Positions 1 through 64,000 of a DNA stretch of 64,000 nucleotides are shown here, piece after piece. This DNA comes from an uncultured Pseudomonadota bacterium. Lineage in GTDB: Bacteria; Babelota; Babeliae; Babelales; RVW-14. The notes under the pieces are model-generated. The model did not search any database and was not told where the DNA came from. It saw only the letters and a program-made list of their open reading frames with translations. How positions within the stretch are numbered: the first letter of the stretch is position 1; every line of letters starts with the position of its first letter. Where the stretch lies: assembly GCA_964568625.1 (NCBI GenBank), contig CAZMQG010000001.1:19393-83392 (forward strand). The letters are read 5' to 3'. A program made the translations under genes and the position numbers.

Positions 1-399
1 TTTTTGTTTATTTTCTTCATCAAATTCAAGTTGAAAAAACATATCTTTTTGCTGAAAAAACTCAAGAGCCAAAGTCCACCAGACTTCATGATTCAATGTG
101 ATATTTAAAAAGCCAGGGCCTGCAATTTCAACTGATTTTATAGCGCCAAAAATTAATGGATTTTCTTCATTTTGTGAAGCAAGTATAATTGCTTGCTGTA
201 TTTCTTGTGCAAGTTGCCGCGGATTTTTTTCAAGTTGTTTTGCTAACATCATCGCTGCATTACAGCTCATATCTCCAAATGTCTTGTCTTTATCAACATT
301 TAAAGCAATGTCCACGCGAGCCATATCCTCATCAGACAAGTTCAACGTTTTCTTGATAACTTGTAACAGTTCAAGTTTAAGTATCGACAAAAGATTCAT
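1..399 (-). CDS. argS: arginine--tRNA ligase, N-terminal 133 codons (gene runs off the left edge)
   Basis: Absent from the ORF track because no stop lies in the window. My minus-strand translation from ATG 399..397: MNLLSILKLELLQVIKKTLNLSDEDMARVDIALNVDKDKTFGDMSCNAAMMLAKQLEKNPRQLAQEIQQ...IKSVEIAGPGFLNITL. FGD-x3-N-x2-M-x-LAK-x5-PRQLA and VEIAGPGF(I/L)N match the ArgS N-terminal domain (compare E. coli ArgS). Confidence 0.8.
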   Translation of the reverse strand, partial: MNLLSILKLELLQVIKKTLNLSDEDMARVDIALNVDKDKTFGDMSCNAAMMLAKQLEKNPRQLAQEIQQAIILASQNEENPLIFGAIKSVEIAGPGFLNITLNHEVWWTLALEFFQQKDMFFQLEFDEENKQK

Positions 400-536
400 A
401 TCCGCATCTTTCAGCTTGAATTATAAGAATTTTTTAGAAAACACAGGCCAAGTACTAAGTTTACCCAATTTTTGCTATTTTACCAGCAAATAGCCAATAG
501 AATGCGCCCCGACCAACATCACACGCTGCATTATTA

Positions 537-3500
537 TTAAGCAAGCCGCGCTTTAAGCATCTCAAAATAAGGAGTTGTTCCATCTAAAATTATGGTTTTA
601 ATCTGCTCTTTATAACCAATGTGTAGATAACTAGTTTTTAAAACACCATCTACAATCCAATCAGAATTCTTACCGACATTAAATTCTGTTTGCAAAAAGT
701 AAATTGTTAAATTAAAGGCAAATCTTATTGAATTTAGATCCTTATAAAAATACCGGGTTCCTGATTTCAATTTAAAACTCTCAGAATCAAATTCGGTTAT
801 CTCTAATTTTTTGTGAAAATCGCTGTTCTTAATACCAGAATAAAGATCAGGATTAGAATTTTTATATCGACTAATACATAAAAATGCAACTTCAAACCGA
901 TGTAGCTCGTTAATATTTAGACCAAGCATATTTTTTATAACAGGATTGGTTTGCGACGGAGATTGAAAATCAACATACACAAAACACCTAGCCAAACTAA
1001 AATAAAAATACTGTTTTGAGGCATTGTCATAATCAGTATTTTTATTTAACTCATAAAATATTCGTGAATTAAAATCATCAACAAAATTATTCTTCTGTTT
1101 ATTAATCTCAGCATAATATTTCAATAAGATTGCGATTCCTAAACCATACAAATCAAAAAGTTGCGAATTTTTCCAAATACGTTGCTGATCTTGAGTCAAA
1201 TTCAATAATTTTAAAATTTCAGCCCACACAAGTTTGGCCGAGGCTACTGACAAATTTGAAACCAACATCTGCCCCAATATTATTTTCATGTCAGTATCAA
1301 GCAATTTAAAATTTCCATTTAATACTTTTAATTTCGTGTTAATTGTCGATTCGCCAGAAGATAAAGAATTAATCAAATCGGTTAAAGCAGTAATTTGAAC
1401 TTTATATTTTGATTGGGCTGCAATAGATTTAACCATAAGCATCTCTGAAAATTTTTTCAGTATTTTTTCGGTTTCACTTCTAAGTACATGAGCAATTCCA
1501 GGTTCATCTTCAACAGTTATATAACCACCACCTAAAACATAAAACTTTGAATCATCAAGGGCATTCATGCTTTGCATAATTTGATAAATATTTTGCCAAA
1601 CCACACTTGCAAGTTGCTCCGTAGAAATAAAATCTCCACCATTAAATTTATCTGCAATTTTCGTAAAATTAGTTGATTTGAAATATAAATTGTGAATTAA
1701 ATAAATCAAAATATAAGATAAATTCAACTTTTGAGTTTCATCAAGTACTGGATCATTAAAATAAAAAGATTCTACAAAATCAATTCTTAATTTATCTATA
1801 TTTTTTTTCTCAAATTTCAGTTTTGCGACTCCATTTGCAATATCATCTTTAACCCGATTACTAACTAAAGAAAATTTTTCTGCTACTATTCTTAAATCAT
1901 CTGTCGTATTTTTTTTGCCATCAAAATTTTTAATTATCGAAAAAACCTCTTTTCCCGCTATTTTTTGCACATCATCCTTTGGCTCTATGCCTGTATCAAT
2001 TTGTTCACCTGATAGCTTCTTTTTTAAAACTACTAATTTTTGTTGCAACTCATTTAATTTAAATTTAAAATTACCCAGTAATACTTTTAATTTTTTTAGT
2101 TTAGTTTTTAACGCTCTAGATGCATCTTCCCCTAACCCCGTTTTTGTAATAGCAAAACTTGTACCTGAAGTAACATATTTTTCAAATTTATCAAAATCTA
2201 GATTTAACAAATAATCTTTCAATGACAGCTTTTCTTTTGTAGCACTTCCAGCCGTTTTTAAAACTTGTTTTATATCGCTCTGATGTAAGTTTTTTAGTTC
2301 AGAAATGCGGTGAACATACGCATCCAAATCCAATTTAGTAAAATCCCCCAATCCGAATGAGCCAAGTTTATCGCTAAAATCTTCTGGAGATATTTTGGTA
2401 AATTTCCACAAAGCATTAGCCATCGGTTTATCGGTTTTATAAAGACTGGAATCCGTCGTAAAATTCCAATATTCACCCGCAAATTCAAACGCTATATAAA
2501 CATTGGATTTATCAGTTCTTCCATCAAAACTTGTTTTTATAAATACATTGTGAAGCGTTATTTTTTCGTTTTTATTTAAAGACAAGGCTTTTTTGAAATC
2601 ACCACTGCTTGAACCCAAAACTTTATCAAAGTCATTATATCCACATAATTCTTTGATAAAAAAAGTTTTTTGACTTTCTCTTCCTTGCAAATTCAAAAAA
2701 GAGTTGCGTATAAAGCTCAAAATACCAGTTTTCACGCCTCCTGCCATAACAGCACTTTCAATACTCACTTTTGAAAGTAAATGCAATGCATCACCACGTT
2801 GCATTGAGATAATTGATGGATAAAAATATAAAGGACTGGAAGCCTTAGTCCAATCAATATTAATACTATCAGTTGTTGGAAAATATGAGCTCCATGTTTT
2901 TAACCAATCAGGAACTGGCATATAATTTTTATGCAAAACCACACCAATCATTTTTTCACTCAATTGAATATTTCCATTATCAATATCAATTTTTTTGGGA
3001 GAAATTTTAAGTTCAACAGAAGTAATTGCAGGATATAAAAGTAAAGCTAATTTTTGATTAACATCTATGGTCGCCATTTGTGACTCGGAAAACTTCATTT
3101 TTTTTAATTTGGTTCTTTTTTTCCAATTCGATAGTTCAGTTTCAAATTCTGGCTTAGCCAAAACTTTAGCAATACTTGCATCAGTTATCTTTTGTATATC
3201 AGGATCAATGTCAAAATATTGAAACCACCCAACATTTGGAATCAAAACTTGGGGAATGTTGTTTATACCTAATCCACTTAAAAACCAATAATTCGAAAGT
3301 GTAAGTTTTTTCAAAACTCCTTTTAACCACGACTGTTTATCACCTTTTCTCCAATGCATCTCAAGAGCCTGAAAAAATCCATTTACATCTATGCTTGGGT
3401 CAATCAATTCCCCTGACTCAATTTTTTCCGGGTGGCTCGAAATAATGGGGGCGTCCGAAACAGCCGAAATAATCAAGATGTATTTAAGATTCATAGAAAC

Positions 3501-4307
3501 TTTTTGATCATCCAAATCTTTTCTAAACTGCATAAAATCAAGATTTTGTCCTCCGGATGAACATGTAAAAATTAAAACAGTATTAATATAAAGTTCATTT
3601 AAGAAATTCAAAACATCTGTAACTAAACTACTTTCAAGCCCAGCAATAGCTTGTCCAACATTTCCATGCCCATTCAAAACAATATTAACAGGGCGCAAAA
3701 AAGATGTTAGCTTTACATCAACAAGATCATCTGAGTTTTTAGTGATATTTTGTCTAAATTGCTCAAATCTAGAATCTTCATGCAAATCGCTTTCAGTAAC
3801 AAAAATATTTTTAAAAGAATCCAAGTTATACAAAGGATTTGGGGAATTATAATCTCTTATCTTCAAAAAATTATTGTCTTTATAAGAGTCAATTGGAATC
3901 CACTTAGATGCGTCATAAATTTTTATAATATTTGATTTTTCAACATCGTCTTTTCGAATTTTTAAAACAAGCGCAAAAAAATCCGTATCTTTTATTCCAT
4001 AAACCATCCAATCATCCGGCTTAAAATCTATGGACGCAAAAAAAACATCCTTACTCAGTCGTTTTTCAACAAAAATTTTCAAAATATTAACTGAGGCAAT
4101 TATAATATCAGACGCTTTTTGATGTATGTTTATAGCAAGCCCATTAGTAATAGCAAGCTTAGCAGAAGATACTTTTTCAGCCTTAAAAGAATCTATGTAA
4201 AATGCAACTCTTAGTGGCTTAGGGTCCCCAACTGTTTTTGCTGCAAAAATATTTGAATTTACAACAAAAAAAAATATACAAAACAACCCAACCGCCAACT
4301 TGCACAT
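537..4307 (-). CDS. giant secreted hypothetical protein (1256 aa) with clan-CD-peptidase-like His/Cys motif pair and a coiled-coil-like segment
   Basis: Uninterrupted 3.8-kb ORF. Signal-like N-terminus MCKLAVGLFCIFFFVVNSNIFAA. Hydrophobic strand plus HG (RPVNIVLNGHGNVG, His codon 3668..3666) is followed 35 aa later by hydrophobic strand plus C (NTVLIFTCSSGG, Cys codon 3563..3561). K/L-rich stretch KTKLKKLKVLLGNFKFKLNELQQKLVVLKKKL. No family recognised by eye. Confidence 0.55.
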   Translation of the reverse strand: MCKLAVGLFCIFFFVVNSNIFAAKTVGDPKPLRVAFYIDSFKAEKVSSAKLAITNGLAINIHQKASDIIIASVNILKIFVEKRLSKDVFFASIDFKPDDWMVYGIKDTDFFALVLKIRKDDVEKSNIIKIYDASKWIPIDSYKDNNFLKIRDYNSPNPLYNLDSFKNIFVTESDLHEDSRFEQFRQNITKNSDDLVDVKLTSFLRPVNIVLNGHGNVGQAIAGLESSLVTDVLNFLNELYINTVLIFTCSSGGQNLDFMQFRKDLDDQKVSMNLKYILIISAVSDAPIISSHPEKIESGELIDPSIDVNGFFQALEMHWRKGDKQSWLKGVLKKLTLSNYWFLSGLGINNIPQVLIPNVGWFQYFDIDPDIQKITDASIAKVLAKPEFETELSNWKKRTKLKKMKFSESQMATIDVNQKLALLLYPAITSVELKISPKKIDIDNGNIQLSEKMIGVVLHKNYMPVPDWLKTWSSYFPTTDSINIDWTKASSPLYFYPSIISMQRGDALHLLSKVSIESAVMAGGVKTGILSFIRNSFLNLQGRESQKTFFIKELCGYNDFDKVLGSSSGDFKKALSLNKNEKITLHNVFIKTSFDGRTDKSNVYIAFEFAGEYWNFTTDSSLYKTDKPMANALWKFTKISPEDFSDKLGSFGLGDFTKLDLDAYVHRISELKNLHQSDIKQVLKTAGSATKEKLSLKDYLLNLDFDKFEKYVTSGTSFAITKTGLGEDASRALKTKLKKLKVLLGNFKFKLNELQQKLVVLKKKLSGEQIDTGIEPKDDVQKIAGKEVFSIIKNFDGKKNTTDDLRIVAEKFSLVSNRVKDDIANGVAKLKFEKKNIDKLRIDFVESFYFNDPVLDETQKLNLSYILIYLIHNLYFKSTNFTKIADKFNGGDFISTEQLASVVWQNIYQIMQSMNALDDSKFYVLGGGYITVEDEPGIAHVLRSETEKILKKFSEMLMVKSIAAQSKYKVQITALTDLINSLSSGESTINTKLKVLNGNFKLLDTDMKIILGQMLVSNLSVASAKLVWAEILKLLNLTQDQQRIWKNSQLFDLYGLGIAILLKYYAEINKQKNNFVDDFNSRIFYELNKNTDYDNASKQYFYFSLARCFVYVDFQSPSQTNPVIKNMLGLNINELHRFEVAFLCISRYKNSNPDLYSGIKNSDFHKKLEITEFDSESFKLKSGTRYFYKDLNSIRFAFNLTIYFLQTEFNVGKNSDWIVDGVLKTSYLHIGYKEQIKTIILDGTTPYFEMLKARLA

Positions 4308-4352
4308 ACAGACTCCTTGGCTCGAAATAACAATTCAAATATTTTTTAAAAA

Positions 4353-5810
4353 CTAAAAATTCAATTTAATTTGCACGCTCAGGGTCCCACCAAACATGTC
4401 AGTTTTAAAAGTATGCTTTCCATAAAATGGATAGTCATATTCCAGAAAAATAGTTGGGCAAACTGATTTTAATTCAAGAGTATATCCACCAATAAAATGT
4501 AGTGCATAGTATTCCCAATCTTTAAGTTTTTGATCGGAATTAACAATATCATTAACCGAAACAACATTTGGCCATACATTGTTTGCAGGATAATATTGAT
4601 TAAGCTGTTGTTGAGAATAATTTTTTAATAAATTATCATCATGAATCGTAATAATAGTATCCTCCTGGCGCGTATAAGATGCTCCAATTTTTGCTATTAC
4701 TCCCTTAAACCCTAACTGAGCATATGCACCAACATCCCATTGAGCACCATAATCAACCTTGCCAAAACTTGGTTCAAGTAATATCCATCCATCTTGGTTT
4801 TTATCAGTTTTAACTCGTAAATCACGTTCTTGAGTAAAAAATACCAACCCACCGGCGTTGGCGCCAACACCAAGAAAATCAAAAACCTGAACATACAAAT
4901 TTATGCGTCCATCAATAGCCGTAGAATCCGCAGACCCAAGTGGAACCGCAAATGGCTTGGATAAATCAGTTTTACCTGATGTTGGAATAAGTACGCCAAT
5001 TTGAGCTTCAGCGCTTATCCTTTTAAAGATGGGAGATTGAGGATCCCCAGAACCATGCCAACCTGCAGATAAAAGAATGTCACCAACTCCGGACTTTTTG
5101 AAAGTATCTTGCCAATTGCTATTGAAAGTCATTGCAGCCAAAACATTATTCAGAGTGCCAGATTTTTCTTGCATAAAATCTTTAACATTTACAGTAGTCG
5201 GAGCCTTACTTTTCGTACCATCCCAAATATCTGCACCCGTTAAAGTATCGCTACCAAGATTATTATATGTAATCTTATCTATCTTCACATCCCGATATGG
5301 AATATACGCCTGAATAAAAAATCCCCAAAAAAGATCCTGCTTAAATGTAAAATCCCATTCGTCAATTTCAAAATGCCCACTATATTCAATTAAGCCATCG
5401 TTTGGGGTACTTTTTGTATAATTTGGAGGGAAAATAATCGTTTCTTTTGTTTTATCATACTTTCCCAAAACTGTAGGCGGAATGTAATTCGCACCACCCC
5501 AGTATCCAGTCATATCTTTTCCCAAAGAGTCTATTACAGTGTTTGGGCTATCTACATAGCATCCAATATTTGTAATATCCATATATCCATGCGCAGATAG
5601 CAATGGACGTCCATCATTATGTGTATCCCATGCCTTATGAGTACTTCCATGGCCATAACGTATGGATAGACCGGTTGTATATTTATCATACGCGTTATTA
5701 AAAGATTCTTGGAAAAATGGAGTCCGATAAAATTGTGGCAAATCAATTGCATTCAAAACACTCCCATAAACCAAGAAAAAAATGAGTCCATTTTTAAAAC
5801 TAAATCTCAT
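4353..5810 (-). CDS. outer-membrane beta-barrel protein (porin/MOMP-like), family unassigned
   Basis: Start trimmed to ATG 5810, which has an AAGGA SD 7 nt upstream, versus ORF-track start 5879. Signal peptide MRFSFKNGLIFFLVYGSVLNA. Alternating hydrophobic/aromatic strand pattern throughout. C-terminus ...GGTLSVQIKLNF ends in Phe, as in OM beta-barrels. Sits 45 nt upstream of the 1256-aa gene on the same strand. Confidence 0.6.
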   Translation of the reverse strand: MRFSFKNGLIFFLVYGSVLNAIDLPQFYRTPFFQESFNNAYDKYTTGLSIRYGHGSTHKAWDTHNDGRPLLSAHGYMDITNIGCYVDSPNTVIDSLGKDMTGYWGGANYIPPTVLGKYDKTKETIIFPPNYTKSTPNDGLIEYSGHFEIDEWDFTFKQDLFWGFFIQAYIPYRDVKIDKITYNNLGSDTLTGADIWDGTKSKAPTTVNVKDFMQEKSGTLNNVLAAMTFNSNWQDTFKKSGVGDILLSAGWHGSGDPQSPIFKRISAEAQIGVLIPTSGKTDLSKPFAVPLGSADSTAIDGRINLYVQVFDFLGVGANAGGLVFFTQERDLRVKTDKNQDGWILLEPSFGKVDYGAQWDVGAYAQLGFKGVIAKIGASYTRQEDTIITIHDDNLLKNYSQQQLNQYYPANNVWPNVVSVNDIVNSDQKLKDWEYYALHFIGGYTLELKSVCPTIFLEYDYPFYGKHTFKTDMFGGTLSVQIKLNF

Positions 5811-5994
5811 AAACATATCCTTACAACAACTAAAATTAATAATATTTTTTAGAAGCTGAATTATGGTAGTCAAACGCATTAATGAAATGCAAGAAAATGT
5901 ATGTTTAGTTAGAAAATGAGATTTTTAAGGCTAATTTTAATATTTATTTAGCCCCGATTTCTTAACTTTAAAATAATTTTGATCCTATCTATAA

Positions 5995-6816
5995 TTACAT
6001 AATATGATGCTTATAATATTTAAGTATTTTGGCTCTAGTTTTAGAGGCATTTATAGGATACCCCCAATCACTCCATCCGTCTTTTAACGCAGGATAAGGC
6101 GCAATAATTGGATTAACCCATTCATCAAAAAAATTCACACCCTCAAGCATGCCAGGATAATATGGTACAGGATCACCAATTTTATGATCAGGCAAATAGC
6201 CTAAACCTTTTACATCTGCAACTGAAATTAAAATGCACATTTTTACCAATTCTAGGCTTATGGGATAATTTAGCTGAACAGTCATACTTTTTAAAAATTT
6301 TAGGTAGCGTTTAACACTTATACGTTTTCGCATAACATCGCCAAATTTATAATGCATTCCAACCAGAATAGCAACAAGACGCATATCAACATCCCGCAGC
6401 CCAAATTCTTCACCAATGTTTTTAAAATCCAAATTGTTCAGCTTTGGAATATTGCGAGATTGATACGCCTTACACCCAGTCAAATAATCAAAACCCACTT
6501 CAGGATGCGAACTTTTTCCCTTCCAATCAAATTTATTATCACCACACTTTCCAATGTCATGAAGAAAAGCCGCTAAAACCAAAATATTTTTGTATTTTTT
6601 TATGTCTATCCCAACAGTCCAAGGGTATTCTTTATTTTGCAACCAAGAGGCAACCGTTCTTAAAACCCAAATTGAATGCTCATAAACATCTCCGGAATGA
6701 TATGAATGATCATCACTTTTATAAAACTGCATATCTTTCATTAAATCTTTTATTGCAAAACATGAACAAAAAATAAAAATAAACAATATCAATGCCAAAC
6801 ATTTTTTAATACACAT
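5995..6816 (-). CDS. HD-domain (HDIG-type) metal-dependent phosphohydrolase with N-terminal signal/lipoprotein-like peptide
   Basis: H...HD...H pattern: GDVYEHSIWV, AAFLHDIGKCG, SSHPEVG. N-terminus MCIKKCLALILFIFIFCSCFA. GGGGGAG SD immediately upstream. Confidence 0.6.
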   Translation of the reverse strand: MCIKKCLALILFIFIFCSCFAIKDLMKDMQFYKSDDHSYHSGDVYEHSIWVLRTVASWLQNKEYPWTVGIDIKKYKNILVLAAFLHDIGKCGDNKFDWKGKSSHPEVGFDYLTGCKAYQSRNIPKLNNLDFKNIGEEFGLRDVDMRLVAILVGMHYKFGDVMRKRISVKRYLKFLKSMTVQLNYPISLELVKMCILISVADVKGLGYLPDHKIGDPVPYYPGMLEGVNFFDEWVNPIIAPYPALKDGWSDWGYPINASKTRAKILKYYKHHIM

Positions 6817-7008
6817 TACTCCCCCTTCAATATTTAACCATTAATTCATGGTACTAAAGTTCAATAAATAAAAGCAATAAACAGTATTATGAAGCCTTTA
6901 AACATAACTCAAAGATTATTCCTAAAATATTGCTTTTTTTCTTATCAGTCAGTTAAGAAAAAGCACAGTTGTTTTTATTTTTCATAAAATTTATCCGCAA
7001 AGGGGACT

Positions 7009-8112
7009 ATGATGAAAATGAATTTTTTAGGCTTATATTACGTTATTTTTTCCATTTTTTTTATATCCATATTTGATTCAGTTAAACCAAACCGAACCAG
7101 AATAAAATTTTTAGATAATAATGTTTTTTTATTTACTCACCGCAAAAGTGTATATATGCATAACATAAGAGGTAATACACAAGAATTATATTACAACTTC
7201 ACTGACTCAGGCGTTATAAAAGATATATTCAGCTTACACCAAACCGATATTAACATCTCTATTGAGAACTCACTCCTGCCTGATTGTTTCGTAACACTTC
7301 CCGAAATTAAAAAATTTACTTTAAGTAAATATGAAAAGTCATCATATGATAGATTATTTATTACAAGAAATGGGAAAACTCTTGTAACAATAAAAACGCC
7401 TTTTCTCGTACAATGTTTTGACACCGAACTAAGTAAAGAAGCAATAGAAAATAATTTTTCTGACATTCTTGGTAATGATGGATTAAGTCCAAGTGAGTTA
7501 AAAGATAATCTAAGGGATATCGACGCAACAGATGACGGACGAGTTGTGGTTTTAAATTTTTATCGAGGAGGGAAATTATGTACATGGTTTCCTGCAACCA
7601 ACCAAATTCGTACAGTAACCTCCGGATTGGGCAGTGATTATTTTTTCGATTTTGCCCTATCTCCAAATGGAGAAAGACTTTTTTCAATCTCATCAGGGGG
7701 AGAGCTATGGAATATTCAATATGGAAAGTTTGAATTTATTTTTCGCTGGGATGAGTATCTAAACGATTTTGTATCTTATCAATGGAAACAAAACTTCGAT
7801 ACAAACGTATACTATCGTCCACGACCATGTTTATATGATCCCATAAAAAAAATATGCGGCTCTATAAAAAAAGCAATTTTTTCCGAAAATTCCAATTTTC
7901 TTTTCTTACTTATTAGCGCAGAGGAAAGAACTAAGCCTTCTGCTGACTGGACTATAAAAATTTTTGATATTCAAAGGGCATCCTTTTTAAAAACAATTTC
8001 AGTAGAAAATTTGCACGAATATCCAGAAGAAATGGCCATCACGCCTGATGGAAAAACTTTAGTCATCATTGATCGAGATGCAAATGTAATAAAAACCCAA
8101 ATCGATAATTAA
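7009..8112 (+). CDS. secreted beta-propeller-like protein (PD40/WD40-like repeats)
   Basis: Hydrophobic N-terminus MMKMNFLGLYYVIFSIFFISIF. Recurrent blade-like motifs LSPNGERLFSISSGGELW, ATDDGRVVVLNF and ITPDGKTLVIIDRDANVI. AGGGGA SD upstream. Confidence 0.45.
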   Translation: MMKMNFLGLYYVIFSIFFISIFDSVKPNRTRIKFLDNNVFLFTHRKSVYMHNIRGNTQELYYNFTDSGVIKDIFSLHQTDINISIENSLLPDCFVTLPEIKKFTLSKYEKSSYDRLFITRNGKTLVTIKTPFLVQCFDTELSKEAIENNFSDILGNDGLSPSELKDNLRDIDATDDGRVVVLNFYRGGKLCTWFPATNQIRTVTSGLGSDYFFDFALSPNGERLFSISSGGELWNIQYGKFEFIFRWDEYLNDFVSYQWKQNFDTNVYYRPRPCLYDPIKKICGSIKKAIFSENSNFLFLLISAEERTKPSADWTIKIFDIQRASFLKTISVENLHEYPEEMAITPDGKTLVIIDRDANVIKTQIDN

Positions 8113-8312
8113 TCCAAATATTTAATATAAAGACATTAGTGCATGCAAACGCTCATTAGCAAGGGCATTTAAACCATCGTTTTTTATTAAAATAAGTAAA
8201 TATGGGTAAAATTCTCTAGATTTTTATTAAATCCTAAGCTAGGCTTATAGCTTGTTATTTTTGGGGTATTTGTTTATTTTTTTAATATTTTTCCATTTTT
8301 TAAGGAGTTTTT

Positions 8313-9614
8313 ATGTTTCATGCGATTAAGCGCGCTCTGTGGGGCGACATTTCAGGAGAAGAGTTCAAACGGTTTGGACTATTATCTCTGACATTTTTGT
8401 TCATTATTGGTACATATTGGTTGATGAGACCTCTAAAAGACGGTCTTTTTATTAAGATTGTTGGCGCAAGCTACATTCCTTGGGCAAAAATTGCATCTTT
8501 CCTATTTATTGTTCCACTAATTTTGATCTACTCCAAGTTGGTTGACTTAGTCGCAAAACAAAAGCTCTTTTACATTATATGCACATTTTACGCATTACTA
8601 TTCTTTTTAATTTCATTTGCTCTAAGACACCCTACTATCGGACTTGCAAACACAGTTCCTGGTGCAGATAGACTTCTTGGTTGGATTATATATCTTTCAA
8701 TCGAAAGTTTTGGTTCTTTAGTAGTTGCGTTATTTTGGTCATTTGTTGCAAGTTCAACAGATACGTCATCTGCTAAAAAAGGTTATGCCCTAATTATTTC
8801 AGGCGCACAACTTGGTTCTATTGCCGGACCATTTTTGGCAAGTAATGCAAAAAGCTTTGGAATGCCTTTGTTAACAATTTTTGTTGCAATCGGAATCCTA
8901 ATTGTTCCTATGCTCATCAAATTGTTTATCACAGTTAACCCAAGCGCAGCTGAAGTAGCCCCTACTTCAACAGAAAAGAAAACCGGAATTATTGAAGGAT
9001 TAAAACTTCTTCTAACAAGACCATATTTGGCAGGTATTCTTGGCGTTGCAACATTGTACGAAATTATCGGAACAATCATCGACTATCAAATGAAGATGTC
9101 AGCTGAACAGGCTTTCCCTACCCCAGAAGCAATCACACAATTCCTTGGAAACTTTGGTATGGCTGCCAACAGCTTGGCACTTGTATTTGCATTAGTTGGA
9201 ACAAGCTTTTTCATCAGAAAGTTTGGGTTAACATTCTGCTTAGTTGCATTCCCAGTAACAATCGGAATCGTTGTTGGATGTGTATGGGCAATTCCAGGAA
9301 TCTGGGTATTGTTTGGAGCAATGGTTGCAATCAAGGGATTGAGCTATGCATTAAATAATCCATGCAAAGAAATTATGTACATCCCAACAAGTAAAGATGC
9401 TAAATTCAAAGCAAAAGGTTGGATTGATATGTTTGGTGGAAGATCCGCAAAAGCAGCCGGATCAGGCATCAACGCATTCTTTACAACTTTGTCAGAATTA
9501 ATGTTCTTCGGTTCAATCATCTCTCTTGGAATCGTAGGAATCTGGATTGTAGTTGCATTGTATGTCGGTAAGACAAACAAAAAACTTACAGAATCAGGTA
9601 CTATTATTAGCTAA
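8313..9614 (+). CDS. tlc: TLC-family nucleotide (ATP/ADP) transporter
   Basis: Polytopic membrane protein. The N-terminal region EEFKRFGLLSLTFLFIIGTYWLMRPLKDGLFIKIVGASYIPWAKIASFLFIVPLILIYSKLVD follows the TLC/NTT signature (F-x-Y-x-LR-x-KD ... G-A-E-x-IP-F-x-K ... Y-x-KL). At 433 aa it is shorter than canonical ~500-aa Tlc proteins. AAGGAG SD. Confidence 0.75.
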   Translation: MFHAIKRALWGDISGEEFKRFGLLSLTFLFIIGTYWLMRPLKDGLFIKIVGASYIPWAKIASFLFIVPLILIYSKLVDLVAKQKLFYIICTFYALLFFLISFALRHPTIGLANTVPGADRLLGWIIYLSIESFGSLVVALFWSFVASSTDTSSAKKGYALIISGAQLGSIAGPFLASNAKSFGMPLLTIFVAIGILIVPMLIKLFITVNPSAAEVAPTSTEKKTGIIEGLKLLLTRPYLAGILGVATLYEIIGTIIDYQMKMSAEQAFPTPEAITQFLGNFGMAANSLALVFALVGTSFFIRKFGLTFCLVAFPVTIGIVVGCVWAIPGIWVLFGAMVAIKGLSYALNNPCKEIMYIPTSKDAKFKAKGWIDMFGGRSAKAAGSGINAFFTTLSELMFFGSIISLGIVGIWIVVALYVGKTNKKLTESGTIIS

Positions 9615-9640
9615 GTTAGCTAATTGATAGCAAAATTTTA

Positions 9641-9678
9641 GGGCAGAGAAATCGTAAATGAAATCTCTGCCCTTTTTC
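9641..9678 (+). terminator. rho-independent terminator after the nucleotide transporter
   Basis: GGGCAGAGA (9641-9649) pairs with TCTCTGCCC (9664-9672), followed by TTTTTC. Confidence 0.7.
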
Positions 9679-9697
9679 TATGTTATAAAAAAATAAC

Positions 9698-18444: not shown

Positions 18445-19383
18445 TTAATATTTAACCCCAACGTATGCAAAAAGAGGGTCATGCAATTTGCATCCAGTTC
18501 GTTCACTAAATTTGATGGGAATCTGTAGTATCGGAGCAGAAAGTTGTTTATTAAACTCATAAAATTCGCCTTCAACCAAATACCCATAAACTCCGCCTAT
18601 TCTTAATAAACTGTTATGCTGAATAGTCAAAAATGGTTCTAGCGGCTTGTGTGTAAAATCTGATGCAATAAGCAGATCGCTTTGCGCCATTTCACCATGT
18701 TTAATTTGCAAAGCATATTCACTTATATCGTCATAAAAATCACACTTTAATTTTAAACTAAGCATGCAACATTCTTTTAAATATGAAAACCAATACAAAA
18801 ACTGAAAAAACATAGCACTAAGCTCGTCAAATCGCAGGTAATATTCGTTAGTCACAGGCATAGCAACAAAATAAGGCTTATATAAATCATCAATAAGATT
18901 GATTTGTATATTCAAAAAACCGCAATCAATTAATTTTGTAACAATAACAAGAGCCTCAAATAACCTTCCGGCTCCCAAAACTGTTACTGTAAGAATATGA
19001 TCTCTTTGTTCAAACGCTCGTCTTACCTGTGACACAATTGCAAGATCAAACACCCCTCTTCGCTCCGGAAATTTAGTTCGATCAAGTTTACTACAAAAAC
19101 ATTCTCCCAAAAAGCCTAATACGTGCTCATCTCTTTTACTTTTAAATTCACGTATTTCAGAAATAAGCATCGCGACCGGCATGTGGGGTGTTCCTGGCGC
19201 AAATGCTTTATCCATAACACTTTTTATATGACTAAATTGCGTTAATTCACCATCACTAAAAGGCTTAGAATATCGTCCAAGCTCAATCGAACAATGTCCA
19301 GCATGACAGATATTATCAATAGACATAAGAAAAGACAAAATATAAAAAATAGAAGCGTTGCGCTTAATATTAAACATGCTCAT
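18445..19383 (-). CDS. hypothetical protein with N-terminal hydrophobic segment; weak Rossmann/methyltransferase-like pattern
   Basis: N-terminus ...ASIFYILSFLMSIDNICHA. VTVLGAGRLFEAL ... INLIDD ... DLLIASDF ... LLRIGGVYGYLV loosely follow class-I MTase motif order. Weak. Confidence 0.3.
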   Translation of the reverse strand: MSMFNIKRNASIFYILSFLMSIDNICHAGHCSIELGRYSKPFSDGELTQFSHIKSVMDKAFAPGTPHMPVAMLISEIREFKSKRDEHVLGFLGECFCSKLDRTKFPERRGVFDLAIVSQVRRAFEQRDHILTVTVLGAGRLFEALVIVTKLIDCGFLNIQINLIDDLYKPYFVAMPVTNEYYLRFDELSAMFFQFLYWFSYLKECCMLSLKLKCDFYDDISEYALQIKHGEMAQSDLLIASDFTHKPLEPFLTIQHNSLLRIGGVYGYLVEGEFYEFNKQLSAPILQIPIKFSERTGCKLHDPLFAYVGVKY

Positions 19384-19480
19384 TCCTAGAAAAAATTATA
19401 TTTAAAAAATAAAAAATATTGATAACGTAAAAGCATTTTAGCAACTTATTTATTATTTGCAAAAATTACTAGATGCTAAA

Positions 19481-20596
19481 TTAAAGATTCTTAATTCCAA
19501 TTCTATTCCAACCATCTGAAATTTTAGCAGCAACAGATTTATCAAAACAGACAGCAATTCCACAATCCCCACCACCAGCGCCAGAAAACTTAGATGCCGC
19601 CCCAAATTTCTGGGCTATTTGAATTAAGCATCCCAACTTTTTTGTTTCAAGATCGATCCCAGACTCAACCCCTAAATTAACAAGTAAATCTCGATTTTGA
19701 TTTATCAAATTAATTATTTCAACCTGATCACACTGTTCAAGAGCACTAACAAGCTTGCATACAACAGAATTTATTGCACCCATAATTTTTTGGTAGGCCT
19801 TCAAATTTTCTTGCTTAAATTTTTGCATCTTTTCAATCAATTTTGGGGTGAAAGCACTATAGCCAACAAACCCTATCAACAATTGCATATTCTCAGGCAA
19901 CTTAATTTCGCTAATTCTTAAATCAGGCCAGTCTAACAAAACAATATTACTTATATTTTTTGCAGAGCAAATCTCGTTTTTAAGCCATTCTGAATTAAAA
20001 ATTTTGTAGATAATCGGCTTTTGATAAGTCGAACAGGCAACGTCAAATCCGCTGCCAAGTTTTCCCGATGCAGAGTAATGCGACAAGCATGCAAGTTTAA
20101 ATACTAACTCCAAGCCTTCACTTGAATCAATATTAAAATCATGAAACTTTAAAATAGACTTGCAAACGGCAACCGTTACAGCAGCACTACTCCCAAGCCC
20201 GGGTTTTACAAAAATAGAGTCATCACTTTTGACAACAGATAACTCCGAATAAACTGATAATTCAAAAGGCTTTATTACAACACCCTGCTCAGTTAAAAAC
20301 TGTAGGCAATTTTTAATGACACAAAAACAGACATTGAATTTTGCAATAAGATGTTCAGGCAAAACTGGGGCAACGGAAAGGTGCCCCATAAGATTTTTCA
20401 GAGTCCATTGCAGAATAACATTTTTTAACCCTATATTCTCAGAATTAAAAATAATTTTTTTGGATTCTTGAATTCGTGCTGTAACAAATTTATTAACAGG
20501 GAGAACTATGCAACTATGCCCAGGCTCAAGAATGCTCCATTCTCCGGAGAGCATAATCTTACCCGGCGCTTTAACCTCAATCACCGGCCACTCCAC
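19481..20596 (-). CDS. mvaK2: phosphomevalonate kinase (GHMP family)
   Basis: GTG start overlapping the MVD stop by 20 nt. KAPGKIMLSGEWSILEPG (PMK-type APGK-x-x-L-x-GE-[YW]-x-x-LEPG), GHMP motif PGLGSSAAVTVA, C-terminal SGAGGGDCGIAV. Confidence 0.7.
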   Translation of the reverse strand: MEWPVIEVKAPGKIMLSGEWSILEPGHSCIVLPVNKFVTARIQESKKIIFNSENIGLKNVILQWTLKNLMGHLSVAPVLPEHLIAKFNVCFCVIKNCLQFLTEQGVVIKPFELSVYSELSVVKSDDSIFVKPGLGSSAAVTVAVCKSILKFHDFNIDSSEGLELVFKLACLSHYSASGKLGSGFDVACSTYQKPIIYKIFNSEWLKNEICSAKNISNIVLLDWPDLRISEIKLPENMQLLIGFVGYSAFTPKLIEKMQKFKQENLKAYQKIMGAINSVVCKLVSALEQCDQVEIINLINQNRDLLVNLGVESGIDLETKKLGCLIQIAQKFGAASKFSGAGGGDCGIAVCFDKSVAAKISDGWNRIGIKNL

Positions 20597-21563
20597 TTAT
20601 AATCGTTTGAATGTCTTCAATTATTTTAAGTTCAGATAAAATTTTATCCTGATACTTTTCAAGAGTTAGAATCTTAACATTAGGACCGGCATCAATTGTA
20701 AAATAACACTGAATCCCATCAGCTCGTAATCGATTAACCAATTCAATAATTTTAATTGTTTTATCCGTCCAGTAATTTATTGTAGGAGTAGACGTATGCA
20801 TTGTTTCATGCATTTCAAGACAATCAACCTGTGCAAGTTCGCCAAGAGTCTCTAAGTCTTTATTTGCAATAGCATTCAGCATAGGTTTTATGCGTCTCTC
20901 AGAAGTTCCAAGCCAATCCTGATAGATTTTACTAGTCTTAGCAGTAATCTGCATAGCATGACTTGAACTTATAGGCTTCTGTTTGGCCTGAACCACTGCA
21001 ATAATTATTTTCAAATCAGGCCAATGATCAGCCTTAAAAAGCTGTTCTGAATACGAATCACTTCCCTGGGAGCAAACGCCTTTGTGCCACAGATTAAATC
21101 CACCCAGTATAGACCTGGATGCAGATCCAGACCCACGACGTGCTAAAATTGAAAGTTCTCTAACATTAAGATTTAGACTACAAAGTTCATTCAACCCTTT
21201 TGCAAGAGCAGCAAAACCGCTTGCGCTGCTGGCAAGCCCTGCAGCAGTTGGAAAGTTATTTACAGAATTAATCTGGAAAAAAGAATCTTGTAGAAACACA
21301 CCTTGTGGAGACTTGTGAGTTGCAAATTTTTTGCGAAAAATATGCAAAAATCGCAAAATTTTCACATTGGATTCGTCACTGGCAAAAGTCCCATTAAGCC
21401 TGATTGTATCAGAATCAGTGAACCCTAATTCTGTAGTTGTTTTTAAAGCATCAAGGGAAATAGATATACTGCTTTTTGTCGGCAGCATAAAAAATTCATC
21501 TCTTTTTCCCCAGTATTTAATTAAAGCTATATTTGCATTTGCCGATGCGATAACGGTATTCAT
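20577..21563 (-). CDS. mvaD: diphosphomevalonate decarboxylase
   Basis: ANANIALIKYWGKRDE...PTKSSISISL and AAGLASSASGFAALA, the typical MVD signatures. Confidence 0.85.
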   Translation of the reverse strand: MNTVIASANANIALIKYWGKRDEFFMLPTKSSISISLDALKTTTELGFTDSDTIRLNGTFASDESNVKILRFLHIFRKKFATHKSPQGVFLQDSFFQINSVNNFPTAAGLASSASGFAALAKGLNELCSLNLNVRELSILARRGSGSASRSILGGFNLWHKGVCSQGSDSYSEQLFKADHWPDLKIIIAVVQAKQKPISSSHAMQITAKTSKIYQDWLGTSERRIKPMLNAIANKDLETLGELAQVDCLEMHETMHTSTPTINYWTDKTIKIIELVNRLRADGIQCYFTIDAGPNVKILTLEKYQDKILSELKIIEDIQTIISGVAGD

Positions 21564-21672
21564 AACTAATTTTTGCCTTTAAAATCAACATAATCTTTAT
21601 TTAAAAATCCAAATGAGTTAAATTGAAAGTGATAATCAGTATAATATAAAAGTTAAATAAATTGAGAAAAAC

Positions 21673-22149
21673 ATGAGATATTCGTTTAAATCCGGGCTCG
21701 GTTTTGGAATTACATCCGGAGTTATCACAACATTGGGACTCCTTGTAGGACTAAATGCCGGAACACAATCTAAGTTGGCAGTTATCGGTGGAATTTTAAC
21801 AATTGCCATCGCGGATACACTTTCAGATTCACTTGGAATGCATATCTCAAAAGAATTTGAATGCCGAACAACAGCAAAAGAAAACTGGGAAGCCACACTC
21901 GTAACATTTTTTTCCAAATTTTTTGTAGCTCTATCATTTATAGTCCCAACGATATACATGGATCTTGAAAAAGCAATAAAAGTTGGTGTCTTATGGGGAC
22001 TTTTCCTTCTCTGTGCATTCAGTTATGTTATAGCAAAAGATAGAAAAGCAAACCCTTTGTATGTCATGGGTGAGCATGTTTTGATAGCATCTGTTGTAAT
22101 ATTAACTGTCCAAATTGTTGGAAATTTCATTAGAAATATTCTTATTTGA
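21673..22149 (+). CDS. small VIT1/CCC1-like membrane protein (putative Fe/Mn transporter family)
   Basis: 158 aa with 4-5 TM segments. GFGITSGVITTLGLLVGL...LTIAIADTLSDSLGMHISKE resembles the VIT-family core. Confidence 0.45.
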   Translation: MRYSFKSGLGFGITSGVITTLGLLVGLNAGTQSKLAVIGGILTIAIADTLSDSLGMHISKEFECRTTAKENWEATLVTFFSKFFVALSFIVPTIYMDLEKAIKVGVLWGLFLLCAFSYVIAKDRKANPLYVMGEHVLIASVVILTVQIVGNFIRNILI

Positions 22150-22160
22150 TCAAAACAACA

Positions 22161-23213
22161 CTAACCCAAAGGATCTGGCCAGAAAAAAAGAACTCCACAG
22201 TCTAGTTTCTCTTTACAAATCAAATCATTTAGCATGTCTCTTGTATCTCCCGCAATTTTTCTTATCAAAGGACTATCCAAACATTCTCTGTAAAAATCAT
22301 CACATAAAAACCAAGAATCACAATAGTTTACATAAGCCATGCAATGTCCATAAAATGGTTGTGCTAATTTTTCAAAATAAACCGCTTGCTTAGTTGCACA
22401 TTTAACAGCTTTTAATTTATAGACTTTTTTAGTACTAATTTTAAAAGAAATTTGAGAAAACACAGATTCAAACCCAGATACAATTTCATAAAAAATCTCT
22501 GGCGCATAAATTAAATCTGATACATGTTTTACCACAAAAAGATCCAATGATGGAATAAAAAGAAAAAAGAAATCCAATCCGTAATCATTAAATCCATGAA
22601 TAGGTAGATTCAAATCTCCATAAACATATTGAATTCCATTATCAATGGGTAAACGCGTTATTTCTTTTAAAGCTATAATAGATTTTTTTTCGTGAGAATA
22701 AAAAAAAGCATGAAGTTCTGAATCCACTATTTCTTTTAATAAAAGGTATTCAGACAACAATACAATACCACCAAACCCACAATCCCAAAACTCTTGGTAA
22801 TACATGCTGTTCATATATTTAAAGATCTCCCAGCATGGAGTATTTGAACAATTAATTATATGTTCACGTAATTCTGAAATTCTTAAATCTGAAAGTCTTT
22901 TCGAAGGTTCTCTTAAAAAAGACATTAATAACTCTTCATTGCAAGTAAATTTTTTAAGATTTTCTCTTAATATTTTTAATTGAACTTCCAACTCATTTTT
23001 AGGCTCTTTTGTTTGATCTATATATGAACAAAATTGGGGAGACTGCAATAAACATTGTAAGGTTGCATTACAAAAACAAATACCTCTTTCTGCGTCATTA
23101 TAAAATGGAATAGGAAAGGTAGGTTGCCCAGGCAAAATAATTGAAAAAGCTAAAGAACAAAAGATTAGATTAATGCTTGTTGATAACATTAATAAAAATC
23201 TTATAACTTTCAT
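22161..23213 (-). CDS. eukaryote-type ubiquitin-specific protease (USP/UBP, peptidase C19)-like protein with signal peptide
   Basis: Cys box ERGICFCNATLQCLLQSPQF (Cys46, codon 23078..23076). His box YKLKAVKC...FYGHCMAYVNYCDSWFLCDDFY (His290, codon 22346..22344). N-terminus MKVIRFLLMLSTSINLIFCSLAFS. Confidence 0.65.
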   Translation of the reverse strand: MKVIRFLLMLSTSINLIFCSLAFSIILPGQPTFPIPFYNDAERGICFCNATLQCLLQSPQFCSYIDQTKEPKNELEVQLKILRENLKKFTCNEELLMSFLREPSKRLSDLRISELREHIINCSNTPCWEIFKYMNSMYYQEFWDCGFGGIVLLSEYLLLKEIVDSELHAFFYSHEKKSIIALKEITRLPIDNGIQYVYGDLNLPIHGFNDYGLDFFFLFIPSLDLFVVKHVSDLIYAPEIFYEIVSGFESVFSQISFKISTKKVYKLKAVKCATKQAVYFEKLAQPFYGHCMAYVNYCDSWFLCDDFYRECLDSPLIRKIAGDTRDMLNDLICKEKLDCGVLFFWPDPLG

Positions 23214-23273
23214 AATCTCTCTTTTTAAAAATGATGCAAAAAAATTTTGATAAACACCTAGGAATCTAGGCTC

Positions 23274-23831
23274 CTAGCATAAATTGGCACCCAATTGAAG
23301 TAGAATTGTAACTATTCCTACATACCCCTTGATAGATGCATAAAATAAAGGCGTTTCACCGGAATTATCTTTGGCATTTACACTCGCACCTCTTGCAAGC
23401 AACAATCTAACCAATCCCTCATGCCCACCAAAGACTGCACAATGTAAAGGGGTAAATCCCAATAATGTTCTATAATTTATCTCCGATCCTTCATCCAAAA
23501 GAATCTGTGCTATATCTTCACGTCCACTACGTGCCGCTAAGTGTAAAGGTATTTCCCCAAATGTTTTTGATGGGATATTAACTAGTGCGCCATTTCTAAT
23601 TAAAAATCGTACTCTTAAAGCATAACCATCTCTAACGGCTTTACAAAGTAAAGTTTCACCTACACAACCATTTTGAGCATTAACATCGCCACCTGCAAGA
23701 ATTAGTTTTGTAATTTCCGTAAAATAGATTGTGTCTAATGCAATTCCTGCTCTATCCATAGCTTGCAACGCAAAGCCAATAAATAAGACACTATGTATTA
23801 CACTAATCAAATATATATTTTTAAAATTCAT
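23274..23831 (-). CDS. ankyrin-repeat protein with signal peptide
   Basis: Start trimmed to MNFKNIYLISVIHSVLFIGFALQA (ATG 23831). Four to five ANK repeats: GETLLCKAVRDGYALRVRFLIRNGALVN, EIPLHLAARSGREDIAQILLDEGSEIN, FTPLHCAVFGGHEGLVRLLLARGASVN, ETPLFYASIKGYVGIVTILLQLGANL. Confidence 0.85.
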   Translation of the reverse strand: MNFKNIYLISVIHSVLFIGFALQAMDRAGIALDTIYFTEITKLILAGGDVNAQNGCVGETLLCKAVRDGYALRVRFLIRNGALVNIPSKTFGEIPLHLAARSGREDIAQILLDEGSEINYRTLLGFTPLHCAVFGGHEGLVRLLLARGASVNAKDNSGETPLFYASIKGYVGIVTILLQLGANLC

Positions 23832-23866
23832 AGCAAATTTAGCCTCATGCCATATAAATGTTACAC

Positions 23867-24556
23867 TCAAAAAACTAAAATTAATGCCCATGTTAGTAAG
23901 ACCGTAAAAAAAACAGAGTCAAACCGATCGAGAAAACCTCCATGCCCAGGTAGCACATTACCAACATCTTTTAAGCCTTTACGTCGTTTTAAAATGGAAA
24001 TTAACATACCACCAAGAAATGCTACCACTGTAAAAATTAACGACATTAAAAGAGTTATTGTAATTGTTAAAATAGTTATTTTGGAAAAATAATAACTAAT
24101 AGGTTCAATTTTAATTTTTGGTAAAATAAAGATGTTTAAAAGTAACACACCTACAAAGCTACCAAAAAATCCTTCCCAAGACTTGCCGGGACTAACTTTT
24201 GGGTAAATCTTATGAACACCCCATGTCTTTCCAAAAAAATATCCAAATGTATCAGCTGTCCATGCAACCAAAAATGGATACAAAGGAAGAAACAAATCAA
24301 TATAATGAAATCGATAGTTAAGAGAAATTAAACTTAACACCGGTAAAATTGGATAAAAAACGGTTACTATCCATGAATATGGGGAATCAAAATTAACAAG
24401 TTTTGGCCATTCAAAAATAAGAACCAACGTAAGAATCATAAACAGCAACAATGAGAACATCGCAACTGAATGCAAGTATGCTCCACCAAAACAAAAAACA
24501 AGAATAAGCGATGTAAATAATCGCTTGATAAATTCAGCACTAAAAATAAAAATCAT
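23867..24556 (-). CDS. cdsA: phosphatidate cytidylyltransferase (CDP-diglyceride synthase)
   Basis: C-terminal signature SILKRRKGLKDVGNVLPGHGGFLDRFDS. Multi-TM protein. ATG 24556 forms an ATGA overlap with the truA stop. Confidence 0.85.
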   Translation of the reverse strand: MIFIFSAEFIKRLFTSLILVFCFGGAYLHSVAMFSLLLFMILTLVLIFEWPKLVNFDSPYSWIVTVFYPILPVLSLISLNYRFHYIDLFLPLYPFLVAWTADTFGYFFGKTWGVHKIYPKVSPGKSWEGFFGSFVGVLLLNIFILPKIKIEPISYYFSKITILTITITLLMSLIFTVVAFLGGMLISILKRRKGLKDVGNVLPGHGGFLDRFDSVFFTVLLTWALILVF

Positions 24557-25320
24557 TTCTTGTAAACCACCTTTCGCAAGCAAAGACCACACGCATCAGC
24601 TTTAAGCAATGTTTGCCGTGGATCTGGATTATCTAACAACGTCTTTAGATAGTTTACAGATAAATTATTACGACGTGAAACATCTAATGCATATCCAATC
24701 ATGCGACGAATTTGAAAACGAAGGAAACCAGGACCTTTTACAGACACTCTAAGTATTCCAAATCGATCGAATCTCTCTAATTTTATGCTATCAATTTTTC
24801 GCACGGTATTTTTGTCATCTTCATCTACTTTGCAAAACGATCCAAAATCATGTTCCCCAATATACAAATTCAAAGATTTTTCAAATTTACCTAAATCAAC
24901 CTGATCTATAAACTTGTATAACCATCCATAACGAGCTAAAAATGGCAAAGGGCGCTTTAAAAAAATATGGTAGTAATACGTTTTTTGCTCAACATTAAAA
25001 CACGCATGAAAACCATCTGGAACCGCTTGCAAATCACGAACCAAAACACTTTTGGGAAGCATATTATTCCAGGCTGATTTAATGATATTTAAATCCAAAT
25101 CAATCGCTAGATTAAACATAGCTACCTGCTCCAATGCATGTACCCCTGAATCCGTACGTGATGCACCAATTAAATTTATTTGATAACCAAAGACCTTATG
25201 AAAAGACTCTTCTAACGTGGATGATACGGAAACTGCCTCCGGCTGCTTTTGCCAGCCAAAAAAATCAGTTCCATCATAAGCGACAACCGCTTTTATCTTT
25301 TGATTTTTCAACTTTTGCAT
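24553..25320 (-). CDS. truA: tRNA pseudouridine(38-40) synthase
   Basis: Start trimmed to MQKLKNQKIKAVVAYDGTDFFGWQKQ. Catalytic-Asp motif GASRTDSGVHAL. Confidence 0.85.
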   Translation of the reverse strand: MQKLKNQKIKAVVAYDGTDFFGWQKQPEAVSVSSTLEESFHKVFGYQINLIGASRTDSGVHALEQVAMFNLAIDLDLNIIKSAWNNMLPKSVLVRDLQAVPDGFHACFNVEQKTYYYHIFLKRPLPFLARYGWLYKFIDQVDLGKFEKSLNLYIGEHDFGSFCKVDEDDKNTVRKIDSIKLERFDRFGILRVSVKGPGFLRFQIRRMIGYALDVSRRNNLSVNYLKTLLDNPDPRQTLLKADACGLCLRKVVYKK

Positions 25321-25580
25321 ATTTTTCCCCAAACTTGAGTTCTTTTTTGCAAAACAGAAATTTTTAACACTAAGATTATTATCCCCATAAAAATTAAGTA
25401 CCCCCATCCAGGCGAACGCCTCGGACAGGGGAAATGGAGGTTATCAAGATTTATTTCAATCCGATCATACAATACATACATAAAAAAATCAAACTATTTC
25501 TTCCCAAATTTTGCATAAGTAATTTTTACCTCTAAAACTATTTCAGTTAATGTATTTAATGTAAGCCAAAGACCAAAAAT

Positions 25581-26777
25581 TTACAGTTTTTTACTAAAAT
25601 TATTTGGAGCCACACCAACATACAATTCTTGATATCTGTGAACAACTTCATCAATGCAAAATTCCGTACAAACAAGCTTAAAATTTTGTTTTCCAATAGA
25701 TTTTATTAATAATTGACCCTCTCGGTAATCTCGAAAAAGTTTACCTATAATAGCTGCATAACTATCAATATCGTTTGGATAAACTAAGAAGCCATTTATT
25801 CCAGGAGTTATAACATCATGATTACTTATATCAAAATTAGTTGAAATAATAGGAAGCCCAAAAGCCATTGCTTCTAGCAATGCAATTGACAATCCCTCGC
25901 TCTGAGATGACAATGCAAAACAATCAAACATCGGATAAAATTTGTAGGCATCAGATCGAAATCCGGTAAAAACTACTTGCTCTTCCATTTTTAAATTTTT
26001 AACTAACTCTTGGAGTGCCATCATCTGACTTCCATCTCCAATTATAACTAATTTTACCCGAAAATTAGATCCTAATTTAACTTCAGTCCCCAAAAATGAT
26101 ACAGCCCTGGCAAATGCTTTAATCAAAACATCATAAGATTTGATAGGCTCAAGTCTACCAACAGCTCCTACAACAAAATCGTTATCAGACAACCTAAAAT
26201 CTTTTCTAGCTAATGGCTCTTTAAAGGCTTTATCTCTCAAGCTTTGCACGTCAATGCCATTTTTAATAACCATAAGTTTAGAACTTACATTACTCTGCTC
26301 TCCCCCGCACTTGTAACTTCCAATAATATTTTTGGAATAAGAATCTTTTACAGAATCCGAAACGGCAACAATTTTAGCACAATAATTTACCGTTCTTCGA
26401 TCAAACCAATTCCTTAAACCCCCTTCATCAAAACTGTTTCCATGAAGGTCACAAATCACAGGAATTTTAGAAATTTTTGATATTACTCTGGCAATTATAT
26501 TAGAAGACCAAAGAGATGAATGTATAACGTCCGGATGAACCAATTTTACTATATTCTTTAAATGCCAAAAACTAAACAAATCATAGGTAAAAAAAAATCC
26601 GGAAATTTTATAAATTCTAATTCCCAGATCTTCAATTTTTTTTACGTTTGGGCCATGATGGAAATACGCAACTGAATGCGTATTCCCATCTTTACCGACA
26701 ACTTTAGATAAATAATTAACTAGAGCACTTTCTGCACCACCTACTTTTAAACTTGTAATTAGGTGCAAAATATTCAT
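25581..26777 (-). CDS. family-4-type (GT-B) glycosyltransferase
   Basis: N-terminus MNILHLITSLKVGGAE. C-terminal E-x7-E region SSQSEGLSIALLEAMAFGLPIISTN. Begins 3 nt after the rpoD stop. Confidence 0.75.
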   Translation of the reverse strand: MNILHLITSLKVGGAESALVNYLSKVVGKDGNTHSVAYFHHGPNVKKIEDLGIRIYKISGFFFTYDLFSFWHLKNIVKLVHPDVIHSSLWSSNIIARVISKISKIPVICDLHGNSFDEGGLRNWFDRRTVNYCAKIVAVSDSVKDSYSKNIIGSYKCGGEQSNVSSKLMVIKNGIDVQSLRDKAFKEPLARKDFRLSDNDFVVGAVGRLEPIKSYDVLIKAFARAVSFLGTEVKLGSNFRVKLVIIGDGSQMMALQELVKNLKMEEQVVFTGFRSDAYKFYPMFDCFALSSQSEGLSIALLEAMAFGLPIISTNFDISNHDVITPGINGFLVYPNDIDSYAAIIGKLFRDYREGQLLIKSIGKQNFKLVCTEFCIDEVVHRYQELYVGVAPNNFSKKL

Positions 26778-26780
26778 AGA

Positions 26781-29198
26781 TTATTCAAAATCCCCGCCTT
26801 GACCACCTTGAGGATTAACACCATTGGTTTCTTTATCAAAAAATGTCACTAATTTTTTACTGCGTGACGGATGACGCAACTTGCGCAAAGCCTTAACTTC
26901 GATCTGACGAATACGTTCTCGAGTAACTGAAAAATCTTTGCCCACCTCTTCAAGAGTATGCTCAGATGCAACATCTATTCCAAAACGCATCTTCAACACT
27001 TTTTCTTCTCGTGGGGTAAGAGATTTTAAAACCTCGCGAACCTTTTCTTTTAGGTCTTCATTAACAACCGCATCAACAGGTGAATACTCATTCTCATCTT
27101 CAATAAAGTCTTTTAATGAGGTATCATCGCTGTCTCCAACCGGAGTTTCAAGTGATACAGGCTCTTTTGAAATCTTAATAATATTTTTGATCTTTTTCTC
27201 ATCAAGATTCAATTCTTTAGCTAACTCGGCATAACTTGGTTCACGGCCAGCTTCCTGAATATACGTACGTGTTATTTTATTTATTTTGCTTAATGTTTCA
27301 ACCATGTGAACAGGAACACGAATGGTACGAGACTGGTCTGCAATTGCTCGAGTTATAGCCTGACGAATCCACCAAGTTGCATAAGTTGAAAACTTAAATC
27401 CTCGTTCGAATTCAAATTTTTCAACAGCCTTAAGCAATCCAATATTACCTTCTTGAATCAAATCCAAAAAATGTAACCCTCTGTTTATATATTTTTTTGC
27501 AATGTTAACTACCAGTCGCAAGTTTGCACGAGCCAAATCGTCTTTTGCTTCTTTATCTTTATGCTGAGCCTTTACAAACTGCTTATACAAAGACATCATT
27601 TTGTCTTTTGAAAGCCCGGCTTCCTGCTCTGTTTTTTTAATCATTTTATAAGAACTACGAACTGAAGCATCAAGGGCGGCCAACTGTCCCAAATCATCTT
27701 GAGTTGGTTTTTTTATTCCCTTATAGAATTTGAGTTTTTCCTCGCCAATCTTAATTTCAGATTCGCGTTCTTGAACTTTGGCAATCAACTTTTCAATTCG
27801 TTTCCCAAACTTTCTTATCAATTTGTTTGAAAACTTAATCTCACCAATGGCCTGAATTACCTTTTTCTTATTTTCCTCTACCTTTGCCAACATCTCTTTC
27901 TTTTTAGATTCATTTGAGAGCTGAGGTCGATATGAATGATAAATTTTATCTTCATTTTCAATAAGATTTTTGATTTTACCAATCTGCCCTAAAAGCCTAC
28001 TTCGCTCTTCCTCAAATTTTGGAGAATTATCTTCATCAAAATCAGAAAACTGAATGACATCCTTCAAAAACATTGGATCTCGACCAAGTCGCTCTTCAAA
28101 TCCTATTAATTCTTTGGCTACAAAAGGAAATTTAGAAATAGAATCAATAGAGTCGCGCTTACCTTGAGCAATTTTATCGGCAATAACTTTTTCTGTTGTT
28201 TTATTTAAAAGCGGAATTTTTCCAATCTCTTTTAGATAAAGTTTAACCGGATCATTTAACTGGCTAGGTTCAATCAAGCCTCTAAGCTTCTCTAACTCTT
28301 TATCATGCTCAGACTCTTCTTCAAACCCTGAGTACTCAGTCCTTTCCAATGACGATTTTAAATCCTTAGTCATTGGAGCAAAGGAGGCAACTTCATGCTG
28401 TTCCAAAAATACGTCTGCCTCTCCTCCACCAGCCTCAAGCTCTTCCTGCATTATCAGGTCAATGTTTTCTTTTTCAAGAATTCCTAAAAGCTCATTTGTC
28501 TCTTCTTCACCGATTTTGTGTTTTGTAGTAAAAAGAATTAATTCTTCATAACTCAAAACACCGTCACACTTACCTTTTTCAATCAATGCAGCAACTTGTT
28601 TTTCTACACTTTTAAGAGTATTTCCCGAAACATCACCATCCTCAATGTCAACAATGGCAAGATCTTCTTCTTCAACATTGACATCTTCCGGCAAATGTCC
28701 TTCGTCGTCCCCTCCAACACGCTTAGCTACAACATCCGCTTCTTTTTTATCATGAATCAACTTCTTAACAGCTTCCTTTGACTCACTGCCGGACGTTAAA
28801 CTTTTTTTATCGGTTAAAGCGTCAGTAGATCGAACGATTTTACTCTTATTTTTTAAATCTTTTTCTTTTAAAACATTTTTAGTTTTTGATACAGCCTTAA
28901 CCTCCTGTACCTTTTTAGCAACTTCTTTTTTAATAACAACAGGCTTTGCTGCCTGTTTTATCTTAGATGCAACAGGGGCCGCTATTTTTTTTACAACCAC
29001 GGTCTTGGAGGTCGGATACTTTGCAATCACAATCTTAGATTTACCAGCAGATTTAACGGCACTTTTTTTGATAACTTTTTTTGATACAGCCTTAACAACC
29101 ACTTTTGAACTTTTTTTCACACCGAACCTTACAGATTTGGCAGAGGCTTTTGCTCTACTTTTAATAATTTTTTTTGTCTTAGCTAATTTTTTTATCAT
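26781..29198 (-). CDS. rpoD: primary sigma-70 factor with ~130-aa Lys/Ala/Val-rich N-terminal extension
   Basis: Region 2 [54 protein letters not shown], region 4 [31 protein letters not shown]-terminus [53 protein letters not shown]... Confidence 0.9.
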
Positions 29199-31000
29199 AT
29201 TAGTCCCTTTGATTGAATCCCCTCTTTGAGTTTCAAAAATTTGGAAAGCAGCTCACTAAGTCTTGCCGGATCATTAAGCTGTTTGGCTTTAGCCATCTCA
29301 TCCTTAATTCCCTGGACAATCTGCTTCCAATTAACCTTACAAAAACGCAAAACCAGTAGATCAAAAGATTCTTGCGACACATCTTGATTTTTCATGCTCA
29401 ATTTTATAACCCAATCTCTGTCCTTATTATCAAGACTGTCAATAAAATGCGAAAAAACTTTTTTTTCAGTTTCGCTACTGCAGTCTAGTAATGACATTTC
29501 AAATTTATTTAAGAGGTTTTTAATATTGACTGAAAAATATGGTTTTAAATCCTGATCCACCTGTATTTCCGATTTTTTTCCCTCATTGTTAATTATAGCA
29601 GAAAATATTTTTTCTTCTAGTAATTTTATTTCGCTTTGCTCGTCCTGATCGAATAAATCTATTTTTTCATCTTCTCTAGCCTCAAGTACAAGCCCTGAGG
29701 GTTCAAGTTTTTTATATTTATGTCGTTCCAATAAGCCTTTAAGCGAATCAAAAGGAATATTCATAACCATGGCCGCCTGAGCTAAAACCAGGTCTTTTTT
29801 AAATTCATCGTCCAATTTGACAATAACTGCAACGATTTTTTCCGCTAAAGCAATCTTATCCGACAAGGGTTTTTGTTGGAAATTTCCCCCTAGCGACTCC
29901 ACAAAGAAACTAAATATATCCTTTGCCTGTTCAACATACTTATCAATACTCTCACCACTACATAAAAGTGACGCAGGATCGTGTTGAGATGGCAGTGTAA
30001 CCACCTTTAGATCCAATTTTGCCCCCCAACAAAACTCCGCCAACCTTAAAATAGCATTTTGCCCTGCCTTGTCCCCATCATAGACGACATAAAGCGTCTT
30101 AATAAACCTGGATAATAACTTTAAATGCTCAACTGTACAAGCCGTACCAAGCGTTGCAACTGTATTTTTATAACCATGTTGGAACATTATTATGCAGTCA
30201 GTGTAGCCTTCCACCAAAAACGCATACTCCCTTTCCTGCATGTGTTTTTTCGTAAGATCAAGGGCAAACAGCAGACGCCCCTTTATAAAGCCATCAGATT
30301 CCTTACTATTGTAATATTTTGGCCTTTCATCCCCCTGTTTAAAAATTCGACCACCAAAACCGCAATAACGCCCCAAATGATCCTTTATCGGGAATATTAT
30401 TCGCTCTTCAAAAGGAGAATATAAAAATGAACGACCCTCAACCAATATGCCATACTCAAGCAGATCTTTTAATAAAACGCCCTGGCGAGACAACTCCTTA
30501 ACCATATTATTGACTCGACTAAGCCCTCCGGGAAAATATCCAACCTCAAAAGTTTTTATTGATTCTTCTGAAAATCCCCGTTTTTTTAAATAATTAGTTG
30601 CAAAGGCATCATTTAAAAATTGATTATGTAAATATAATGCAACAGACTTGCACATAGAATAATACGTATCTTTTTCTGCAATATTATCCAGGGATGAATT
30701 GGCACTTTTTTTAAGCTCCTCAGGAACATTAATTTTAAACTGCTCGATTAAAAACTTGGCAGCCTCTATCTGTGTTAAATTTTCAATTTTGGCAATAAAA
30801 GCAATTGCATCTCCGGATGCATGACATCCGAAACAGTAAAAAATTTGTCTGTCAGGGCTAACAGTAAAAGATGCATCTGTTTCCGAATGGAATGGGCAAG
30901 ATCCTTTCCAGTACGAACCGGCCTGCCGCAACTGAACTCGCTCAGCAATAATATCCAAAATAGAAACCTGTGCTTTAACAAACTCAAATAAAGAAGACAT
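29195..31000 (-). CDS. dnaG: DNA primase
   Basis: CHC2 zinc finger [45 protein letters not shown]...[13 protein letters not shown] overlap with rpoD (the conserved dnaG-rpoD arrangement). Confidence 0.9.
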
Positions 31001-31006
31001 AGATAT

Positions 31007-31801
31007 TTAAAAATCCCTTTTTCTAGCGCTTACAACAGTAAACACCAAAATTGATATAGCCAAGAAACCCAAAGACCAAAGCTGCATTAAAGATAATGAC
31101 AAATCAAACGGTAAACAAGAAATATTTATGACATCACCTCTATCCCCCCTCCAAAAATCAACTCCAATGCGAGCAATACTCTCAAGAACAAGATATAAAA
31201 AAATTGTTTGGCCGGGTTTTTGCAAAAAACGCTTCATTACAAGCAAAATAACAAAGATAGAAAATGATAACAAACTCATATAAATTTGAGTCGGATGCAA
31301 TTCAACACCAATAGGAGCAAGACCAGCAGAATCTTTAAAGACTATTGAAAAAATAAACCCTTGCCCCTGGGCACCATAACAACACCCCGCAAGCAAGCAG
31401 CCAATCCTAGCAACTGACTGCATCAAAGGCCCATACAAAGCCACTATATCCAAAAACCTTAATACCTTGACTGAGTGCATTTTCAAATAAACAGGTACAG
31501 CAATAATAACACCTATAATAGACCCCAAAACAACAAATCCTCCATTCCAAACATAAAATATTTCAACCCATGGATTTGAAAAACTGCTCCATTCCGTAAT
31601 CATAAACAAAAGACGTCCGCCAACCACGGCACTGACAAGTCCGACAAATATCACATTAAAAAATGTATCTGAGTCAATCAATCTTGCTCTTCGTTGATCA
31701 TTGAAAGCACAAAATAAAAATAGCAAAAAGCCCAAAACAATCATCACACCGTAACTTTGGACCCAAAGAGGTCCATAAATATGAAGCAAATGAGGATACA
31801 T
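31007..31801 (-). CDS. lgt: prolipoprotein diacylglyceryl transferase
   Basis: Start trimmed to MYPHLLHIYGPLWVQSYGVMIVLGF (AAGGA SD). Also GGRLLFMI, WNGGFVVLGS, IGCLLAGCCYG. Confidence 0.8.
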   Translation of the reverse strand: MYPHLLHIYGPLWVQSYGVMIVLGFLLFLFCAFNDQRRARLIDSDTFFNVIFVGLVSAVVGGRLLFMITEWSSFSNPWVEIFYVWNGGFVVLGSIIGVIIAVPVYLKMHSVKVLRFLDIVALYGPLMQSVARIGCLLAGCCYGAQGQGFIFSIVFKDSAGLAPIGVELHPTQIYMSLLSFSIFVILLVMKRFLQKPGQTIFLYLVLESIARIGVDFWRGDRGDVINISCLPFDLSLSLMQLWSLGFLAISILVFTVVSARKRDF

Positions 31802-31910
31802 ATAAAAATCCTTAAATACACAGTTTTTACAAAATGGGAAACTCCTGCCAAGGATAGTCCGTTTATCGATTCCCAGCAAGAGCTTTTTAACTCAAAAACA
31901 GATCGCGTAT

Positions 31911-32723
31911 TTAAAACGTAACGCTAATTACACGTGCAGGCAAAAAATTTCTCCATACTATTGATTCAGAAGTAGACTTGCCCATTTTTCTAAAAATTCT
32001 GATCAAATCCCTAATTGCTTCAAGTGTATATTGTTCTTCGTCAGTAAGAAAAGGCTTCTTGAGTGTTTGAATGGCAATGTATTCAAAAAAAGTTACAGTC
32101 CCTCCCGGCTTTATAAGATTGGCATACATAGCTAGAATTTTACCAACCAAAGCTGGGGCAAATGAATGAAAAGGAAGTCCTGAAATAATAAAATCATACT
32201 GTTTATCAGCTTTAAACATTGTTATGTCACGACACAAAAAGTGCACGTTTTTCAGTTCGCCAAATTCTTCAGTGATATTTCTGGTTAAAATATTACAAAA
32301 CAGAGGATCGATTTCAACAACGTCAAAGTCTGATTTAAATGGCATTCGCTTAATAATATATTTTGTAAAAATTCCAGTTCCTGCCCCGACTTCAAGAATG
32401 TTTAATGACGTTAGCCTATCAGAACCTTTAATATATTTTGTCATTGATTTGGCAAGATACTTTGAGCTTGGTGTAAGAGAGCCAACTTGATGCCGATTAT
32501 GCCAAAATTCTGCTATAAATAATTTTTTTTCGTGAACGAATGATTTAACCGATTGCCAAAAAGCGGCCACTCTATTCCAACCTGCCTCATCCCTTGGCTG
32601 CATCAAAATATCTGTAGATTGAACCGAGGATTGCTCAAAAACTACAGGTGAACCTTCAGGCAAAGCCACGCATGTTGCGATAAAAAAAGAAAGTGCAAAA
32701 GGAAGAATTCTAGGCAATGTCAT
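31911..32723 (-). CDS. class I SAM-dependent methyltransferase, phospholipid N-methyltransferase (COG3963/PmtA)-like, with signal peptide
   Basis: FWHNRHQVGSLTPSSKYLAKSM followed by motif I ILEVGAGTGIFTKYII and post-I DVVEID, the pattern I associate with COG3963. N-terminus MTLPRILPFALSFFIATCVA. Confidence 0.5.
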   Translation of the reverse strand: MTLPRILPFALSFFIATCVALPEGSPVVFEQSSVQSTDILMQPRDEAGWNRVAAFWQSVKSFVHEKKLFIAEFWHNRHQVGSLTPSSKYLAKSMTKYIKGSDRLTSLNILEVGAGTGIFTKYIIKRMPFKSDFDVVEIDPLFCNILTRNITEEFGELKNVHFLCRDITMFKADKQYDFIISGLPFHSFAPALVGKILAMYANLIKPGGTVTFFEYIAIQTLKKPFLTDEEQYTLEAIRDLIRIFRKMGKSTSESIVWRNFLPARVISVTF

Positions 32724-32859
32724 ACTATTTTCCCTTAAAATTATTAGGTAATATTTTTTTAAAAAAGCATATAGTAGAATTGCCTCATGTCAACAAGAAT
32801 AACGAATATGAAAATACCTGCCAATTTCCCCCTAAATCAAACATTCAAAAATCAAATCG

Positions 32860-33930
32860 TTAAATGGATTCAAATAACATTGTTAAAATTAGTTTTTCAA
32901 ATTTTTCCGGATTAGATATCAATTCGTCCTGATAAACAAGTTTAAATAACTCGGGATACTCGCTCGCCATTGCCTGCGCATTTTTAACTTGATGGCCTGT
33001 AGAATCCGCAACAAGTGGAACAACAATAGAACGCTTTTGAAAAAACTCAAGTTCAAAAAGAGTTCCTGCACCTGCTCGACAAATTACCAGATCAGATATT
33101 AAATAAAAATTTTGAATATTTTCATCATAGGAAAAAAGCACAGCCGGCTCAGACATCTCTTTATAAAAATTGCGCCAATCAAATGAGACATCATTACCAA
33201 CTTGATGAATAACCTGAATTTGTCCGTGAATATTTTTGTTATGCTCTAAAAATTTTTTTAATGCATAATTAAGCATTTTTGAACCTTGAGAGCCTCCAAG
33301 CAAAAAGATTGTCTTTCGTTGTAACGAAAATGGTTTGTCTGTTTTTTCGTTTATCCGATCAATTATCTGTTGCTTGGTTATTTCAAAAACATTCTGACTG
33401 AAGCGTATTGGATAATGCGTTAGCTCACACTTTTTGGCAAAATTAAAACATGCAAATCTACATAATGAAACTGTATTTTTAAATGCAACAAAAATCTTAC
33501 TCGCAATAGGCATTAATACTTTTACAGCCTTGCCGGGCTCAAGATTGAGTTCATAAATTTCAACAGACACTAATGACAACTTACTGCCCAAACAAACGGG
33601 GATTGAAATCAGTCCCCCAGTGCTAATTATCTTCTCAGGTCTATCTTTAACAGCACGTAAAAAACTTTTTAAAAATGCCCATAAAATTTCAATAATTAAA
33701 ATGGGTAAAAACAGTATTCTTTTAAGACTGAATTTGCCAATTTTCAAACTAATAATTTCTGATAAAAAATCCGTATTTGCAACAATTTTATGATCAAGAG
33801 CTCCAGACGCGCCCCAAAAAATCACTTCCCCTCCCGGATTTAGTTCTAACCAGCGTTTTGCAATAGTCAATGCAGGTAAAATGTGCCCACCTGATCCGGC
33901 TGCGACAACATAAAGTTTTTTAGAATTCAT
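32860..33930 (-). CDS. murG: UDP-N-acetylglucosamine--LPS/lipid I N-acetylglucosamine transferase
   Basis: LYVVAAGSGGHILPALTIAKRW (G-loop) and C-terminal ICRAGAGTLFELEF...PLVADSTGHQVKNA. Confidence 0.85.
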   Translation of the reverse strand: MNSKKLYVVAAGSGGHILPALTIAKRWLELNPGGEVIFWGASGALDHKIVANTDFLSEIISLKIGKFSLKRILFLPILIIEILWAFLKSFLRAVKDRPEKIISTGGLISIPVCLGSKLSLVSVEIYELNLEPGKAVKVLMPIASKIFVAFKNTVSLCRFACFNFAKKCELTHYPIRFSQNVFEITKQQIIDRINEKTDKPFSLQRKTIFLLGGSQGSKMLNYALKKFLEHNKNIHGQIQVIHQVGNDVSFDWRNFYKEMSEPAVLFSYDENIQNFYLISDLVICRAGAGTLFELEFFQKRSIVVPLVADSTGHQVKNAQAMASEYPELFKLVYQDELISNPEKFEKLILTMLFESI

Positions 33931-33952
33931 TTTAAATCCCCCATTTATTTAA

Positions 33953-35746
33953 TTATTTCATCTCTTTTTTTACCTGTTTAATATGTTCCATAATTACCCC
34001 ATCCCCCGGAGAAATTGTAAGCGCTTTTTCAAATAGTTCAAGCGCCTGATTTTGTTTACCCATTTTTGAAAGCACCAATCCCTTTGTATCAAGATAAAAT
34101 GGAGAATTTGCATCTTCAAGCAATGCCTTATTAACATAATCAAGGGCCTGTGAAAGATTTTGTCCATTTTTTGCATAAACATATGCAAGTAAATTGTATG
34201 AAGCAGGATAGACTACAGAATGTTTCATCGACTCCAAAAGAATTTTTTCCATATTCTTAATTTGATTCGTTAAAAAATATATGTAAGCAACCTGATAGGA
34301 AACCTTTGATTTCAAATCAATATCTGACGTTGAATCAAAAATCTTTTTGTATAAAACAATGCTGGTTTTATAATTTTTCTGCTCAACATAAATATCTGCC
34401 AAAGCAGCCCAAACTCCAACAGTTGCTTTATTTGATTTTACAATATCTTCCAACAAGCTTGTTATCTGTTGCTTGGAAACCCCGGCCTTACCCAACAATA
34501 AAATGGTATGAATAACAGAATTATCATAAGGCTCGCGCTTTAACCAATCACGCATAAATGTAAGAATTTGGCTATGATTCTTCATCGCCAAAAGTATCTC
34601 AACTTTTAAAAGTTTACCTCGAACAAAAGTTGGAGATTTTTGAATACAAGTATTTATATTCTGTAATGCTTTTTTATAGTTTCCGGAATTAAATTCAATC
34701 ATTGCCAAATCAAAAAAATACTCCGGAGTATTCCCCTTTAATTTCTTGAGATATTGCATCGCTTCAGGCATTCGATTTTGTGAAAACATAAGTTGAATTA
34801 CCTGCTTCTCAATCATCTCATCGCGACCCACAAGACTTAAAAATTGTTGATACCCTTTAATCGCCTCATTAACTCTTCCAAGCTGCTCAAGCAACATGGC
34901 TTTTAAAAGCAACGCTTTATCAAAGCGAGGAAAAACTTCAAGACTCTTCTCAATATCACGCATAGCCAGTTCGTTTTTATTCATATGCATATGAACTTTT
35001 GAACGTAAAAAATAGAAAAGAAAAGATCTTGGTTTGAATGAAGGTTTTTCCAGACAATCATTAAGGTATTCTAACCCTTTTTCCATCTGATTATTTTTTA
35101 TAAGAGAAACAGCAAAATAATACGCCACCTGCTCGTTATCCGGAAAATCCTTTGCTAATGTCACAAAAATTTTTTCAGCTTTGGCGTCTTGGTTGGCCAT
35201 TAAAAAAGACTGCGCAACCATTAAATTAAAATCTAAATTATTTTCGAAGAATTTTTTGAATTTGCTTTCATTTTTCTGATAAATTTCAACAATTTTTAAA
35301 ATCTGCCCCATATCAAATAAAAATTTAAAATACCCATCATAAACAAATATTGGTGGCTTTTTTTCAAAAAGTTTTTTATAAGCTTGCATTGTTTTTTGAG
35401 CATCACCCTTTGAATGAAAATAATTTGCTTGAGTATAAAGATTATAAGTGGCTTCACTTGCCTCTGAATTGTTGGCATCAACATCCAAACTCTGATCTTC
35501 TACAAATGCAATCTTACTACTTTCATCATCCCCAGACTCATCTTTTTGTGGCATGTTTACATCAGATTTATCGTCGCTGAACTGGTACTCTCCGGAATTG
35601 TATTGATCATGCCGAGTACTATTGAATTGACTGGACACAGCCTGTTGGCTATCTCCATCTCTCGATTTTTTCGCAACAGGCAAAACACCATTAAAAATCA
35701 TACCCAGAGAGCACAAAACAAGTAATTTTTTAAACACGCCCTTCAT
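33953..35746 (-). CDS. secreted tetratricopeptide-repeat (TPR) protein
   Basis: Signal-like MKGVFKKLLVLCSLGMIFNGVLP. Many 34-aa A/Y/L-patterned repeats (e.g. YNLLAYVYAKNGQNLSQALDYVNKALLEDANSP, FYLDTKGLVLSKMGKQNQALELFEKALTISPGD). Confidence 0.75.
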   Translation of the reverse strand: MKGVFKKLLVLCSLGMIFNGVLPVAKKSRDGDSQQAVSSQFNSTRHDQYNSGEYQFSDDKSDVNMPQKDESGDDESSKIAFVEDQSLDVDANNSEASEATYNLYTQANYFHSKGDAQKTMQAYKKLFEKKPPIFVYDGYFKFLFDMGQILKIVEIYQKNESKFKKFFENNLDFNLMVAQSFLMANQDAKAEKIFVTLAKDFPDNEQVAYYFAVSLIKNNQMEKGLEYLNDCLEKPSFKPRSFLFYFLRSKVHMHMNKNELAMRDIEKSLEVFPRFDKALLLKAMLLEQLGRVNEAIKGYQQFLSLVGRDEMIEKQVIQLMFSQNRMPEAMQYLKKLKGNTPEYFFDLAMIEFNSGNYKKALQNINTCIQKSPTFVRGKLLKVEILLAMKNHSQILTFMRDWLKREPYDNSVIHTILLLGKAGVSKQQITSLLEDIVKSNKATVGVWAALADIYVEQKNYKTSIVLYKKIFDSTSDIDLKSKVSYQVAYIYFLTNQIKNMEKILLESMKHSVVYPASYNLLAYVYAKNGQNLSQALDYVNKALLEDANSPFYLDTKGLVLSKMGKQNQALELFEKALTISPGDGVIMEHIKQVKKEMK

Positions 35747-36198
35747 CGCCTTTCTCCCCTCATCTTTTTACAACGTACTCCAAATTCGTACATAACATCA
35801 CGCAGACCAGTATCTGTAACACTATCTAACACAATTTGTTCTGTTTTTGAAAGCTTTTTGCAAATAGGGTCTGTTACATAATCTTGAATGCGATTGTTTC
35901 GAATTTTATTCTTTTTCTTGAAACTTGAATCAATAACCTTAAACCTGATTGCCTTAATTCTAGGTTGATCCAATGCTGCATTTATCTTTGTTTTAAGCAT
36001 AGGAGAAAGCATGTGTAATTCTTGAGCCCAGACAGGATGCGTAACGCCAAGATACAAAATATCATCTTTCACCTGATCGATAATCACCTTATCTTTCAGG
36101 TTTCCAATAATATTTTCCCAATTCTTAAAAAGAACAATCTTCCAACTGTGTTCTTTGGGAATTAGATTCACAAGAAAATCACTTAAACGCTTAGTCAC
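35743..36198 (-). CDS. DUF721/DciA-like protein (putative replicative-helicase operator)
   Basis: WENIIGNLKDKVIIDQVKDDILYLGVTHPVWAQELHMLSPMLKTKINAALDQPRIKAIRFKV fits the DUF721 pattern (W..ivG ... L.v.V.s..WaqEL ... in ... i..irF). ATGA overlap with the TPR gene. Confidence 0.6.
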   Translation of the reverse strand: MTKRLSDFLVNLIPKEHSWKIVLFKNWENIIGNLKDKVIIDQVKDDILYLGVTHPVWAQELHMLSPMLKTKINAALDQPRIKAIRFKVIDSSFKKKNKIRNNRIQDYVTDPICKKLSKTEQIVLDSVTDTGLRDVMYEFGVRCKKMRGERR

Positions 36199-36355
36199 TC
36201 AAAATCCCGTGCTAATACTTGGTTATAATCTATCTATTGGTTAGAAAAATATCGCCAATAATTTAATAAAAACAAATAAGAGTACTTATATTATCAAAAT
36301 TAAAAAGTTATACCCAAAAAATAAAAAAGATTATGTGTTAAACCGCTTTAGTTAT

Positions 36356-36417
36356 TTAACCTAACACACGTTTCATTTAAGAACTCCTAAAGATTTTTTA
36401 TCATTGCGTCAAAACAA
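36356..36417 (-). pseudogene. remnant: duplicated leader, SD and first 6 codons of a paralog of 36421..37443, truncated by a stop
   Basis: Minus strand GTTGTTTTGACGCAATGATAAAAAATCTTTAGGAGTTCTTAA-ATGAAACGTGTGTTAGGTTAA versus the leader and start of the 340-aa gene CGTGTTTTGATGCAATAATAAAAAAGCGCTAGGAGTTTTCGG-ATGAAACGTTTGTTAGTTTAT. About 49 of 63 positions identical by my count. Confidence 0.45.
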
Positions 36418-36420
36418 CGC

Positions 36421-37443
36421 CTATCCATGAAAAATTGGATATGCATCTTTTTTAAATGCCATAGCATTGTGCTCGGTTTTGATAATAAAATTTGTGCATA
36501 GAGGAAACAATTTCTGTTGAAAAAAATCAGCCGAATTATTAATAACTCTGAAACTTCCGCAAATAGATGGAGGAGTTTCTGCGGCTTCAATATCGATCAT
36601 CCTAGAGTCCAGAAATTCTTTATTTATCTCAGTATCTTTTTTTTCTGAAAAAGTTGTTTCTTCGCTTCCACTCACACAAAACGTATATGTAACGTTACAG
36701 CAATCATTAAAGTCTTTTTTGCGCAAAAATGCAATGGTAGCATCCATATAGTGCCGCGATCCAGTGTGATATCCACCTGGTTTTATATTTTTGTCTATGG
36801 TTTCTTCCATTTTTTTAAACTCGCCAAGTAAGCACGTATATTTAAAATCGATAATCATTACAAAAAAATCATCCTCGCTATGCTCTTTGTTTCCCTTAAG
36901 TCCAATAGATTTGCAAAACGAACCACTCAATGTATCGATCTTATTATCCTTATAAGAGACTTCCCATGAATACGTGTTAGGTTCATAGTCATCTGGATAA
37001 AAAATCTTTGAGTTTCGTATTTTTTTAGATTCTTCTGAAGTAAGAAAAGAACAAGATGTCATAACAGAAACAAACTGCCCTAGCTCTTCTTTCAATACCT
37101 TATACATAAACGTATCAAAAAAATCGTTCAACAATATCTTTCCTTGTGCAACCCGGTTCTTCTCGATCAATATACGTAACTTTTCATCTGTTGTTTTATT
37201 CAAATACTTACCAATAACCTCATCATCGTCGTCATGTCCAATAGGGGCCCATGGAATACTTAGAAATAGGGACGCACCAATTTCTCGCTCAGAATTGTCA
37301 CCGTCAAAGGTTGACTTGGCAAATACGGAAATGTCATCAATCCCATCAATAATTTGCTGCATATTTTTTATTTGCTTACTATTTTCCGCTTGTACTTGCG
37401 ACATAAGACCAAAAACAGTTATATAAACTAACAAACGTTTCAT
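36421..37443 (-). CDS. secreted hypothetical protein (340 aa)
   Basis: AGGAG SD. Signal peptide MKRLLVYITVFGLMSQVQA. No motif recognised. Confidence 0.6.
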   Translation of the reverse strand: MKRLLVYITVFGLMSQVQAENSKQIKNMQQIIDGIDDISVFAKSTFDGDNSEREIGASLFLSIPWAPIGHDDDDEVIGKYLNKTTDEKLRILIEKNRVAQGKILLNDFFDTFMYKVLKEELGQFVSVMTSCSFLTSEESKKIRNSKIFYPDDYEPNTYSWEVSYKDNKIDTLSGSFCKSIGLKGNKEHSEDDFFVMIIDFKYTCLLGEFKKMEETIDKNIKPGGYHTGSRHYMDATIAFLRKKDFNDCCNVTYTFCVSGSEETTFSEKKDTEINKEFLDSRMIDIEAAETPPSICGSFRVINNSADFFQQKLFPLCTNFIIKTEHNAMAFKKDAYPIFHG

Positions 37444-37662
37444 CCGAAAACTCCTAGCGCTTTTTTATTATTGCATCAAAACACGTAACTTAAACTAAAC
37501 AGGAATTGAACTTTGTATAAAGATAAAAGCAATATATTAAAAAGATTGAGTAAAAATTTCTTATAAAATTTTACACAAGTTTAAACGGTAGTTTAATTTT
37601 TAAAAAAACGCTAAAATGCATAAACAATTATTTGTAACAAAAAGGCAATACACGGATATTTT

Positions 37663-39030
37663 ATGGATATTTTTCAGTACCAAAAACAACAAAACTTGGA
37701 TTCCGGTAAATCGAACTCTCATAAACCCGAGCAACCCGAATCACCCAGAAAAAGCCCAATCCCACTGGCTGCTCGCATGCGGCCAAAAAATCTCTCCACC
37801 TACATCGGGCAAGAACATATTTTAGGTCCGGGTAAATTGTTGCGCAAGGCCATTGAAAACGACAGGTTGTTTTCTTCCATGATTTTATGCGGACCTCCAG
37901 GTACAGGAAAAACCACCTTGGCAACAATCATTGCAACCTCTACCAAATCAAATTTTGAGATTATCAGCGCGGTATCAGCAGGCGTGGCAGAAATAAGACA
38001 GTTGGTTGCAAATGCAAAACAAAAACTCGAAATTTATAACCAAAGAACAATTGCTCTTGTTGATGAAATTCATAGATTCAATAAATCCCAACAAGATGCA
38101 TTGTTACCACATGTTGAAAATGGAACAATAATTTTAATTGGCGCCACAACTGAAAATCCTTATTTTGAAGTTATCTCAGCACTTATATCCCGATCACGTG
38201 TTTTTAATCTCAAACCCTTAACTCAAGAACAACTTATTCAGTTACTAAACCAAGCAATTAATGACAAACAAAATGGATATGGAGACAGGCAGATAAAAAT
38301 TACCCCTCAAGCGCTTGAGCATATTGCCAATATTGCCGGTGGTGATGCACGGTCAACTCTGAATGCCTTAGAACTTGCAGTTGAAAGTGCAAATGAAGAT
38401 GAAAACGGAATCATCAACATTGATCTTGAAATCGCACAAGAAGCAATGCAACAAAGGGCCGTAAGATATGACAAAAATGGTGATGGGCATTATGACACAA
38501 TCAGCGCTTTTATAAAATCAGTTCGTGGCTCTGATCCGGATGCTGCACTGTACTGGCTGGCAAAAATGATTTATGCAGGAGAAGATCCAAAATTTATCAT
38601 GCGTCGATTGTTTATTTTGGCAGCAGAGGACATTGGCCTTGCCGATCCGCTTGGAATAGTAGTTGTTTCGGCCTGTGCACAAGCCCTTGAATGGTGTGGA
38701 TTACCTGAAGCCCAATATCACTTGGCTCAAGCAACTGCCTATCTTGCAACGGCAGCAAAGAGCAACTCTATGAAAAGTTATTTTGATGCTTTAAATACTG
38801 TGCAAAAAGAGGGGACTGTCCAAGTCCCAATCCACCTACAAGATTCAAGTAGAGATGGAAAAAGAGAGGGACATGGGCAAGGATACAAGTATCCGCACGA
38901 TTTTCCAGGCCACTGGGTCGAACAACAGTATTTGCCCGAAAGTTTACAGGGTAAAAAATTTTATAACCCAAGCAATCAGGGATATGAGAAAAAAATTGTT
39001 GAGAGATTAAAAAAGCTTGGGCAAGAATAA
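37663..39030 (+). CDS. rarA: replication-associated recombination protein A (MgsA/RarA AAA+ ATPase)
   Basis: PLAARMRPKNLSTYIGQEHILGPGKLLR, Walker A LCGPPGTGKTTLA, Walker B VDEIHRFNK.QQDALLP, C-terminal MgsA domain HYDTISAFIKSVRGSDPDAALYWLAKM and YKYPHDF. Confidence 0.9.
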   Translation: MDIFQYQKQQNLDSGKSNSHKPEQPESPRKSPIPLAARMRPKNLSTYIGQEHILGPGKLLRKAIENDRLFSSMILCGPPGTGKTTLATIIATSTKSNFEIISAVSAGVAEIRQLVANAKQKLEIYNQRTIALVDEIHRFNKSQQDALLPHVENGTIILIGATTENPYFEVISALISRSRVFNLKPLTQEQLIQLLNQAINDKQNGYGDRQIKITPQALEHIANIAGGDARSTLNALELAVESANEDENGIINIDLEIAQEAMQQRAVRYDKNGDGHYDTISAFIKSVRGSDPDAALYWLAKMIYAGEDPKFIMRRLFILAAEDIGLADPLGIVVVSACAQALEWCGLPEAQYHLAQATAYLATAAKSNSMKSYFDALNTVQKEGTVQVPIHLQDSSRDGKREGHGQGYKYPHDFPGHWVEQQYLPESLQGKKFYNPSNQGYEKKIVERLKKLGQE

Positions 39031-39031
39031 A

Positions 39032-39664
39032 TCAACGCAAAAAATCCCCGTACAACCAATTCATCCCAGTCTTATTAAGTGAATCAACTGTATGGATTGA
39101 TGCATAAGCAAAGGCTAAGACATTATATAAGTCCAAGCATTCTCGCTCAGTTGTGATATTTAATTGTTTAATTTTTTCCAAATCTATTCCAAAAGATTCA
39201 ATTCTTTGGATAATTTCCGGATTACCTCTTAAGTACCACATCCAAATCAAAGGAATATGAATAGGCGTACAACTGTATTTTTCAGAAATAGCACCCAATT
39301 GCGCCACATTAAACTCATTTTCGGTAATTTTGGATGCAACTGTACGTAAAATTACATCATGTGATACGCAATCTCCAAAAAGTCGTAAAAATGCCTCTAT
39401 AATGGACTTCACTGCAACTACAACTTCAATCGGATTTTCCTCATCTGTCATTTCAAATGTGCTTTGTACAGAAAACTCGAGCCAGGAAAGCTTTTTTTCA
39501 ATAGATTTATTTAAGACTCTCATACAAAGAGTCTTATAATATTGCCGAGGCCTAAAGCTTATTATCCTAAATTCTTCCATTTGGTAAACCATGCAATCTG
39601 CAAACTTAAAACTTACAACAAAATACCCCACAAAAATGGCCCCCATCAAAAGTAACTTCTTCAT
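39032..39664 (-). CDS. membrane-anchored hypothetical protein
   Basis: Start trimmed to MKKLLLMGAIFVGYFVVSF. Its stop codon lies 1 nt from the rarA stop (convergent). No motif recognised. Confidence 0.5.
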   Translation of the reverse strand: MKKLLLMGAIFVGYFVVSFKFADCMVYQMEEFRIISFRPRQYYKTLCMRVLNKSIEKKLSWLEFSVQSTFEMTDEENPIEVVVAVKSIIEAFLRLFGDCVSHDVILRTVASKITENEFNVAQLGAISEKYSCTPIHIPLIWMWYLRGNPEIIQRIESFGIDLEKIKQLNITTERECLDLYNVLAFAYASIHTVDSLNKTGMNWLYGDFLR

Positions 39665-39798
39665 ATAAGCCTTCCATCGCATAAAAATACTCATTTTAGT
39701 TCAAGATTAGGTTTACATGTGGTAAAATAAGACCATAGCAAGTGAAAATGCAATAATAATCGTATTTTAATCACAAAAAATTTTAAAAGGCTAAGTTC

Positions 39799-41451
39799 AT
39801 GATTTCAGAGTTTTTGGTACTTTTACCCCCTTTAATCGTAATTTTAATGGCAACGTACACAAAAAATACCAGACTCTCATTAATTCTAGGAATATTTTCT
39901 GCCGCCCTTATTATTAATGATTTTTTAATCTGGGGAACATTAAAAACAATTTTTGATAATTTACTGAAAGCCATCGAATTTGACGGGTTAACAAGTTTAC
40001 AAACCATCTGGAGTTGTGAAAGAATATTTATACTGTTATTTCTTTTAATGCTGGGCATAATCATCTCGTTACTGGAACACTCGGGCAGTGCCTATGCTTA
40101 TGGAAATTACATAACAACAAAACTAAAATCTGTTAAAAATGCAGAATTATCTTCTCTGATACTTTCATTCTTTTTCTTCATAGACGATTACTTCAGCTGC
40201 TTAACCGTTGGATCCGTTATGCAACCAATAACAGACCAGTTCAAGATTCCACGAGTAAAACTGGCATTCTTGGTAAGTTCCGTAGCCGTTCCGCTTGCTA
40301 TAATATTCCCTCTTTCAAGCTGGGTTGCTTATATTTTGGGACAACTCGGGCAAACAGGCGTATCAACTTGTATGAACTCCTCAACGGTAATTCAATGCGA
40401 TCCATTCTTTTTATACTTAAATACAATTCCATTTTTGTTTTATGCATTAATTGTTGTTTTCTCAATATGGTTTATAGTTTTAAAACGCCTATCATTTGGG
40501 GTCGTTGCAAAACATGAACACATAGCTCAAACCACCGCAACTCTTTTTGGGGGAAAACAGGCATTAACAAGAAAAACACAAGAATCAATGCCCCCACGAG
40601 ATAACTGTACGCTGAAAAGCTGCACGCTTTGGGACTTTATCCTTCCAATTATTTTGCTAATAACTTCAACGATCATAGAAATTTTAAGAAGCGGGGACTT
40701 TTTTATATTTGGCGGATCAAACGGAATTATTCAAGCATTATTTCAGGCAAATATCCCTTCAGCCCTTTTTGAAAGCAGTGTATTTACAATAATTATCACA
40801 ACGGCCTATTTTATTATTAGAAAAAGAATTCAAATTAAAGATTTGGGAATGATTACCAGAGAAGGCATAAATTTGATGAAATCATCATTAATCCTTCTTA
40901 TTTTAATTTGGACATTCGGAAAAATTTTACAAAATGACCTAAAAATAGGAAGCTTCATTGCTCAGCACATTGGGTACATCAACATCAGCTATCTTCCTGT
41001 CATTTTATTTTTAATATCAGGTCTAGTTACCACACTCATGTGTTCTGCCTGGGGATCTATGGGCTTGATCATTCCAATTGGAATTCCAATGTTGGTCTCA
41101 CTTTCTAATGCACAAACGCCAATTATGCTAACTGAAATTCCTATGATTTATCCGGTCCTTGGGGCTATTATTTCAGGTGCCATCATTGGCAACCAACTAT
41201 CACCCGTGGCAGATGTCATGTTGATGGCAGCTACTAGTTCTGGATGTTACCACATGGATCTGGTTAAAGCTCAAGCAAGTTTGACAATCCCAAGCATATT
41301 TTCGGGTGCGTTGGCATTTTTATGTGCCGGGTTATTAATTCCAATATGTGGCGTTGCCATATCATTGGCAATATCTCTTTCACTTGGAATATTAAATAAC
41401 TTTGCAATTTTATATGTTCTAAATCTGCTTCAAAAAAGAAGAGGCTCCTAA
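39799..41451 (+). CDS. NhaC-family Na+/H+ antiporter-like transporter
   Basis: 550 aa with about 12 TM segments. N-terminus LLPPLIVILMATYTKNTRLSLILGIFSAALI, plus internal SAWGSMGLIIPIGIPM, typical of COG1757/NhaC-type carriers. Confidence 0.55.
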   Translation: MISEFLVLLPPLIVILMATYTKNTRLSLILGIFSAALIINDFLIWGTLKTIFDNLLKAIEFDGLTSLQTIWSCERIFILLFLLMLGIIISLLEHSGSAYAYGNYITTKLKSVKNAELSSLILSFFFFIDDYFSCLTVGSVMQPITDQFKIPRVKLAFLVSSVAVPLAIIFPLSSWVAYILGQLGQTGVSTCMNSSTVIQCDPFFLYLNTIPFLFYALIVVFSIWFIVLKRLSFGVVAKHEHIAQTTATLFGGKQALTRKTQESMPPRDNCTLKSCTLWDFILPIILLITSTIIEILRSGDFFIFGGSNGIIQALFQANIPSALFESSVFTIIITTAYFIIRKRIQIKDLGMITREGINLMKSSLILLILIWTFGKILQNDLKIGSFIAQHIGYINISYLPVILFLISGLVTTLMCSAWGSMGLIIPIGIPMLVSLSNAQTPIMLTEIPMIYPVLGAIISGAIIGNQLSPVADVMLMAATSSGCYHMDLVKAQASLTIPSIFSGALAFLCAGLLIPICGVAISLAISLSLGILNNFAILYVLNLLQKRRGS

Positions 41452-41465
41452 CATTCGGAGCCTCT
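41440..41465. terminator. bidirectional hairpin between convergent genes
   Basis: AGAGGCTCC (41440-41448) pairs with GGAGCCTCT (41457-41465), a 9-bp perfect stem spanning the nhaC-like stop codon. Confidence 0.5.
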
Positions 41466-41485
41466 AATCAGTCTTATAATTTTTA

Positions 41486-44400
41486 CTATTTACTTAATGC
41501 GGTCAAATCAGTAGTAACGTCATTAATCATTGTTGTAAACGTTTTTCCACTGGCAACTAATTTTGATGTTACAAGAGTAGCATTTGCATACCAAGCTTTT
41601 AATGCTTCTAGTTTTGTCTTATCTGTCTTCGGTCTTGCATTGTGCAAATTAGTTAAAGCAGTCCAGAAACTGGTCTGAACTGTTGTATAAACTAAAGTCG
41701 AATTTGCAGCTACATTTGTAGCCACACTTGTTACCAAATTTTGTAGCACTAACAATTGTGCATCATAAGTTGAAGTTGTAACTGTAAAACTCTTTAATAT
41801 ACTGTTCACCCTTGATATCTCAATTGCCAATAAGTCTGCATTAATATCACTAATCATTGTTGTAAAATTTTTATCAGCGGCAACTAGTTTTGATGCCGAG
41901 AGAGTTGCATACCAATTGGTTAGGGTTTCATACCAGGACTTTAAAGTAGTTAATTTTGCTTTATCTGTTTTAGGCCTTGCATTATGCAAACTTGTTAATG
42001 CAGCCCAAAAGTTTGCTTGTTCAACTGTGTAGTCAAGCGTCTGATTTGCTTGAAAAGCTGATGCTACACTTGTTACCAAATTGGGCAAAATAGGCAACTG
42101 AGAATCATAAGTTGAAGTTGTAACTGTAAAAGTTTTTAATATATTATCAACTCTTGCCATCTCAGCAGCTGCTATCAAATTTGCAAAATCTGAATTGATG
42201 TCATTAATCATACTAGTAAAATTTTTATTAGCAGCAACTAACTTCGATGCTACTAATGTCGCATACCAAGTATTTAATGTTGTATACCAAGAAATTAAGG
42301 TCGTTAATTTAGTCTTATCCGTTTTAGGCCTTGCATTATGTAAACTTGTTAATGCGGTCCAAAAACTAGTTTGAACAGGTGAGTAATCAAGAGACTGATT
42401 CGCCTGAAAATTCGCAGCTATACTTGTTACCAAATTTGGTAATATCGATAACTGAGAATCATACGTCGAAGCTGTCACAGTAAAATTCTTTAATATACCG
42501 TTAACCCTTGCCATTTCAGCCGCTTGCACTAAAGACTGATCTATTTTTGTAAAATCCGAATTAATATCATTAATCATACTAGTGAAATTTTTACCAGAGG
42601 CAACTAACTTTGATGCAACTAGTGTCGCATACCAGGTATTTAACGTTGTATACCAAGTTTTTAAGGTAGTTAGTTTAGTCTTATCTGATACCGGCCTTGC
42701 GTTATGTAAACTTGTTAATGCGGTCCAAAAACTCGCCTGCACCGGAGTATAGTCAAGAGCCTGATTTGCTTGAAAGTTTCCTGCAATGCTTGCCACCAAA
42801 TTTGGCAGTATTGATAACTGAGAATCATAAGTTGAAGCTGTAACTGTAAAATTATTCAATATATTACTTACTCTTGCCATCTCTGCAGATTGAGCCAAAG
42901 CCTGATCTATCTTTTTAAAATCTGAATCAATATCACTAATCATTGTTGTAAAACTTTTATCAGCAGCAACTAATTTTGATGTTTTAAGAGTTGAGTCTGT
43001 ATACCAACTTTTTAGTGCTGCTAATTTTACCTTATCATTACTAGGTCTAATCTTATGCAAATTAGTTAAAGCCAACCAAAAACTCGGTTGATACTGTGTA
43101 TAATCATACACTGAACTAGCAGGCACACTTTTTGCCAAGTCTTGCAATGCCAATAATTGAGAATCATAACTTGAACTAGCCAAAAGAACATTTGTATTTG
43201 CAGGTGTAAAACTACTTAATATATTATTAACCCTTGTCATTTCAGCAATTTTTACAGCAGACGCTTTATTTGCAACTTCTATATCTGTTCCAAGCTGCAT
43301 TAACCAATTTGCTAAATCCGAATTTTGCGCAAAATTCAAAAAAGATTTATTCATTGCATTATTTATCAAAACTTTTAAATCAGCCAAAGTCGAAGATGTT
43401 CTATTATTATAAAAATTTTTAATTGCAGTATAAATTGAGTTACTAGAACTTGGATAATCCTGTAAAAACGTCTGATTAAACATACCTGTAGAAACACCAA
43501 CAACATTTGCATTCAACAATGCTGGCGTTCCTGATTTTGTTTTATCATTTAATATAGCAGTCAAAGCTGATTTTACTTCATCCACTAGTCTGCCACTCCA
43601 ACTTTTAAGATCAGATTTTTGGGATGAAGTCAAAAAAGCTTTAGATTGAGCATTGTTTAACAATAGCTGCACATCTCCTAATGGATAAAGATTCCTGTTG
43701 TTATAAAAATTTTGAATTATCGTATAAATCGAACGACTTGAGCTTGGATAATTCTGTAAATAAGACTGATTAAAGCTTGAAATTAAATTTATACTCAAAG
43801 AATCAGTCGTACTTGAAGCATCAACAACATTTGCATTCAATAAAGCAGGAGTTCCAGATTTTGTAGAATCATCTAAAATTGCCTTTAAAGAAACTTTTAC
43901 ATCATTTTGCACCTGCATTAAACAATTTTTAATATCATCCTTCTGTGATGAGGTTAAAAATGCTTTATCTTGAGCATTTTTCAATAAAATTTGTAAATCC
44001 CCATATGAGGATGATGTCCTATTATTATAGAAATTTTTAATTGCCGTATAAATAGAACTTCCCAAACTTGGATAATCTTGTAAATATGCCTGATTAAAAA
44101 CATCGTTAGATACTGAAACAATATTCGCATCCAATAAGGCTGGAGTACCAGATTTTGTAACATCTCCAAGGATTGCCACCAAGGATGATTTAACAGCTTC
44201 CGTTACAGCACTCGTTTGCTGAGAAACAGCCTGCACAGTAGTAGATATCGTAGATGGAACAACAACCGGTACGGCAGAAGTCAGCCGTGGCAATTGAGTT
44301 TGGGTTGTCGCAGCAACAATTTGAGTTGCAACCGGTTGAGCAACAGCCTGTACCTGTGATTGCTGAGTTTGTGTTTTAGCCTGTGCCTGTAATTGAGCCT

Positions 44401-45220
44401 GCAACTGCTGTGCTTGTAACTGCTGAGCTTGTAATTGAGCTTGCAGTTGTTGAGCTTGTAATTGAGCTTGCAGTTGTTGTGATTGTAGCTGTGCTTGCGC
44501 TTTTAACTGTTGAGCTTGCAATTGCTGAGCCTGTAATTGAGACTGAAGTTGCTGCGTTTGTAACTGAGACTGAGCATCTTGCCCCACTGAAGAAGTTATA
44601 GGGGTAGTTAACGGAACCGTTGATGATACACGTGTAGCATAAGCATCTGATGATAACCCCGAAGTTGTTGTAAGTCCTCCAGTAGAAACAACACCTGATG
44701 TAGGCGTAGTACCTGAACCTGATGTAGACACCAAATCTGACGTCGATCCCAAAATGGATTGCCCTGGAAGACTAGATCCAGTAGCAGATGAAGTTGAATC
44801 CGATAATAAATCTAAAAGCAATTGGTCTTGTGCTTGCGCCAAAGGTAACTTATCTGATAAAGATCCCGATTGTAATGACAAGTCTTGCGGAATTCCACTT
44901 GTAGGCAAAGATATTCCCGACGCTTGAGATTCTTTAGAAACTCCAACATCACCAGATGGCTCCAATAATTCTGATGACAAATCTTGAATAGAACTATCTT
45001 GAAAAGGCTCACCTTGTATAGTTAATTTTTGATTAGAATTTGTTGATTCCCCTGAACCGGCAATATCCCCAGATTGTTTTAATAAATCTAACGATAAATC
45101 TTGGGAAAAAAAATTCTGATCAGTATTTGAAGAATATACAGACTGATTTGTCGCCAAGTACATTCCTGTAACCATAATAAAGACCAGTATCGTTGACATC
45201 TCTATTGAATGCCACTTCAT
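41486..45220 (-). CDS. 1244-aa repeat-built surface/secreted protein (orphan)
   Basis: N-terminal hydrophobic anchor STILVFIMVTGMYLA. Short QDLS..LL..SGD repeats, an S/T/G-rich linker, a Q-rich (QLQAQ)n tract, then 3 + 5 long tandem repeats (see repeat features). Confidence 0.8.
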   Translation of the reverse strand: MKWHSIEMSTILVFIMVTGMYLATNQSVYSSNTDQNFFSQDLSLDLLKQSGDIAGSGESTNSNQKLTIQGEPFQDSSIQDLSSELLEPSGDVGVSKESQASGISLPTSGIPQDLSLQSGSLSDKLPLAQAQDQLLLDLLSDSTSSATGSSLPGQSILGSTSDLVSTSGSGTTPTSGVVSTGGLTTTSGLSSDAYATRVSSTVPLTTPITSSVGQDAQSQLQTQQLQSQLQAQQLQAQQLKAQAQLQSQQLQAQLQAQQLQAQLQAQQLQAQQLQAQLQAQAKTQTQQSQVQAVAQPVATQIVAATTQTQLPRLTSAVPVVVPSTISTTVQAVSQQTSAVTEAVKSSLVAILGDVTKSGTPALLDANIVSVSNDVFNQAYLQDYPSLGSSIYTAIKNFYNNRTSSSYGDLQILLKNAQDKAFLTSSQKDDIKNCLMQVQNDVKVSLKAILDDSTKSGTPALLNANVVDASSTTDSLSINLISSFNQSYLQNYPSSSRSIYTIIQNFYNNRNLYPLGDVQLLLNNAQSKAFLTSSQKSDLKSWSGRLVDEVKSALTAILNDKTKSGTPALLNANVVGVSTGMFNQTFLQDYPSSSNSIYTAIKNFYNNRTSSTLADLKVLINNAMNKSFLNFAQNSDLANWLMQLGTDIEVANKASAVKIAEMTRVNNILSSFTPANTNVLLASSSYDSQLLALQDLAKSVPASSVYDYTQYQPSFWLALTNLHKIRPSNDKVKLAALKSWYTDSTLKTSKLVAADKSFTTMISDIDSDFKKIDQALAQSAEMARVSNILNNFTVTASTYDSQLSILPNLVASIAGNFQANQALDYTPVQASFWTALTSLHNARPVSDKTKLTTLKTWYTTLNTWYATLVASKLVASGKNFTSMINDINSDFTKIDQSLVQAAEMARVNGILKNFTVTASTYDSQLSILPNLVTSIAANFQANQSLDYSPVQTSFWTALTSLHNARPKTDKTKLTTLISWYTTLNTWYATLVASKLVAANKNFTSMINDINSDFANLIAAAEMARVDNILKTFTVTTSTYDSQLPILPNLVTSVASAFQANQTLDYTVEQANFWAALTSLHNARPKTDKAKLTTLKSWYETLTNWYATLSASKLVAADKNFTTMISDINADLLAIEISRVNSILKSFTVTTSTYDAQLLVLQNLVTSVATNVAANSTLVYTTVQTSFWTALTNLHNARPKTDKTKLEALKAWYANATLVTSKLVASGKTFTTMINDVTTDLTALSK
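41489..43246 (-). repeat. five in-frame tandem repeats of 112-122 codons (family B)
   Basis: Units start on the minus strand at 43246, 42886, 42520, 42166 and 41824 (anchor AEM(A/T)RV / IEISRV). Consensus AEMARVNxILKNFTVTASTYDSQLSILPNLVTSIAxNFQANQxLDYxPVQxSFWTALTSLHNARPKTDKTKLTTLKxWYTTLNTWYATLVASKLVAxxKNFTSMINDINSDF. The three middle copies are also highly similar at DNA level. Confidence 0.9.
43250..44200 (-). repeat. three in-frame tandem repeats of ~98-108 codons (family A)
   Basis: Anchor KSGTPALL(D/N)AN(I/V)V at about 44156, 43863 and 43538. Shared FNQ.YLQ(D/N)YPS...SIYT.I(K/Q)NFYNNR...L...L(K/N)NA..K(A/S)FL(T/N).(S/A)Q(K/N).D(I/L). Confidence 0.85.
44340..44590 (-). repeat. Gln-rich low-complexity tract incl. 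a perfect 27-nt tandem duplication (44425-44451 / 44452-44478)
   Basis: Encodes QSQLQTQQLQSQLQAQQLQAQQLKAQAQLQSQQLQAQLQAQQLQAQLQAQQLQAQQLQAQLQAQAKTQTQQSQ. The plus strand shows GAGCTTGTAATTGAGCTTGCAGTTGTT twice in a row. Confidence 0.9.
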
Positions 45221-45272
45221 TACAATTCTCCCTTCCTTCTAAACTATCCCAACTGCTAAATCTTCAGATCAA

Positions 45273-46835
45273 TTATTTATCTAAAAAATGAAGTTTAATA
45301 CCAAATTGTTTTTTCGTAAAAAATGCAAACAACATAACAGCCGCACCTAATCCAAACACAATAAACCAATATCCAATTCCAATATTGAAAAAGCTAGACC
45401 AAGATGAGCCTTCCACCATCCATAATATTAGGAAATATCCAGTTAAAAAAAGTACAATCGAAATAGTAAGCTGAGCCAAATATCGAACTAAAAAATTAAA
45501 ATAATTCCCGTAATAAAATGTAAACCCATGCTTTTTATGCAAAAAGTAAAAACATAAAACTGTCATCATTATACCGGACAAACTGCAAGCTCCGGCAATT
45601 CCATATGCACCAAATAACAGAATACCAGACAAATCGCCCAAAAGATTCACCACGGCAGAAACTGCTGAAGATATTGTTGTTGAAGTGGTATCTTTCATAG
45701 CATAAAAAATGCTAAGTAATGACCTGTTCAAACAGAAAAAGAAAAGACCTATTAGATAAATTACCAAAATCCATGCCCCTTGAAATGCAAGAGAAGGATC
45801 TTTAACTTTTGTTAACATCACATTTTCAAATAGATGTTTAGAAATAAACATTAAAAAGAGTGATACGGGAATAATAACCCATGAAACAAATTTAGTAACC
45901 TCGAGAATATAAAAATTTAGGCGCTTTGGGGCATAAAGAACTACTCGCGAAAAATGCGATAACATAATACTTGAAAATGCCACAGCAAAAACACCTAATG
46001 GAATATTCATAAATCGACTACCAAAATAAAGTAGAGTCACTGAGCCCTTAGGTAAAAATGATGCAATTGCAAAACTTATAAATAAATTGAATTCAACAAT
46101 GCTAACGCCAAAAAGACATGGTAAAAATTTACCCAAAACACTCTTAAATAATTTTTTGACACTATCAGTCACATGGCCAAATGTGAATCCATATTTAAAA
46201 TAAAACAAAATATTCATCAATAACCAAAAAAAACCACCCACGATTATTCCAAAACAAACAACGTTAGCCGATGTTTGAAAATACAAAGCAACAAGTAATC
46301 CAGCTATATAAAACATATTCCATAAAGCTGGCCCAAATGCAGGAACAGCAAAACAATTTACTGCATTAAGCGCACCTGCAAATAATGTGCTGCTCGAAAC
46401 TAATAACAAAAATGGAAATAAAATTCGTAAAAAAGGAACTGCATAATTTATCTGCTCTTGTGAAAATCCGGGAGCAATCATTCTAATAACAAATTCTGTT
46501 TTAAAAAAAATAAATGCATACATTAAAAGAATTATGCCTTCAAAAAACAGAAATGATATTGTCATTAACCCGCTTGCTTCTTGTTTATTTTCGTCCTTAA
46601 CACTTTTTACAAATGCAGGAACAAATGAAGCACTCATTGCACCTTCTGCAAAAACATGCCGAAAAAAGTTTGGCAAACGAAAGGACATAATAAAAGCATC
46701 TGACATTGCCCCAACGCCAAAAAATCTGGCAATCAAAAATTCTCTAAATATTCCAAGAAATCGACTTATAAGTGTCATACTCCCTGCTTGGGCTGTTTTT
46801 TTTAAAATATCACGCTTATTCAGTGAAAGACTCAT
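45273..46835 (-). CDS. murJ: lipid II flippase MurJ/MviN
   Basis: GSMTLISRFLGIFREFLIARFFGVGAMSDAFIMSFRLPNFFRHVFAEGAMSASFVPAF is the canonical MurJ N-terminus. About 14 TM segments. Confidence 0.85.
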   Translation of the reverse strand: MSLSLNKRDILKKTAQAGSMTLISRFLGIFREFLIARFFGVGAMSDAFIMSFRLPNFFRHVFAEGAMSASFVPAFVKSVKDENKQEASGLMTISFLFFEGIILLMYAFIFFKTEFVIRMIAPGFSQEQINYAVPFLRILFPFLLLVSSSTLFAGALNAVNCFAVPAFGPALWNMFYIAGLLVALYFQTSANVVCFGIIVGGFFWLLMNILFYFKYGFTFGHVTDSVKKLFKSVLGKFLPCLFGVSIVEFNLFISFAIASFLPKGSVTLLYFGSRFMNIPLGVFAVAFSSIMLSHFSRVVLYAPKRLNFYILEVTKFVSWVIIPVSLFLMFISKHLFENVMLTKVKDPSLAFQGAWILVIYLIGLFFFCLNRSLLSIFYAMKDTTSTTISSAVSAVVNLLGDLSGILLFGAYGIAGACSLSGIMMTVLCFYFLHKKHGFTFYYGNYFNFLVRYLAQLTISIVLFLTGYFLILWMVEGSSWSSFFNIGIGYWFIVFGLGAAVMLFAFFTKKQFGIKLHFLDK

Positions 46836-46868
46836 GCAAATCCTACAAATTATATTTTATTTTATGTT

Positions 46869-47555
46869 TTATTTTACAAGTAACCCATCATGTAATGTAT
46901 ACACAACTTCCATCTTAGTATAAACATCAGGATCATGCGAACAGATTATTACACCCATTCCCCATTCCTCTTTTGCCCTTAAAATTAAATTAACAACATT
47001 TTTAGCATTATCAGAATCCAAATTTCCTGTTGGCTCATCTGCAAGCAAAAATGAAGGTTTATTAAAAATTGCTCTGGAAATTGATACCCTTTGCTGTTCT
47101 CCACCGGAAAGTTGCCCCGGATAACTGTTCTCTTTTCCAGATAAGCCCATATTTTGCAATAACTCAAATGCTCTAGCACGACATTTTGTATTATTTTCAC
47201 CTTTGACCAAACCAACCAACATAATATTCTCAAGTACTGTTAACTCTTTGATTAGGTAATGGAACTGAAACACAAACCCCATTGTTTTATTTAAAAATTT
47301 CTCTTTTTCCGATTGTTTTAGTTTATAAATATCTTTTCCATTAAAAGTTACAGTACCTTCGCTTGGTTCATCAAGTCCACCTAAAATGTGCATGAACGTA
47401 GACTTCCCGCTTCCAGAAACCCCCTTAATTGCATAAGCAGTTCCCTTACAAAACTCTACGGATACGCCCTTCAAAACATGACTAATTTTATCGGCTTCCC
47501 CAAAATCTTTGTAAATATTATTTGAAATCAATCGATCGGCAAATTGCCCAATCAT
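46869..47555 (-). CDS. ABC transporter ATP-binding protein, LolD/MacB/FtsE-like
   Basis: Start trimmed to ATG 47555 (TGGAGA SD; the ORF-track start is a TTG inside that SD). Walker A GVSGSGKST, signature LSGGEQQRVSISRA, Walker B FLLADEPTGNLD. No permease gene is adjacent. Confidence 0.8.
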   Translation of the reverse strand: MIGQFADRLISNNIYKDFGEADKISHVLKGVSVEFCKGTAYAIKGVSGSGKSTFMHILGGLDEPSEGTVTFNGKDIYKLKQSEKEKFLNKTMGFVFQFHYLIKELTVLENIMLVGLVKGENNTKCRARAFELLQNMGLSGKENSYPGQLSGGEQQRVSISRAIFNKPSFLLADEPTGNLDSDNAKNVVNLILRAKEEWGMGVIICSHDPDVYTKMEVVYTLHDGLLVK

Positions 47556-47731
47556 TTTATTCTCCAAAAAATAATTTCACTTTTTTTTAACTTCTTAATC
47601 ATTATTACCCCATTAAAATACGATATTCTTTTAAATATTACCAATTCTGTTGCATTATCCAAAGCAATTTCTTTAAAATTCAATTTAGAACAGGGGCAAA
47701 TTTAGGACATATCAAAGGGGGAGGGGGAGTA

Positions 47732-50074
47732 ATGGAACACAAAAAAAAGGACTCTGTAGATGAAAGCATACCACAGATAATTTCGGTAATTCCAACTATT
47801 GATGTGGTTGTTTTTCCTCACATGGTCGTTCCACTGCTGGTTATGGATGACAAGATCATAAATGGAGTTAATTTAGCTCAGGAGGATTCCAAAAAAGTTC
47901 TTTTGCTTGCAGCGCATCAACCAACCGAAGGCTATACCGGACCGATAGGACTTCAAGATCTTTATAAAGTCGGTACAGTTGGCAATATAATGAGAATCAT
48001 GGACTTACCCGAAGGAGGAATTAAGGTTTTAGTACAAGGCGTAGCAAAGGTAAAAGTAGAAGAAATACTCGCAGATAATGACATGCTACAGGCGCAAATT
48101 ACAAAATTTAGCTCAAAACCAACCACCTACACAAAATCAAAAGCGGAAACTCAATTAAAAGGAATTTTAAAATCACTCGAAAAACTTTCTGCACGAGGTC
48201 AATTAATAGGACTGGATTTTCACTCTATAACTTCCCAAATTCAAGATCTTGAACATACCACAGACTTTATTCTCTCGCACCTTAATATCGATGTAAACAA
48301 GGCTCAAGAGCTCCTAGAAATGAACAACTTAAATGATGTGCTAACCGGAATAGAAAATTATTTAAGCAATGAAATAGAAGTAACAAGCGTCCAAGAAAAA
48401 ATACAAACGGATGCTCGTGAATCAATAAATAAATCCCAACGTGAGTATTACTTACGTGAACAGCTTAAAGCAATTCAAAAAGAACTGGGAGATGATCCTG
48501 AAAATGAGATTGATCTCCTGAAAAAAACACTCAGTGAAAAAAACATCCCGGAAGATATAAGAGCTGAAGCAACAAGACAAATGCGTAGGCTTGAAAAAAC
48601 ATCACCCGATTCAATGGAGGCAACAGTTATCCGTAATCATCTTGAATGGCTCTTAGAACTCCCATGGGGTGTCTTCACTAAAGACAATTCTGACATAAAC
48701 AAAGCAAAAGAAATTTTAGATTCAAACCACTTCGGACTAGAAGAAACCAAGGATCGCATCCTTGATTTTCTTTCTATAAAATTTCTAAAAGACGATTGTC
48801 CAACACCAATTTTATGCCTATTTGGCCCTCCGGGAGTAGGAAAAACTTCTCTTGGATTTTCAATAGCCAAGAGTCTGAATAGAAATTATGCTCGAATCTC
48901 ATTAGGAGGTGTTTACGATGAATGTGAAATACGCGGACATCGCAGAACCTATGTGGGAGCTTTACCCGGAAGATTTATTCAGGCAATTCGTAAAGCAAAC
49001 TCATGTAACCCTGTTTTGGTTATAGATGAGATCGACAAAATTGGTACATCAAATAGAGGCGATCCTTCTGCCGCATTACTTGAGGTACTAGACCCAGAAC
49101 AAAACAGCACATTTTACGACAATTATCTGGGCGTAAACTTTGACATGTCAAAGGTAATGTTTATAACCACAGCTAATGACCTTTCAACAATTCCTGGACC
49201 TCTACGTGATCGCATGGAAATAATTCAAATTTCAGGATACGTACAAGAAGAGAAAATTGAAATCGCACAACGTCACCTGATACCAAAAGCATTCAAAGAC
49301 TCAGGACTTGAAGGAAAAGGACTTGACTTCAATAAAAATGTTTTGGGTTCCATAGTAAATAATTACACAAGAGAATCAGGGGTACGCGATCTTGAACGAA
49401 ATATAAAAAAGCTTTGTTCAAAATATGCTCGCGCACTTGTTGAAAATAATAAAAAGATCAAATTTTCAATCGATAATCTACATGAATACCTAGGGCCTCG
49501 AAAAACGCCTGAAGAATCATGCTCACATGCTAATAAAGTTGGAGTAACAAACGGCCTTGCATGGACTCCATATGGAGGGGAAGTCTTGCAAATAGAAGCT
49601 GTTTTAATGAAAGGAACCGGAAAATTACTTCTTACCGGACAACTTGGCGACGTTATGAAAGAATCAGCACAGGCAGCAGTAACATATGCTAAATCACATG
49701 CTGACAACTTTGGAATCAGACCTGAAAGATTTACTGATTATGACTTACATATTCACATTCCGGCAGGCGCTATTCCAAAAGATGGGCCTTCTGCAGGAGT
49801 AACACTCTTATCATCGATTTTATCAGTTCTTACTGACAGAGCTATCAATGGATCATATGCAATGACAGGTGAAATTAGCTTACAAGGCACAGTTCTGCCA
49901 ATCGGAGGACTGAAGGAAAAAATACTGGCAGCAAAACAAAATGGTCTTAAAAATATAATAATACCTAAACAAAACGAAAGAGATATTGCCGGATTAGACA
50001 AACTCTTCAAAGGATTAAAACTGTATTTTGTCGATGACGTAAAAGAAGTATTAAATCACGTGTTAATTAAGTAA
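47732..50074 (+). CDS. lon: ATP-dependent Lon protease (LonA)
   Basis: LON N-domain IPTIDVVVFPHMVVPLLV, Walker A GPPGVGKTS, proteolytic site PKDGPSAGVTLLSS with a downstream MTGEISLQG. GGGGGAGGGGGAG SD. Confidence 0.95.
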   Translation: MEHKKKDSVDESIPQIISVIPTIDVVVFPHMVVPLLVMDDKIINGVNLAQEDSKKVLLLAAHQPTEGYTGPIGLQDLYKVGTVGNIMRIMDLPEGGIKVLVQGVAKVKVEEILADNDMLQAQITKFSSKPTTYTKSKAETQLKGILKSLEKLSARGQLIGLDFHSITSQIQDLEHTTDFILSHLNIDVNKAQELLEMNNLNDVLTGIENYLSNEIEVTSVQEKIQTDARESINKSQREYYLREQLKAIQKELGDDPENEIDLLKKTLSEKNIPEDIRAEATRQMRRLEKTSPDSMEATVIRNHLEWLLELPWGVFTKDNSDINKAKEILDSNHFGLEETKDRILDFLSIKFLKDDCPTPILCLFGPPGVGKTSLGFSIAKSLNRNYARISLGGVYDECEIRGHRRTYVGALPGRFIQAIRKANSCNPVLVIDEIDKIGTSNRGDPSAALLEVLDPEQNSTFYDNYLGVNFDMSKVMFITTANDLSTIPGPLRDRMEIIQISGYVQEEKIEIAQRHLIPKAFKDSGLEGKGLDFNKNVLGSIVNNYTRESGVRDLERNIKKLCSKYARALVENNKKIKFSIDNLHEYLGPRKTPEESCSHANKVGVTNGLAWTPYGGEVLQIEAVLMKGTGKLLLTGQLGDVMKESAQAAVTYAKSHADNFGIRPERFTDYDLHIHIPAGAIPKDGPSAGVTLLSSILSVLTDRAINGSYAMTGEISLQGTVLPIGGLKEKILAAKQNGLKNIIIPKQNERDIAGLDKLFKGLKLYFVDDVKEVLNHVLIK

Positions 50075-50092
50075 AATTAAGTAAAAAAACAC

Positions 50093-50113
50093 GGTGCAGT
50101 TTGTTACTGCACC
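50093..50113 (+). terminator. short hairpin after lon
   Basis: GGTGCAG (50093-50099), loop TTTGTTA, CTGCACC (50107-50113). Confidence 0.4.
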
Positions 50114-50139
50114 AGTATAAATTATATATCTCCAGCCAC

Positions 50140-50186
50140 ATCATCCCCGACTAAATTTCAAGTTTAGCTCGGGGATGATATATTTT
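50140..50186. terminator. hairpin between convergent lon and 50190..50699
   Basis: ATCATCCCCGA (50140-50150) pairs with TCGGGGATGAT (50169-50179), 11 bp perfect, followed by ATATATTTTT. Confidence 0.55.
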
Positions 50187-50189
50187 TAA

Positions 50190-50699
50190 CTACTTATCAC
50201 TTTTGTTTGCGACAATTCCCTTTAGATCTTGTAAATTTATCTCAATAACACGCAAATAATATTTTAGAGACTTCAATCGTTTGGATGGAACACTGTCCTT
50301 TGAACAAGATTTTATATCTGCTATGTGTTTTTTGAGCTTTGATTTTTCACTATGCATGGCTTTAATGAGAGATTGCAGTGTCTCCGGGTTTATCTCAGAA
50401 GCCTCTTTCGGCCTTGAAAAACGCAAAAATTCAAGATACTTAACCTTCTCACAAGCCTCAACCAACTCAAGCATATTTTTGAAATCATATGCGATCAGAT
50501 CACATTTATTACTTTTTTCATCAACTTGGGGAATACTAATTTCTTTGAAATCCAGCTTAAACTGCTTTGAAGTGGTAGTTGGTAACTCCACAGCCAATTC
50601 TTTTGGAAAATACTTATTATAAGCCACCTGTGCTCCTTTTAGTACAAGTATGGCTACCATTAAATAAAAAATTACCTTAATAATTTTACCAACATTCAT
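50190..50699 (-). CDS. membrane-anchored hypothetical protein (169 aa)
   Basis: N-terminal TM segment IIKVIFYLMVAILVLKGA. The remainder is charged and helical. No motif recognised. Confidence 0.5.
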   Translation of the reverse strand: MNVGKIIKVIFYLMVAILVLKGAQVAYNKYFPKELAVELPTTTSKQFKLDFKEISIPQVDEKSNKCDLIAYDFKNMLELVEACEKVKYLEFLRFSRPKEASEINPETLQSLIKAMHSEKSKLKKHIADIKSCSKDSVPSKRLKSLKYYLRVIEINLQDLKGIVANKSDK

Positions 50700-50935
50700 G
50701 TTTTTACTCCCAGCCTCTCATTTATAATTGTAAATAAACAGAAAGCTAAAAACAATATATTAAATAAATACTTTTGAACTTAAAATCCCAAATATTCAAA
50801 TTAAATACGAAACTGTTTTAACATAAACAGCCGGGGGAGGCGTTTGGATTTTGTAAATAATTTTGGTATAAGGGTATAACAATGAAAAGTTATTTTGCCA
50901 GGTAATGAGAATTTTTCCTAGGATAAACTAAAAAA

Positions 50936-52615
50936 ATGACTATTTTGGTTCTTTTATTAGGGTGCTTATTCACCATTTTATCTATTCTAATTTTATCGTA
51001 CATATCAGTTGCTACGATATTGGGGCCATGGATCGCCCCTACTATCATTCTTTTAAGCATTGGCATATCCGAAACACTGTCAAAAATACGTCAAAAATCA
51101 TTCTCATTGCACGATATTATAAAGATACAGGCTATTGCTGCCGGAGGCGGAATAATTGCAACAGCAATAGGTTTTTCGCTTCCTATAATATTTTTTCTGG
51201 AAAATGAAACATTTGCACACTGGATGAACCATCCTTTTTATTTTTGTAGTATGATAGGAATAATATGTCTTTCAGGCGGAGCGCTTGGACTATGTTCTGC
51301 TCGAATACTTTCAAAAACACTGATCAAAAAAAACTCGTTACCATTTCCAGTAAGCCAGTTAACATTTAAAATTGCCTCCACTAAAAACAACAAATTTGAA
51401 GCTAAGGCCTTGCTATATGGAATTGCCAGCACACTTGGCATTCTGATTTTACGCGATGGAATTGGCAAATGGAAGGGAATAATACCAAAATATATTCCGG
51501 TACTACCAACAATACTCCAAAACGAATTTACCCTATCCATTCGCCCCATGCTCTGGGCAATTGGATATTCAACAGGGCTAGAAACACTAATTCCACTTTT
51601 AATTGGATTAATGTCAAAATATTTAATTATTTATCCCCTAAACTACCATTCTCAATATCTTCCAATAAGTCTGTTTGAGCCATATTCCACAATACAATTT
51701 GCTTTTGCATTTTGTTGCGGAATTTTGCTTTACGAAATTTTTTTCGCCATTCCAAAGCATAACGAAATTATCCCCAAAATTAGGGACCTCATTATTTTTG
51801 CACCAAATAGAATATCCGTTTTGGTTAAAAATGTTATAAATCACAAAATCAAAACCAAACCCAACATTCCAATACTCTCAAAAATGATAATGTATATAGA
51901 ACCAATCATTACAATAGTCCTTGCTTTTGTACTCTTGAGCTATTTTCACTTCTCAATCTTGGCACAAATCTCGTTAATCATATTTTCAGTTATTGGTACA
52001 TACCAAATTTGCTTGATAAGTGGAAAAATCGGACTTGTACAATTTGGACGCTTTTCAACACTTGTAGCATTACCCATGTATATTTTATTTAACCTAAATT
52101 TTATTCAGGTAACCATTGTATGCATATTTTTCAATATCTGCGCTGCCGTTGCCTCAGATTTACTTTTTGATTATAGAACAGGATCATTCTGCAATATTTC
52201 ACAAGTAAAAATGCATAGTTATCAGTGGCTAGGCTTGATTATAAGCTCATTAAGCGCCGGATTAGCTTTTTGGCTTCTCTTCACCTATTTAAAAATAGGA
52301 TCTCCCGAACTTTTCGCTCAAAGGGCTCAGGCAAAGGCCGCTATAATTCAAACATTTAAATTTGATAAATACATACTCGCAGCAGGCTTCATTTTTGCAT
52401 TTATACTCAAAAAACTAAAAATAAGCCCTGCTATGACCTTTGGAGGCATATTAATGCCAAATGACATGACCTTCGCATTGATTATAGGGGGCACAATATC
52501 TCACTTCACAAAACACGAAAATAACCACTCTTTAAAAGATTTTTTTTGCGCAGGAGTATTCTCCAGCGAATCAATATGGGTTTTTATAAAAATAATTTTT
52601 AAGTTATTTACCTAG
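50936..52615 (+). CDS. polytopic membrane transporter, OPT (oligopeptide transporter)-superfamily-like
   Basis: 559 aa with about 14-16 TM segments. NSLPFPVSQLTFKIAS resembles the OPT L-x-[FY]-P-[ES]-G-x-A motif region. The assignment is tentative. Confidence 0.4.
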   Translation: MTILVLLLGCLFTILSILILSYISVATILGPWIAPTIILLSIGISETLSKIRQKSFSLHDIIKIQAIAAGGGIIATAIGFSLPIIFFLENETFAHWMNHPFYFCSMIGIICLSGGALGLCSARILSKTLIKKNSLPFPVSQLTFKIASTKNNKFEAKALLYGIASTLGILILRDGIGKWKGIIPKYIPVLPTILQNEFTLSIRPMLWAIGYSTGLETLIPLLIGLMSKYLIIYPLNYHSQYLPISLFEPYSTIQFAFAFCCGILLYEIFFAIPKHNEIIPKIRDLIIFAPNRISVLVKNVINHKIKTKPNIPILSKMIMYIEPIITIVLAFVLLSYFHFSILAQISLIIFSVIGTYQICLISGKIGLVQFGRFSTLVALPMYILFNLNFIQVTIVCIFFNICAAVASDLLFDYRTGSFCNISQVKMHSYQWLGLIISSLSAGLAFWLLFTYLKIGSPELFAQRAQAKAAIIQTFKFDKYILAAGFIFAFILKKLKISPAMTFGGILMPNDMTFALIIGGTISHFTKHENNHSLKDFFCAGVFSSESIWVFIKIIFKLFT

Positions 52616-52820
52616 AAACATCCCTTTGGGGTAAAATTAACGTTTTTGCTTAATTATACAAGTAGAAAACTTATAAAAGTATAAAAAATGCCTTATTTTT
52701 GCACTTTGAATAGGTAATTTGACTATCTGCACTGATATTGTAATCTGAAATAAAATATCGTTAAGAATAGAATGAATATGTATTTTTATATATTATTTCA
52801 CATAATACGGGGGTTATACC

Positions 52821-53504
52821 ATGATTTCAACAAAGCTCAGAGTTAAAGAGTATCTAAGAGAACGTCGTTGGACAACAAAAGTCCTGGCTGAAAAAACCGG
52901 GATGTCCGAAAGTTATCTAACTCATATAAAAAATGGAACACGTCGCTGGAATGAAGATGCACTTAAAAAATTAGCTGAAGCTTTCGAAGTTGAGGCAACA
53001 GATCTTTTTGAAACATCAAACCAAAGTCGCAAAGATCTTCCAATAAACATTCAAATTCCAGACGAAATTAAAAATCAACTTTCAAATTACACTCTAAAAT
53101 TAAAAATCGTTCCTGTGGTAGGCCAAATTCCGGCTCAACCATCAGCTTACAATAATCAGCTGATCCAAGTATCATCCGGATACAAAGATCAATTTGTAAC
53201 AGTACTTGATAGCGATGATGAAAACATGTTCTGCTTATCAGTTGACGATAACAACATGGCACCTAATTTCGTAAAAGGTGACTTACTAGTTGTTTCTCCA
53301 TCCACATGGACAAATTCCGGCGACATAGTTGCTGTTGAATATGGAACAGAAACACCTGTTAGAGCCATCATGCAAGTAAACTTTATGGACGACCTGGTTG
53401 TCCTTGAAGCAGTTAACCATAAAAAAGCTCCAATTGCTCTCTCAAGAGGCAAGGATCAATTCAGAATTATTGGAAAAGTAATTCACAGATTCCAAAAAAT
53501 ATAA
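52821..53504 (+). CDS. XRE-HTH + S24 (LexA/CI)-like repressor with apparently substituted catalytic dyad
   Basis: HTH WTTKVLAEKTGMSESYLTHIKNGTRRWNEDALKKLAEAF. C-terminal S24-like fold VPVVGQIPAQP...FCLSVDDNNMAPNFVKGDLLVVSP...GDIVAVEY...PVRAIMQV...IIGKVI. By-eye alignment with E. coli LexA puts Asn145 (53253..53255) at Ser119 and Arg at Lys156. Confidence 0.6.
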   Translation: MISTKLRVKEYLRERRWTTKVLAEKTGMSESYLTHIKNGTRRWNEDALKKLAEAFEVEATDLFETSNQSRKDLPINIQIPDEIKNQLSNYTLKLKIVPVVGQIPAQPSAYNNQLIQVSSGYKDQFVTVLDSDDENMFCLSVDDNNMAPNFVKGDLLVVSPSTWTNSGDIVAVEYGTETPVRAIMQVNFMDDLVVLEAVNHKKAPIALSRGKDQFRIIGKVIHRFQKI

Positions 53505-53595
53505 AACAAACTACATCAAATATTCGACAGCATCTGTTTTTACAATCTGTCGAATATTTGATCTCATAAAAGATTTTAATAAAAAGGAGGTTATC

Positions 53596-54369
53596 ATGAA
53601 AAATATAAGAATTTTATTCCTGGCTACATTGACTGCAGGGCTCACCATTACAAATACATTTGCAATGGATGCAAGAGCAGCTACAAGCCATACTGAAAGC
53701 TCCACAAGACAAGATCTACAAATCCAATCAAGCCTATCTGTACTGCCAGATGAATTAATAGTAAAAATTTTAGCAGATTCCATAGAAGACGACTTTATAA
53801 AATGCACAGATCAAAGTATGCTACTCAAAAAAATAAATATTGCTATTACGGAATTAAAACAATTAAGACTTGTAAATCACGAATTTGCAAATTTTTTAAC
53901 AAATGAAACAATCATCTATATCTTAAGAGTTGCAAATCTAGCCGCATATGCAAACCAAATTAATCCTGACACAGGAGAAGCCTTATTGCACATGGCCATA
54001 CGCAGAGGTAAGTATATGTTAGCAAAAATTTTAATCAAAACAGGAGCAGATGTTAACAAACAACTCATAACCCCAAGAGACCCCAAAATTACCCGACAAT
54101 TCCCTGTTGGAACAACTCCTCTTCATACTGCAATAAAGGCGGGTAATCTCAGCATCGTGGAATTATTGGTTCACTATGGTGCCAATATTACTGCAACAAT
54201 CACTAAATACGAGCAGATCTTTACCCCTTTGGATATAGCAAGAAATAATGGAGATGATAATATCATTCACATCCTTGAAAATGCTTATACAACAAAAGGC
54301 ATTGCTATCCCTGCTACCGATGAGATAGAAAATGACCCTGTTTTTATAAATGCACCTCAGCATAACTAA
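53596..54369 (+). CDS. F-box + ankyrin-repeat protein with signal peptide (AnkB-like eukaryote-mimic)
   Basis: AGGAGG SD. Signal peptide MKNIRILFLATLTAGLTITNTFA. F-box LSVLPDELIVKILADS...LKQLRLVNHEFANFL (53731..~53895). ANK repeats GEALLHMAIRRGKYMLAKILIKTGADVN, GTTPLHTAIKAGNLSIVELLVHYGANI, FTPLDIARNNGDDNIIHILENA. Confidence 0.8.
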   Translation: MKNIRILFLATLTAGLTITNTFAMDARAATSHTESSTRQDLQIQSSLSVLPDELIVKILADSIEDDFIKCTDQSMLLKKINIAITELKQLRLVNHEFANFLTNETIIYILRVANLAAYANQINPDTGEALLHMAIRRGKYMLAKILIKTGADVNKQLITPRDPKITRQFPVGTTPLHTAIKAGNLSIVELLVHYGANITATITKYEQIFTPLDIARNNGDDNIIHILENAYTTKGIAIPATDEIENDPVFINAPQHN

Positions 54370-54422
54370 ATAAATCATCGCTTCTCATCAAATTTTTAAA
54401 TTCAAACAAATTAGTACTTTTT

Positions 54423-54460
54423 AATAGGTCAGAAGTTGGCTATTCAACTACTGACCTATT
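54423..54460 (+). terminator. long imperfect hairpin after the F-box/ANK gene
   Basis: AATAGGTCAG-A-AGTTG / GCTATT / CAACT-A-CTGACCTATT. No clear U-tract. Confidence 0.45.
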
Positions 54461-54610
54461 GCACTATTTCTATTGCATAAATACCTATTTTTGCTATTCT
54501 GAAACAGTTATTTGTAGTTTTTAAGGGTTCCATTTACAACCACATAGATGGTTGTTATCTCCCCCTTAACAAGTTGTACATGTTCAAATTTTTTAGTTCA
54601 GGGAGAACCT

Positions 54611-55063
54611 ATGTTACGCTATGAAACATTATTCTTAGCAAGTACAGAAATTACCGATGATGAAATATCATCAATCGAGCGTTATCTGGACAAAGAGCTT
54701 GCAAATATAAAAGGCAAGCTTTCAGTTTTCGATAAGTGGGGAAAATATCGCCTCGCATATCCTGTAGATAAAAGCGATTACGGAGTTTATATTCTTGCCC
54801 GCTATGAAATTGCGGACAACGCAGGCGTACCAAATTTCGTAAAAGAACTTGATTCTTTCGTTAAAATTAAATGTGATGAGTTTATTATGCGTTATGCCAC
54901 AGTTAAACTGTCTAGTAATGCACCATCCACTTATATAAAACCAGATCCAATCGATGCTGGCAGAGCTACAAATGTGGATAAGTTCGTAAAAGACCACAAG
55001 ATGGAAGGCCTCTTGGGTAGCGACTTTGAAAATAAAGACATTGATATTGAAAATAACGAATAA
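54611..55063 (+). CDS. rpsF: 30S ribosomal protein S6
   Basis: Start trimmed to MLRYETLFLAS (GGGAGA SD), the typical S6 start M-R-x-YE. Also KWGKYRLAYPV and an acidic C-terminal tail. Confidence 0.85.
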   Translation: MLRYETLFLASTEITDDEISSIERYLDKELANIKGKLSVFDKWGKYRLAYPVDKSDYGVYILARYEIADNAGVPNFVKELDSFVKIKCDEFIMRYATVKLSSNAPSTYIKPDPIDAGRATNVDKFVKDHKMEGLLGSDFENKDIDIENNE

Positions 55064-55078
55064 ATCAAGGATTAAGTC

Positions 55079-55363
55079 ATGGCAAAACACAAATTAAAAA
55101 TAAGCACTCGCTTATTAAGTAAAAAAGTAAGAAAATCCGCTTACTTGTCTCAGAAGCATTGCCGTTTTTGTGCAATACCTGATCAAGAGGCATTAATTGA
55201 TTATAAGAATGTAAATCTTCTTAGAGGTTTTTTAACAGAACGTTACAAAATACTTCCATCAAGAGTTTCAGGAAACTGCTTCTTTCATCAAAGAGCTCTT
55301 TCCAAACAAATCAAGCTTGCTCGCACAATGGCATTGCTTCCATTTTGTGCCATCAACAGATAA
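55079..55363 (+). CDS. rpsR: 30S ribosomal protein S18
   Basis: CRFC......[50 protein letters not shown] matches the S18 signature. Confidence 0.9.
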
Positions 55364-55388
55364 TTAGTTAAAATTCTAAATTGAAGTC

Positions 55389-55435
55389 AAACAAAGAAAG
55401 TTAGCTATTTGGTTAACTTTCTTTGTTTTTTATTT
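55389..55435 (+). terminator. rho-independent terminator after rpsR
   Basis: AAACAAAGAAAGTTA (55389-55403) pairs with TAACTTTCTTTGTTT (55414-55428), 15 bp perfect, followed by TTTTATTT. Confidence 0.75.
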
Positions 55436-55576
55436 CTTTTTGCAACATTCATATTATTCTGTTAGAATTTTGCTAGTATCTCAAACAAAAAATCGAAATT
55501 CAGTAAAATTATCGATTTTACTCTGGGATTGGTGAGGGGTTTTAGAAATTTAATTTTATTTTTTAAGAGGAATACA

Positions 55577-57406
55577 ATGAGTTTTAAGCAAAGGCTTGAT
55601 ATTCGAAATATTGCCATCATTGCTCACGTAGACCATGGCAAAACAACACTGGTTGACCAAATGTTAAAACAATCAGGCACAGTATCAAATATTAATATAC
55701 AAGAAAATGAACGCGTAATGGACTCCGGTGAACTCGAAAGAGAACGCGGAATCACCATTCTTGCAAAAAATACCTCAATTAGACTTCCAGAAGGTCAAAT
55801 TAATATAGTCGATACACCAGGTCACATGGATTTTGGTGGTGAAGTTGAAAGAACTCTTCAAATGGTTGAGGGTTTTTTACTTCTTGTAGACGCAGCCGAA
55901 GGACCACTCCCTGGTACACGTTTCGTTTTGCAAAAAGCCTTACAACTCAATTTGAAACCAATTGTTTTAATCAATAAAATTGACAGAAAAGATGCTGATA
56001 TTGCACAAACAGAAAGATTGGTCCACGATCTATTTTTAGATCTCGCAACAAGCGAAGATCAGCTTGATTTTCCAATGCTTTATGGTTCATCCAGACAAGG
56101 ATTTGCAAGTCTTGATCCCAACACTCCTCACGAAGGAACTCTTGAACCGCTATTTCAAGCAATAATGAAACACATTCCGGTACCAACACAAAAGACAGAC
56201 GATCTTGCCATTCTCATTACAAACATAGACCATTCTGAATATCTTGGAAGAATTGCAATTGGTCGTGTATTCAGCGGAACAATCCATATTTCAAAACAAT
56301 TAATTGCTTGTAAAGATGATTATGTTGGACAACCAACAAAGGTTCTCAAAATTTATCAATTTCAAGGCGTCAAAAGAGTTGAAGTCGAATCAGCTCAGTT
56401 TGGCGACATTATAGCATTAGCAGGAGTTGAGGAAGAGATAACTATCGGTACAACTTTATGTGATGTTGGCAAGCCACTTCCTCATTCATACGTTGCTGTT
56501 GATGAACCAACCCTTTCCATTAACTTTTCAGTCAATGACTCCCCATTTGGAGGCAAAGAGGGCACATATCTAACCTCACGTCACATTCGAGACAGATTAT
56601 ATAAAGAATTAAAAACAAATTTAGCACTTCGAGTAGAAGAAACCGAATCCGCCGATACTTATAAAGTTTCCGGACGAGGACAACTCCATCTTTCAATTCT
56701 TGTTGAGCAAATGCGCCGCGAAGGATTTGAATTACAACTTTCTGCACCAGAAGTTATATATAAAATAGTTGATGGCAAAAAGTGCGAACCTTTTGAATAT
56801 TTAATTATCGACGTTAGTGACGAATACCAAGGCATTATAATGGAAACACTTGGAAAACGTAGAGCACTTTTGAAAAATATGATTCATCACGGAGCCAACA
56901 AAATTCGACTTGAATTCAAAGTCCCTGCTCGCGGATTAATTGGGTTCAGAAGTCAATTTTTAACTGATACACGTGGCACAGGAATGCTCAGCCACAATTT
57001 CTTGGGTTATGAAGAATACGCCGGACCAATTCCCGGACGTACAAAAGGGGCAATGATTTCCATGGAATCCGGAACCATTACAGGATATGCACTTGATACG
57101 CTACAAGAACGTGGAGTATTGATCACAAAACCAACTGATGAAGTTTATGAGGGCATGATTGTTGGAGAACACAGCCGAGAAAATGACTTGGATGTTAACC
57201 CAACTAAACGCAAAAAACTCACAAACATGAGAGCATCAGGTAGCGATGATGCAATAAAACTTGCACCACCACGTACCATGACAATTGAAACAGCTCTTGA
57301 CTGGATTAACGACGATGAATTAATCGAAGTTACACCAAAATCAATTCGTTTACGTAAAAAATATCTCAAATCAACTGATCGCAAACGAAAAGAAAGAGCA
57401 GACTAA
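55577..57406 (+). CDS. typA: translational GTPase TypA/BipA
   Basis: Start trimmed to MSFKQRLDIRNIAIIAHVDHGKTTLVD (AAGAGG SD). Also DSGELERERGITI, NIVDTPGHMDFGGEVER, NKIDR. C-terminal BipA-specific domain. Confidence 0.9.
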   Translation: MSFKQRLDIRNIAIIAHVDHGKTTLVDQMLKQSGTVSNINIQENERVMDSGELERERGITILAKNTSIRLPEGQINIVDTPGHMDFGGEVERTLQMVEGFLLLVDAAEGPLPGTRFVLQKALQLNLKPIVLINKIDRKDADIAQTERLVHDLFLDLATSEDQLDFPMLYGSSRQGFASLDPNTPHEGTLEPLFQAIMKHIPVPTQKTDDLAILITNIDHSEYLGRIAIGRVFSGTIHISKQLIACKDDYVGQPTKVLKIYQFQGVKRVEVESAQFGDIIALAGVEEEITIGTTLCDVGKPLPHSYVAVDEPTLSINFSVNDSPFGGKEGTYLTSRHIRDRLYKELKTNLALRVEETESADTYKVSGRGQLHLSILVEQMRREGFELQLSAPEVIYKIVDGKKCEPFEYLIIDVSDEYQGIIMETLGKRRALLKNMIHHGANKIRLEFKVPARGLIGFRSQFLTDTRGTGMLSHNFLGYEEYAGPIPGRTKGAMISMESGTITGYALDTLQERGVLITKPTDEVYEGMIVGEHSRENDLDVNPTKRKKLTNMRASGSDDAIKLAPPRTMTIETALDWINDDELIEVTPKSIRLRKKYLKSTDRKRKERAD

Positions 57407-57441
57407 AATTTAAAATTAACTTAGTCTTAAATTGGAATTTT

Positions 57442-57480
57442 AAAAGCCGCTTGTAATAAAACAAGCGGCTTTTTCGTTTT
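57442..57480 (+). terminator. rho-independent terminator after typA
   Basis: AAAAGCCGCTTGT (57442-57454) pairs with ACAAGCGGCTTTT (57461-57473), 13 bp perfect, followed by TCGTTTT. Confidence 0.8.
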
Positions 57481-57613
57481 CATAAAAAATAAAATCTGAA
57501 TAAAAATGATTTAATGTGTTTTCTAAAACCATAAAATCATTTAAAATTATCAAATGCACATCCGTCGTTAGACCAAAAAGTTTATTATTCACAAAATCAA
57601 TAAAAGGAGATTT

Positions 57614-60600
57614 ATGAGAAAAAACTTGATTGCGATAAGTATCCTGATGTTTTTAACTCAAATACTAATCGCAAAAAATGGTAGCATCGAACATAATCTA
57701 GTTCGCTCAATCTCAACAGAATCACTAGGAGTTGATGTAAACACATCAGCATATTCCGGTCCAGACCAATTTTATATTGTAACTAATGCAAATGAAGACA
57801 AATCACTTTCTCGCATTGCAATGGCAAGGGGAGACGACGGAAATTGGACTGCAGTATTTATGCCTATGGCCCCAGCCACCGGCGATGTAACCATTAACTT
57901 GCAAAATGAGCAAGACAGTCCATTAAATGCAAAAGACATTACTAAACTTGTAATTGGATCAGATACATTTGCATATAAACGCCCCGTCGTTGGCCTAGTT
58001 GAAGGTGAAGACCCTGATCAAAAAGTACTTTTATTTCAAGTAACTGATACAAACGAAGGCAAGATTATTTTAAAAACATCAAGCATGGATAACTTAACTG
58101 AATATGCTTTAAAAGATACCAGCACATATAACGCCAAAGGACTTCACGCACTTGCTGCAACACAAAATTTAGAAAAAATTTTAGGAACTCCTCTGATCTT
58201 TGCACTTGTTTCTGACAGTGCAAATTTAAACGAAGCAACGCCTGAAAATATTGGTATTGTTCCTGTAATAGTTAAAGCATCTTATTCCGGGCTAAACCCA
58301 CTTGATGCAACAAATTTTGATAAATCCGGACAAAATAATAAAGCAATATCCATAATAAGTGCGCTAAAAATAACAACCAATCCAACGTTTTTGGAAAATT
58401 CCACCGTAGATATGTTTTGGGATGACACGCTACAAAGATTATTCATCGCTACATCAAAAATACAAACAGGCGCAGGAAACAGTGATGGAGCCATAGCTCT
58501 TCTGGTTGGAAATATTAAAAGCGAAACTACAAAAAAAGGAACAATCCAAAGCTTACAAATACAAAAATGCGCTAATATTTTAGATGCAAATTGGCCGTCG
58601 GGAAACGCCAACAAAAATTGGATTGTCGGGTATAAAAACGATACAACAACAACAGATACAAAAGAGCAAATTATAAATCTTCACAAAGTGCGCACAATGC
58701 ATACAAGCACAGGCAAAGATTACGTTATCCTAAATGGAGAGGTTGCGAAGGGAACAGACAGTACTCTTACCAGCAGCACAGTATGCGAAGTGTATGCGCT
58801 ACCGGTGATGCCTAGCACCAGCACAGACGCCGGAAAATTGGCAACAGTAAATGATGATGGAACGTTTGCCGTAATAACCCAGGGAAGTGAGCTACTCAGA
58901 AATACAGATACTCAAGCCGTAGTTGGCGTAAATCCTCAATATATTGTTCACACTAATACTGATGCTGCATTTGATAACGCCAAAATAATGGATATGCAAA
59001 TTTCAGGTGATACCGTCTACATTTCAGTAACCGGATCAAGAAGTAATGCCGGCGAAGATACTGCAGGCGAAGCCGGAATATTCGCATCAACTGCTATTTT
59101 TAATGAGAAAAGAGTAATTCGTGCTTGGACTCCATGGCAAAGAGTTATGGGATATACGGATAAAGTTTTTGGACTTGGTTTTGATATAGGTTCAAATAAT
59201 TTTTGGTACATTGGACCTGATCAACAAACAGGTAAAATAACAATTTGGAGCTCAGGAGATACAAGTGAAACTGGAATTCACGAAGGCAGCCCACTCTGCA
59301 CCGCTCTAAGTAGTTTTTTTAAGAAAGATGAGCTTGGTGTTGTAAATCTATTCAATTTTGACGATGAAACTCCCGGTTTTAAAACATGGAAACCTGAATC
59401 TTCATATCCGGCTTTTTCAATGATGGTTGCACTCGGGCTTGGAAAAGTTGCTTTAATTGAAACAGGAAAAAGATCAAACACAACTAATAATAAATCACCG
59501 TTTGAACCAACAAAAAAATTTGAAGCCAATCTTGTAGGAAACTCAACATCCCCCGCAACAGAAACAACCAACGTTTTTGTTTTTAATGATACGGTAACTC
59601 AAGCATTAGGATTTATAACATCAGCTGAAGTTGCTCGCATTAAAACCTCACTGCTTAATGCTACAAAACTAAAACAAAATACATATACCGAAGGTGGTTG
59701 GTTATTTATTGGAGGACAAAATGGAGTTGCAGTCCTACGCAAAAGTAATGGCGCAGGATGGAACACCACATCAGGACTTAATAAATTAAGCAACACTGAT
59801 TTTCCCGGCAAGGGATACTCTTTTCTAAAGCTAACACCTCCATCTGAATATAGCTTTTCAAACATTCGCAAACTAATCTCTGATGGAAAGTATCTTTATA
59901 TTTTGACCCGATCGGATTTATACAGGCTAGAAATGAACGCCAATGATTTTACAGACTATGTAACAATAAATTCCACGCGAATAAAGCTACTTGCAAGCAT
60001 AAATAACACATTTCAAAATGACAGTAACACCCAAGTCATGAACAAATATATTGATGAATTATTTGATATCGTTTTAGTTGACAATACTGACAATGCAAAA
60101 AAACTTGCTATCGCAACGACTCAAGGCGTTTGGGTATCAAACACAATAGAAGACGAATTTGCAGTAGACGATATTAAATGGAACAAAAACATCAGTAGAA
60201 CAGGCAGAGAAGAAATATATCTCGGCCCATCATTAAAATTTGATTTTTTACCGGTCAAACGAGGCGGCACAACCACAGATTCTAACGGGATAAACACTAT
60301 CGACGGCAACCTGTACGTAACTGCAATTGATTATAAATTTGCAGAGTTGGTCGTTTGTCGGTTTAATGTGCAAAACGGAGCAGTGACAATGTTCGACGAG
60401 CCTTATATTGCTGGAGGGGTTTATGGATACTCGGTTCCATACTTCTATAGATTAGCAGATTTAGGCGAAATATTTAGGGGAACCCAATTCGGACCGCTCG
60501 ATCACGTTGGACGAAAAGGTCAACTCTCTGAAAGTATAGGCGTAACTCCCGATCCAAGTAGTTTTTTACCTACAACAGAAGATGATCTAACATATTATAA

Positions 60601-60718
60601 AGCCATTGATCTTGACATGGATCCTCAAGCGGCTTTACATCTTTTTTCAATTATACAAAATACAGCATCCGGAGCTCTTTATATCCCCGGAGAATTTAAC
60701 GTTTTTGTAAATGAATAA
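57614..60718 (+). CDS. 1034-aa secreted orphan protein, paralog 1 of a tandem pair (beta-rich, propeller-like motifs)
   Basis: AAGGAG SD. Signal peptide MRKNLIAISILMFLTQILIA. Shares collinear motif blocks with the next gene (VRTMHTSTG, AWTPWQRVMG..KVFG, FSMMVA.G..K.ALI.T, NVFVF, GWLF.GG.NGVAVL.K..G.GW, FPG.GYSF.KLTP, SFSN.RKL, C-terminal PG(E/D)(F/W)...VNE). Confidence 0.8.
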   Translation: MRKNLIAISILMFLTQILIAKNGSIEHNLVRSISTESLGVDVNTSAYSGPDQFYIVTNANEDKSLSRIAMARGDDGNWTAVFMPMAPATGDVTINLQNEQDSPLNAKDITKLVIGSDTFAYKRPVVGLVEGEDPDQKVLLFQVTDTNEGKIILKTSSMDNLTEYALKDTSTYNAKGLHALAATQNLEKILGTPLIFALVSDSANLNEATPENIGIVPVIVKASYSGLNPLDATNFDKSGQNNKAISIISALKITTNPTFLENSTVDMFWDDTLQRLFIATSKIQTGAGNSDGAIALLVGNIKSETTKKGTIQSLQIQKCANILDANWPSGNANKNWIVGYKNDTTTTDTKEQIINLHKVRTMHTSTGKDYVILNGEVAKGTDSTLTSSTVCEVYALPVMPSTSTDAGKLATVNDDGTFAVITQGSELLRNTDTQAVVGVNPQYIVHTNTDAAFDNAKIMDMQISGDTVYISVTGSRSNAGEDTAGEAGIFASTAIFNEKRVIRAWTPWQRVMGYTDKVFGLGFDIGSNNFWYIGPDQQTGKITIWSSGDTSETGIHEGSPLCTALSSFFKKDELGVVNLFNFDDETPGFKTWKPESSYPAFSMMVALGLGKVALIETGKRSNTTNNKSPFEPTKKFEANLVGNSTSPATETTNVFVFNDTVTQALGFITSAEVARIKTSLLNATKLKQNTYTEGGWLFIGGQNGVAVLRKSNGAGWNTTSGLNKLSNTDFPGKGYSFLKLTPPSEYSFSNIRKLISDGKYLYILTRSDLYRLEMNANDFTDYVTINSTRIKLLASINNTFQNDSNTQVMNKYIDELFDIVLVDNTDNAKKLAIATTQGVWVSNTIEDEFAVDDIKWNKNISRTGREEIYLGPSLKFDFLPVKRGGTTTDSNGINTIDGNLYVTAIDYKFAELVVCRFNVQNGAVTMFDEPYIAGGVYGYSVPYFYRLADLGEIFRGTQFGPLDHVGRKGQLSESIGVTPDPSSFLPTTEDDLTYYKAIDLDMDPQAALHLFSIIQNTASGALYIPGEFNVFVNE

Positions 60719-60740
60719 ACAAACAATAAAAAGGAAACTC

Positions 60741-63700
60741 ATGAAAAATAAGAAATCGCCATTTTATTTGCCAATATTTTTAACAACAATTGCATGCTGG
60801 AATGCACAACTTTTTTCGTCTGTAGAAAATTTCGTACCTAACAGTGCAGTGGTACAAACATCACCAAGTAGACTGACATTTGAAAAAACCGTTTTTGACA
60901 ATTCAAATCTTAATTTTTTCTTAGGCGCAGCAAAGGATGCAACATATACCGCCACTACGGCAAAGGCATATGCCGTTACACGTGCACACGAGACATCAAT
61001 TTTTGGAATTACTCCGGAAAAAATTTGGGCTCCTAAAGAAGATGGTAGTGGATCCGAAGAAGTTGAAAACAAACTTTATGGAGCAAGGATCTTAAATCTC
61101 GGTTTATTCAATAATAGCTATCCAATTGTATCTTATCGACAAGACTCTGGCTATCTAGATGATTCTAATATTCTTTATTTAATAAGCTCATACCTTGATG
61201 GGAAAACAAATATAGCTACTGAAGCGGCATTACAAGATTCAACACCTGGCGATACAAAACAAATTAAGGCGTTAACAGGATCTAACACTTATGTTTTTGC
61301 CGCAGTATCTGCATCAGGAAAAGACTGGAACGATCCATCCGATGACGGAGATGCACGAGGAATAGCCGTTGTAAAACCTACCTTAAATGTAAAAATTCCA
61401 ACAATAAAGCAACTCGCCGCCGAAGATTTAAGCAATAGTGAACCTACGGAAACAAAGGCAAAAAAGGTAGATGTAAAAGTAACAGCTAATCCTATAGTTG
61501 TTAGCTTTACTGAGGCCGCAGCTCCAAGCGCTATTACAAAAGCTTATATCGGTTCTGATGTTGACATGTACTGGGACAGTGAACTAGGAAGACTCTTCGT
61601 TGGATTATCTGAAGTACACCGTAATGATCAAAACAAAGAAGGCGGTTGTTTTAGCATTTTGGTAGGAAGAATCGAAAAAGAGAACATCGGTACGTCATCT
61701 GAAAAAGATCATACTTTAACTTTCTCTTCAATTGTATCTTCACCAACAAAAGCCAAGCTTTATAACGACACTACGTACAAAAATTCAAATAAATTTATGG
61801 TTGGATTTTATTACGATACTACAGGAACAGATGATGTAACAATTACAGCAAAAAAAGTACGTGTAATGCATACAAGCACCGGATTTTCTTATTTGATTGC
61901 AAATTGCAATCTATCCGGCGATAGTGAATATAATAAAGTTTTTGCTCTTCCAATTTTGGGAAACAAAAGACCTGATGGCACAACAATTACCGATAGAGGA
62001 ATAATTGGAACTTTATCTAAAATAGATGACTCTACTCATCTTCCAACATTTGATGCCATTCCAACAGAAGCAAAGTATATGCCACAGTTTGACAAAGATA
62101 ATCCAACTAACCCAAGCAAAACAACTATCGGCCTTGTCGTTGGACAAGCAGAAAAAGACACTGGACGATTAAAAGACCTATTTGTATCCGGTGATTCTGT
62201 TTTTATTTGTTTAAGTGATGATGGTTCTACTCAAAACTCCGGAATATTCGAAAGTACTGCTCTGTTCAACTCTGACGGAATTATTATTGCATGGACACCT
62301 TGGCAAAGGGTCATGGGGGATGTACAAAAAGTTTTTGGCGGCGGTGTAGATGTATTCAATAATTTTTGCTTCCTTACCTCACAAGACACCGCAAAAACAG
62401 ATGCAAATACCATAAGAACATCGATATGGGGAACCACGGAAACAGCTAACAAATCCGAAACAATAGATAAAGAGAATGACAAACCTGTTTGGACCAACGA
62501 CACAAGCAGAAACTTATCGGCTCTTCTTTCAAGCATTTTTCCACAAGAACAGTGTGGCGTACTGCAAACCATAAATTTTGATGAATATACTCCAGGGTTT
62601 AAACAACAGAAGTTTTCGATGATGGTTGCAGTTGGATATGATAAAATTGCACTAATTCAGACGCTCGATCCAATAACACAAAATCCAATAAAAACATTTA
62701 CAACTGATGGAGCAACCCCAAATGTTTTTGTATTTCAAAATGATCCGGTACTCAAAGAAATCGCGCCACTTTGCTTTGCAGAAGTTGCAAAAAATACTGA
62801 TGCCGATTCCGGCTGGCTTTTTGTCGGAGGATACAACGGCGTCGCTGTTTTATGCAAGGCAGATGGATCCGGGTGGGATTCAAGTGGGGACGGACTTATA
62901 AATCTTGATACAGCAGCTTTTCCAGGAAACGGATATTCTTTCAAAAAATTAACTCCAAGCACCCCAAATGCCGTTAGCTTTAGCAATGTTAGAAAGCTTG
63001 CAAGCATGGCAAGCTCTGATGCAAAAAAATTATTTATACAGACAAAAGATAACCTGTACTCAATAGTTCCATCAGCCGCAGAATTCAAAACGGCAACAGT
63101 AACTGCAACACCAATGCTTACAGATCTTCCAGAAACTTTAAAATTCACAGATTTTTTAATAATTCCAAATGCTGACCCAGCGGATGATGGTACACTTCCT
63201 ACTTCAAATAATTTTAAGTTTATTTTTGGCTCGACGTATGGATTATTAACAGGCATATACAACTCAGCTACCGCAAAGGTAACCTTGAGTGGGCAAGGCA
63301 GCGCAACAAGTGATCCTGTTTTACACCTCAACTACATATCAAAAACAAAAGGGCTCAACAGCGTAACAGGAAATTTGTACGCCTTATCGGCAAACTATCT
63401 GACAAACTCCGGTAAAATTTACAGATATTATGTTAATGGAGCAGAGAGTTCTGCTGCTAATGCATGCAAGCCAATTTCTGTCGATGCAAACCCATTCATC
63501 GATCTTCACAATTTCCGCGGTAATTTTATAACAGACGGAGCGTTTGGGTTTAGCATGATAGCAAAAGGCCCTTCAAATAATTTCTTGACTGATCTTTATG
63601 AAATCGCACAAACTCAAACAGAACACGGATCGATTGATGAGTTACTTGAATTGAATGACACAAACTGGTATATAGGAGTAATAACTCGTAACACAGCCTC

Positions 63701-63749
63701 CGGATCGTGGTTAATCCCAGGAGATTGGGGTATAAAAGTTAACGAGTAA
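60741..63749 (+). CDS. 1002-aa secreted orphan protein, paralog 2 of the tandem pair
   Basis: Start trimmed to ATG 60741 (AAGGA SD): MKNKKSPFYLPIFLTTIACWNAQLFS. Motif blocks as listed for 57614..60718. Confidence 0.8.
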   Translation: MKNKKSPFYLPIFLTTIACWNAQLFSSVENFVPNSAVVQTSPSRLTFEKTVFDNSNLNFFLGAAKDATYTATTAKAYAVTRAHETSIFGITPEKIWAPKEDGSGSEEVENKLYGARILNLGLFNNSYPIVSYRQDSGYLDDSNILYLISSYLDGKTNIATEAALQDSTPGDTKQIKALTGSNTYVFAAVSASGKDWNDPSDDGDARGIAVVKPTLNVKIPTIKQLAAEDLSNSEPTETKAKKVDVKVTANPIVVSFTEAAAPSAITKAYIGSDVDMYWDSELGRLFVGLSEVHRNDQNKEGGCFSILVGRIEKENIGTSSEKDHTLTFSSIVSSPTKAKLYNDTTYKNSNKFMVGFYYDTTGTDDVTITAKKVRVMHTSTGFSYLIANCNLSGDSEYNKVFALPILGNKRPDGTTITDRGIIGTLSKIDDSTHLPTFDAIPTEAKYMPQFDKDNPTNPSKTTIGLVVGQAEKDTGRLKDLFVSGDSVFICLSDDGSTQNSGIFESTALFNSDGIIIAWTPWQRVMGDVQKVFGGGVDVFNNFCFLTSQDTAKTDANTIRTSIWGTTETANKSETIDKENDKPVWTNDTSRNLSALLSSIFPQEQCGVLQTINFDEYTPGFKQQKFSMMVAVGYDKIALIQTLDPITQNPIKTFTTDGATPNVFVFQNDPVLKEIAPLCFAEVAKNTDADSGWLFVGGYNGVAVLCKADGSGWDSSGDGLINLDTAAFPGNGYSFKKLTPSTPNAVSFSNVRKLASMASSDAKKLFIQTKDNLYSIVPSAAEFKTATVTATPMLTDLPETLKFTDFLIIPNADPADDGTLPTSNNFKFIFGSTYGLLTGIYNSATAKVTLSGQGSATSDPVLHLNYISKTKGLNSVTGNLYALSANYLTNSGKIYRYYVNGAESSAANACKPISVDANPFIDLHNFRGNFITDGAFGFSMIAKGPSNNFLTDLYEIAQTQTEHGSIDELLELNDTNWYIGVITRNTASGSWLIPGDWGIKVNE

Positions 63750-63790
63750 TAACATTTTCAAAAATAAAAAATCCAATTGAAGGGAAATAA

Positions 63791-64000
63791 ATGAAATTAA
63801 AAAAAATACTGCAAGGCATACTGGCTTCATACATGATAAGCTCTTCAGTTCTTTGCGTTTTTGCACCATCAAACACTTTTCCACCGTATGACCCAAACGT
63901 AAGACTCCCAAAATGTCCAAACATGCGCATTCACTTGGGCGCAACCGCAGAGTATGGACAAAGTAACAGCGCACGTGATTGTGGCGGCGACAAACATAAT
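63791..64000 (+). CDS. signal-peptide protein, N-terminal 70 codons (runs off the right edge); possibly an OMP related to 4353..5810
   Basis: Not in the ORF track. GAAGGGA SD, then ATG 63791: MKLKKILQGILASYMISSSVLCVFAPSNTFPPYDPNVRLPKCPNMRIHLGATAEYGQSNSARDCGGDKHN. The stretch L-G-A-T-A-E-YG-Q-S-N-S-A-R-D loosely parallels L-S-I-R-YG-H-G-S-T-H-K-A-W-D of the OMP at 4353..5810. Confidence 0.5.
   Translation, partial: MKLKKILQGILASYMISSSVLCVFAPSNTFPPYDPNVRLPKCPNMRIHLGATAEYGQSNSARDCGGDKHN

Follow-up and report, generated by a model that had tools for sequence, protein, structure and literature searches.

The gene pair and the layout of the large protein

The locus lies in the genome of a Candidatus Babeliales bacterium (Dependentiae/TM6) and comprises two adjacent genes, namely an OMP-like gene that encodes a putative outer-membrane beta-barrel and, directly downstream, a large gene for a predicted exported protein (Table 1). 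The shared strand and the short gap between them are as an earlier, sequence-only reading had described. Within the 64-kb stretch of DNA that was analysed (the window), the pair is surrounded by ArgRS, HD and TLC genes, the last encoding a nucleotide transporter according to Pfam, which constitutes an ordinary chromosomal context. No further copies are present in the window, and tblastn searches of plasmid and phage collections returned no matches. A second OMP-plus-giant pair had been suspected at 45273..46835 and 41486..45220, but these genes are not paralogous and the upstream gene encodes MurJ.

Table 1. Coordinates of the gene pair and of the features of the large protein within the window
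Feature	Position	Strand	Description
OMP-like gene	4353..5810	minus	485 aa from Met24
Spacer	4308..4352	minus	45 nt; AAGGAG at 4318-4313, 5 nt before ATG at 4307
Large gene	537..4307	minus	1256-aa predicted exported protein; stop codon included
Sec-type signal peptide	4239..4307	minus	aa 1-23, predicted cleavage between …NIFAA and K; from sequence, kept by homologs
N-terminal alpha/beta domain with candidate active site	3186..4220	minus	aa 30-374; AF2, conservation, hhalign
His214 codon (GHG motif)	3666..3668	minus	within RPVNIVLNGHG
Cys249 codon ((S/T)-C-x-x-G-G motif)	3561..3563	minus	within NTVLIFTCSSGG (…VLIFTCSSGG)
Beta-rich second half of conserved module	2304..3185	minus	aa 375-668; AF2 model, conservation
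K/L-rich coiled-coil-like segment	2007..2117	minus	aa 731-767; conserved in homologs
C-terminal extension	540..2303	minus	aa 669-1256; closest relatives P0001-P0005 only

The start of the OMP-like gene was set at Met24 (nt 5810) of the mechanically delimited open reading frame (4353..5879, 508 aa, C-terminal end ...GGTLSVQIKLNF), because this position agrees with the homologs and with an AAGGA ribosome-binding site; nt 5810 is also the end coordinate given in the sequence-only reading. The gene closes with a TAG stop codon at 4355-4353. Its product begins with the signal peptide MRFSFKNGLIFFLVYGSVLNA, with cleavage before IDLP. Thirteen homologs were retrieved, and all of the 12 compared end in Phe. 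The protein thus has both a signal peptide and a C-terminal beta-signal with an aromatic last residue. Searches of 12 members gave no Pfam match at E<=1, and comparison of the protein with the PDB yielded neither a sequence match nor a credible profile match. The earlier assignment of the upstream gene as a beta-barrel OMP is therefore supported by the signal peptide and the invariant terminal Phe, but not by a match to any known OMP family. In addition, the ShlB/POTRA, Haemagg_act and autotransporter models of Pfam match neither of the two proteins, and the hallmarks of two-partner secretion or of autotransporters were not found. The spacer contains no terminator-like site or hairpin, and co-transcription of the OMP-like and large genes is plausible from the sequence.

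The large protein starts with the Sec-signal-like stretch MCKLAVGLFCIFFFVVNSNIFAAK, and the signal peptide that had been proposed for it is conserved in homologs. Downstream lies a conserved module (residues 30-668), in which an alpha/beta domain is always found together with a beta-rich domain. The alpha/beta domain is predicted to open with b1 (32-38, then Asp39), a1, b2 and a2; it continues past an insertion of ~115 aa (aa ~88-203) to b3 (207-213, then His214-Gly215), a3 and b4 (241-247, then Ser248-Cys249), and ends with b5 (277-280, Asp285), two helices and a strand at Pro352-Gln353. The His-Gly and Cys motifs that had drawn attention to the protein are indeed 35 residues apart. The K/L-rich, coiled-coil-like segment noted in the remainder of the protein was likewise located, and P0006, a short homolog, carries it at its C-terminal end, while the C-terminal extension as a whole matches no known domain.

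Extent and conservation of the two-domain module

Profile searches recover the module in 582 cluster representatives (50% identity clusters) at E<=1e-3, with 243 representatives at E<=1e-10 and 98 at E<=1e-30; a word-index homolog search started from a 77-sequence alignment returned 6 matches only. No sequence match to residues 30-668 was found in Pfam, NCBIfam, PADLOC or the PDB, the last of which was searched by phmmer and with two profiles. Pfam and NCBIfam returned nothing for either protein of the pair, including no Pfam match to the 1256-aa protein at E<=1, and 61 relatives gave scattered noise only against Pfam at E<=10 and against PADLOC. Judged by sequence, the module is a previously undescribed family that is large and abundant in Dependentiae.

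Conservation was counted in an hmmalign alignment of 155 family representatives that are pairwise <50% identical. His214 is conserved in 136/136 and Cys249 in 138/138 sequences, which makes the pair the family's most conserved feature, and thus the two residues that had to persist in homologs for the original proposal to hold do so throughout. Since the motif is invariant across representatives this divergent, we do not regard it as a chance occurrence. Its surroundings are conserved as well, with Gly215 in 133/136, Ser/Thr248 in 137/138, and Gly213, Gly215, Gly252 and Gly253 at 93-99%. Two acidic positions stand out in addition, Asp39 (90/95) and the Asp285 position, which holds 111 Asp and 13 Glu among 137 sequences. 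The conserved positions of the second half comprise Tyr/Phe496-Pro497, Ser501-Met502, Gly528, Asn558-Asp559 (98-99%), Trp614 and Trp634.

A metal site made up of the four conserved polar residues is conceivable; His214 and Cys249, possibly joined by Asp39 and Asp285, would then bind a metal or serve a structural role in a non-catalytic adhesin or scaffold. We consider this very improbable, as a single His and a single Cys, each Gly-flanked at a strand tip (G-H-G and S-C-x-x-G-G), constitute a catalytic signature and are not typical of metal sites, and invariance in more than 130 sequences that are <50% identical would be extreme for a scaffold.

Dependentiae (TM6/Babeliales) form a phylum that is widespread and lives as obligate intracellular parasites in protists. 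To our knowledge, next to nothing has been reported on how they manipulate their hosts, and we know of no type III or type IV systems in TM6 bacteria. A literature search combining Dependentiae with cysteine protease or caspase gave nothing relevant. A signal-like hydrophobic start is present in 81/94 family members with a complete N-terminus, and some members carry fusions, to RING (P0126, in a TM6 genome), to DnaJ (P0073) and, weakly, to ankyrin (P0163). The signal peptides of most members, together with these fusions, point to secreted host-directed effectors. Signal peptides are encoded by 44% of the coding sequences of Chromulinavorax destructans, a Dependentiae isolate, and Dependentiae are reported to secrete many proteins of unknown function, so that a large share of their secretome has no recognisable role (PMC6561590). 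The family presented here, a two-domain module in 582 clusters, defines one large piece of that functionally unassigned secretome.

Comparison with clan CD peptidases

The sequence-only reading had taken the strand-His-Gly and strand-Cys topology as the hallmark of clan CD cysteine peptidases. An AF2 model of the module built from the 77-sequence alignment (m9e36955e54ab) reached a pLDDT of 91 and a pTM of 0.92; a first AF2 model from 8 sequences (pLDDT 62) was set aside. DSSP of the better model assigns a strand to 178-184 followed by His185, a helix to 197-207, and a strand to 212-218 with Cys220 beyond it (numbering of alignment A2), and His and Cys are therefore each predicted to follow a beta-strand of one strand-helix-strand unit (b3-a3-b4). 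The predicted order of secondary structure elements is compatible with a caspase-hemoglobinase fold. A structure search did not, however, recover the fold that had been expected: Foldseek of this model against the PDB and BFVD gave no matches at E<=0.001, the best PDB entry being deoxyhypusine synthase (E 0.1) and caspase-4 appearing at rank 39 (E 2.1, TMt 0.25). The HMM comparison that had been suggested was equally negative, as none of the Pfam clan CD models (C14, C13, C25, C11, C50, C80, CHAT) match the protein or the 61 relatives, even at E<=10.

Direct comparison of profiles by hhalign gave a different picture. The core aligns with six caspases at P 0.0031 over 44 columns, placing His214 on His121 and Cys249 on Cys163, with human legumain at P 0.0043, in register on His148 and Cys189, and with ten real CHAT domains at P 0.05, again in register. 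The scores against caspases and legumain are as strong as that of the positive control, caspase against legumain (P 0.0049), and the negative controls lie at P 0.2-0.7. None of 300 column shuffles, a lenient null, reach the score of 25.4 (null 11.7 +/- 2.3). The absolute HH probabilities are low (8-25%), and most of the signal is contributed by the His/Cys unit of ~50 residues. When the insertion is removed by hand, a global alignment follows b1 to b6 of the caspases in order with a score of 23.9, which 0/200 alignments with shuffled flanks reach (1.8 +/- 1.4). The N- and C-flanks alone find the correct caspase regions at P 0.16-0.19 only and do not match those of legumain or CHAT. The 1256-aa sequence on its own, used as the hhalign query, gives no signal above that of other window proteins, and with the single sequence of yeast metacaspase the His strand alone is aligned. 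We note that CHAT against caspase, a true relationship, scored P 0.17 and was misaligned, and this failed control indicates that small alignments have little power.

Similarity to clan CD thus holds at the motif level, with no fold-level match to any known protease; the proposed hallmark is borne out by the invariant dyad, its predicted position at strand tips and the hhalign register, but by neither a Pfam model nor a Foldseek match. The best reading, somewhat probable though unproven, is that the N-terminal alpha/beta domain represents a highly derived cysteine peptidase of clan CD type (caspase/legumain/CHAT-like). We infer a peptidase activity in which Cys249, at the tip of strand b4, would act as the nucleophile and His214, located where b3 ends and directly before Gly215, as the general base. 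Asp39, at the tip of b1, and Asp285, downstream of b5, are both nearly invariant and would occupy the S1-pocket positions of clan CD, which suggests a P1 preference for cleavage after a basic residue.

Alternatively, the module may be a Cys/His enzyme with a separate fold, outside clan CD, for example a deamidase, an acyl- or amino-transferase, an isopeptidase or a ubiquitin-pathway enzyme, again with Cys249 as nucleophile and His214 as base, and with a third residue that might come from the second domain, for instance from Asn558-Asp559. The failure of a pLDDT-91 model to find a significant Foldseek match, together with the lack of any HMM-level tie to a known family, would fit such an enzyme, as would the conservation of Asn558-Asp559 and other second-domain residues to the level of the dyad in domains that always occur together; the RING fusion of one member hints at ubiquitin-related biology. 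However, the His-then-Cys order, the Gly after His and the neighbouring strand tips are what clan CD leads one to expect, the core aligns in register with three clan CD families, and in most of the other Cys/His clans known to us the Cys precedes the His or the scaffold is a different one, so that we rate an independent fold as rather unlikely. Other catalytic scaffolds, namely clan CE, sortase, L,D-transpeptidase, alpha/beta-hydrolase and pentein-type triads, appear to be poor candidates in view of the order and spacing of the residues and the predicted secondary structure, and were rejected.

A caspase/legumain-type protease would add a new family to clan CD and make His214 and Cys249 mutable targets for studying host takeover by TM6 bacteria, whereas a module outside clan CD would constitute a new Cys/His enzyme fold. 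Independently of this choice, the module has a high-confidence predicted structure with no solved relative.

Export, the OMP-like neighbour and known systems

The secretion route and the OMP partnership that we infer would begin with Sec export of the large protein, followed either by release or by retention at the cell surface; the exported protein would then act on host or envelope proteins, and the neighbouring putative outer-membrane beta-barrel may partner in docking or export. Release could, for example, run through a type II secretion system, which is present in TM6 genomes and includes two copies of gspD (PMC4776705).

The OMP gene adjoins the family gene in tandem in L003, L005 and partly L004, and in convergent orientation in L002/L009 (46% GC; 26% and 33% identity), where the other neighbours and the orientation are all different. 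Indeed, the family and OMP genes of L002 are its sole genes with homologs anywhere in the window. The OMP gene does not lie beside the family members of L001, L007, L008, L010, L011, L023, L024 or L025. The notion that the large protein has its own OMP is accordingly moderately supported, by adjacency within the close clade and again in a single genome of high divergence, but most members lack such a neighbour. It is quite possible, if a little short of probable, that the adjacency is functionally meaningless, with the OMP-like gene encoding the general porin or major OMP of the lineage and the large protein acting independently. Family genes occur dispersed amid housekeeping genes, with no recurring gene beside them, and frequently form tandem arrays of paralogs that lack any OMP. 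The context of the present pair is an ordinary one; the renewed pairing in L002/L009, despite different neighbours and orientation, argues against a meaningless arrangement. A broader proposal, which we regard as unlikely, is that the module represents a new structural class of Cys/His enzyme, unrelated or convergent to clan CD, with hundreds of secreted Dependentiae effectors, one subfamily of which would employ a dedicated novel outer-membrane barrel as a lineage-specific export or surface-display device for host manipulation. That an unclassified OMP recurs beside the family gene offers a lead, open to testing, on protein delivery in TM6 bacteria.

Compared with clan CD peptidases, the family shares the His-then-Cys dyad with Gly after His, a 35-residue spacing that is inside the clan range, and, as predicted here, catalytic residues that follow hydrophobic beta-strands joined by one linking helix, and its secondary structure order is collinear with that of caspases once one insertion is taken out. 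It differs in this insertion of ~115 residues between a2 and b3, in the constant fusion to a beta-rich domain of ~290 residues with a near-invariant Asn-Asp, in the x-x-G-G motif after Cys, and in having no Pfam or PDB sequence match and no significant Foldseek match.

PorU-PorV is the type IX attachment complex of Bacteroidota, in which PorU is bound to PorV. By analogy, the large protein could be a processing enzyme or a sortase-like transpeptidase of the cell surface, docked on the OMP barrel and directed at the bacterium's own surface proteins instead of at the host. The layout is shared, with an outer-membrane barrel gene beside a gene for a signal-peptide protein of ~1200 residues that carries a gingipain/caspase-like dyad of clan CD type, and the two genes have stayed neighbours in two divergent genomes although gene order was rearranged. 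Nevertheless, we consider this role improbable: neither Peptidase_C25/PorU nor PorV-type barrels show detectable homology to the pair, we know of no Dependentiae with a type IX secretion system, most paralogs lack an OMP neighbour, and the RING, DnaJ and ankyrin fusions favour host targets.

The self-processing C80 toxins (MARTX, TcdA/TcdB), a comparison suggested by the sequence-only reading, likewise place a His/Cys dyad of clan CD type in a very large exported protein. In contrast, the window protein has no Peptidase_C80 match in Pfam and no toxin architecture, that is, no toxin, repeat or translocation domains, and its dyad domain instead forms the N-terminus of a conserved two-domain module. 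Finally, although the window protein itself carries no eukaryote-like domain, its family resembles the effectors of intracellular bacteria that contain such domains, for example those with ankyrin, RING/U-box or J domains in Legionella and Dependentiae: it has expanded within its lineage, includes tandem paralogs and proteins with signal peptides, and now and then is fused to a RING, DnaJ or ankyrin domain.

Arrangement of the gene pair

The large gene, which encodes a predicted exported protein, lies immediately downstream of a gene for a putative outer-membrane protein (OMP) (table). Alignment of 12 OMP homologs, together with an AAGGA site 7 nt upstream, places the real OMP start at Met24 of the ORF (nt 5810). 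The spacer between the two genes lacks any terminator-like hairpin and contains AAGGAG five bases before the ATG of the large gene. The large protein begins with a Sec-type signal, as read from its sequence (MCKLAVGLFCIFFFVVNSNIFAA/K), and carries His214 within RPVNIVLNGHG and Cys249, 35 residues further on, within ...NTVLIFTCSSGG. A sequence-only reading had described the OMP and large ORFs, their strand, the 45-nt spacer, the signal peptide and the His/Cys motifs, and was correct in all of these elements. Just upstream of the OMP gene is an HD-domain gene, the product of which has a signal- or lipoprotein-like N-terminus (MCIKKCLALILFIFIFCSCFA).

Elsewhere in the window, an internally repetitive protein with a weak DUF5848 match is encoded directly downstream of MurJ. 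This arrangement mimics a second OMP-plus-giant pair superficially and is not paralogous, the upstream gene being MurJ. The sigma-70 factor shows recognizable regions only from residue ~316, leaving an unusually long N-terminal extension, and mevalonate-pathway genes are present in this reduced genome. Over the first ~38 kb the GC skew lies well below zero, at about -0.15 to -0.26, and farther on it approaches zero, in parallel with the switch from mostly minus-strand genes to mixed or plus-strand genes.

Genes of the window, conserved residues (counts among 155 family representatives) and predicted structural elements (A2 numbering; A2 numbering + 29 = protein numbering)
Feature	Position	Strand	Size or count	Remark
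Large ORF	537..4307	-	1256 aa	
Spacer, OMP stop to large gene	4308..4352		45 nt	
OMP-like ORF	4353..5879	-	508 aa	C-terminal end ...GGTLSVQIKLNF
HD-domain gene	5995..6816	-		
TLC-type translocase	8313..9614	+		
Mevalonate-pathway genes	19481..21563	-		GHMP kinase, diphosphomevalonate decarboxylase
UCH-like protein	22161..23213	-	350 aa	
Sigma-70 factor	26781..29198	-	805 aa	
Repetitive protein	41486..45220	-	1244 aa	
MurJ	45273..46835	-		
Conserved residue	Asp39		90/95	
Conserved residue	Gly213		134/136	
Conserved residue	His214		136/136	
Conserved residue	Gly215		133/136	
Conserved residue	Ser/Thr248		137/138	
Conserved residue	Cys249		138/138	
Conserved residue	Gly252		129/139	
Conserved residue	Gly253		136/139	
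Conserved residue	Asp285		111 Asp + 13 Glu of 137	
Conserved residue	Pro352		129/137	
Conserved residue	Gln353		126/136	
Conserved residue	Asn558		125/128	
Conserved residue	Asp559		126/127	
N-terminal domain, strand	3-9			then Asp10
N-terminal domain, helix, strand, helix	23-34, 39-43, 44-55			
N-terminal domain, insertion	after 44-55		~115 residues	
N-terminal domain, strand	178-184			then His185-Gly186
N-terminal domain, helix	197-207			
N-terminal domain, strand	212-218			then Ser219-Cys220
N-terminal domain, helix	224-231			
N-terminal domain, strand	248-251			Asp256 after
N-terminal domain, two helices, then strand	at Pro323-Gln324			conserved Pro-Gln
Second domain	355-610			beta-rich

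Extent of the family and its link to the OMP

Neither protein of the pair matches Pfam or NCBIfam or has a relative among PDB sequences. A word-index search returned only seven relatives of the large protein (26–91% identity), two of which are ~770–810 aa long and span only its first ~700 residues. The profile of residues 30–668 (alignment A2), run against 1.84 billion cluster representatives, retrieved 582 proteins at E<=1e-3; 243 of these pass E<=1e-10, and 98 pass E<=1e-30. Since the family sequences analysed (n=155) have a median length of 696 aa and mostly match from residue ~25–35, the family unit is a module of ~640 residues. The 590-residue C-terminal extension of the large protein is confined to its closest relatives. 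The His214/Cys249 pair is the most conserved single feature of the family (table), which rules out chance. To a non-catalytic role for the protein we accord small weight. Whichever fold is adopted, this is a large, exported and previously undescribed Dependentiae protein family with a clear candidate active site.

The OMP has 13 relatives; it starts with a signal peptide, and the Phe at its C-terminus is invariant. Close relatives share the order HD–OMP–large gene–ArgRS at their loci (L003, L004 and L005). At L003 (9594..13297, JGI contig Ga0052186_10004643) the large-gene ortholog is broken into ORFs of 141 and 1098 aa, which reflects a frameshift, pseudogenization or an error of assembly. 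At the more distant L002/L009 (46% GC; 26% and 33% identity), the family and OMP genes adjoin again, here convergently and in entirely different surroundings, and at L002 they are the sole two genes with any homolog in the 64-kb window. This adjacency despite rearrangement argues for a functional link to the OMP in this subfamily. It does not extend to the family as a whole, since at eight further loci that carry family members the OMP gene is missing from the neighbourhood.

Export and a possible host-directed role

The related loci belong to metagenome-assembled genomes of Candidatus Babeliales and other Dependentiae/TM6 bacteria. The window has a GC content of 30–39% and encodes a TLC-type NTP/NDP (ATP/ADP) translocase, a gene that also lies beside a distant family member in L011/L012. 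Low GC and a TLC nucleotide transporter are typical of energy parasites, TLC being a marker of energy parasitism. A signal-like hydrophobic N-terminus is found in 81 of the 94 members with a complete N-terminus. Some members carry extra domains, namely RING (P0126, from TM6 genome LDIV), DnaJ (P0073, where it splits the module into its two halves) and, weakly, ankyrin (P0163), and tandem paralogs occur at L001 (2038..7954), L007 and L025 (4758..10358). [quoted passage not shown] Given these N-termini, fusions, tandem paralogs and the secretion and parasitism context of TM6, the most economical interpretation is that the family has a secreted, host-directed role. Separately, the window encodes a 350-aa protein with a sub-threshold match to the ubiquitin C-terminal hydrolase model of Pfam (UCH; 19.6 bits vs a cutoff of 23.9, E 7.7e-4), which might serve this intracellular bacterium as a deubiquitinase-like effector.

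Predicted fold and comparison with clan CD peptidases

An alignment of eight sequences gave a poor model (pLDDT 62), and the 77-sequence alignment A3 gave an AF2 model with pLDDT 91 and pTM 0.92. Here the His, the Cys and two Asp are predicted to lie at the C-terminal ends of four consecutive strands or just past them, a placement that resembles an alpha/beta active site, and the modelled order of N-terminal elements is that of the caspase-hemoglobinase fold. The clan CD protease proposed from sequence thus finds partial support in motif, topology and profile comparison, and none in fold or HMM library searches. Foldseek of the pLDDT-91 model against the PDB found nothing at E<=0.001, the best match being deoxyhypusine synthase (E 0.1), while a caspase-4 chain came no higher than rank 39 (E 2.1, TMt 0.25), and found no significant match in BFVD. 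Among 61 relatives, none matched a clan CD Pfam model with the threshold relaxed to E<=10, and PADLOC returned nothing; the 77-sequence profile likewise found nothing among PDB sequences. These results would suit a Cys/His enzyme built on another fold, which, set against the element order and the profile alignments, we regard as rather unlikely.

For profile–profile comparison (hhalign), the family core (aa ~194–374) or the His/Cys unit alone was aligned with six caspase sequences, confirmed as caspases by PDB search, with human legumain, confirmed as near-identical to PDB legumain, and with ten real CHAT domains taken from annotated plasmids. Caspases gave P 0.0031 over 44 columns, with His214 on caspase-3 His121 and Cys249 on Cys163, and legumain gave P 0.0043 over 47 columns, with the pair on His148 and Cys189; CHAT gave P 0.05, in register with the His/Cys unit alone as query. 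Five negative comparisons gave P 0.2–0.7. The core score of 25.4 compares with 11.7 +/- 2.3 after column shuffling, a lenient null, and was reached in 0 of 300 shuffles. With the insertion removed by hand, a global alignment spans the entire caspase domain with all strands and helices in order (score 23.9, hhalign P 1.6e-4), and flank-only shuffling lowers this score to 1.8 +/- 1.4 (0 of 200 reach 23.9). On their own the flanks fall short of significance (P 0.16–0.19) and mapped to the right regions for caspases only, HH probabilities for the clan CD alignments are only 8–25%, and the single window sequence as query gave no signal above other window proteins. The control of CHAT against caspase failed (P 0.17), and thus the power of the comparisons is low. 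On balance, we lean towards predicting that the large protein is a derived clan-CD-type cysteine peptidase. While short of proof, the similarity of the family profile to clan CD appears to match that between two accepted clan CD families, caspase and legumain, which under the same conditions gave P 0.0049 across the His/Cys unit.

Follow-up and report, generated by a model that had tools for sequence, protein, structure and literature searches.

The locus lies in a 64 kb window (the whole stretch of DNA that was analysed) from a Candidatus Babeliales (Dependentiae) MAG. Candidatus Babeliales are obligate intracellular parasites of protists, and elsewhere in the window there is a gene for a TLC ATP/ADP transporter, which is typical of energy parasites. 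At the locus truA, cdsA, an ankyrin-repeat gene and a gene for a ubiquitin-specific protease (USP)-like protein are all four encoded on the minus strand, with the following features:

23867..25320, minus strand: truA and cdsA, upstream co-oriented housekeeping genes (Pfam PseudoU_synth_1 and CTP_transf_1)
23274..23831, minus strand: ankyrin-repeat gene, 185 aa, with a predicted signal peptide and four ANK repeats (Pfam Ank E 7.5e-33, four stretches)
23258..23277, minus strand: weak terminator-like hairpin overlapping the ankyrin stop codon (consensus scan; 7-bp stem, poor T tail)
22161..23213, minus strand: gene for a putative USP-like (C19-like, clan CA) cysteine protease, 350 aa (ORF, Pfam, profiles and AF2 model)
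23142..23213, minus strand: predicted Sec signal peptide, residues 1-24 of the USP-like protein (K2/R5 n-region and hydrophobic h-region)
23055..23099, minus strand: Cys box N39-DAERGI-C46-FCNATLQ53, with candidate oxyanion residue Asn39 and candidate catalytic Cys46 (conservation, Pfam UCH, model helix)
22296..22349, minus strand: His box G289-H290-C291-MAYVNYCDSWFLC-D305-D306, with candidate catalytic His290 and candidate third triad residue Asp305 (conservation, hhalign register)

An earlier, sequence-only reading of this DNA had placed the ankyrin and USP-like pair behind truA-cdsA, which the ORF order and the Pfam assignments bear out, and the coordinates reproduce exactly the distance it gave of 60 nt between the ankyrin stop and the ATG start of the co-oriented USP-like gene. 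The ankyrin gene was given an ATG start at 23831, 35 nt from the cdsA stop (23867), because its orthologues in the related loci L001 and L009 begin at the corresponding MNFKN/MKFKN position; the mechanical ORF extends to 23891. The gene is indeed an ankyrin gene, with four repeats counted by Pfam where four to five had been estimated. The sole minus-strand promoter-like site detected upstream by our scan was at 25492..25464, and between the ankyrin and USP-like genes we found no strong internal promoter or terminator, merely the weak hairpin.

The USP-like gene has the lowest GC content in the window, and its pairing of Cys box and His box motifs occurs only once in the 64 kb. Crude Kyte-Doolittle and charge analysis agreed with the earlier assignment of Sec-type N-termini to both the ankyrin and the USP-like protein. 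In all 13 members of the USP-like family the N-terminus combines a K/R n-region with a hydrophobic h-region behind it, and the same hydropathy analysis revealed no second membrane segment in any of the 13. The sequence of the signal peptide is poorly conserved, its character is retained in all 13 homologues, and the highly conserved stretch PGQPTFPIPFYN follows it. By eye, the -3/-1 rule suggests that cleavage is likely to fall after A-F-S24, which would give a mature protein of ~325 aa with only ~20 residues between the cleavage site and the Cys box.

The window branch of the family carries the annotation 'hypothetical protein'. Against Pfam, the USP-like ORF matched UCH (PF00443) through its Cys box only (residues 45-81; 19.6 bits, E 7.7e-4), below the gathering cut-off of 23.9 bits, and no family competed with UCH for the ORF. 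UCH was the sole family match for 9 of the 13 family members, and the distant members P0013, P0014 and P0015 clear the gathering score with 29.8-36.7 bits. These distant members align with the core family over 277 columns in hhalign (probability 99.3 %, E 2.2e-20). The Pfam check proposed in the sequence-only reading thus falls short for the ORF itself and succeeds through its relatives.

A core-family profile searched against 1.8 billion representative proteins returned just 10 proteins at E<=1e-3, with P0012 at E 1e-11 and P0013-P0015 at about 3e-4. Word-indexed profile searches contributed one further relative, P0016, and a metagenome scan added three extra loci, all in the close clade. In a profile search of the PDB, all 32 matches at E<=10 were USPs or TssM, the top match being USP30 at E 0.004; single-sequence searches of the PDB with the USP-like ORF, and likewise with P0015, matched nothing. 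An hhalign comparison with a single USP7 sequence gave a probability of 2.5 %, which is too weak as evidence by itself and served only for the register of the His box. Judged on the other comparisons, the 350-aa ORF is a genuine, if remote, homologue of USP-fold (C19-like) cysteine proteases, and the identity first proposed for it is upheld by remote homology in Pfam, profile and fold searches.

Two other classes of gene were considered. The USP-like protein matched no NCBIfam model and had no match in PADLOC, and these empty results speak against its being part of a known defence system. Because E1, E2 or Ubl genes are absent nearby, we also rejected a bacterial operon for ubiquitin-like conjugation.

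The predicted structure agrees with the sequence comparisons. The AF2 model of the USP-like protein, built from 13 sequences (pLDDT 82.6, pTM 0.84), has a helical thumb and, after it, a palm rich in beta structure, with five beta strands (residues 168-230) between the two, and supports a USP fold of thumb, palm, fingers and papain-like core. The top three Foldseek matches in the PDB were USP28, USP28 and USP25 (E 7.5e-3 to 2.9e-2), with no fold match in the PDB at E<=1e-3. In BFVD, the top three matches reached E 3.8e-5 to 1.1e-4 (probability 1.00, TM 0.38-0.50) and included compact USPs from Abalone asfa-like virus and Fadolivirus, the second match carrying no name; the match at E 3.8e-5 had TM 0.44/0.50. 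Over all fold matches the TM-scores were 0.3-0.5. The structure prediction suggested as a check therefore came out in favour of the assignment, with USPs as the top fold matches. The 13-sequence model replaced a first one from seven sequences (pLDDT 66), for which no fold match was significant, Pan2 and HAUSP scoring no better than E about 0.1.

The codons TGT at 23078..23076 and CAT at 22346..22344 confirm the positions first assigned to Cys46 and His290. The Cys box, C46-F-C-N49-A-T-L-Q53-C-L, agrees with that of USPs, and Cys46 opens helix 46-55 of the AF2 model. The His box, H290...W301-F-L-C-D305-D306, aligns in the hhalign register with G463-H464-Y465 ... F480-D481-D482 of USP7, with USP7 numbered from Cys223 on a sequence one residue shorter than the PDB chain. 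Both USP signature boxes had been read by eye; the Cys box and the His, Trp and Asp residues stand, whereas the His box reads GHC and not GHY. Cys46, Asn49, Gln53, His290, Trp301 and Asp306 do not vary among 13 homologues ranging down to 20 % identity, nor does Asn39, and position 305 holds D, N or S. In eukaryotic USPs the equivalent of position 305 is Asp, Asn or, in USP30, Ser.

The residue after the catalytic His sets the family apart. [quoted passage not shown] In the window ORF, Cys291 occupies this gatekeeper position; the residue is also Cys in seven close homologues, and is Val or Ala in P0011-P0015. Across the aligned sequences, therefore, the aromatic gatekeeper of DUBs, defined as His-[FYW] (PMC7391069), is missing clade-wide. 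The motif is kept across USPs, including the SUMO-specific USPL1, and the activity of USP21, TssM and SnUSP1-3 needs it (PMC7391069, PMC10719079, PMC10643670). Because the family lacks the aromatic residue, its P2 specificity or its catalytic efficiency would be expected to differ from those of canonical USPs.

The loss of a motif required for activity in the tested USPs raises the question of whether the protein is a catalytically dead, USP-like pseudoenzyme that serves as a ubiquitin-binding decoy or scaffold. Inactive USP-fold proteins occur in eukaryotes, and Pan2 was among the weak fold matches of the first model. However, the invariance of Cys46, His290 and Asp306, with D, N or S at position 305, extends to 20 % identity, a pattern expected of an active enzyme and not of a pseudoenzyme, and we regard this explanation as most improbable.

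The same substitution could instead reflect a USP-fold protease whose target has shifted to something other than a Gly-Gly peptide or isopeptide. ATG8 (Phe-Gly), UFM1 (Val-Gly) and ester-linked ubiquitin on lipid or LPS are examples of such a modifier or linkage, and the retargeting would stem from the small residue (Cys, Ala or Val everywhere in the clade) that replaces the aromatic gatekeeper. In the literature, a Tyr-to-Ala substitution in USP21 cuts reactivity with wild-type ubiquitin and boosts reactivity with the G75V form, and TssM-type enzymes are reported to work as esterases on ubiquitylated LPS (PMC10371091). Set against this, P0014 also lacks the motif and yet has a match to a ubiquitin-interacting motif (UIM), which points to ubiquitin itself. 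The match is sub-threshold (17.0 bits against a cut-off of 21, E 0.0049), and the stretch concerned, DEDLEMAIRMSLEE, agrees with the UIM consensus by eye. In addition, Simkania Josephins that lack the motif cleave ubiquitin chains anyway, if slowly (PMC10643670). On balance we consider retargeting unlikely, and we are equally doubtful of the broader proposal that the Babeliales clade constitutes a new specificity class without the aromatic Gly75 gatekeeper, delivered via Sec and T2SS. Were it true, the bulky-P2 option (ATG8 or UFM1) would make the protein a functional counterpart, built on the USP fold, of effectors that block autophagy, and the alternative option would be cleavage of non-peptide ubiquitin linkages (ester or lipid) at the surface of the bacterium.

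A second contact with ubiquitin was also sought. The acidic residue that contacts Arg72 of ubiquitin is Glu299 in USP7. The USP 'QQDxxEF' region with this Arg72-binding Glu was unrecognizable in the family and PDB profile alignments: the segment C122-S-N-T-P-C127-W-E129-I aligns with 'EEQDAHELF' of USP30, in a part where the alignment is unreliable, and Glu129 is not conserved in the family.

The sequence-only reading had suggested that the two proteins form one host-ubiquitin module, with the ankyrin protein as targeting subunit and the USP-like protein as catalytic subunit. In the window, L001 and L009, the two genes lie side by side in the same orientation with 60 nt between them, and the ankyrin and USP-like haplotype appears to move jointly across a recombination breakpoint at the 3' end of cdsA. 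P0016, too, lies next to an ankyrin gene, in divergent orientation, and with only two ankyrin genes found in the 64 kb window, such adjacency is not trivially expected. The truA-cdsA synteny is kept in L001, L004 and L009. However, L004, L010 and L011 retain the order truA-cdsA-USP-VIT-MVD without the ankyrin gene, with cdsA overlapping the start of the USP-like gene, and the remoter homologues P0005, P0006 and P0007 are flanked by unrelated housekeeping genes, with no ankyrin gene adjacent. The adjacency was accordingly not conserved across the homologues compared, and the lack of the ankyrin gene in a relative with the same synteny, and at three remoter loci, leaves a conserved module unsupported. 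The hairpin between the two genes also speaks against it, as does the finding that signal-peptide ankyrin proteins are generic in Dependentiae, with 98 copies in Chromulinavorax, 78 % of them with signal peptides (PMC6561590). An obligate two-subunit module is thus quite unlikely, and on the genomic comparison the ankyrin gene is best described as a lineage-specific neighbour, predicted to be exported separately, rather than an obligate USP subunit.

The conserved site behind cdsA, with a translationally coupled overlap in L004, would suit another explanation, in which the protein is a periplasmic or envelope cysteine protease that acts on bacterial substrates, belongs with the housekeeping cdsA/truA operon and has no host-ubiquitin role. 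The protein has a Sec signal and no recognized effector-secretion signal, and of two hallmarks of DUBs the aromatic motif is absent and the Arg72-binding Glu is unrecognizable in the alignment. However, all of its detectable relatives are USPs, the clade member P0014 has the sub-threshold UIM match, and in the remoter homologues the gene is not linked to cdsA. The gene is under purifying selection and yet evolves faster than its housekeeping neighbours (dN/dS about 0.23-0.25, against 0.13-0.15 for cdsA and MVD). The family is small and to date known only from Candidatus Babeliales (Dependentiae), which live as obligate parasites inside eukaryotic cells. Moreover, in Babela massiliensis, for which secreted C19 hydrolases were predicted in 2015, a T2SS was the sole secretion system detected (Pagnier et al. 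2015, PMC4378268), and Sec plus T2SS is the effector route expected in this group. We therefore judge a purely periplasmic housekeeping role to be very unlikely.

We lean towards the reading that the ORF at 22161..23213 encodes a Sec-exported, compact and highly divergent USP-fold cysteine protease acting on ubiquitin or a ubiquitin-like modifier (Ubl) on the host side. The N-terminal signal peptide would carry the protein across the inner membrane, and the T2SS or outer-membrane vesicles would release it toward the host, by analogy with Babela and Burkholderia TssM. A papain-like triad of Cys46 (at a helix N-terminus), His290 and Asp305, with support from Asn39 and Asp306, would hydrolyse the C-terminal linkage of ubiquitin or a Ubl on host or bacterial-surface targets, and this hydrolysis would blunt ubiquitin-dependent autophagy or degradation. 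To judge from the sequence, the protein probably strips ubiquitin-type tags in the host. The analysis establishes its fold and family relationship, the conserved catalytic residues, an N-terminus resembling a signal peptide, purifying selection and the structure of the locus; the secretion route, the location in the host and ubiquitin as the substrate are what we infer.

A clade that lacks the gatekeeper, keeps Cys, His and Asp and is under purifying selection represents a natural experiment on the role of the gatekeeper and on the repurposing of the USP fold. The Dependentiae, a widespread and almost uncultured phylum, gain a testable effector candidate, which may, by analogy, illustrate effector delivery via Sec and T2SS only. 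If the protein is an ordinary ubiquitin-specific DUB, it would be a modest extension of the 2015 Babela predictions.

Compared with eukaryotic USPs (PF00443; MEROPS C19; USP7, USP28/25 and USP30), the protein shares the Cys box C-[FY]-x-N-[AS]-x-LQCL and the His box Y-x-L-x-AV...GH-x-x-Y...W-x-x-x-[DN]-D, in identical order and spacing. It differs in falling below the Pfam gathering score, in having Cys291 for the aromatic residue and in a longer Asn-to-Cys loop (Asn39 precedes Cys46 by 7 residues, where the USP7 spacing is 5). The QQDxxEF region with its Arg72-binding Glu is unrecognizable, the finger-equivalent strands 168-230 lack the CxxC zinc-ribbon cysteines, and the protein has an N-terminal Sec signal, a bacterial genome of origin and a mature size of ~325 aa. 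Acquisition from a host, as suggested in the sequence-only reading, would suit the lowest GC content in the window, but we found no close eukaryotic or viral relative in the profile search of 1.8 billion proteins and the IMG/VR scan.

The best structural matches are the compact USPs of NCLDVs (Abalone asfa-like virus A0A5K7XYJ8 and Fadolivirus A0A7D3R0G8; about 295-312 aa), which share merely 10-13 % identity with the Babeliales protein. Because the IMG/VR pattern scan revealed no viral sequence relatives of the family, a giant-virus origin of the gene, or direct transfer between NCLDV USPs and the Babeliales gene, is unsupported.

Characterized bacterial USP-type deubiquitinases are, to our knowledge, limited to TssM and SnUSP1-3, and the class is a rare one. 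Its rarity had nevertheless been overstated in the sequence-only reading, since TssM, a T2SS-secreted USP-type DUB (PMC10719079), and SnUSP1-3 of Simkania negevensis, which are active bacterial USPs (PMC10643670), had already been characterized. Burkholderia TssM (PDB 8ssi, 8pz3) is likewise bacterial, compact and USP-fold, and is exported by Sec and T2SS rather than T3SS, T4SS or T6SS (PMC10719079). The family profile matched TssM in the His box alone, weakly (E about 1), and the pairwise sequence relationship is not significant. TssM has an N-terminal Ig-like domain, no Fingers and a 'Littlefinger' loop; the Babeliales protein has no space for an Ig domain and has five beta strands at the Fingers position, and so does not belong with TssM-like fingerless USPs. 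TssM also retains the aromatic Tyr443, required for its activity, where the Babeliales protein has Cys.

SnUSP1-3 resemble the Babeliales protein as USP-type enzymes with hydrophobic N-terminal regions in an intracellular amoeba bacterium (Chlamydia-like; PMC10643670). These large enzymes have 'obvious similarity' to eukaryotic USPs domain-wide, whereas the Babeliales family is much more divergent. They retain the Tyr gatekeeper that this family lacks, and their Y-to-A mutants are inactive (PMC10643670). The three C19/COG5533 ubiquitin C-terminal hydrolases of Babela massiliensis, known solely as genome-annotation predictions, come from the same bacterial order and have a predicted Sec signal (PMC4378268). 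They probably represent the Pfam-detectable branch (P0013-P0016) of the superfamily to which the window ORF belongs. The kind of effector is thus already known, and what is new here is a USP-like candidate without the gatekeeper.

The USP-like gene closes a run of four genes on the minus strand of the window, in the order truA, cdsA, ankyrin gene and USP-like gene:

about 25320..24553, minus strand, truA
24556..23867, minus strand, cdsA
23831..23274, minus strand, ankyrin gene, 185 aa, with four ankyrin repeats by Pfam (E 7.5e-33)
23213..22161, minus strand, USP-like ORF, 350 aa

The gaps are 35 nt between cdsA and the ankyrin gene and 60 nt between the ankyrin and USP-like genes, and a weak hairpin overlaps the ankyrin stop codon. 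Orthologues of the ankyrin protein begin at MNFKN or MKFKN; the mechanical ORF extends 20 codons further upstream. Our analysis confirmed the earlier observation, made from the sequence only, of a USP-like ORF beside an ankyrin gene, and its coordinates were exact, with TGT as codon 46 (23078..23076) and CAT as codon 290 (22346..22344). Beyond the USP-like gene lie a convergent gene for a small VIT-like membrane protein and the mevalonate genes MVD and PMK. The membrane protein (158 aa, 21673..22149, plus strand, stop codons 11 nt apart) is highly conserved at every syntenic locus and weakly matches the VIT1 iron-transporter family (19.9 bits, under the cut-off).

The sole match to the USP-like protein in a species-level genome collection was a Candidatus Babeliales bacterium MAG, and an orthologue in GCA_043808975.1 is annotated 'hypothetical protein'. 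With 34.5% GC, numerous ORFans, ankyrin genes and a gene for a TLC ATP/ADP translocase, the window fits the Dependentiae, which parasitise protists as obligate intracellular bacteria (PMC4378268, PMC6561590). The translocase gene (8313..9614, plus strand, Pfam E 7.7e-29) is a marker of energy parasitism and agrees with an obligate intracellular way of life. A second ankyrin gene (53596..54369, plus strand) lies directly downstream of a gene for an HTH and Peptidase_S24 (LexA/CI-like) repressor, the pair spanning 52821..54369. The 805 aa RpoD (26781..29198, minus strand) carries a Lys/Ala/Val-rich N-terminal extension of ~250 aa that is kept in the related Babeliales loci L001 and L004. Four very large ORFs of 1012-1256 aa (537..4307, 41486..45220, 57614..60718 and 60711..63749) could also encode surface proteins or proteins that interact with the host; the first three had no Pfam match except a faint DUF5848 on 41486..45220.

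The Pfam search proposed by the sequence-only reading gave only a weak direct match: the UCH model (PF00443) matched the Cys box of the USP-like protein (residues 45-81) with 19.6 bits, under the gathering score of 23.9. A single-sequence search of the PDB returned zero matches. The family is small, with 7 proteins in a word-indexed search of 5.8 billion sequences and 10 at E<=1e-3 in a profile search of 1.8 billion representatives. The latter search reached the more distant homologues P0012 (E 1e-11) and P0013-P0015 (about 3e-4), of which P0013, P0014 and P0015 clear the Pfam UCH cut-off with 29.8, 34.3 and 36.7 bits, the P0015 match spanning essentially the whole model. Profile-profile comparison joined the core family (9 sequences) to the P0013-P0015 group with a probability of 99.3% (E 2.2e-20, 277 columns), in an alignment that starts in the signal peptide and reaches the last strand. 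Direct Pfam evidence is weak, and it is P0012-P0015 that are decisive for USP homology. PF00443 was matched by 9 of the 13 aligned members at E<=1, with no competing family. All 32 PDB matches to the 13-sequence profile at E<=10 were USPs or Burkholderia TssM, led by USP30 (E 0.004) and including USP36, 8, 28, 5, 14, 1, 47, 15 and 12.

An AlphaFold2 model built from the 13 sequences (pLDDT 82.6, pTM 0.84) is helical in its N-terminal half (helices 46-166), where Cys46 opens the first helix, and beta-rich in its C-terminal half, which places His290 and Asp305 on neighbouring strands. Foldseek ranked USP28, USP28 and USP25 as its first three PDB matches (E 7.5e-3 to 2.9e-2, probability 0.89-0.63). 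The top three matches in BFVD (E 3.8e-5 to 1.1e-4, probability 1.00, TM 0.38-0.50) included two compact USPs of about 300 aa, from Abalone asfa-like virus and Fadolivirus; rank 2 is unnamed. Because profile matches and structure prediction agree, membership of the USP fold is well supported, though not as firmly as for a near relative within the family, and the earlier USP assignment is supported.

Of the 42 window ORFs, the USP-like gene is the poorest in GC (29.1%, z -2.55; GC3 19.4%, z -2.2), which could reflect foreign origin or relaxed codon selection. We found no close eukaryotic or viral relative by sequence among the 1.8 billion representatives or in a viral scan of IMG/VR, and such extreme divergence argues against recent transfer. 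A host-derived origin is plausible.

Ten residues are invariant across the 13 sequences, at identities down to 20%: P34, N39, C46, N49, Q53, P59, F170, H290, W301 and D306. Alignment with USP7 by hhalign set the His box in register, with G289-H290-C291-M-A-Y294-V-N on G463-H464-Y465-V-V-Y468-L-N and W301-F-L-C-D305-D306 on W477-C-K-F-D481-D482; the USP7 query matches its PDB entry with 797 bits and lacks one residue of that chain. The third triad residue, at position 305, is Asp, Asn or Ser across the family; eukaryotic USPs have Asp, Asn and, in USP30, Ser at this position. The conservation pattern indicates a probably active enzyme rather than a pseudoenzyme. Among close orthologues the gene has a dN/dS of 0.23-0.25, against 0.13-0.15 for cdsA and MVD, and is thus under purifying selection about twice as relaxed. 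That it evolves faster than the housekeeping genes beside it would be in keeping with a role in host interaction.

The sequence-only reading had equated GHC with the canonical GHY and overlooked that Cys291 follows His290. Directly behind the catalytic His, the 8 closest sequences have Cys, P0011 and P0013 have Val, and P0012, P0014 and P0015 have Ala. In the aromatic 'gatekeeper' motif His-[FYW], defined by Hermanns et al. (PMC7391069), the residue at this position packs on ubiquitin Gly75. The motif is 477-fold enriched in DUBs and GG-Ubl proteases, and is missing from UFM1 and ATG8 proteases; its mutation in USP21 makes the enzyme less reactive towards wild-type ubiquitin and more reactive towards G75V ubiquitin (PMC7391069). 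The gatekeeper Tyr is needed in TssM (Y443A; PMC10719079) and in SnUSP1-3 (PMC10643670). Its consistent absence is the family's most unusual feature. Other departures were seen: conserved Asn39 lies 7 residues ahead of the Cys, versus 5 in USP7; no Cys occurs in the finger-equivalent strands 168-230, so there is no zinc ribbon; and the 'QQDxxEF' helix, whose Glu binds ubiquitin Arg72, was not recognisable in the family alignment, which is unreliable there. An altered specificity, towards non-GG or non-peptide substrates, is unlikely. P0014, a His-Ala member, has a sub-threshold UIM match (17.0 bits, cut-off 21) whose sequence, DEDLEMAIRMSLEE, fits the UIM consensus by eye, with a degenerate second copy beside it (residues about 275-320, C-terminal to the USP-like domain), and Simkania Josephins without the gatekeeper motif still cut ubiquitin chains, slowly (PMC10643670). 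Both point to ubiquitin as the target despite gatekeeper loss.

The comparative data did not support the proposed obligate two-subunit module of ankyrin protein and USP. The two genes adjoin in the window, L001 and L009 (USP-like proteins 76% and 74% identical in amino acids to that of the window). L004, L010 and L011 (about 68-70%) keep the GT-truA-cdsA-USP-VIT-MVD synteny with no ankyrin gene and a 10-nt overlap between cdsA and the USP-like gene. The distant homologues P0005, P0006 and P0007 have unrelated housekeeping neighbours, and next to P0016 there is an ankyrin gene in divergent orientation. Sliding comparison (window junction 23831..23867; L009:1100-1800 against L004:7900-7950) showed that L009 shares 94-99% nucleotide identity with L004 across truA-cdsA; past the cdsA stop it is closer to L001 (about 90%), with no more than 73-87% identity to L004 in the USP-like gene. 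The mosaic points to a recombination breakpoint at the 3' end of cdsA and to two haplotypes in related Babeliales populations, one with the ankyrin gene and USP type A, the other with USP type B alone. The USP-like gene is therefore the conserved element, and its ankyrin neighbour is dispensable at the locus. The two proteins might still cooperate on occasion.

The Sec-type N-termini noted earlier on both proteins were borne out: in all 13 family members a K/R-containing n-region precedes a hydrophobic h-region and no further hydrophobic segment is present, and the ankyrin protein has an N-terminus of the same kind. The first 25 residues are poorly conserved in sequence and are followed directly by the highly conserved PGQPTFPIPFYN; A-F-S24 (x-F-A in orthologues) agrees with the -3/-1 rule. 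Such N-termini are expected of effectors in this phylum rather than odd, since Chromulinavorax has signal peptides in 44% of CDS and 78% of ankyrin proteins (PMC6561590), a type II system is the sole secretion system detected in Babela (PMC4378268), and TssM is a T2SS substrate (PMC10719079). Elsewhere in the window, a 312-aa ORFan with a signal-peptide-like N-terminus (18445..19383, minus strand; no match in Pfam or NCBIfam) is another variable, predicted exported protein, near the mevalonate genes, with an orthologue in L004 (11840-12778) and none at the corresponding place in L001. Both loci keep a protein of 182 aa (17817..18365, plus strand; no Pfam or NCBIfam family match) that has a signal peptide and ends in a tail rich in Lys, Arg and Ser. 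We consider it reasonably probable that the USP-like protein is exported and acts in deubiquitination; support is much stronger for the fold assignment by itself than for the substrate.

Gatekeeper absence in a conserved, selected clade poses a clean, cheaply testable question for DUB biochemists, and the protein would provide the first defined effector activity for Dependentiae. The rarity earlier claimed for such an enzyme was overstated, as bacterial USP-type DUBs are rare but established in TssM (PMC10719079) and in SnUSP1-3 of the amoeba-associated Simkania (PMC10643670). The USP-like protein is predicted to work most like these enzymes, as a thiol protease with a USP fold that an intracellular bacterium exports. 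It is not of the TssM type, since it lacks the Ig domain and is not fingerless. In contrast to canonical USPs, it scores below the Pfam threshold and lacks the aromatic motif, and we therefore class it as a gatekeeper-less variant of the bacterial USP-type enzymes.

Follow-up and report, generated by a model that had tools for sequence, protein, structure and literature searches.

In Embp, an export signal and an unstructured region precede two families of helical-bundle repeats that share a helix, and six repeats of 125 aa form a rod of 34.8 nm, about 5.8 nm per repeat (PMC7587433). In Dependentiae, a large proportion of the ORFans carry signal peptides (in Chromulinavorax, 44% of CDS; PMC6561590). 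Here we describe a 1244-aa repeat protein encoded in a window of 64,000 nucleotides (the whole stretch of DNA that was analyzed). We give about an even chance to the reading that it is a Sec-exported, elongated, all-alpha modular rod protein of Babeliales, most likely a surface or host-contact fiber.

The complete CDS in the ORF list occupies positions 41486..45220 on the minus strand, as do all features of the gene given below, and runs from an ATG start to a stop codon at 41486-41488. The ORF is real, its layout agrees with that of the original prediction, and NCBI holds an identical protein (P0001) on a 153-kb contig. Upstream on the same strand lie murJ (45273-46835) and, upstream of murJ, a gene for a LolD-like ABC ATPase (46869-47567), both identified by NCBIfam. 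A purine-rich, Shine-Dalgarno-like ribosome-binding site read from the sequence, GAAGGAAGGGAG (45228..45239), sits 8 nt 5' of the ATG and within the 52-nt gap that follows the murJ stop. Because a scan of this gap found no promoter-like or terminator-like site, cotranscription of the repeat-protein gene with lolD-murJ is likely, and the three genes probably form an operon. A hairpin resembling an intrinsic terminator (41430..41465; 9-bp stem with 6 GC pairs, then TCTTTTTT) begins 21 nt past the stop and overlaps the 3' end of a convergent Na+/H+ antiporter gene. Relative to the orthologue at locus L001 of another Babeliales metagenome-assembled genome, dN/dS is 0.16 for the whole CDS and 0.12-0.13 for the repeats, indicating that the gene is under purifying selection, which is strong in the repeats.

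The N terminus (aa 1-27; 45140..45220) is a predicted signal peptide, in which a hydrophobicity scan places the hydrophobic TILVFIMVTGMYLA between MKWHSIEMS and TNQS; the transmembrane or signal anchor proposed earlier corresponds to this hydrophobic segment, which spans aa 9-23 after a short charged stretch. Cleavage is likely, although the putative site is not a textbook AxA and those of the orthologues are clearer (e.g., ...FVLA/QVSS in P0006). By composition and motif scan, the following acidic, S/T/G-rich, low-complexity region (aa 28-213; 44582..45139) is presumed to be disordered, and its dN/dS against the L001 orthologue is 0.36. The tetrapeptide QDLS appears in it at aa 40, 79, and 112. 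The two to three copies of a QDLS..LL..SGD repeat that had been reported resolve in the motif scan into two full versions of QDLSx(D/E)LL(K/E)xSGD, namely QDLSxDLLKQSGD at aa 40-52 (45065-45103) and QDLSSELLEPSGD at aa 79-91 (44948-44986), and the related QDQLLLDLLSDS at aa 131-142 (44795-44830). Motifs of this type are kept in P0002, P0003, P0006, and locus L004 despite diverging flanks.

The predicted S/T/G-rich linker does lead into a (QLQAQ)n tract of the expected size, measured at 82 aa (aa 214-295; 44336..44581). This Q/A/L tract is helix-prone, with leucines 4-6 residues apart, and lineage-specific, its place in the orthologue P0006 being taken by a P/A/T-rich spacer. A T/V/A/Q-rich linker (aa 296-340; 44201..44335) then leads to the repeats and has the lowest identity to the L001 orthologue of all segments (49%). 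Overall, the protein is 13% S, 11% T, 8% Q, and 7% N, with a single cysteine and only 1.4% each of E and R. Such low-charge, Cys-poor, S/T/N/Q/A-rich compositions are typical of extracellular bacterial proteins.

The remainder of the protein consists of tandem units in the numbers foreseen. Three A-type units, A1 (aa 341-438; 43907..44200), A2 (aa 439-546, with a 10-aa loop insertion; 43583..43906), and A3 (aa 547-644; 43289..43582), are 59-62% identical in pairwise comparisons. After a junction (aa 645-658; 43247..43288) come five B-type units with pairwise identities of 56-83%: B1 (aa 659-778; 42887..43246), B2 (aa 779-900; 42521..42886), B3 (aa 901-1018; 42167..42520), B4 (aa 1019-1132; 41825..42166), and B5 (aa 1133-1244; 41489..41824), the last of which ends at the C terminus with no anchor or tail domain. 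Per-unit HMM E values (1e-25 to 1e-53) are far beyond chance. The A and B units are 22-34% identical to each other in a single register and have in common the motif DY(P/T)..S(I/F)(Y/W).A(I/L).N(F/L)(Y/H)N.R. The same register is recovered by hhalign (P = 0.0014), and an HMM built from B units only matches unit A1 (iE 0.006) as well as units of the giant protein P0017 (iE 3e-5) that are also matched by A-type profiles. By these comparisons, a single domain of ~100-120 aa has diverged into subfamilies A and B, and the protein is therefore made up of eight copies of that domain.

On sequence grounds, the domain is previously undescribed. Its family, defined as proteins in which at least one unit of ~100-120 aa matches an alignment-derived profile, has no Pfam or NCBIfam entry as such, and all eight units match that profile with E values of 1e-25 to 1e-38. 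The core motif reads (Y/F)LQ(N/D)YP..S(I/F)(Y/W).A(I/L).N(F/L)(Y/H)N.R ... L..LL ... K.FLT..Q. NCBIfam returned no match to the 1244-aa protein, and the sole curated family that it passed was Pfam DUF5848 (PF19166; whole-protein score of 31.3 bits, E 2.2e-7, cutoff 26.9). That score adds together five repeats of a stretch of ~21 residues (profile positions 27-48 of 64), in which no stretch is individually significant and the best spans profile positions 28-48 only. Among single units, B5 scored highest against DUF5848 (16.9 bits, E 0.007), and B1-B4 and A3 gave no match. The same assignment is precomputed for the orthologues P0002, P0003, P0005, and P0006; DUF5848 carries the flag "faint" in precomputed tables, and a search found no literature on it. 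Of the sequences in the PDB, the unit profile touched Lymphostatin (LifA-Efa1) alone, through a 47-residue helical stretch (E 0.027); with a per-domain E of 2.2, which is not significant, we attribute this resemblance to chance.

The prediction that the repeats are helical is borne out by the AlphaFold2 model of unit A3 alone, a six-helix all-alpha bundle with a pLDDT of 96.5 and a pTM of 0.89. Searches with the unit model by Foldseek against the PDB (none at E < 1; TM <= 0.53) and against a viral structure library found no significant fold match, so the earlier statement that the repeats match no described family still stands, apart from the faint, summed DUF5848 score in Pfam. A 910-aa model has a pLDDT of 83.8 and a pTM of only 0.36 from an alignment of 10 sequences; in it, helices of 24-40 residues cross all seven of the seven unit boundaries, and the A-to-B junction lies inside a continuous 40-residue helix (H296-335). 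These predicted continuous helices between bundles suggest that the array forms a rod, a "string of helical bundles" comparable to staphylococcal Ebh/Embp or to spectrin. If the closing helix of one unit does continue unbroken as the opening helix of its successor, the array should extend for roughly 30-40 nm as a fairly stiff rod. Given the pTM and the shallow alignment of the long model, it is uncertain how the units are oriented relative to one another and hence how stiff and how long the rod would be.

The family is tiny, with 69 clusters among 1.84 billion representatives. Most members lie on metagenome contigs, and every one with a nameable source comes from TM6/Babeliales: the MurJ cluster and the names of P0002 and P0022 refer to Candidatus Babeliales or candidate division TM6, and EF-Ts marks the contig of the giant member P0025 as TM6-like as well. 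The family may be restricted to TM6/Dependentiae. Signal-peptide-like N termini are present in 50 of the 72 Met-started family proteins, in addition to the 1244-aa protein and its orthologues. In the largest members, which are 2.4-2.9 kaa long, 13-21 stretches are matched. In some paralogues, the units are joined to other domains: a Tectonin domain in P0044 (44 bits, cutoff 30), Methyltransf_FA (FAMeT-type) beta domains (35-41 bits, cutoff 24), and a MIR-like domain in P0022. The orthologue P0006 likewise ends in a Methyltransf_FA-like domain, at the place of the fifth B unit.

Under our preferred reading, the bacterium is an uncultured Babeliales (TM6/Dependentiae) member living as an obligate intracellular parasite of protists. 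Its 1244-aa protein would be exported by the signal peptide and would carry a flexible, acidic, S/T/Q-rich stretch of about 310 aa with three short, conserved acidic-dileucine-like motifs, followed by the eight helical-bundle units (three A-type, five B-type). It would sit on or leave the cell surface as a fiber or spacer and contact the host at the cell surface, phagosome, or vacuole, and in the paralogues the units would serve as stalks bearing lectin-type heads. The fold and the continuous helices are predicted by the models; we infer export beyond the inner membrane, the length of the rod, and the surface or host-contact role. The fibrous surface or host-contact role first proposed survives as the most economical reading of the signal peptide, the composition, the continuous helices, and the lectin-type paralogues. 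The 1244-aa protein itself has no lectin-type head, and the argument for host contact therefore leans on the paralogues. Also against this reading, the Pfam and NCBIfam searches and the hydrophobicity scan revealed in the protein neither an outer-membrane anchor or a secretion-system partner nor a cell-wall motif or a sorting tail at the C terminus. Trimeric or classical autotransporters and two-partner secretion adhesins were considered and set aside: Pfam and NCBIfam show no C-terminal beta-barrel or YadA anchor and no N-terminal TPS domain, and the neighbors are murJ, lolD, and the antiporter gene rather than a TpsB gene.

A broader proposal, which we advance tentatively and consider improbable as a whole, is that the unit is a Dependentiae-specific building block of exported "helical-string" fibers of 8 units (the 1244-aa protein) to about 20 units (the giants of 2.9 kaa), that these proteins, including the paralogues with eukaryote-type lectin heads (tectonin, MIR-like, and FAMeT-like beta domains), jointly form the apparatus for attachment to and uptake by protist hosts, and that the conserved acidic LL motifs of the 1244-aa protein provide a second host-directed site. 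If true, exported helical fibers and lectin heads would be a means by which Dependentiae engage their protist hosts.

It is unlikely, in our estimate, that the protein is instead a secreted effector that leaves the bacterium through a T2SS-like route or inside outer-membrane vesicles and acts within the host cell or the vacuole, with the conserved acidic (D/E)LL-type motifs of its disordered N-terminal region serving as eukaryote-like short linear motifs that recruit host factors and the helical array serving as the scaffold. The QDLSxELLEPSGD motifs do persist, amid diverging flanks, even in orthologues that are about 60% identical, yet on our reading they misfit the canonical [DE]xxxL[LI], DxxLL, and clathrin-box patterns, and no Pfam or structural link to eukaryotic interaction domains was found. 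Babeliales encode many putative effectors with signal peptides and form vesicles by budding inside the host (PMC6561590), and genes resembling host proteins (ankyrin, RING, UCH, and F-box/LRR-like) occur on the window and related contigs; the 1244-aa protein, however, has no recognized translocation signal, and its low-charge, S/T/N-rich composition and rod better suit a structural extracellular protein.

The position of the gene behind murJ and lolD fits an envelope role as well as it fits a fiber. Such a role could be that of a scaffold anchored by an uncleaved N-terminal helix and functionally tied to MurJ and LolD, with its long flexible region and its rod housed in the periplasm or extending across it. 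It would be a TolA- or LpoB-like spacer that, within a reduced envelope, helps to organize the biogenesis of the wall or of lipoproteins. The gene (X) directly follows lolD-murJ in the same orientation, after the 52-nt gap with no terminator, and has a terminator of its own. The order Lon / lolD-murJ-X / Na+/H+ antiporter is retained in four genomes (the window, L001, L002, and L004), even where the orthologues are only 40-46% identical, but synteny is generally well kept in such small genomes and need not imply shared function. Similarly, the nontextbook cleavage site of the 1244-aa protein would suit an uncleaved anchor, whereas the signal peptides of its orthologues are clearly of the cleavage type. 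With about 30-40 nm of rod and 300 disordered residues besides, the protein would be longer than a periplasm is usually wide, and paralogues with tectonin, MIR-like, and FAMeT-type domains, or giants of 2.9 kaa, make little periplasmic sense; we find the scaffold doubtful and favor the exported fiber.

The age of the array bears on a further reading, in which the protein is a recently expanded, concertedly evolving, and copy-number-variable surface protein of the Periscope type. The original prediction pointed in this direction, describing the middle B copies as highly similar at the DNA level, but TRF, which detects an array of period 366 that includes B2 (3.2 copies, score 1230), reports 77% matches. 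Even the closest pair, B2 and B3 (83% aa identity), is 79.7% identical in nucleotides with a dS of 1.1; the other B pairs are at 67-75%, and the longest exact word common to any two units is 32 nt. Periscope proteins, by definition, have very high DNA identity between repeats (PMC9704523). Values of dS among units range from 0.7 to 1.4, and even the closest units (about 1.1) are more diverged at synonymous sites than the gene is from its L001 orthologue (about 0.7-0.8; 0.70 in the B region). Moreover, the nearest relative of each unit is the same-position unit of P0002 or P0003 (77-88%), above any pair within the protein, these two proteins being about 80% identical to the 1244-aa protein overall. 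The arrangement of three A and five B units is common to three independent assemblies (P0001, P0002, and P0003), and the number of B units varies only among distant orthologues (five in P0001-3, four in P0006, and one in P0007-9). No one-to-one correspondence links the B units of the 1244-aa protein to those of P0006, indicating that amplification happened at some time in the lineage. As measured by divergence and positional orthology, the array is old and maintained by purifying selection, neither recently expanding nor phase-variable; the proposed recent expansion, concerted evolution, and copy-number variation are not upheld, and a Periscope-type protein is very improbable.

The chance that the gene is an assembly artifact or nonfunctional ORF is negligible, for although the assembly is of metagenome type and the orthologous locus L004 is broken into three ORFs, the 3A+5B layout recurs in the separately assembled P0001, P0002, and P0003, the repeats are too divergent for an assembler to collapse or expand, purifying selection is strong, and both a ribosome-binding site and a terminator are present.

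Compared with known systems, the protein resembles Periscope proteins in that it is exported and, as a monomer, strings together in tandem domains that fold independently and are predicted to form a rod, but it differs in that repeat DNA identity is not very high (maximum, 79.7%) and repeat number is constant across P0001, P0002, and P0003, the three assemblies compared. As in spectrin, the units are all-alpha, ~100-120 aa long, and modeled with the last helix continuous with the first of the next unit, which gives an extended chain. Spectrin repeats, however, are cytoskeletal and eukaryotic three-helix bundles (~106 aa), whereas the Babeliales protein has a signal peptide and a unit of six predicted helices, with no match to Pfam PF00435 and no structural match in the PDB. 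Differences from the staphylococcal giant adhesins Ebh and Embp (FIVAR and FIVAR-GA, or F- and FG-repeats) include the Gram-negative-type organism, the presence of 8 units rather than about 50, the absence of a C-terminal anchor, and a predicted unit of 5-6 helices in place of two three-helix bundles; Pfam FIVAR/GA is not matched, and Foldseek gave no match at E < 1 against the PDB, which includes Ebh/Embp entries. In the order of their parts, the two systems are nonetheless alike: behind an export signal and an unstructured region (presumed for the Babeliales protein) come two helical families in succession, with repeats of ~100-170 aa in Ebh/Embp and ~100-120 aa in Babeliales. In Ebh/Embp, neighboring bundles are joined by a long shared helix into a rigid rod, and the AlphaFold2 model (pTM 0.36) predicts such joining helices for the Babeliales protein.

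The repeat protein is encoded by a 1244-aa ORF at 41486..45220 (-) that begins with ATG; the ribosome-binding stretch GAAGGAAGGGAG lies 8 nt 5' of this start, and a strong terminator-like hairpin (9-bp stem with 6 GC pairs, T-run) lies 21 nt 3' of the gene. The ORF and N-to-C layout of the original prediction are borne out in coordinates, motifs, linker, tract and repeats (three A and five B units). A hydrophobic N-terminal signal segment is followed by two full and further degenerate copies of QDLSx(D/E)LL(K/E)xSGD, an S/T/G-rich linker, and an 82-aa (QLQAQ)n tract (aa 214-295; 44336-44581 [-]). The helical units then run from A1 (aa 341-438), A2 (aa 439-546) and A3 (aa 547-644) through B1 (aa 659-778), B2 (aa 779-900), B3 (aa 901-1018), B4 (aa 1019-1132) and B5 (aa 1133-1244). 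Serine (13%), leucine (12%), threonine (11%), alanine (10%) and glutamine (8%) are prominent, and there is a single cysteine. The repeats are far above chance expectation, with a TRF score of 1230 (3.2 copies, period 366) and per-unit E values against the family profile of 1e-25 to 1e-53.

Leucines in the (QLQAQ)n tract lie 4 to 6 residues apart and form no heptads. Relative to the orthologue at locus L001, the tract is 84% conserved in protein despite a dS of 1.3 (dN/dS, 0.07), which argues that it is constrained and not a drifting low-complexity spacer. The orthologue P0006 has a P/A/T-rich segment at this position instead.

The A and B units, which are 22-34% identical, align in a single register and share the motif DY(P/T)..S(I/F)(Y/W).A(I/L).N(F/L)(Y/H)N.R, followed by an L..L...K.F(L/T) helix. 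When an alignment of A units alone was compared, profile to profile, with one of B units alone, identical positions matched across 47 columns (P = 0.0014). The B-only HMM weakly matches unit A1 (iE 0.006) and also matches units of the giant homologue P0017 (iE 3e-5), as do A-type profiles. The predicted order of helices is alike in both types, with one additional short helix in B. The protein is therefore probably, but not certainly, built from a single domain that is present eight times, as two subfamilies.

The original claim that the repeats are helical agrees with the AF2 prediction for unit A3, a six-helix bundle (44-unit alignment; pLDDT 96.5, pTM 0.89). Its companion claim, that they match no known family, also stands. 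In Foldseek searches with the unit model, every PDB chain stayed at E>=1 (best TM, 0.53) and no BFVD viral model fell below E 0.47; the sole match of the unit profile to PDB sequences is a non-significant stretch of lymphostatin, and NCBIfam returned no match to the whole protein. The Pfam family DUF5848 scores 31.3 bits against the whole protein, above its cutoff of 26.9, through a match of about 21 of 64 profile positions in which no stretch is individually significant. When units were tested singly, only B5 reached 16.9 bits; precomputed tables label the match "faint," and membership in DUF5848 is unproven. Literature searches on DUF5848/PF19166 and on Dependentiae with tectonin found no papers. 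Neither the domain nor its distribution and domain partners have been described before.

A search of 1.84 billion representative proteins with a 44-unit profile retrieved only 69 at E<=1e-3; the smallest have a single unit, whereas giant members reach 2.4-2.9 kaa and contain 13-21 matched stretches. Orthologue patterns occur at just 4 loci in 185,579 species genomes. The same patterns gave zero loci among IMG/VR viral contigs, leaving a giant-virus link unsupported. Named members derive from Babeliales or "bacterium" MAGs, and the contig of the giant P0025, which has a reduced-genome housekeeping context, is TM6-like as judged by its EF-Ts. Among Met-started members, 50 of 72 have a basic-then-hydrophobic N terminus. 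Among paralogues, units are combined with a Tectonin domain in P0044 (44.2 bits; cutoff, 30), with Methyltransf_FA-type beta domains in P0010, P0012, P0013 and P0022 (35-41 bits; cutoff, 24.2), and with a MIR-like domain in P0022 (24.7 bits; cutoff, 23). The domain appears to be confined to this lineage, as a building block of many large exported proteins.

P0022 (1088 aa, with a signal peptide; L006 1027-4314 [+]) is a paralogue from the same MAG as the orthologue P0002; besides helical units of both the A and the B type, it contains a MIR-like beta-trefoil, a Methyltransf_FA-type domain and a Tectonin-like region. A short basic C-terminal tail, such as ..LRAKRASL(L/P), ..KKQRGAKK, ..KTKRKKKRTKKGATK or ..RGRGRGR, occurs in P0012, P0013, P0022, P0043, P0044 and P0045 and also in P0018, P0049, P0054, P0059, P0063 and P0065, and could be a sorting or anchoring signal. 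The repeat protein itself ends in ..DLTALSK, without such a tail.

The window has a G+C content of 30-39%. Proteins under the names Candidatus Babeliales bacterium and candidate division TM6 share a cluster with its MurJ at >=90%, and the repeat protein, too, has its closest named homologue in a Babeliales MAG. The genes lolD and murJ precede the repeat gene on the same strand, with a 52-nt gap, and a Na+/H+ antiporter gene is convergent with it. This order (Lon / lolD-murJ-X / antiporter, X being the repeat gene) is retained at L001 (P0002), L002 (P0008) and L004, even though P0008 is just 40-46% identical. At L004 (5049-8755 [+]; MAG MFD01231.bin.2.11), the orthologue is broken up, with three ORFs of 343, 474 and 461 aa that overlap one another within otherwise conserved synteny, through either assembly frameshift errors or pseudogene formation.

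Elsewhere, the window encodes a TLC ATP/ADP transporter (8313-9614 [+]), a hallmark of energy parasitism, along with a LexA-like repressor with HTH and S24 peptidase parts (52821-53504 [+]), an ankyrin-repeat protein (53596-54369 [+]) and many ORFans. One ORFan of 1256 aa (537-4307 [-]) has a signal-peptide-like N terminus and no Pfam or NCBIfam match; the unit profile found no further carrier among the other window ORFs, this one included. Another of 508 aa (4353-5879 [-]), with no Pfam match, ends in ...LSVQIKLNF, and a terminal aromatic residue is typical of outer-membrane beta-barrel proteins. Two ORFans, each of about 1000 aa, lie side by side with a slight overlap (57614-60718 [+] and 60711-63749 [+]). 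Both have signal-peptide-like N termini, T/S/N/G-rich composition, no Pfam match and a common C-terminal motif, NTASG..(I/Y)PG(E/D)(F/W)...VNE; they could be surface or outer-membrane proteins related to each other as paralogues.

Dependentiae/Babeliales are widespread obligate protist parasites. ORFans make up a large share of the proteins that they export, and their machinery for surface functions or host contact is, to our knowledge, almost entirely uncharacterized. The best-supported reading of the repeat protein, to which we assign about an even chance, is a rod-like fibre or spacer that would be exported by Sec to the cell surface or released. Its flexible, acidic N-terminal region would bear the conserved short motifs, and the protein would form part of a Babeliales toolkit, other members of which mount lectin-type heads on these helical units. 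It is rather unlikely that the protein is instead a secreted intracellular effector whose N-terminal motifs are directed at the host: the motifs are conserved but unlike canonical dileucine or clathrin patterns. Their assignment as canonical acidic-dileucine or clathrin-box signals was dropped for misfit of spacing. A scaffold in the envelope or periplasm that is linked to MurJ/LolD is similarly doubtful, as conserved gene order and likely cotranscription with lolD-murJ favor it, but the domain partners and sizes of the family proteins do not.

The original prediction of recent expansion or concerted evolution is not borne out. The closest pair is B2-B3, with 83% protein identity but a DNA identity of only 79.7% (dN, 0.10; dS, 1.1; dN/dS, 0.09); other pairs show 66-75% DNA identity and dS of 0.7-1.7, and the longest exact DNA word common to any two units is 32 nt. 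For all eight units, the nearest match is the same-position unit in P0002 and P0003 (76-88%), above the 58-83% identity between neighbors within the protein. Against the P0002 gene, repeat-region dS is 0.70-0.77, lower than between array units. Positional orthology and a between-lineage dS below that within the array therefore place the 3A+5B array before the lineage split, and with a repeat-region dN/dS of 0.12-0.13, it has been maintained by purifying selection. P0006 has 3A+4B and then a C-terminal beta domain, its B units lacking one-to-one pairing with those of the repeat protein, and P0007-9 have 3A+1B and another kind of tail; unit amplification did take place, at an earlier time. Length-variable "Periscope" proteins are defined by very high DNA identity among their repeats (PMC9704523). 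This feature is absent here, and a recently expanding variable repeat is very improbable. An assembly artefact is effectively excluded, since the architecture recurs in three separate assemblies and the repeats are divergent. Protein-level repeat similarity of 83% can coexist with saturated synonymous sites, and a reading of scanned tandem repeats as recent or unstable first needs a check of dS and positional orthology.

The analysis provides a previously undescribed, confidently foldable helical domain with defined unit boundaries and profile, and suggests a single unit, a pair of units and the B array as concrete constructs for work on structure and binding. In a 910-aa model (aa 335-1244; pLDDT 83.8, pTM 0.36), helices of 24-40 residues cross all seven unit boundaries. 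Foldseek comparison of this model with the PDB returned generic HEAT/TPR solenoids (TM<=0.15, rmsd >23 A) and was uninformative. Units joined by a continuous helix are found in Ebh/Embp and spectrin, and the low-pTM model hints that this arrangement may apply here. Six 125-aa repeats of Embp span 34.8 nm (PMC7587433), and by analogy with that repeat length the eight-unit array would measure 30-40 nm. Exported rods made up of tandem helical bundles are, as a class, already known.

Follow-up and report, generated by a model that had tools for sequence, protein, structure and literature searches.

An ankyrin-repeat gene in the window, by which we mean the whole 64-kb stretch of DNA analysed here (G+C ~34%), is in our judgment best explained, with moderate confidence, as encoding a Sec-exported protein through which a Babeliales intracellular parasite interacts with its host. 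A preliminary description of this DNA had seen in the same gene a Legionella AnkB-like protein with a Sec signal peptide, "a good F-box" and ankyrin (ANK) repeats, and had proposed it as a hijacker of host ubiquitination. We infer that a role in host interaction is right, whereas the F-box assignment failed in the comparisons reported below. The N-terminal helical module is instead a family-specific unit of five helices and ~75 aa, in which we read, from its sequence, an F-box-like first helix (H1) and a faint, out-of-register echo of the second and third F-box helices (H2/H3).

The open reading frame lies exactly at the position given in the preliminary description, on the + strand, and encodes 257 aa; both of the motif strings quoted there are present, LSVLPDELIVKILADS as residues 50-65 and LKQLRLVNHEFANFL as residues 87-101. 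The frame is a real gene, with a hairpin on each side and a strong Shine-Dalgarno sequence ahead of it (Table 1). The upstream hairpin folds far better than shuffled sequence (dG -21.9 kcal/mol, z -7.4) and is probably a terminator or boundary of the upstream, lexA-like gene. We also considered this palindrome as an operator for the lexA-like regulator and rejected it, as the hairpin is kept in L002 and L003 and the sequence is not; in L002, a hairpin of differing sequence lies in the equivalent position. Because the hairpin is conserved and its sequence is not, a terminator is the likelier of the two. The downstream hairpin, which also folds better than shuffled sequence by far, is probably the transcription terminator of the ankyrin gene itself.

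Table 1. Positions in the window of the ankyrin gene, its parts and associated features
Feature	Residues	Position	Strand	Remarks
Upstream hairpin, perfect 16-nt inverted repeat		53515..53562	+	Between the stop of the lexA-like gene and the ankyrin gene
Shine-Dalgarno sequence AAGGAGG		53584..53590	+	5 nt 5' of ATG; read directly
Open reading frame of the ankyrin gene		53596..54369	+	257 aa
Sec-type signal peptide (MKNIRILFLATLTAGLTITNTFA, followed by MD)	1-23	53596..53664	+	n/h/c anatomy; AXA-type site 23/24
Variable polar linker rich in Ala/Ser/Thr	24-49	53665..53742	+	Mean pairwise identity 19%
F-box-like helix H1 (LSVLPDELIVKILADSI)	50-66	53743..53793	+	hhalign; AlphaFold helix 52-68
~20-residue insert relative to canonical F-box (EDDFIKCTDQSMLLKKINIA)	67-86	53794..53853	+	Predicted helical
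H2/H3-resembling motif (LKQLRLVNHEFANFLT)	87-102	53854..53901	+	In register with F-box VxKxW only once insert is deleted
Two short helices linking to ANK stack	103-122	53902..53961	+	AlphaFold helices 103-112 and 115-122
Three ankyrin repeats	123-235	53962..54300	+	Pfam Ank, Ank_2, Ank_4; PDB ANK matches; AlphaFold
Acidic, poorly conserved C-terminal tail, with stop codon	236-257	54301..54369	+	Identity 29%
Downstream hairpin		54423..54460	+	3' of stop codon; dG -21.1 kcal/mol, z -5.4
USP-like open reading frame		22161..23213	-	~30 kb from the ankyrin gene

The N-terminus of the protein is built like a Sec signal peptide. Manual feature analysis showed the basic residues K2 and R5, a hydrophobic core spanning about residues 6-19 and a TFA/MD site at 23/24, and hence the charged n-region, the h-region of 10-15 residues and the small residues at -3 and -1 by which SPase I substrates are recognized. 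The layout MKNIKKLLL..GFI....AN.FA/M (the slash marking the site) is common to all 12 of the family members compared, with N20, A23 and M24 nearly invariant. The Sec-type N-terminus claimed earlier is therefore borne out by its anatomy and by its conservation across the family, and the signal peptide would be cleaved at 23/24. The linker that follows it differs in length among paralogs and is modelled by AlphaFold with pLDDT <50.

The three ankyrin repeats named in the preliminary description, which had also suggested a search with Ank profiles, are strongly supported. The protein matches Pfam Ank (PF00023) at 58.7 bits (E=3.8e-16, cut-off 21.1) and Ank_2 (PF12796) at 50.7 bits (E=2.8e-13, cut-off 27.3), and Ank_3, Ank_4 and Ank_5 likewise exceed their Pfam cut-offs. 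PDB matches of the region are DARPins and ankyrins, down to E=7e-57, and the full-length AlphaFold model, built from 4 sequences, has three helix pairs there (126-148, 175-193 and 211-233) at pLDDT 76-92. Identity within the family is 51% over the repeats. An unusual 15-residue loop, LITPRDPKITRQFPVG, lies between repeats 1 and 2 and hardly varies among the closest relatives, its invariant residues being P160, P163, F169 and G172.

Sequence searches indicate that the family is small and restricted to Babeliales. An exhaustive HMMER search with the domain profile across 1.84 billion representatives gave only 11 matches at E<=0.001, 10 of which share the layout of signal peptide, linker, helical module and ANK repeats; the other, P0012, is an unrelated repeat protein. 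A search of 5.8 billion clusters found only 4 relatives, a homology search with the domain alignment found one protein only, and a metagenome scan gave mostly ANK-only matches, with true relatives only in L004-L007. The relatives are annotated as belonging to Candidatus Babeliales or TM6 (candidate division TM6) metagenome-assembled genomes (MAGs).

The gene occupies a conserved slot. Two reference MAGs of Babeliales and four contigs from metagenomes share it, with an OPT transporter gene and a lexA-like HTH/S24 gene followed by 1-3 tandem copies of the ankyrin gene and then by rpsF, rpsR and typA. The window carries one copy in this slot. Between the window and the MAGs, the proteins encoded on either side are 81-97% identical, whereas for the ankyrin protein and any copy there the figure is only 42-50%; the family evolves much faster than its neighbour genes. 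Variation in copy number and rapid divergence within a conserved neighbourhood are the usual signature of host-interaction genes.

Between the linker and the ankyrin repeats lies the module whose nature was in question. An AlphaFold model of the isolated domain, built from 13 sequences, had a mean pLDDT of 80 and a pTM of 0.67, and it contains two long helices (52-68 and 73-93, of 17 and 21 residues) and three short ones; in the full-length model from 4 sequences, the N-terminal part had pLDDT <50. The short helices at 103-122, judging by the model, may be a degenerate capping repeat. Identity within the family is 48% in the H1-like segment, 30% in the insert and 52% in the H2/H3-like segment. 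The two segments on either side of the insert are as well conserved as the ankyrin repeats. No other part of the domain varies as much as the insert, which has paralog indels of -5, -14 and +5. The Leu-Pro dipeptide of H1, L53-P54 in the window protein, is kept in most relatives and is replaced by L-T in the P0004 group and by S-T in P0010.

Standard profile searches found no F-box in the window protein. The whole protein gave no match to Pfam F-box families at E<=1, and the isolated N-terminal segment gave none to PF00646 or PF12937 at E<=10, the gathering cut-offs of these families being 20.5 and 24.3 bits. The preliminary description had named the lack of an F-box profile match, together with a lack of SKP1 interaction, as counting against the F-box; the profile half of this pair did come out against it. 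Sub-threshold F-box matches of 13.2-16.6 bits occurred in 4 of the 14 relatives scanned, where F-box families were the recurrent top non-ANK Pfam match. These are P0011 (PF12937, 16.5 bits, E=0.007), P0009 (PF00646, 14.2 bits), a P0009-like copy in L002 (13.2 bits) and a paralog in L003 whose insert is naturally 14 residues shorter; this last protein matched PF12937 at 16.6 bits (E=0.0069) and PF00646 at 15.0 bits (E=0.023), covering positions 1-39 of the 43 in the F-box profile. None of the family members scanned reached the gathering threshold for an F-box.

Other domain assignments were tried and rejected. The sole non-ANK Pfam match of the window protein, to PF20263 (LYRM2-like), scored 23.4 bits against a cut-off of 26.8 and dropped to 15.6 bits for the isolated segment; its place in paralogs is a different, C-terminal region, and we regard it as helical noise. 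Kinship with SOCS-box/BC-box or BTB/BACK domains had as its only Pfam support a BTB_3 match in P0011 (E=0.019).

Comparisons in the opposite direction gave a similar picture. Family profiles (versions A2, A4 and the H1-only A9) retrieved no F-box chain from the PDB at E<=10; their top matches there, to BTB-Kelch A55, Smaug, IL-10 and Rpo11, had E>0.01 throughout. The domain profile retrieved no canonical F-box protein from the 1.84 billion representatives searched with HMMER. A reference F-box profile that we validated on the PDB, where it recovered at least 49 distinct F-box sequences, including AnkB (5K35) at E=3.2e-15, did not detect the window protein, the native score of which was 8.4 bits. 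Foldseek searches with the domain model, which are a hard case for a small, all-helical domain modelled without SKP1, gave a best E of 1.7 against the PDB, with no F-box chain among the best 50 matches, and a best E of 0.52 against the BFVD viral structure library, with no F-box or PRANC match.

Profile-profile alignment located the resemblance to F-boxes in H1. When aligned with hhalign to a validated F-box alignment, the family matched with a probability of 54-58% over 16 columns, all in H1 (LPDELLxKILA). The H1 score of 25.2 compares with 8.9 +/- 2.2 for a column-shuffled null, a level that none of 50 shuffles reached (z ~7), so that at the level of sequence the H1-like motif clearly bears a non-random resemblance to the first helix of an F-box. 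The second half of the putative motif, LRLVNxxF, lies ~20 residues too far from H1, as seen in the distance from L53/P54 to V93/F97 relative to the spacing in the profile. In a free deletion scan, where all deletions were allowed, the real sequences did no better than shuffled post-H1 tails. In a fixed register, the window protein scored 10.0 bits with the second half and 10.7 with H1 alone, and 25 of 300 shuffles equalled it; the second half added to the fixed-register score only in P0009 and P0011 and added nothing in 10 of 12 members.

Once 18-20 insert columns were deleted, the hhalign match ran through H1-H3, with 36-37 columns and a probability of 67-81%. The score rose by only 0.2-2.9 units, after 35 registers had been tried, and none of 30 tail-shuffled controls equalled this. 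Insert-deleted constructs aligned over F-box profile positions 1-37; those of the window sequence scored 14.7-16.0 bits and those of the family consensus 18.1-19.4 bits, all below 20.5 and 24.3. The three marks by which we would recognize an F-box, namely a score at the gathering threshold, a compact spacing of ~40-50 residues and superposition on the fold, were each absent from the module. We therefore do not retain the description of the module as "a good F-box": PF00646 and PF12937 do not match, the native hhalign match spans H1 only, no F-box fold was matched, and the two halves stand ~20 residues too far apart.

Several known systems resemble the window protein in part. The canonical F-box (PF00646/PF12937), as in SKP2, FBXW7 and beta-TrCP, shares the H1 pattern LPxE[IL][IL]xxI[LF] and a later LxLVxxxF/W, and it likewise lies N-terminal to a substrate-binding repeat domain; the module differs in its spacing, off by ~20 residues, in the 17- and 21-residue lengths of its helices, in its sub-threshold scores and in its lack of a fold match. 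Poxvirus and giant-virus ANK/PRANC proteins also combine ANK repeats with a degenerate F-box-like module that standard profiles recognize poorly, and they too come from intracellular parasites and form large paralog families. Their PRANC domain, however, is C-terminal to the ANK repeats while the module here is N-terminal, and neither Pfam PRANC nor the BFVD gave a match.

The comparison with AnkB (LegAU13; PDB 5K35) of Legionella pneumophila, drawn in the preliminary description, stands for domain order and for little else. Both are small proteins in which an N-terminal helical module precedes about three ANK repeats, their H1 motifs are similar (LPDELIVKIL in the window protein and LPEEVIVNTL in AnkB), and each comes from an amoeba-associated bacterium. 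The window protein, in contrast, has ~20 extra residues between H1 and H2/H3, a Sec signal peptide in place of an AnkB-type Dot/Icm signal, and no detectable orthology to AnkB. A C-terminal CaaX farnesylation motif is a feature of AnkB, and the window protein, which ends in ...FINAPQHN and has C71 as its sole Cys, has no such motif at its C-terminus. NCBIfam models of Legionella Ank effectors (NF0430xx) gave 12-25 bits against cut-offs of 450-1400; the best match was AnkY, at 24.5 bits against a cut-off of 600, and all of the matches fell in the generic ANK region.

The closest parallels lie within the phylum of the window genome. The annotation of its relatives places the organism in Dependentiae, whose members are obligate intracellular parasites that live in protists. 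Signal peptides are present in 79 of 126 ANK proteins of Babela massiliensis (PMC4378268) and in 78% of the 98 ANK proteins of Chromulinavorax destructans, from whose cells vesicles bud (PMC6561590), and the phylum literature reads such proteins as secreted effectors (PMC4378268, PMC6561590). Babela also has genes for an F-box protein, for a RING protein and for three C19 ubiquitin hydrolases that are secreted (PMC4378268), and reports of F-box domains extend across TM6 genomes (PMC4776705). A type II secretion system (T2SS) is the one secretion system that was found in Babela and is reported as the sole one of the lineage (PMC4378268), which argues against Dot/Icm there; T2SS components belong to the TM6 core gene set (PMC4776705), and T2SS substrates of Legionella are reported to reach the host cytosol (PMC5478897). 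We saw no T2SS genes in the scanned part of the 64-kb window. As the product of a Babeliales genome that has both a signal peptide and ANK repeats, the window protein belongs to the secreted ANK repertoire of Dependentiae, and the gene is a further example of the signal-peptide ankyrin effectors that are known in this phylum alongside ubiquitin-system genes. The puzzle that the preliminary description raised over a Sec signal on a putative host-directed protein concerns a trait already described for the phylum; since the Dependentiae literature covers the general phenomenon, both this question and the wider pairing with ubiquitin-system genes restate known traits.

Signal-peptide ANK proteins of Babela massiliensis and Chromulinavorax destructans share with the window protein the phylum, the taxonomic order, and the combination of an N-terminal Sec signal peptide with a short ANK array, as well as a presumed export by Sec followed by T2SS or vesicles and membership in expanded, fast-evolving paralog families. 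Unlike them, the window protein has its own 75-aa helical module with an F-box-like motif and a fixed slot between the lexA-like gene and rpsF. Under the explanation that we favor, the signal peptide would be cleaved after Sec export, and the protein would then leave the cell via type II secretion, outer-membrane vesicles or both, as has been reported for the phylum. A host protein would be bound in the ANK groove, which includes the conserved loop between repeats, and the N-terminal helical module would provide a second interaction surface.

Two other explanations have to be weighed against this one. The module could be a genuine but highly diverged F-box, in which H1 (LPDELxxKIL) and H2/H3 (LxxLRLVNxxFxxFL) form a three-helix SKP1-binding unit interrupted by a variable helical hairpin of ~20 residues, such that the secreted protein would couple host SKP1-CUL1 to a target bound by its ANK repeats, working like AnkB. 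The H1 match far above its shuffled null speaks for this, as do the sub-threshold matches in relatives, P0011 and the short-insert paralog of L003 among them, the alignment of insert-deleted constructs over positions 1-37, with a consensus at 19.4 bits against the 20.5-bit cut-off, and the post-deletion hhalign probabilities that no tail-shuffled control reached. The family pattern of conserved H1 and H2/H3 islands around a variable insert is also what a split F-box would look like, its place N-terminal to a repeat domain is typical F-box architecture, and F-box and ubiquitin-system genes are reported from Dependentiae, with a USP-like frame in the window itself. Yet no member attains a Pfam gathering threshold and the window protein has no F-box match at all; the second half contributes nothing in 10 of 12 members, and free deletion does no better than shuffled tails; the hhalign gain of at most 2.9 units came after 35 registers; family profiles draw no F-box from the PDB or from 1.84 billion representatives; the model, at pLDDT 80, has helices of 17 and 21 residues and finds no F-box by Foldseek; and some subfamilies replace LP by L-T or S-T. 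Weighing these points, we hold a diverged F-box acting in this way to be somewhat unlikely, and we are correspondingly doubtful that the module is a true SKP1-binding F-box. The fuller proposal of a "split" F-box, with an SKP1-binding core broken by a ~20-residue hairpin and delivered by Sec together with type II secretion or vesicles rather than by type III/IV secretion, we consider unlikely. Because the module is not a demonstrable F-box on present evidence, recruitment of host SKP1/CUL1 is possible and is not our default reading.

It is also conceivable that the protein never reaches the host and serves the bacterium as a periplasmic or envelope ankyrin protein, for instance by inhibiting or chaperoning enzymes that the cell itself exports. 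A self-protection ankyrin protein of Bdellovibrio and the periplasmic AnkB of Pseudomonas aeruginosa are reportedly precedents. A Sec signal peptide alone would bring the protein only to the periplasm, and half of the paralogs have a lipobox-like Cys (xxGC, ~residue 16) that could mean lipoprotein anchoring of those copies, although the window protein and its closest relatives have none. Self-protection is listed among the ANK functions of other host-pathogen systems in the Chromulinavorax paper (PMC6561590), but the same phylum literature takes signal-peptide ANK proteins to be secreted effectors. Copy-number variation and an identity of 42-50% beside neighbours at 81-97% fit an arms race with a host better than housekeeping, and the family is confined to a narrow clade of parasites. 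We judge a role confined to the periplasm or envelope quite improbable, and host interaction by a Sec-exported ankyrin protein is the explanation that we retain.

If the module does bind SKP1, bacterial F-box mimicry would extend to a phylum without type III/IV secretion, the F-box would prove able to accommodate a large insertion separating H1 from H2, and censuses based on profiles would under-count such effectors. If the split F-box in particular were true, the tandem paralogs would be diversifying SCF substrate receptors invisible to standard F-box profiles. As a defined candidate, the gene lends itself to assays of SKP1 binding and of secretion, being small, set in a conserved locus and accompanied by natural variants in insert length.

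The preliminary description had also pointed to a USP-like gene 30 kb away and had proposed that the window encodes both an E3 adaptor and a deubiquitinase (DUB). Both genes are present in the window, but both domain calls are sub-threshold, the Pfam UCH match of the USP-like frame scoring 19.6 bits against a cut-off of 23.9. The USP-like frame does contain both a Cys box and a His box, together with a signal-peptide-like N-terminus.

The Babeliales-specific family to which the protein under study belongs is present as arrays of two to four tandem paralogs in the reference Babeliales MAG loci L002 and L003 and on the metagenome contigs L006 and L007. Within the L003 array, the insert that separates the halves of the F-box-like motif is shorter by 14 residues in one copy (8001-8882), and in the ORF at 6104-7090, which combines a signal peptide with ANK repeats, the N-terminal module is missing. 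In every case with a lexA-like gene (the window, L002, and L003), a fast-evolving ANK array is found directly downstream of that gene, which is 94-95% identical across these genomes, and it is conceivable that the two are linked in regulation. The inverted repeat between the lexA-like gene and the ANK gene of the window could act as an operator or as a terminator. L002 has a hairpin at the equivalent position, although with a sequence unlike that of the window, and since the hairpin is thus kept as a structure and not as a sequence, we consider a terminator more likely.

Features of the window and of related loci
Feature	Location	Strand	Remarks
Very large ORF	window 537-4307	-	Pfam: none or weak DUF5848
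Very large ORF	window 4353-5879	-	Pfam: none or weak DUF5848
Diphosphomevalonate decarboxylase and GHMP kinase genes	window 19481-21563	-	mevalonate pathway
USP-like ORF	window 22161-23213	-	350 aa; sub-threshold Pfam UCH; Cys box-like and His box-like stretches
Second ANK-repeat protein	window 23274-23891	-	Pfam Ank E=7.5e-33
Sigma-70 protein	window 26781-29198	-	805 aa
Very large ORF	window 41486-45220	-	Pfam: none or weak DUF5848
lexA-like gene	window 52821-53504	+	HTH_3 and Peptidase_S24
lexA-like gene	L002 6370-7053		
lexA-like gene	L003 5527-6210		
Perfect 16-nt inverted repeat	window 53515-53562		16-nt loop; between lexA-like and ANK gene
Very large ORF	window 57614-60718	+	Pfam: none or weak DUF5848
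Tandem family paralogs	L002 7131-9613		
Tandem family paralogs	L003 6104-8882		
Tandem family paralogs	L006 61-2594		
Tandem family paralogs	L007 4001-5636		

The short motifs [RK]x[LI]LDF[DS] and [PD]xFx[LI] recur in the acidic C-terminal tails of the relatives P0004, P0014, and P0015 and of both L003 ORFs (6104-7090 and 8001-8882); the tail of the window protein contains DPVFINA. They may serve as short linear motifs through which the proteins bind the host. Half of the paralogs (P0004, P0008, P0010, P0011, P0014, and P0015) carry a lipobox-like Cys at approximately residue 16 (e.g., FIAGC or FIIGC) that precedes the conserved AN.FA|M site, and may be lipoprotein variants; the signal peptide of the window protein lacks such a Cys.

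The window's USP-like ORF scores 19.6 bits against Pfam UCH, below the cut-off of 23.9, and is similar in kind to the "secreted C19 ubiquitin hydrolases" reported from Babela (PMC4378268). Its N-terminus is signal-peptide-like (MKVIRFLLMLSTSINLIFCSLAFS), with GICFCNATLQCL resembling a Cys box and YGHCMAYVNYCDSWFLCDD a His box. The second ANK-repeat gene lies immediately upstream and, if read from an internal Met, its product has a signal-peptide-like start, MNFKNIYLISVIHSVLFIGFALQA|MD, ending in an A|MD-type site as in the protein under study.

Pfam returned nothing, or a weak DUF5848 match, for several very large ORFs of the window (508-1256 aa). A homolog of the 1034-aa ORF lies 3' of typA in L003, and its start is signal-peptide-like. 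The mevalonate-pathway genes are noteworthy given the reduced genome of a parasite, and the sigma-70 protein carries an N-terminal extension of approximately 300 residues ahead of region 1.2.

Follow-up and report, generated by a model that had tools for sequence, protein, structure and literature searches.

Described systems and their likeness to the locus

The Fap system of Pseudomonas combines two paralogous Sec-exported substrates, FapB and FapC, with a dedicated plugged barrel, FapF, in one operon, and the locus analysed here, in which two secreted paralogs (A and B) precede a barrel gene (C), is organised alike. FapF is an autotransporter-like 12-stranded barrel that translocates polypeptides, and its N-terminal periplasmic trimerising coiled coil (~40 aa) is required for secretion (PMC5557850). 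The two systems differ, however, in several respects: no sequence relationship between C and FapF was found; the coiled coil is not in C, where DSSP assigns no long helix to the region from the signal peptide to strand one; counterparts of FapA, FapD, and FapE are missing from the A-B-C operon, and the Pfam matches of its neighbours include no peptidase of the kind of the C39-like FapD; and the Fap cargo is a disordered amyloid repeat protein, whereas the putative cargo here is a folded propeller of 1000 aa.

Similar logic is found in type V secretion, including the chlamydial Pmp adhesins, in which a variable N-terminal passenger is joined to a conserved C-terminal part, as in the A/B family, and an obligate intracellular bacterium has a small barrel in its outer membrane and more than one paralog per genome. 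Conversely, barrel and cargo are here separate genes, and the cargo is propeller-like and not a beta-helix. A classical autotransporter (type Va), in which passenger and C-terminal 12-stranded barrel form one polypeptide, was rejected, as A, B, and 37 relatives have no Autotransporter domain and the barrel is a separate gene; the same applies to two-partner secretion (type Vb), which pairs a TpsA carrying an N-terminal TPS domain with an Omp85 barrel, TpsB, carrying POTRA domains, since Pfam searches returned no TPS, POTRA, or ShlB domain in A, B, and C. In Foldseek searches, C matches 12-14-strand barrels and not Omp85. Moreover, T9SS cargo was discarded because Por_Secre_tail/TIGR04183, a C-terminal domain of 80-100 aa, is unmatched in A/B in Pfam and NCBIfam, and a Slam/type XI system, whose cargo ends in an 8-strand barrel domain, because C has no DUF560 or TPR match and the model of A shows propeller-like strands in its C-terminal part.

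COG4313 and FadL channels serve the uptake of small hydrophobic molecules and not protein export, and we know of no pairing of these channels with the gene of a giant secreted partner. COG4313/Phenol_MetA_deg channels, 12-stranded barrels with an N-terminal plug, resemble the model of C, which is ~150 aa longer. Lastly, the all-beta model of A resembles the periplasmic sensor domains BT4663/BT4673 and DDB1/CPSF160/SF3b130, which are multi-beta-propeller arrays, but only the blade-level fold is common, as TM-scores are low and A has no WD40, Reg_prop, PQQ, or Kelch sequence match.

Organisation of the locus

The window, that is, the whole stretch of 64,000 nucleotides analysed, ends within gene C of an operon in the order A-B-C (Table 1); beyond the window, the gene of PBP1A follows the operon. 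The typA terminator is the upstream edge of the A-B-C transcription unit. The preliminary description had placed the genes after this terminator and a promoter region of their own: the terminator is real, whereas a scan from the terminator to gene A yielded nothing promoter-like at the scan threshold, so that the "own promoter" of gene A is only putative. A terminator scan found no terminator-like site on the plus strand within A-B, nor between A, B, and C. The back-to-back layout and the AAGGA element between A and B are as had been reported, but the gap measures 22 nt (60719..60740) and not 23; the distance of 41 nt between B and the downstream gene was correct. In the mechanical ORF list, gene B began at ATG 60711 and so overlapped the 3' end of A. 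We prefer ATG 60741, since AAGGA lies 5' of it, the same start appears in public gene calls (P0020, 1002 aa), and the orthologs also use the equivalent start (MKNKKS...).

Table 1. Features of the locus, in window coordinates
Feature	Position	Strand	Basis and remarks
typA intrinsic terminator	57442..57473	+	13-bp stem, 6 GC pairs, then T run
Gene A Shine-Dalgarno AAGGAG	57604..57609	+	Direct reading; 4 nt 5' of ATG 57614
Gene A, A-type secreted multi-beta-propeller protein (predicted fold), 1034 aa	57614..60718	+	ORF; C-terminus ...PGEFNVFVNE
Gene A predicted Sec signal peptide MRKNLIAISILMFLTQILIA, without lipobox	57614..57673	+	Sequence; low-pLDDT N-terminal helix in AF2 model
Most conserved family motif in A, GWLFIGGQNGVAVL, residues 695-708, blade hairpin	59696..59737	+	Conservation ranking and AF2 model
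C-terminal hairpin of A, GALYIPGEFNVFVNE, residues 1020-1034	60671..60715	+	Conservation, AF2
Gene B Shine-Dalgarno AAGGA	60731..60735	+	Direct reading; within A-B gap
Gene B, B-type secreted paralog, 1002 aa	60741..63749	+	ORF; C-terminus ...PGDWGIKVNE
C-terminal hairpin of B, GSWLIPGDWGIKVNE, residues 988-1002	63702..63746	+	Family conservation, hairpin-pattern comparison
Gene C start, first 70 of 427 codons	63791..64000	+	Window end cuts gene; full gene L001:9653-10936

Genes A and B

A and B share 29% identity over ~870 aligned residues (BLASTP, E 7e-77), a similarity far beyond chance, in a collinear alignment that runs from residue ~160 to the last residue. The pair had been described as tandem diverged secreted paralogs, and this full-length similarity bears the description out; the blocks listed at that time are exactly the most conserved segments of the family among 169 diverse homologs. 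The protein of gene A has an identical entry in the public collection and orthologs at 49-87% identity, while the orthologs of gene B (47-78%) lie on the same contigs as those of A. Gene A scores higher with an A-group HMM than with a B-group HMM, and gene B the reverse. Tandems of an A-type followed by a B-type gene were seen in the window clade and in L030, L011, and L019, hence in four or more distant lineages, with ~30% identity between them. A and B represent two ancient subfamilies; the duplication, already regarded as old and with both copies kept, is older than had been thought.

A hydrophobic, signal-peptide-like N-terminal stretch is present in 143 of 168 family members, and a lipobox-like site in just 3. 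Gene B was considered as a lipoprotein on account of its lipobox-like LTTIAC, yet this is not conserved by the orthologs. A and B are predicted to be exported, soluble proteins and not lipoproteins. They have no match in Pfam, NCBIfam, PDB sequences, or profile searches, in keeping with the earlier statement that they belong to no characterised family, and the Pfam repeat models WD40, PQQ, Kelch, and Reg_prop are unmatched in A, B, and 37 relatives.

An exhaustive profile search brought the family to 1154 cluster representatives, and all its loci with a lineage in the record belong to Babeliales/Dependentiae/TM6. In the long relatives, which reach 3185 aa, the family region is always at the extreme C-terminus and the N-terminus is variable; WD40 repeats were found only in the N-terminal extension of one relative of 3185 aa. 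Several modules per genome are possible, as L015, L016, and L027 come from one MAG. The family thus has a cargo-like architecture, with a conserved C-terminal region, a variable N-terminus, and several modules per genome.

The AF2 model of A (pLDDT 84, pTM 0.88) is all-beta, with ~60 strands. Its best Foldseek matches are multi-beta-propeller arrays (BT4663/BT4673, DDB1/CPSF160/SF3b130) at E ~1e-10 and 7-11% identity, although the likeness is generic and local because the TM-scores are only ~0.2 (~0.13-0.23). With that limit, the beta-propeller-like fold proposed from recurring motifs is upheld by the model. The most conserved motif of the family, GWLFIGGQNGVAVL in A, is the top 15-column window (3.09 bits, 169 homologs) and is modelled as two strands (695-701, 704-709).

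Gene C and its linkage to A and B

The AF2 model of C is a beta-barrel (pLDDT 88.8) with a DSSP strand count of 12-14. In Foldseek, the best E-values belong to FapF (2e-12, TMt 0.63-0.73) and the best global fold match to the COG4313 channel Pput2725 (PDB 4rl8, TMt 0.77-0.80); further matches are FadL, TodX, and CymD, and the autotransporter barrels EstA, BrkA, and EspP. A final Phe is present in 117 of 120 C homologs, and C itself ends GFNF. The model suggests that C is an outer-membrane beta-barrel with a plug, in the structural class of FapF, COG4313, and FadL. By sequence, the window's own C matches no Pfam family at threshold; membership in COG4313/Phenol_MetA_deg (PF13557) was rejected, as only 4 of 56 C homologs match, weakly (best E 0.006), and OMP_b-brl is a weak Pfam match in some homologs.

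A survey with an A/B-family HMM and a C-family HMM, in which the A-group and B-group HMMs assigned subtypes, found A/B-family genes and C-family genes of ~430 aa adjacent and on the same strand in nearly every independent locus. The linkage is tight: most gaps measure 0-60 nt, C may follow or precede A/B (AB-C, C-AB), and a C gene is absent from the available sequence only at L023 and L027, L016 and L024 being cut too close to the gene for a verdict. The downstream gene, formerly noted as OMP-like, is accordingly a conserved partner of A/B with an outer-membrane barrel model, and the distribution and synteny of the module, which the preliminary description had proposed to check, extend across Babeliales.

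Proposed role at the outer membrane

Dependentiae/Babeliales are widespread obligate intracellular parasites of protists, and to our knowledge almost nothing of their surface biology has been characterised. They have no LPS genes, and their surface must for this reason be dominated by proteins (PMC4776705, PMC6561590). The A/B-C module probably builds part of the Babeliales cell surface or envelope, and the >1100 diverse clusters of its propeller family, the near-constant pairing with a barrel, and the frequent envelope-gene neighbours make it a strong candidate for a core envelope or host-contact component.

The reading tentatively preferred here, at somewhat less than even chances, is a cell-envelope module in which A and B form a propeller complex that the barrel C either exports or anchors at the outer membrane. 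It draws on the A/B-C gene linkage, the transport-class barrel fold of C, the predicted export of A/B, their cargo-like architecture, their fast divergence relative to C, and the lack of LPS. Specifically, A-type and B-type proteins would be made with Sec signal peptides, each folding into arrays of propeller blades, and A and B would be co-transcribed with their dedicated barrel gene. After Sec export, they would encounter C at the outer membrane, and C would export them to the cell surface or hold them there, playing the part of an autotransporter or FapF barrel from a polypeptide of its own. An A/B hetero-complex would then work on the surface of an LPS-less bacterium, while the C-terminal hairpin (NE-COOH) would chiefly close the last propeller and may also dock on C. 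Such a scheme would entail a physical interaction of A/B with C, a surface location, and A/B heteromers. Export is disfavoured by the fact that the match of C to COG4313/FadL channels equals or exceeds that to FapF. The missing coiled coil in C and the missing FapD-like protease in the operon also speak against it. A bolder version, which is doubtful, posits an undescribed Babeliales-specific export-and-anchoring system in which a split autotransporter/FapF-class barrel delivers propellers of 1000-3000 aa to the surface of an LPS-less parasite, where A/B heteromers form the main host-contact layer. If the barrel does export or anchor propellers, the arrangement would be new among outer-membrane secretion systems.

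Alternative explanations

Periplasmic propellers that partner outer-membrane components are common (TolB, BamB), and A/B may instead remain periplasmic, with C as their tether to the outer membrane, and connect that membrane to the wall-synthesis machinery or regulate the latter, with LpoA/LpoB and TolB-Pal, which are unrelated to A/B, as the working likeness. This is unlikely, but it is a live rival because modules adjoin PBP1A, MurJ, and TamB, neighbours that suit a periplasmic role just as well as the preferred reading. In the window clade, PBP1A is encoded directly downstream of the A-B-C operon, and the A-type/B-type pairs of the distant L011 and L019 are also near PBP1A; single B-type modules with their C gene directly follow a LolD-like ATPase and MurJ at L012, L013, L014, and L020, with gaps of ~20-70 nt; L028 has the order AB-C-TamB, and at L029 an Amidase_3 gene (weak match) is just upstream. 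Conversely, the envelope neighbour differs by lineage, and many modules have none in the available flanks, so that the linkage is to "envelope" generally and to no single enzyme, and part of the synteny may be inherited among related genomes. Moreover, a housekeeping regulator of the wall would not usually diverge fast, gain N-terminal extensions to 3000 aa, or occur in several copies per genome, and a simple anchor would hardly call for a plugged barrel of the channel class. A further alternative is a nutrient or lipid uptake complex, in which C takes hydrophobic molecules from the host as a channel of the FadL/COG4313 type and A/B are exported capture or lid proteins, so that A/B are likened to SusD and C to SusC. 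The best global match of C and those to FadL, TodX, and CymD agree with such a channel, as do the weak Phenol_MetA_deg and OMP_b-brl matches of some homologs, and the local matches of A, BT4663 and BT4673, are ligand-sensing periplasmic tandem propellers. Babeliales are also extreme auxotrophs and live on metabolites of the host (PMC6561590). An uptake complex is nonetheless fairly improbable, as Pfam searches found no ligand-binding site or known binding domain in A/B, and with A/B outside it still needs an unexplained route for them across the outer membrane. Furthermore, the FadL/COG4313 channels known to us need no partner of 1000 aa.

Rather unlikely, too, is the suggestion, in line with the preliminary description, that the extreme C-terminus of A/B (...PG[DE][WF]G.RVNE-COOH) serves an export machinery as a dedicated signal for sorting or anchoring. 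The motif invariably forms the last residues, also in relatives of 1800-3185 aa; 91 of 169 family members end in VNE and 122 in E, and in the family profile the penultimate N is conserved at 92% and the last position is E, Q, or D at 97%. Its rank, fourth among the conserved blocks of 169 homologs, can be counted on both sides. However, the C-terminal pattern recurs, position by position, in the most conserved internal hairpin of the family, GWLFVGGxNGVAVL, and in A the terminal hairpin (strands 1022-1026 and 1029-1033) is modelled at pLDDT ~87 although the preceding ~90 residues are poorly defined, which suggests that it packs into the fold. Furthermore, the most divergent subfamily (L022, L025, L026) ends in a GxNGVVAL-type blade motif in place of the VNE type and keeps its C partner, and the terminus has no hydrophobic helix or other known feature of C-terminal sorting signals. 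Given the shared pattern and the confident placement, it is simpler to read the terminus as a structural hairpin that closes the fold, and the C-terminus common to A and B is more likely structural than a sorting signal; with the motif looking structural, no export signal is identified in A/B. Lastly, A, B, and C could be functionally unrelated neighbours whose adjacency was inherited by chance, as some common synteny is expected when many loci come from one order. This is very improbable, because the adjacency outlasts changes of gene order (AB-C, C-AB, A-B-C, C-A-B, C-AB-C-AB), changed genomic context, and divergence down to ~25% identity.

Annotation and divergence of the family

Thousands of genes now labelled "hypothetical" could be annotated with the two HMMs of this analysis or by the adjacency rule. 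Between the window and L005, identity is 47-54% for A/B, 65% for C, 75% for PBP1A, and 86% for TypA, A and B thus diverging faster than the other three.

Organization of the A-B-C operon

It is firmly shown that genes A and B, the tandem pair of the window, belong to a large unannotated family of Sec-exported propeller proteins whose genes are coupled to that of a dedicated barrel in the outer membrane, transport-type in fold and encoded here by the downstream gene C. The family is apparently restricted to Babeliales, and the window carries its ancient A-type/B-type/C form, A-type and B-type being two subfamilies. The window is AT-rich (GC 30-39%), the public genomes nearest to it are metagenome assemblies bearing the label Candidatus Babeliales, and the match to A in public locus L006 is 89% identical.

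The mechanical ORF list starts B at ATG 60711; the true start is almost certainly ATG 60741, since AAGGA precedes it, the public gene call agrees and the N-termini of orthologs match, which sets the A-B gap at 22 nt instead of the 23 nt of the preliminary description. That description correctly had the pair begin after the typA terminator and also gave it a promoter of its own, for which a sigma-70 scan from the terminator to A returned no site at threshold, promoter-like sites in the region being fewer than the shuffled expectation. A single transcript probably spans A, B and C, because the scan of the + strand within A-B detected no terminator-like site. The reading of B as a lipoprotein (LTTIAC) was rejected, the site not being conserved. 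The true start of typA is probably a downstream ATG (MSFKQRLD...), judging from the length in the public gene calls.

Coordinates of features in the window and, where a locus number (L) is given, in public loci carrying A/B-family genes
Feature	Position	Strand	Description
Gene A	57614..60718	+	1034-aa ORF
Gene B	60741..63749	+	1002-aa ORF
Gene C	start 63791, runs past window end	+	427 aa in full, read from identical contig
Shine-Dalgarno of A, AAGGAG	57604..57609	+	read in sequence
Shine-Dalgarno of B, AAGGA	60731..60735	+	read in sequence, 5' of ATG 60741
typA terminator	57442..57473	+	strong; upstream of A
typA	55529..57406	+	listed ORF from TTG, 625 aa; public calls for identical region, 609 aa
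Distant C-family barrel	4353..5879	-	508 aa; C-family HMM E 7e-34; ends ...IKLNF
1256-aa protein	537..4307	-	signal-peptide-like N-terminus; 45 nt downstream of the 508-aa barrel gene
1244-aa protein	41486..45220	-	N-terminal hydrophobic segment; S/T/Q-rich low-complexity stretches; long (QLQAQ)n run; ~110-aa tandem repeats
murJ	45273..46835	-	
LolD-like ABC ATPase	46869..47567	-	
257-aa protein	53596..54369	+	signal-peptide-like N-terminus; F-box-like LPDELIVKILA and ankyrin repeats (by eye)
Conserved ~410-440-aa gene	L012:12066-13385		starts 18 nt after C
GIY-YIG endonuclease gene and small ORF	L029:9227-9926		between A/B-family gene and C partner
Split A-type gene	L019:4260-9933		two overlapping ORFs (1364 aa, 562 aa)
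WD40-type beta-propeller gene	L011:14345-15727		between B-type gene and PBP1A
WD40-type beta-propeller gene	L001:16763-18148	-	on the contig of the window, 6 kb further downstream

Extent and subfamilies of the A/B family

As the preliminary description had it, no characterised family is recognisable: Pfam and NCBIfam gave no match for A or B, nor did Pfam for any of the 37 aligned relatives, and PDB sequences were matched neither by A in a phmmer search nor by profiles of the A/B and C families. No paper on the A/B family was found in the literature on Dependentiae, Chromulinavorax, Babela, outer membrane, beta-propeller and signal peptide. Word-indexed searches returned about 20 relatives each for A and B, the few named ones all labelled Babeliales, while an exhaustive HMM search with a profile from the 37 sequences recovered 1154 cluster representatives (clustered at 50% identity), 925 with E <= 1e-30. 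When one genome was scanned for each GTDB species, 22 loci came up, an undercount, since a single peptide pattern was used; titles naming a lineage read Babeliales, Dependentiae or TM6, and seven loci are labelled Pseudomonadota or Proteobacteria, labels that we suspect to be wrong.

Most representatives are 900-1100 aa long. In longer relatives, which reach 3185 aa, the family region sits at the very C-terminal end and the N-terminus varies; of nine (1264-3185 aa) checked for adhesin-type domains, one carried WD40 propellers and the others contained no recognisable domain. The N-terminus is signal-peptide-like in 143 of 168 members and a lipobox-like site occurs in only 3 of the 168. The blocks originally listed as conserved between A and B are indeed the top conserved segments among 169 diverse members; the family alignment (about 170 effective sequences over 972 columns) is too small for residue covariation to locate the strands that pair with the C-terminal hairpin.

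The paralogy of A and B is clear: they share 29% identity (E 7e-77) and align collinearly up to the final residue. The A-type ending ...PGEFG.xVNE differs from the B-type ending ...PGDWG.RVNE, and the endings follow the subfamilies: all 35 cluster representatives with the EF-type score higher on the A-group HMM, as do 75 of 77 with the DW-type on the B-group HMM. An A-type-then-B-type tandem is present in at least four lineages sharing only ~30% identity; the duplication therefore long predates the window genome, and the order has been maintained, in line with the earlier proposal of an old duplication with both copies retained. The antiquity of the duplication and the maintained order suggest that A-type and B-type proteins act together; B-type proteins are also found alone with C. 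The split A-type gene of locus L019 is due to a frameshift, which could make it a pseudogene, or else to a fault in the assembly.

Fold of A and the shared C-terminus

The AlphaFold2 model of A (37-sequence alignment; pLDDT 84, pTM 0.88) is nearly all beta, with about 60 strands, and Foldseek against the PDB matched it to multi-propeller arrays at E ~1e-10, including BT4663/BT4673 periplasmic domains, DDB1, CPSF160, SF3b130 and Utp4, with TM-scores of just 0.13-0.23 and 7-11% identity. The suggestion of a beta-propeller-like fold thus holds at the level of the blades, and at these values the matches imply neither a specific family nor a function.

The C-terminal motif, proposed earlier as a sorting or anchoring signal, is always terminal, ending in VNE in 91 of 169 members and in E in 122. 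Its block ranks fourth among the conserved blocks, not first, and its pattern G-a-W-x-V-P-G-D-W-G-V-R-V-N repeats, column by column, that of the most conserved internal hairpin of the family, G-W-L-F-V-G-G-x-N-G-V-A-V-L; the signal hypothesis is downgraded on the comparison with this hairpin. Both motifs are modelled as beta-hairpins, the C-terminal one at pLDDT ~87, though the ~90 residues before it are poorly defined. In the simplest reading, the C-terminus would be a structural blade hairpin closing the last propeller, and it may in addition help the protein to dock to C. The most divergent subfamily has a GxNGVVAL-type ending and still keeps its C partner.

The barrel partner C and its linkage to A/B

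C was rightly described as OMP-like: its AlphaFold2 model is a beta-barrel (pLDDT 88.8), and Phe, the classic end of outer-membrane barrels, is the last residue in 117 of 120 homologs. Pfam and NCBIfam gave no match for C. Its homologs number well over 100 (34-92% identity), and the few with a lineage name are Babeliales, save one 'Epsilonproteobacteria' label.

HMMs of both families were mapped on all fetched loci: nearly every A/B-family gene (AB) has a same-strand C-family neighbour, usually at a distance of 0-60 nt. The order is AB-C in L009, L010, L012, L013, L014, L018, L020, L021 and L028, C-AB in L017, L022 and L025, C-AB-C-AB in L026, A-B-C in the window clade and L030, and C-A-B in L011 and L019. 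Spacing is wider in L015 (~0.9 kb) and in L029, where small inserted genes look like a mobile element splitting the module; a C gene is absent from the fetched sequence at L023 and L027 only. This adjacency outlasts rearrangement and divergence to ~25% identity, which indicates that A/B and C are a functional pair.

Elsewhere in the window, a distant C-family barrel of 508 aa adjoins a large secreted-like protein that has no Pfam match and lies outside the A/B family, so the partners of C-type barrels may include large secreted proteins of other kinds. The conserved gene following C in L012 has homologous ORFs in L009, L014 and L020, is without a Pfam match, is absent from the A-B-C operon of the window, and may be a further component of single-module operons.

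Genomic neighbours and possible function

In the window clade the gene order is rpsF-rpsR-typA-A-B-C-PBP1A, the PBP1A-family assignment being confirmed by NCBIfam, and the A-type/B-type pairs of the distant L011 and L019 also lie near PBP1A. A single B-type+C module directly follows a LolD-like ATPase and MurJ in L012, L013, L014 and L020, and L028 reads AB-C-TamB. Since the neighbours vary in this way, the link of the module is to envelope biogenesis as a whole and not to any single enzyme. According to published genomics, LPS synthesis is missing from Babeliales and their outer membrane is degenerate (PMC4776705; PMC6561590).

The best Foldseek matches of the C model are FapF (E 2e-12, TMt 0.63-0.73) and the COG4313 channel 4rl8 (TMt 0.77-0.80), followed more weakly by FadL, TodX and CymD and by the autotransporter barrels EstA, BrkA and EspP; FapF is a channel for polypeptides, FadL/COG4313 a lateral one for hydrophobic molecules. 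Two live rivals are rather unlikely: A/B as a scaffold in the periplasm with a link to wall synthesis and, slightly less likely still, C as an uptake channel with A/B as its capture partner. In the favoured reading, which is quite possible if tentative, the barrel would serve to export A/B, or to anchor them, at the outer membrane, where they would form a surface complex. This export or anchoring is favoured by the fold class of the barrel, the variable N-terminus and conserved C-terminus of A/B, the presence of several modules per genome and the faster divergence of A/B, which between the window and L005 share 47-54% identity as compared with 65% for C and 75% for PBP1A.

Among known systems, FapF with its substrates and type V secretion come nearest in their logic, and the A-B-C module is of the same kind, an outer-membrane barrel with a dedicated secreted partner; however, it matches neither the coiled coil and FapD protease of the former nor the fused barrel and TPS/POTRA domains of the latter. 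Pfam, NCBIfam, the PDB and the literature yielded neither a family model, a solved structure nor a paper for A/B or C. That A/B-C constitutes a distinct secretion or anchoring system is conceivable but rather doubtful.

In the window, the slot after murJ that carries the B-type+C module in L012, L013, L014 and L020 is occupied by the gene for the 1244-aa protein, which lies downstream of murJ and the LolD-like ATPase gene and whose only Pfam match, a short one, is DUF5848. WD40-type propeller genes lie near the module in L011 and in the window's own contig. Lastly, the window encodes a 257-aa F-box-like/ankyrin protein, with Ank Pfam matches in the syntenic genes of L004; eukaryote-like effectors of this type are typical of bacteria associated with amoebae.
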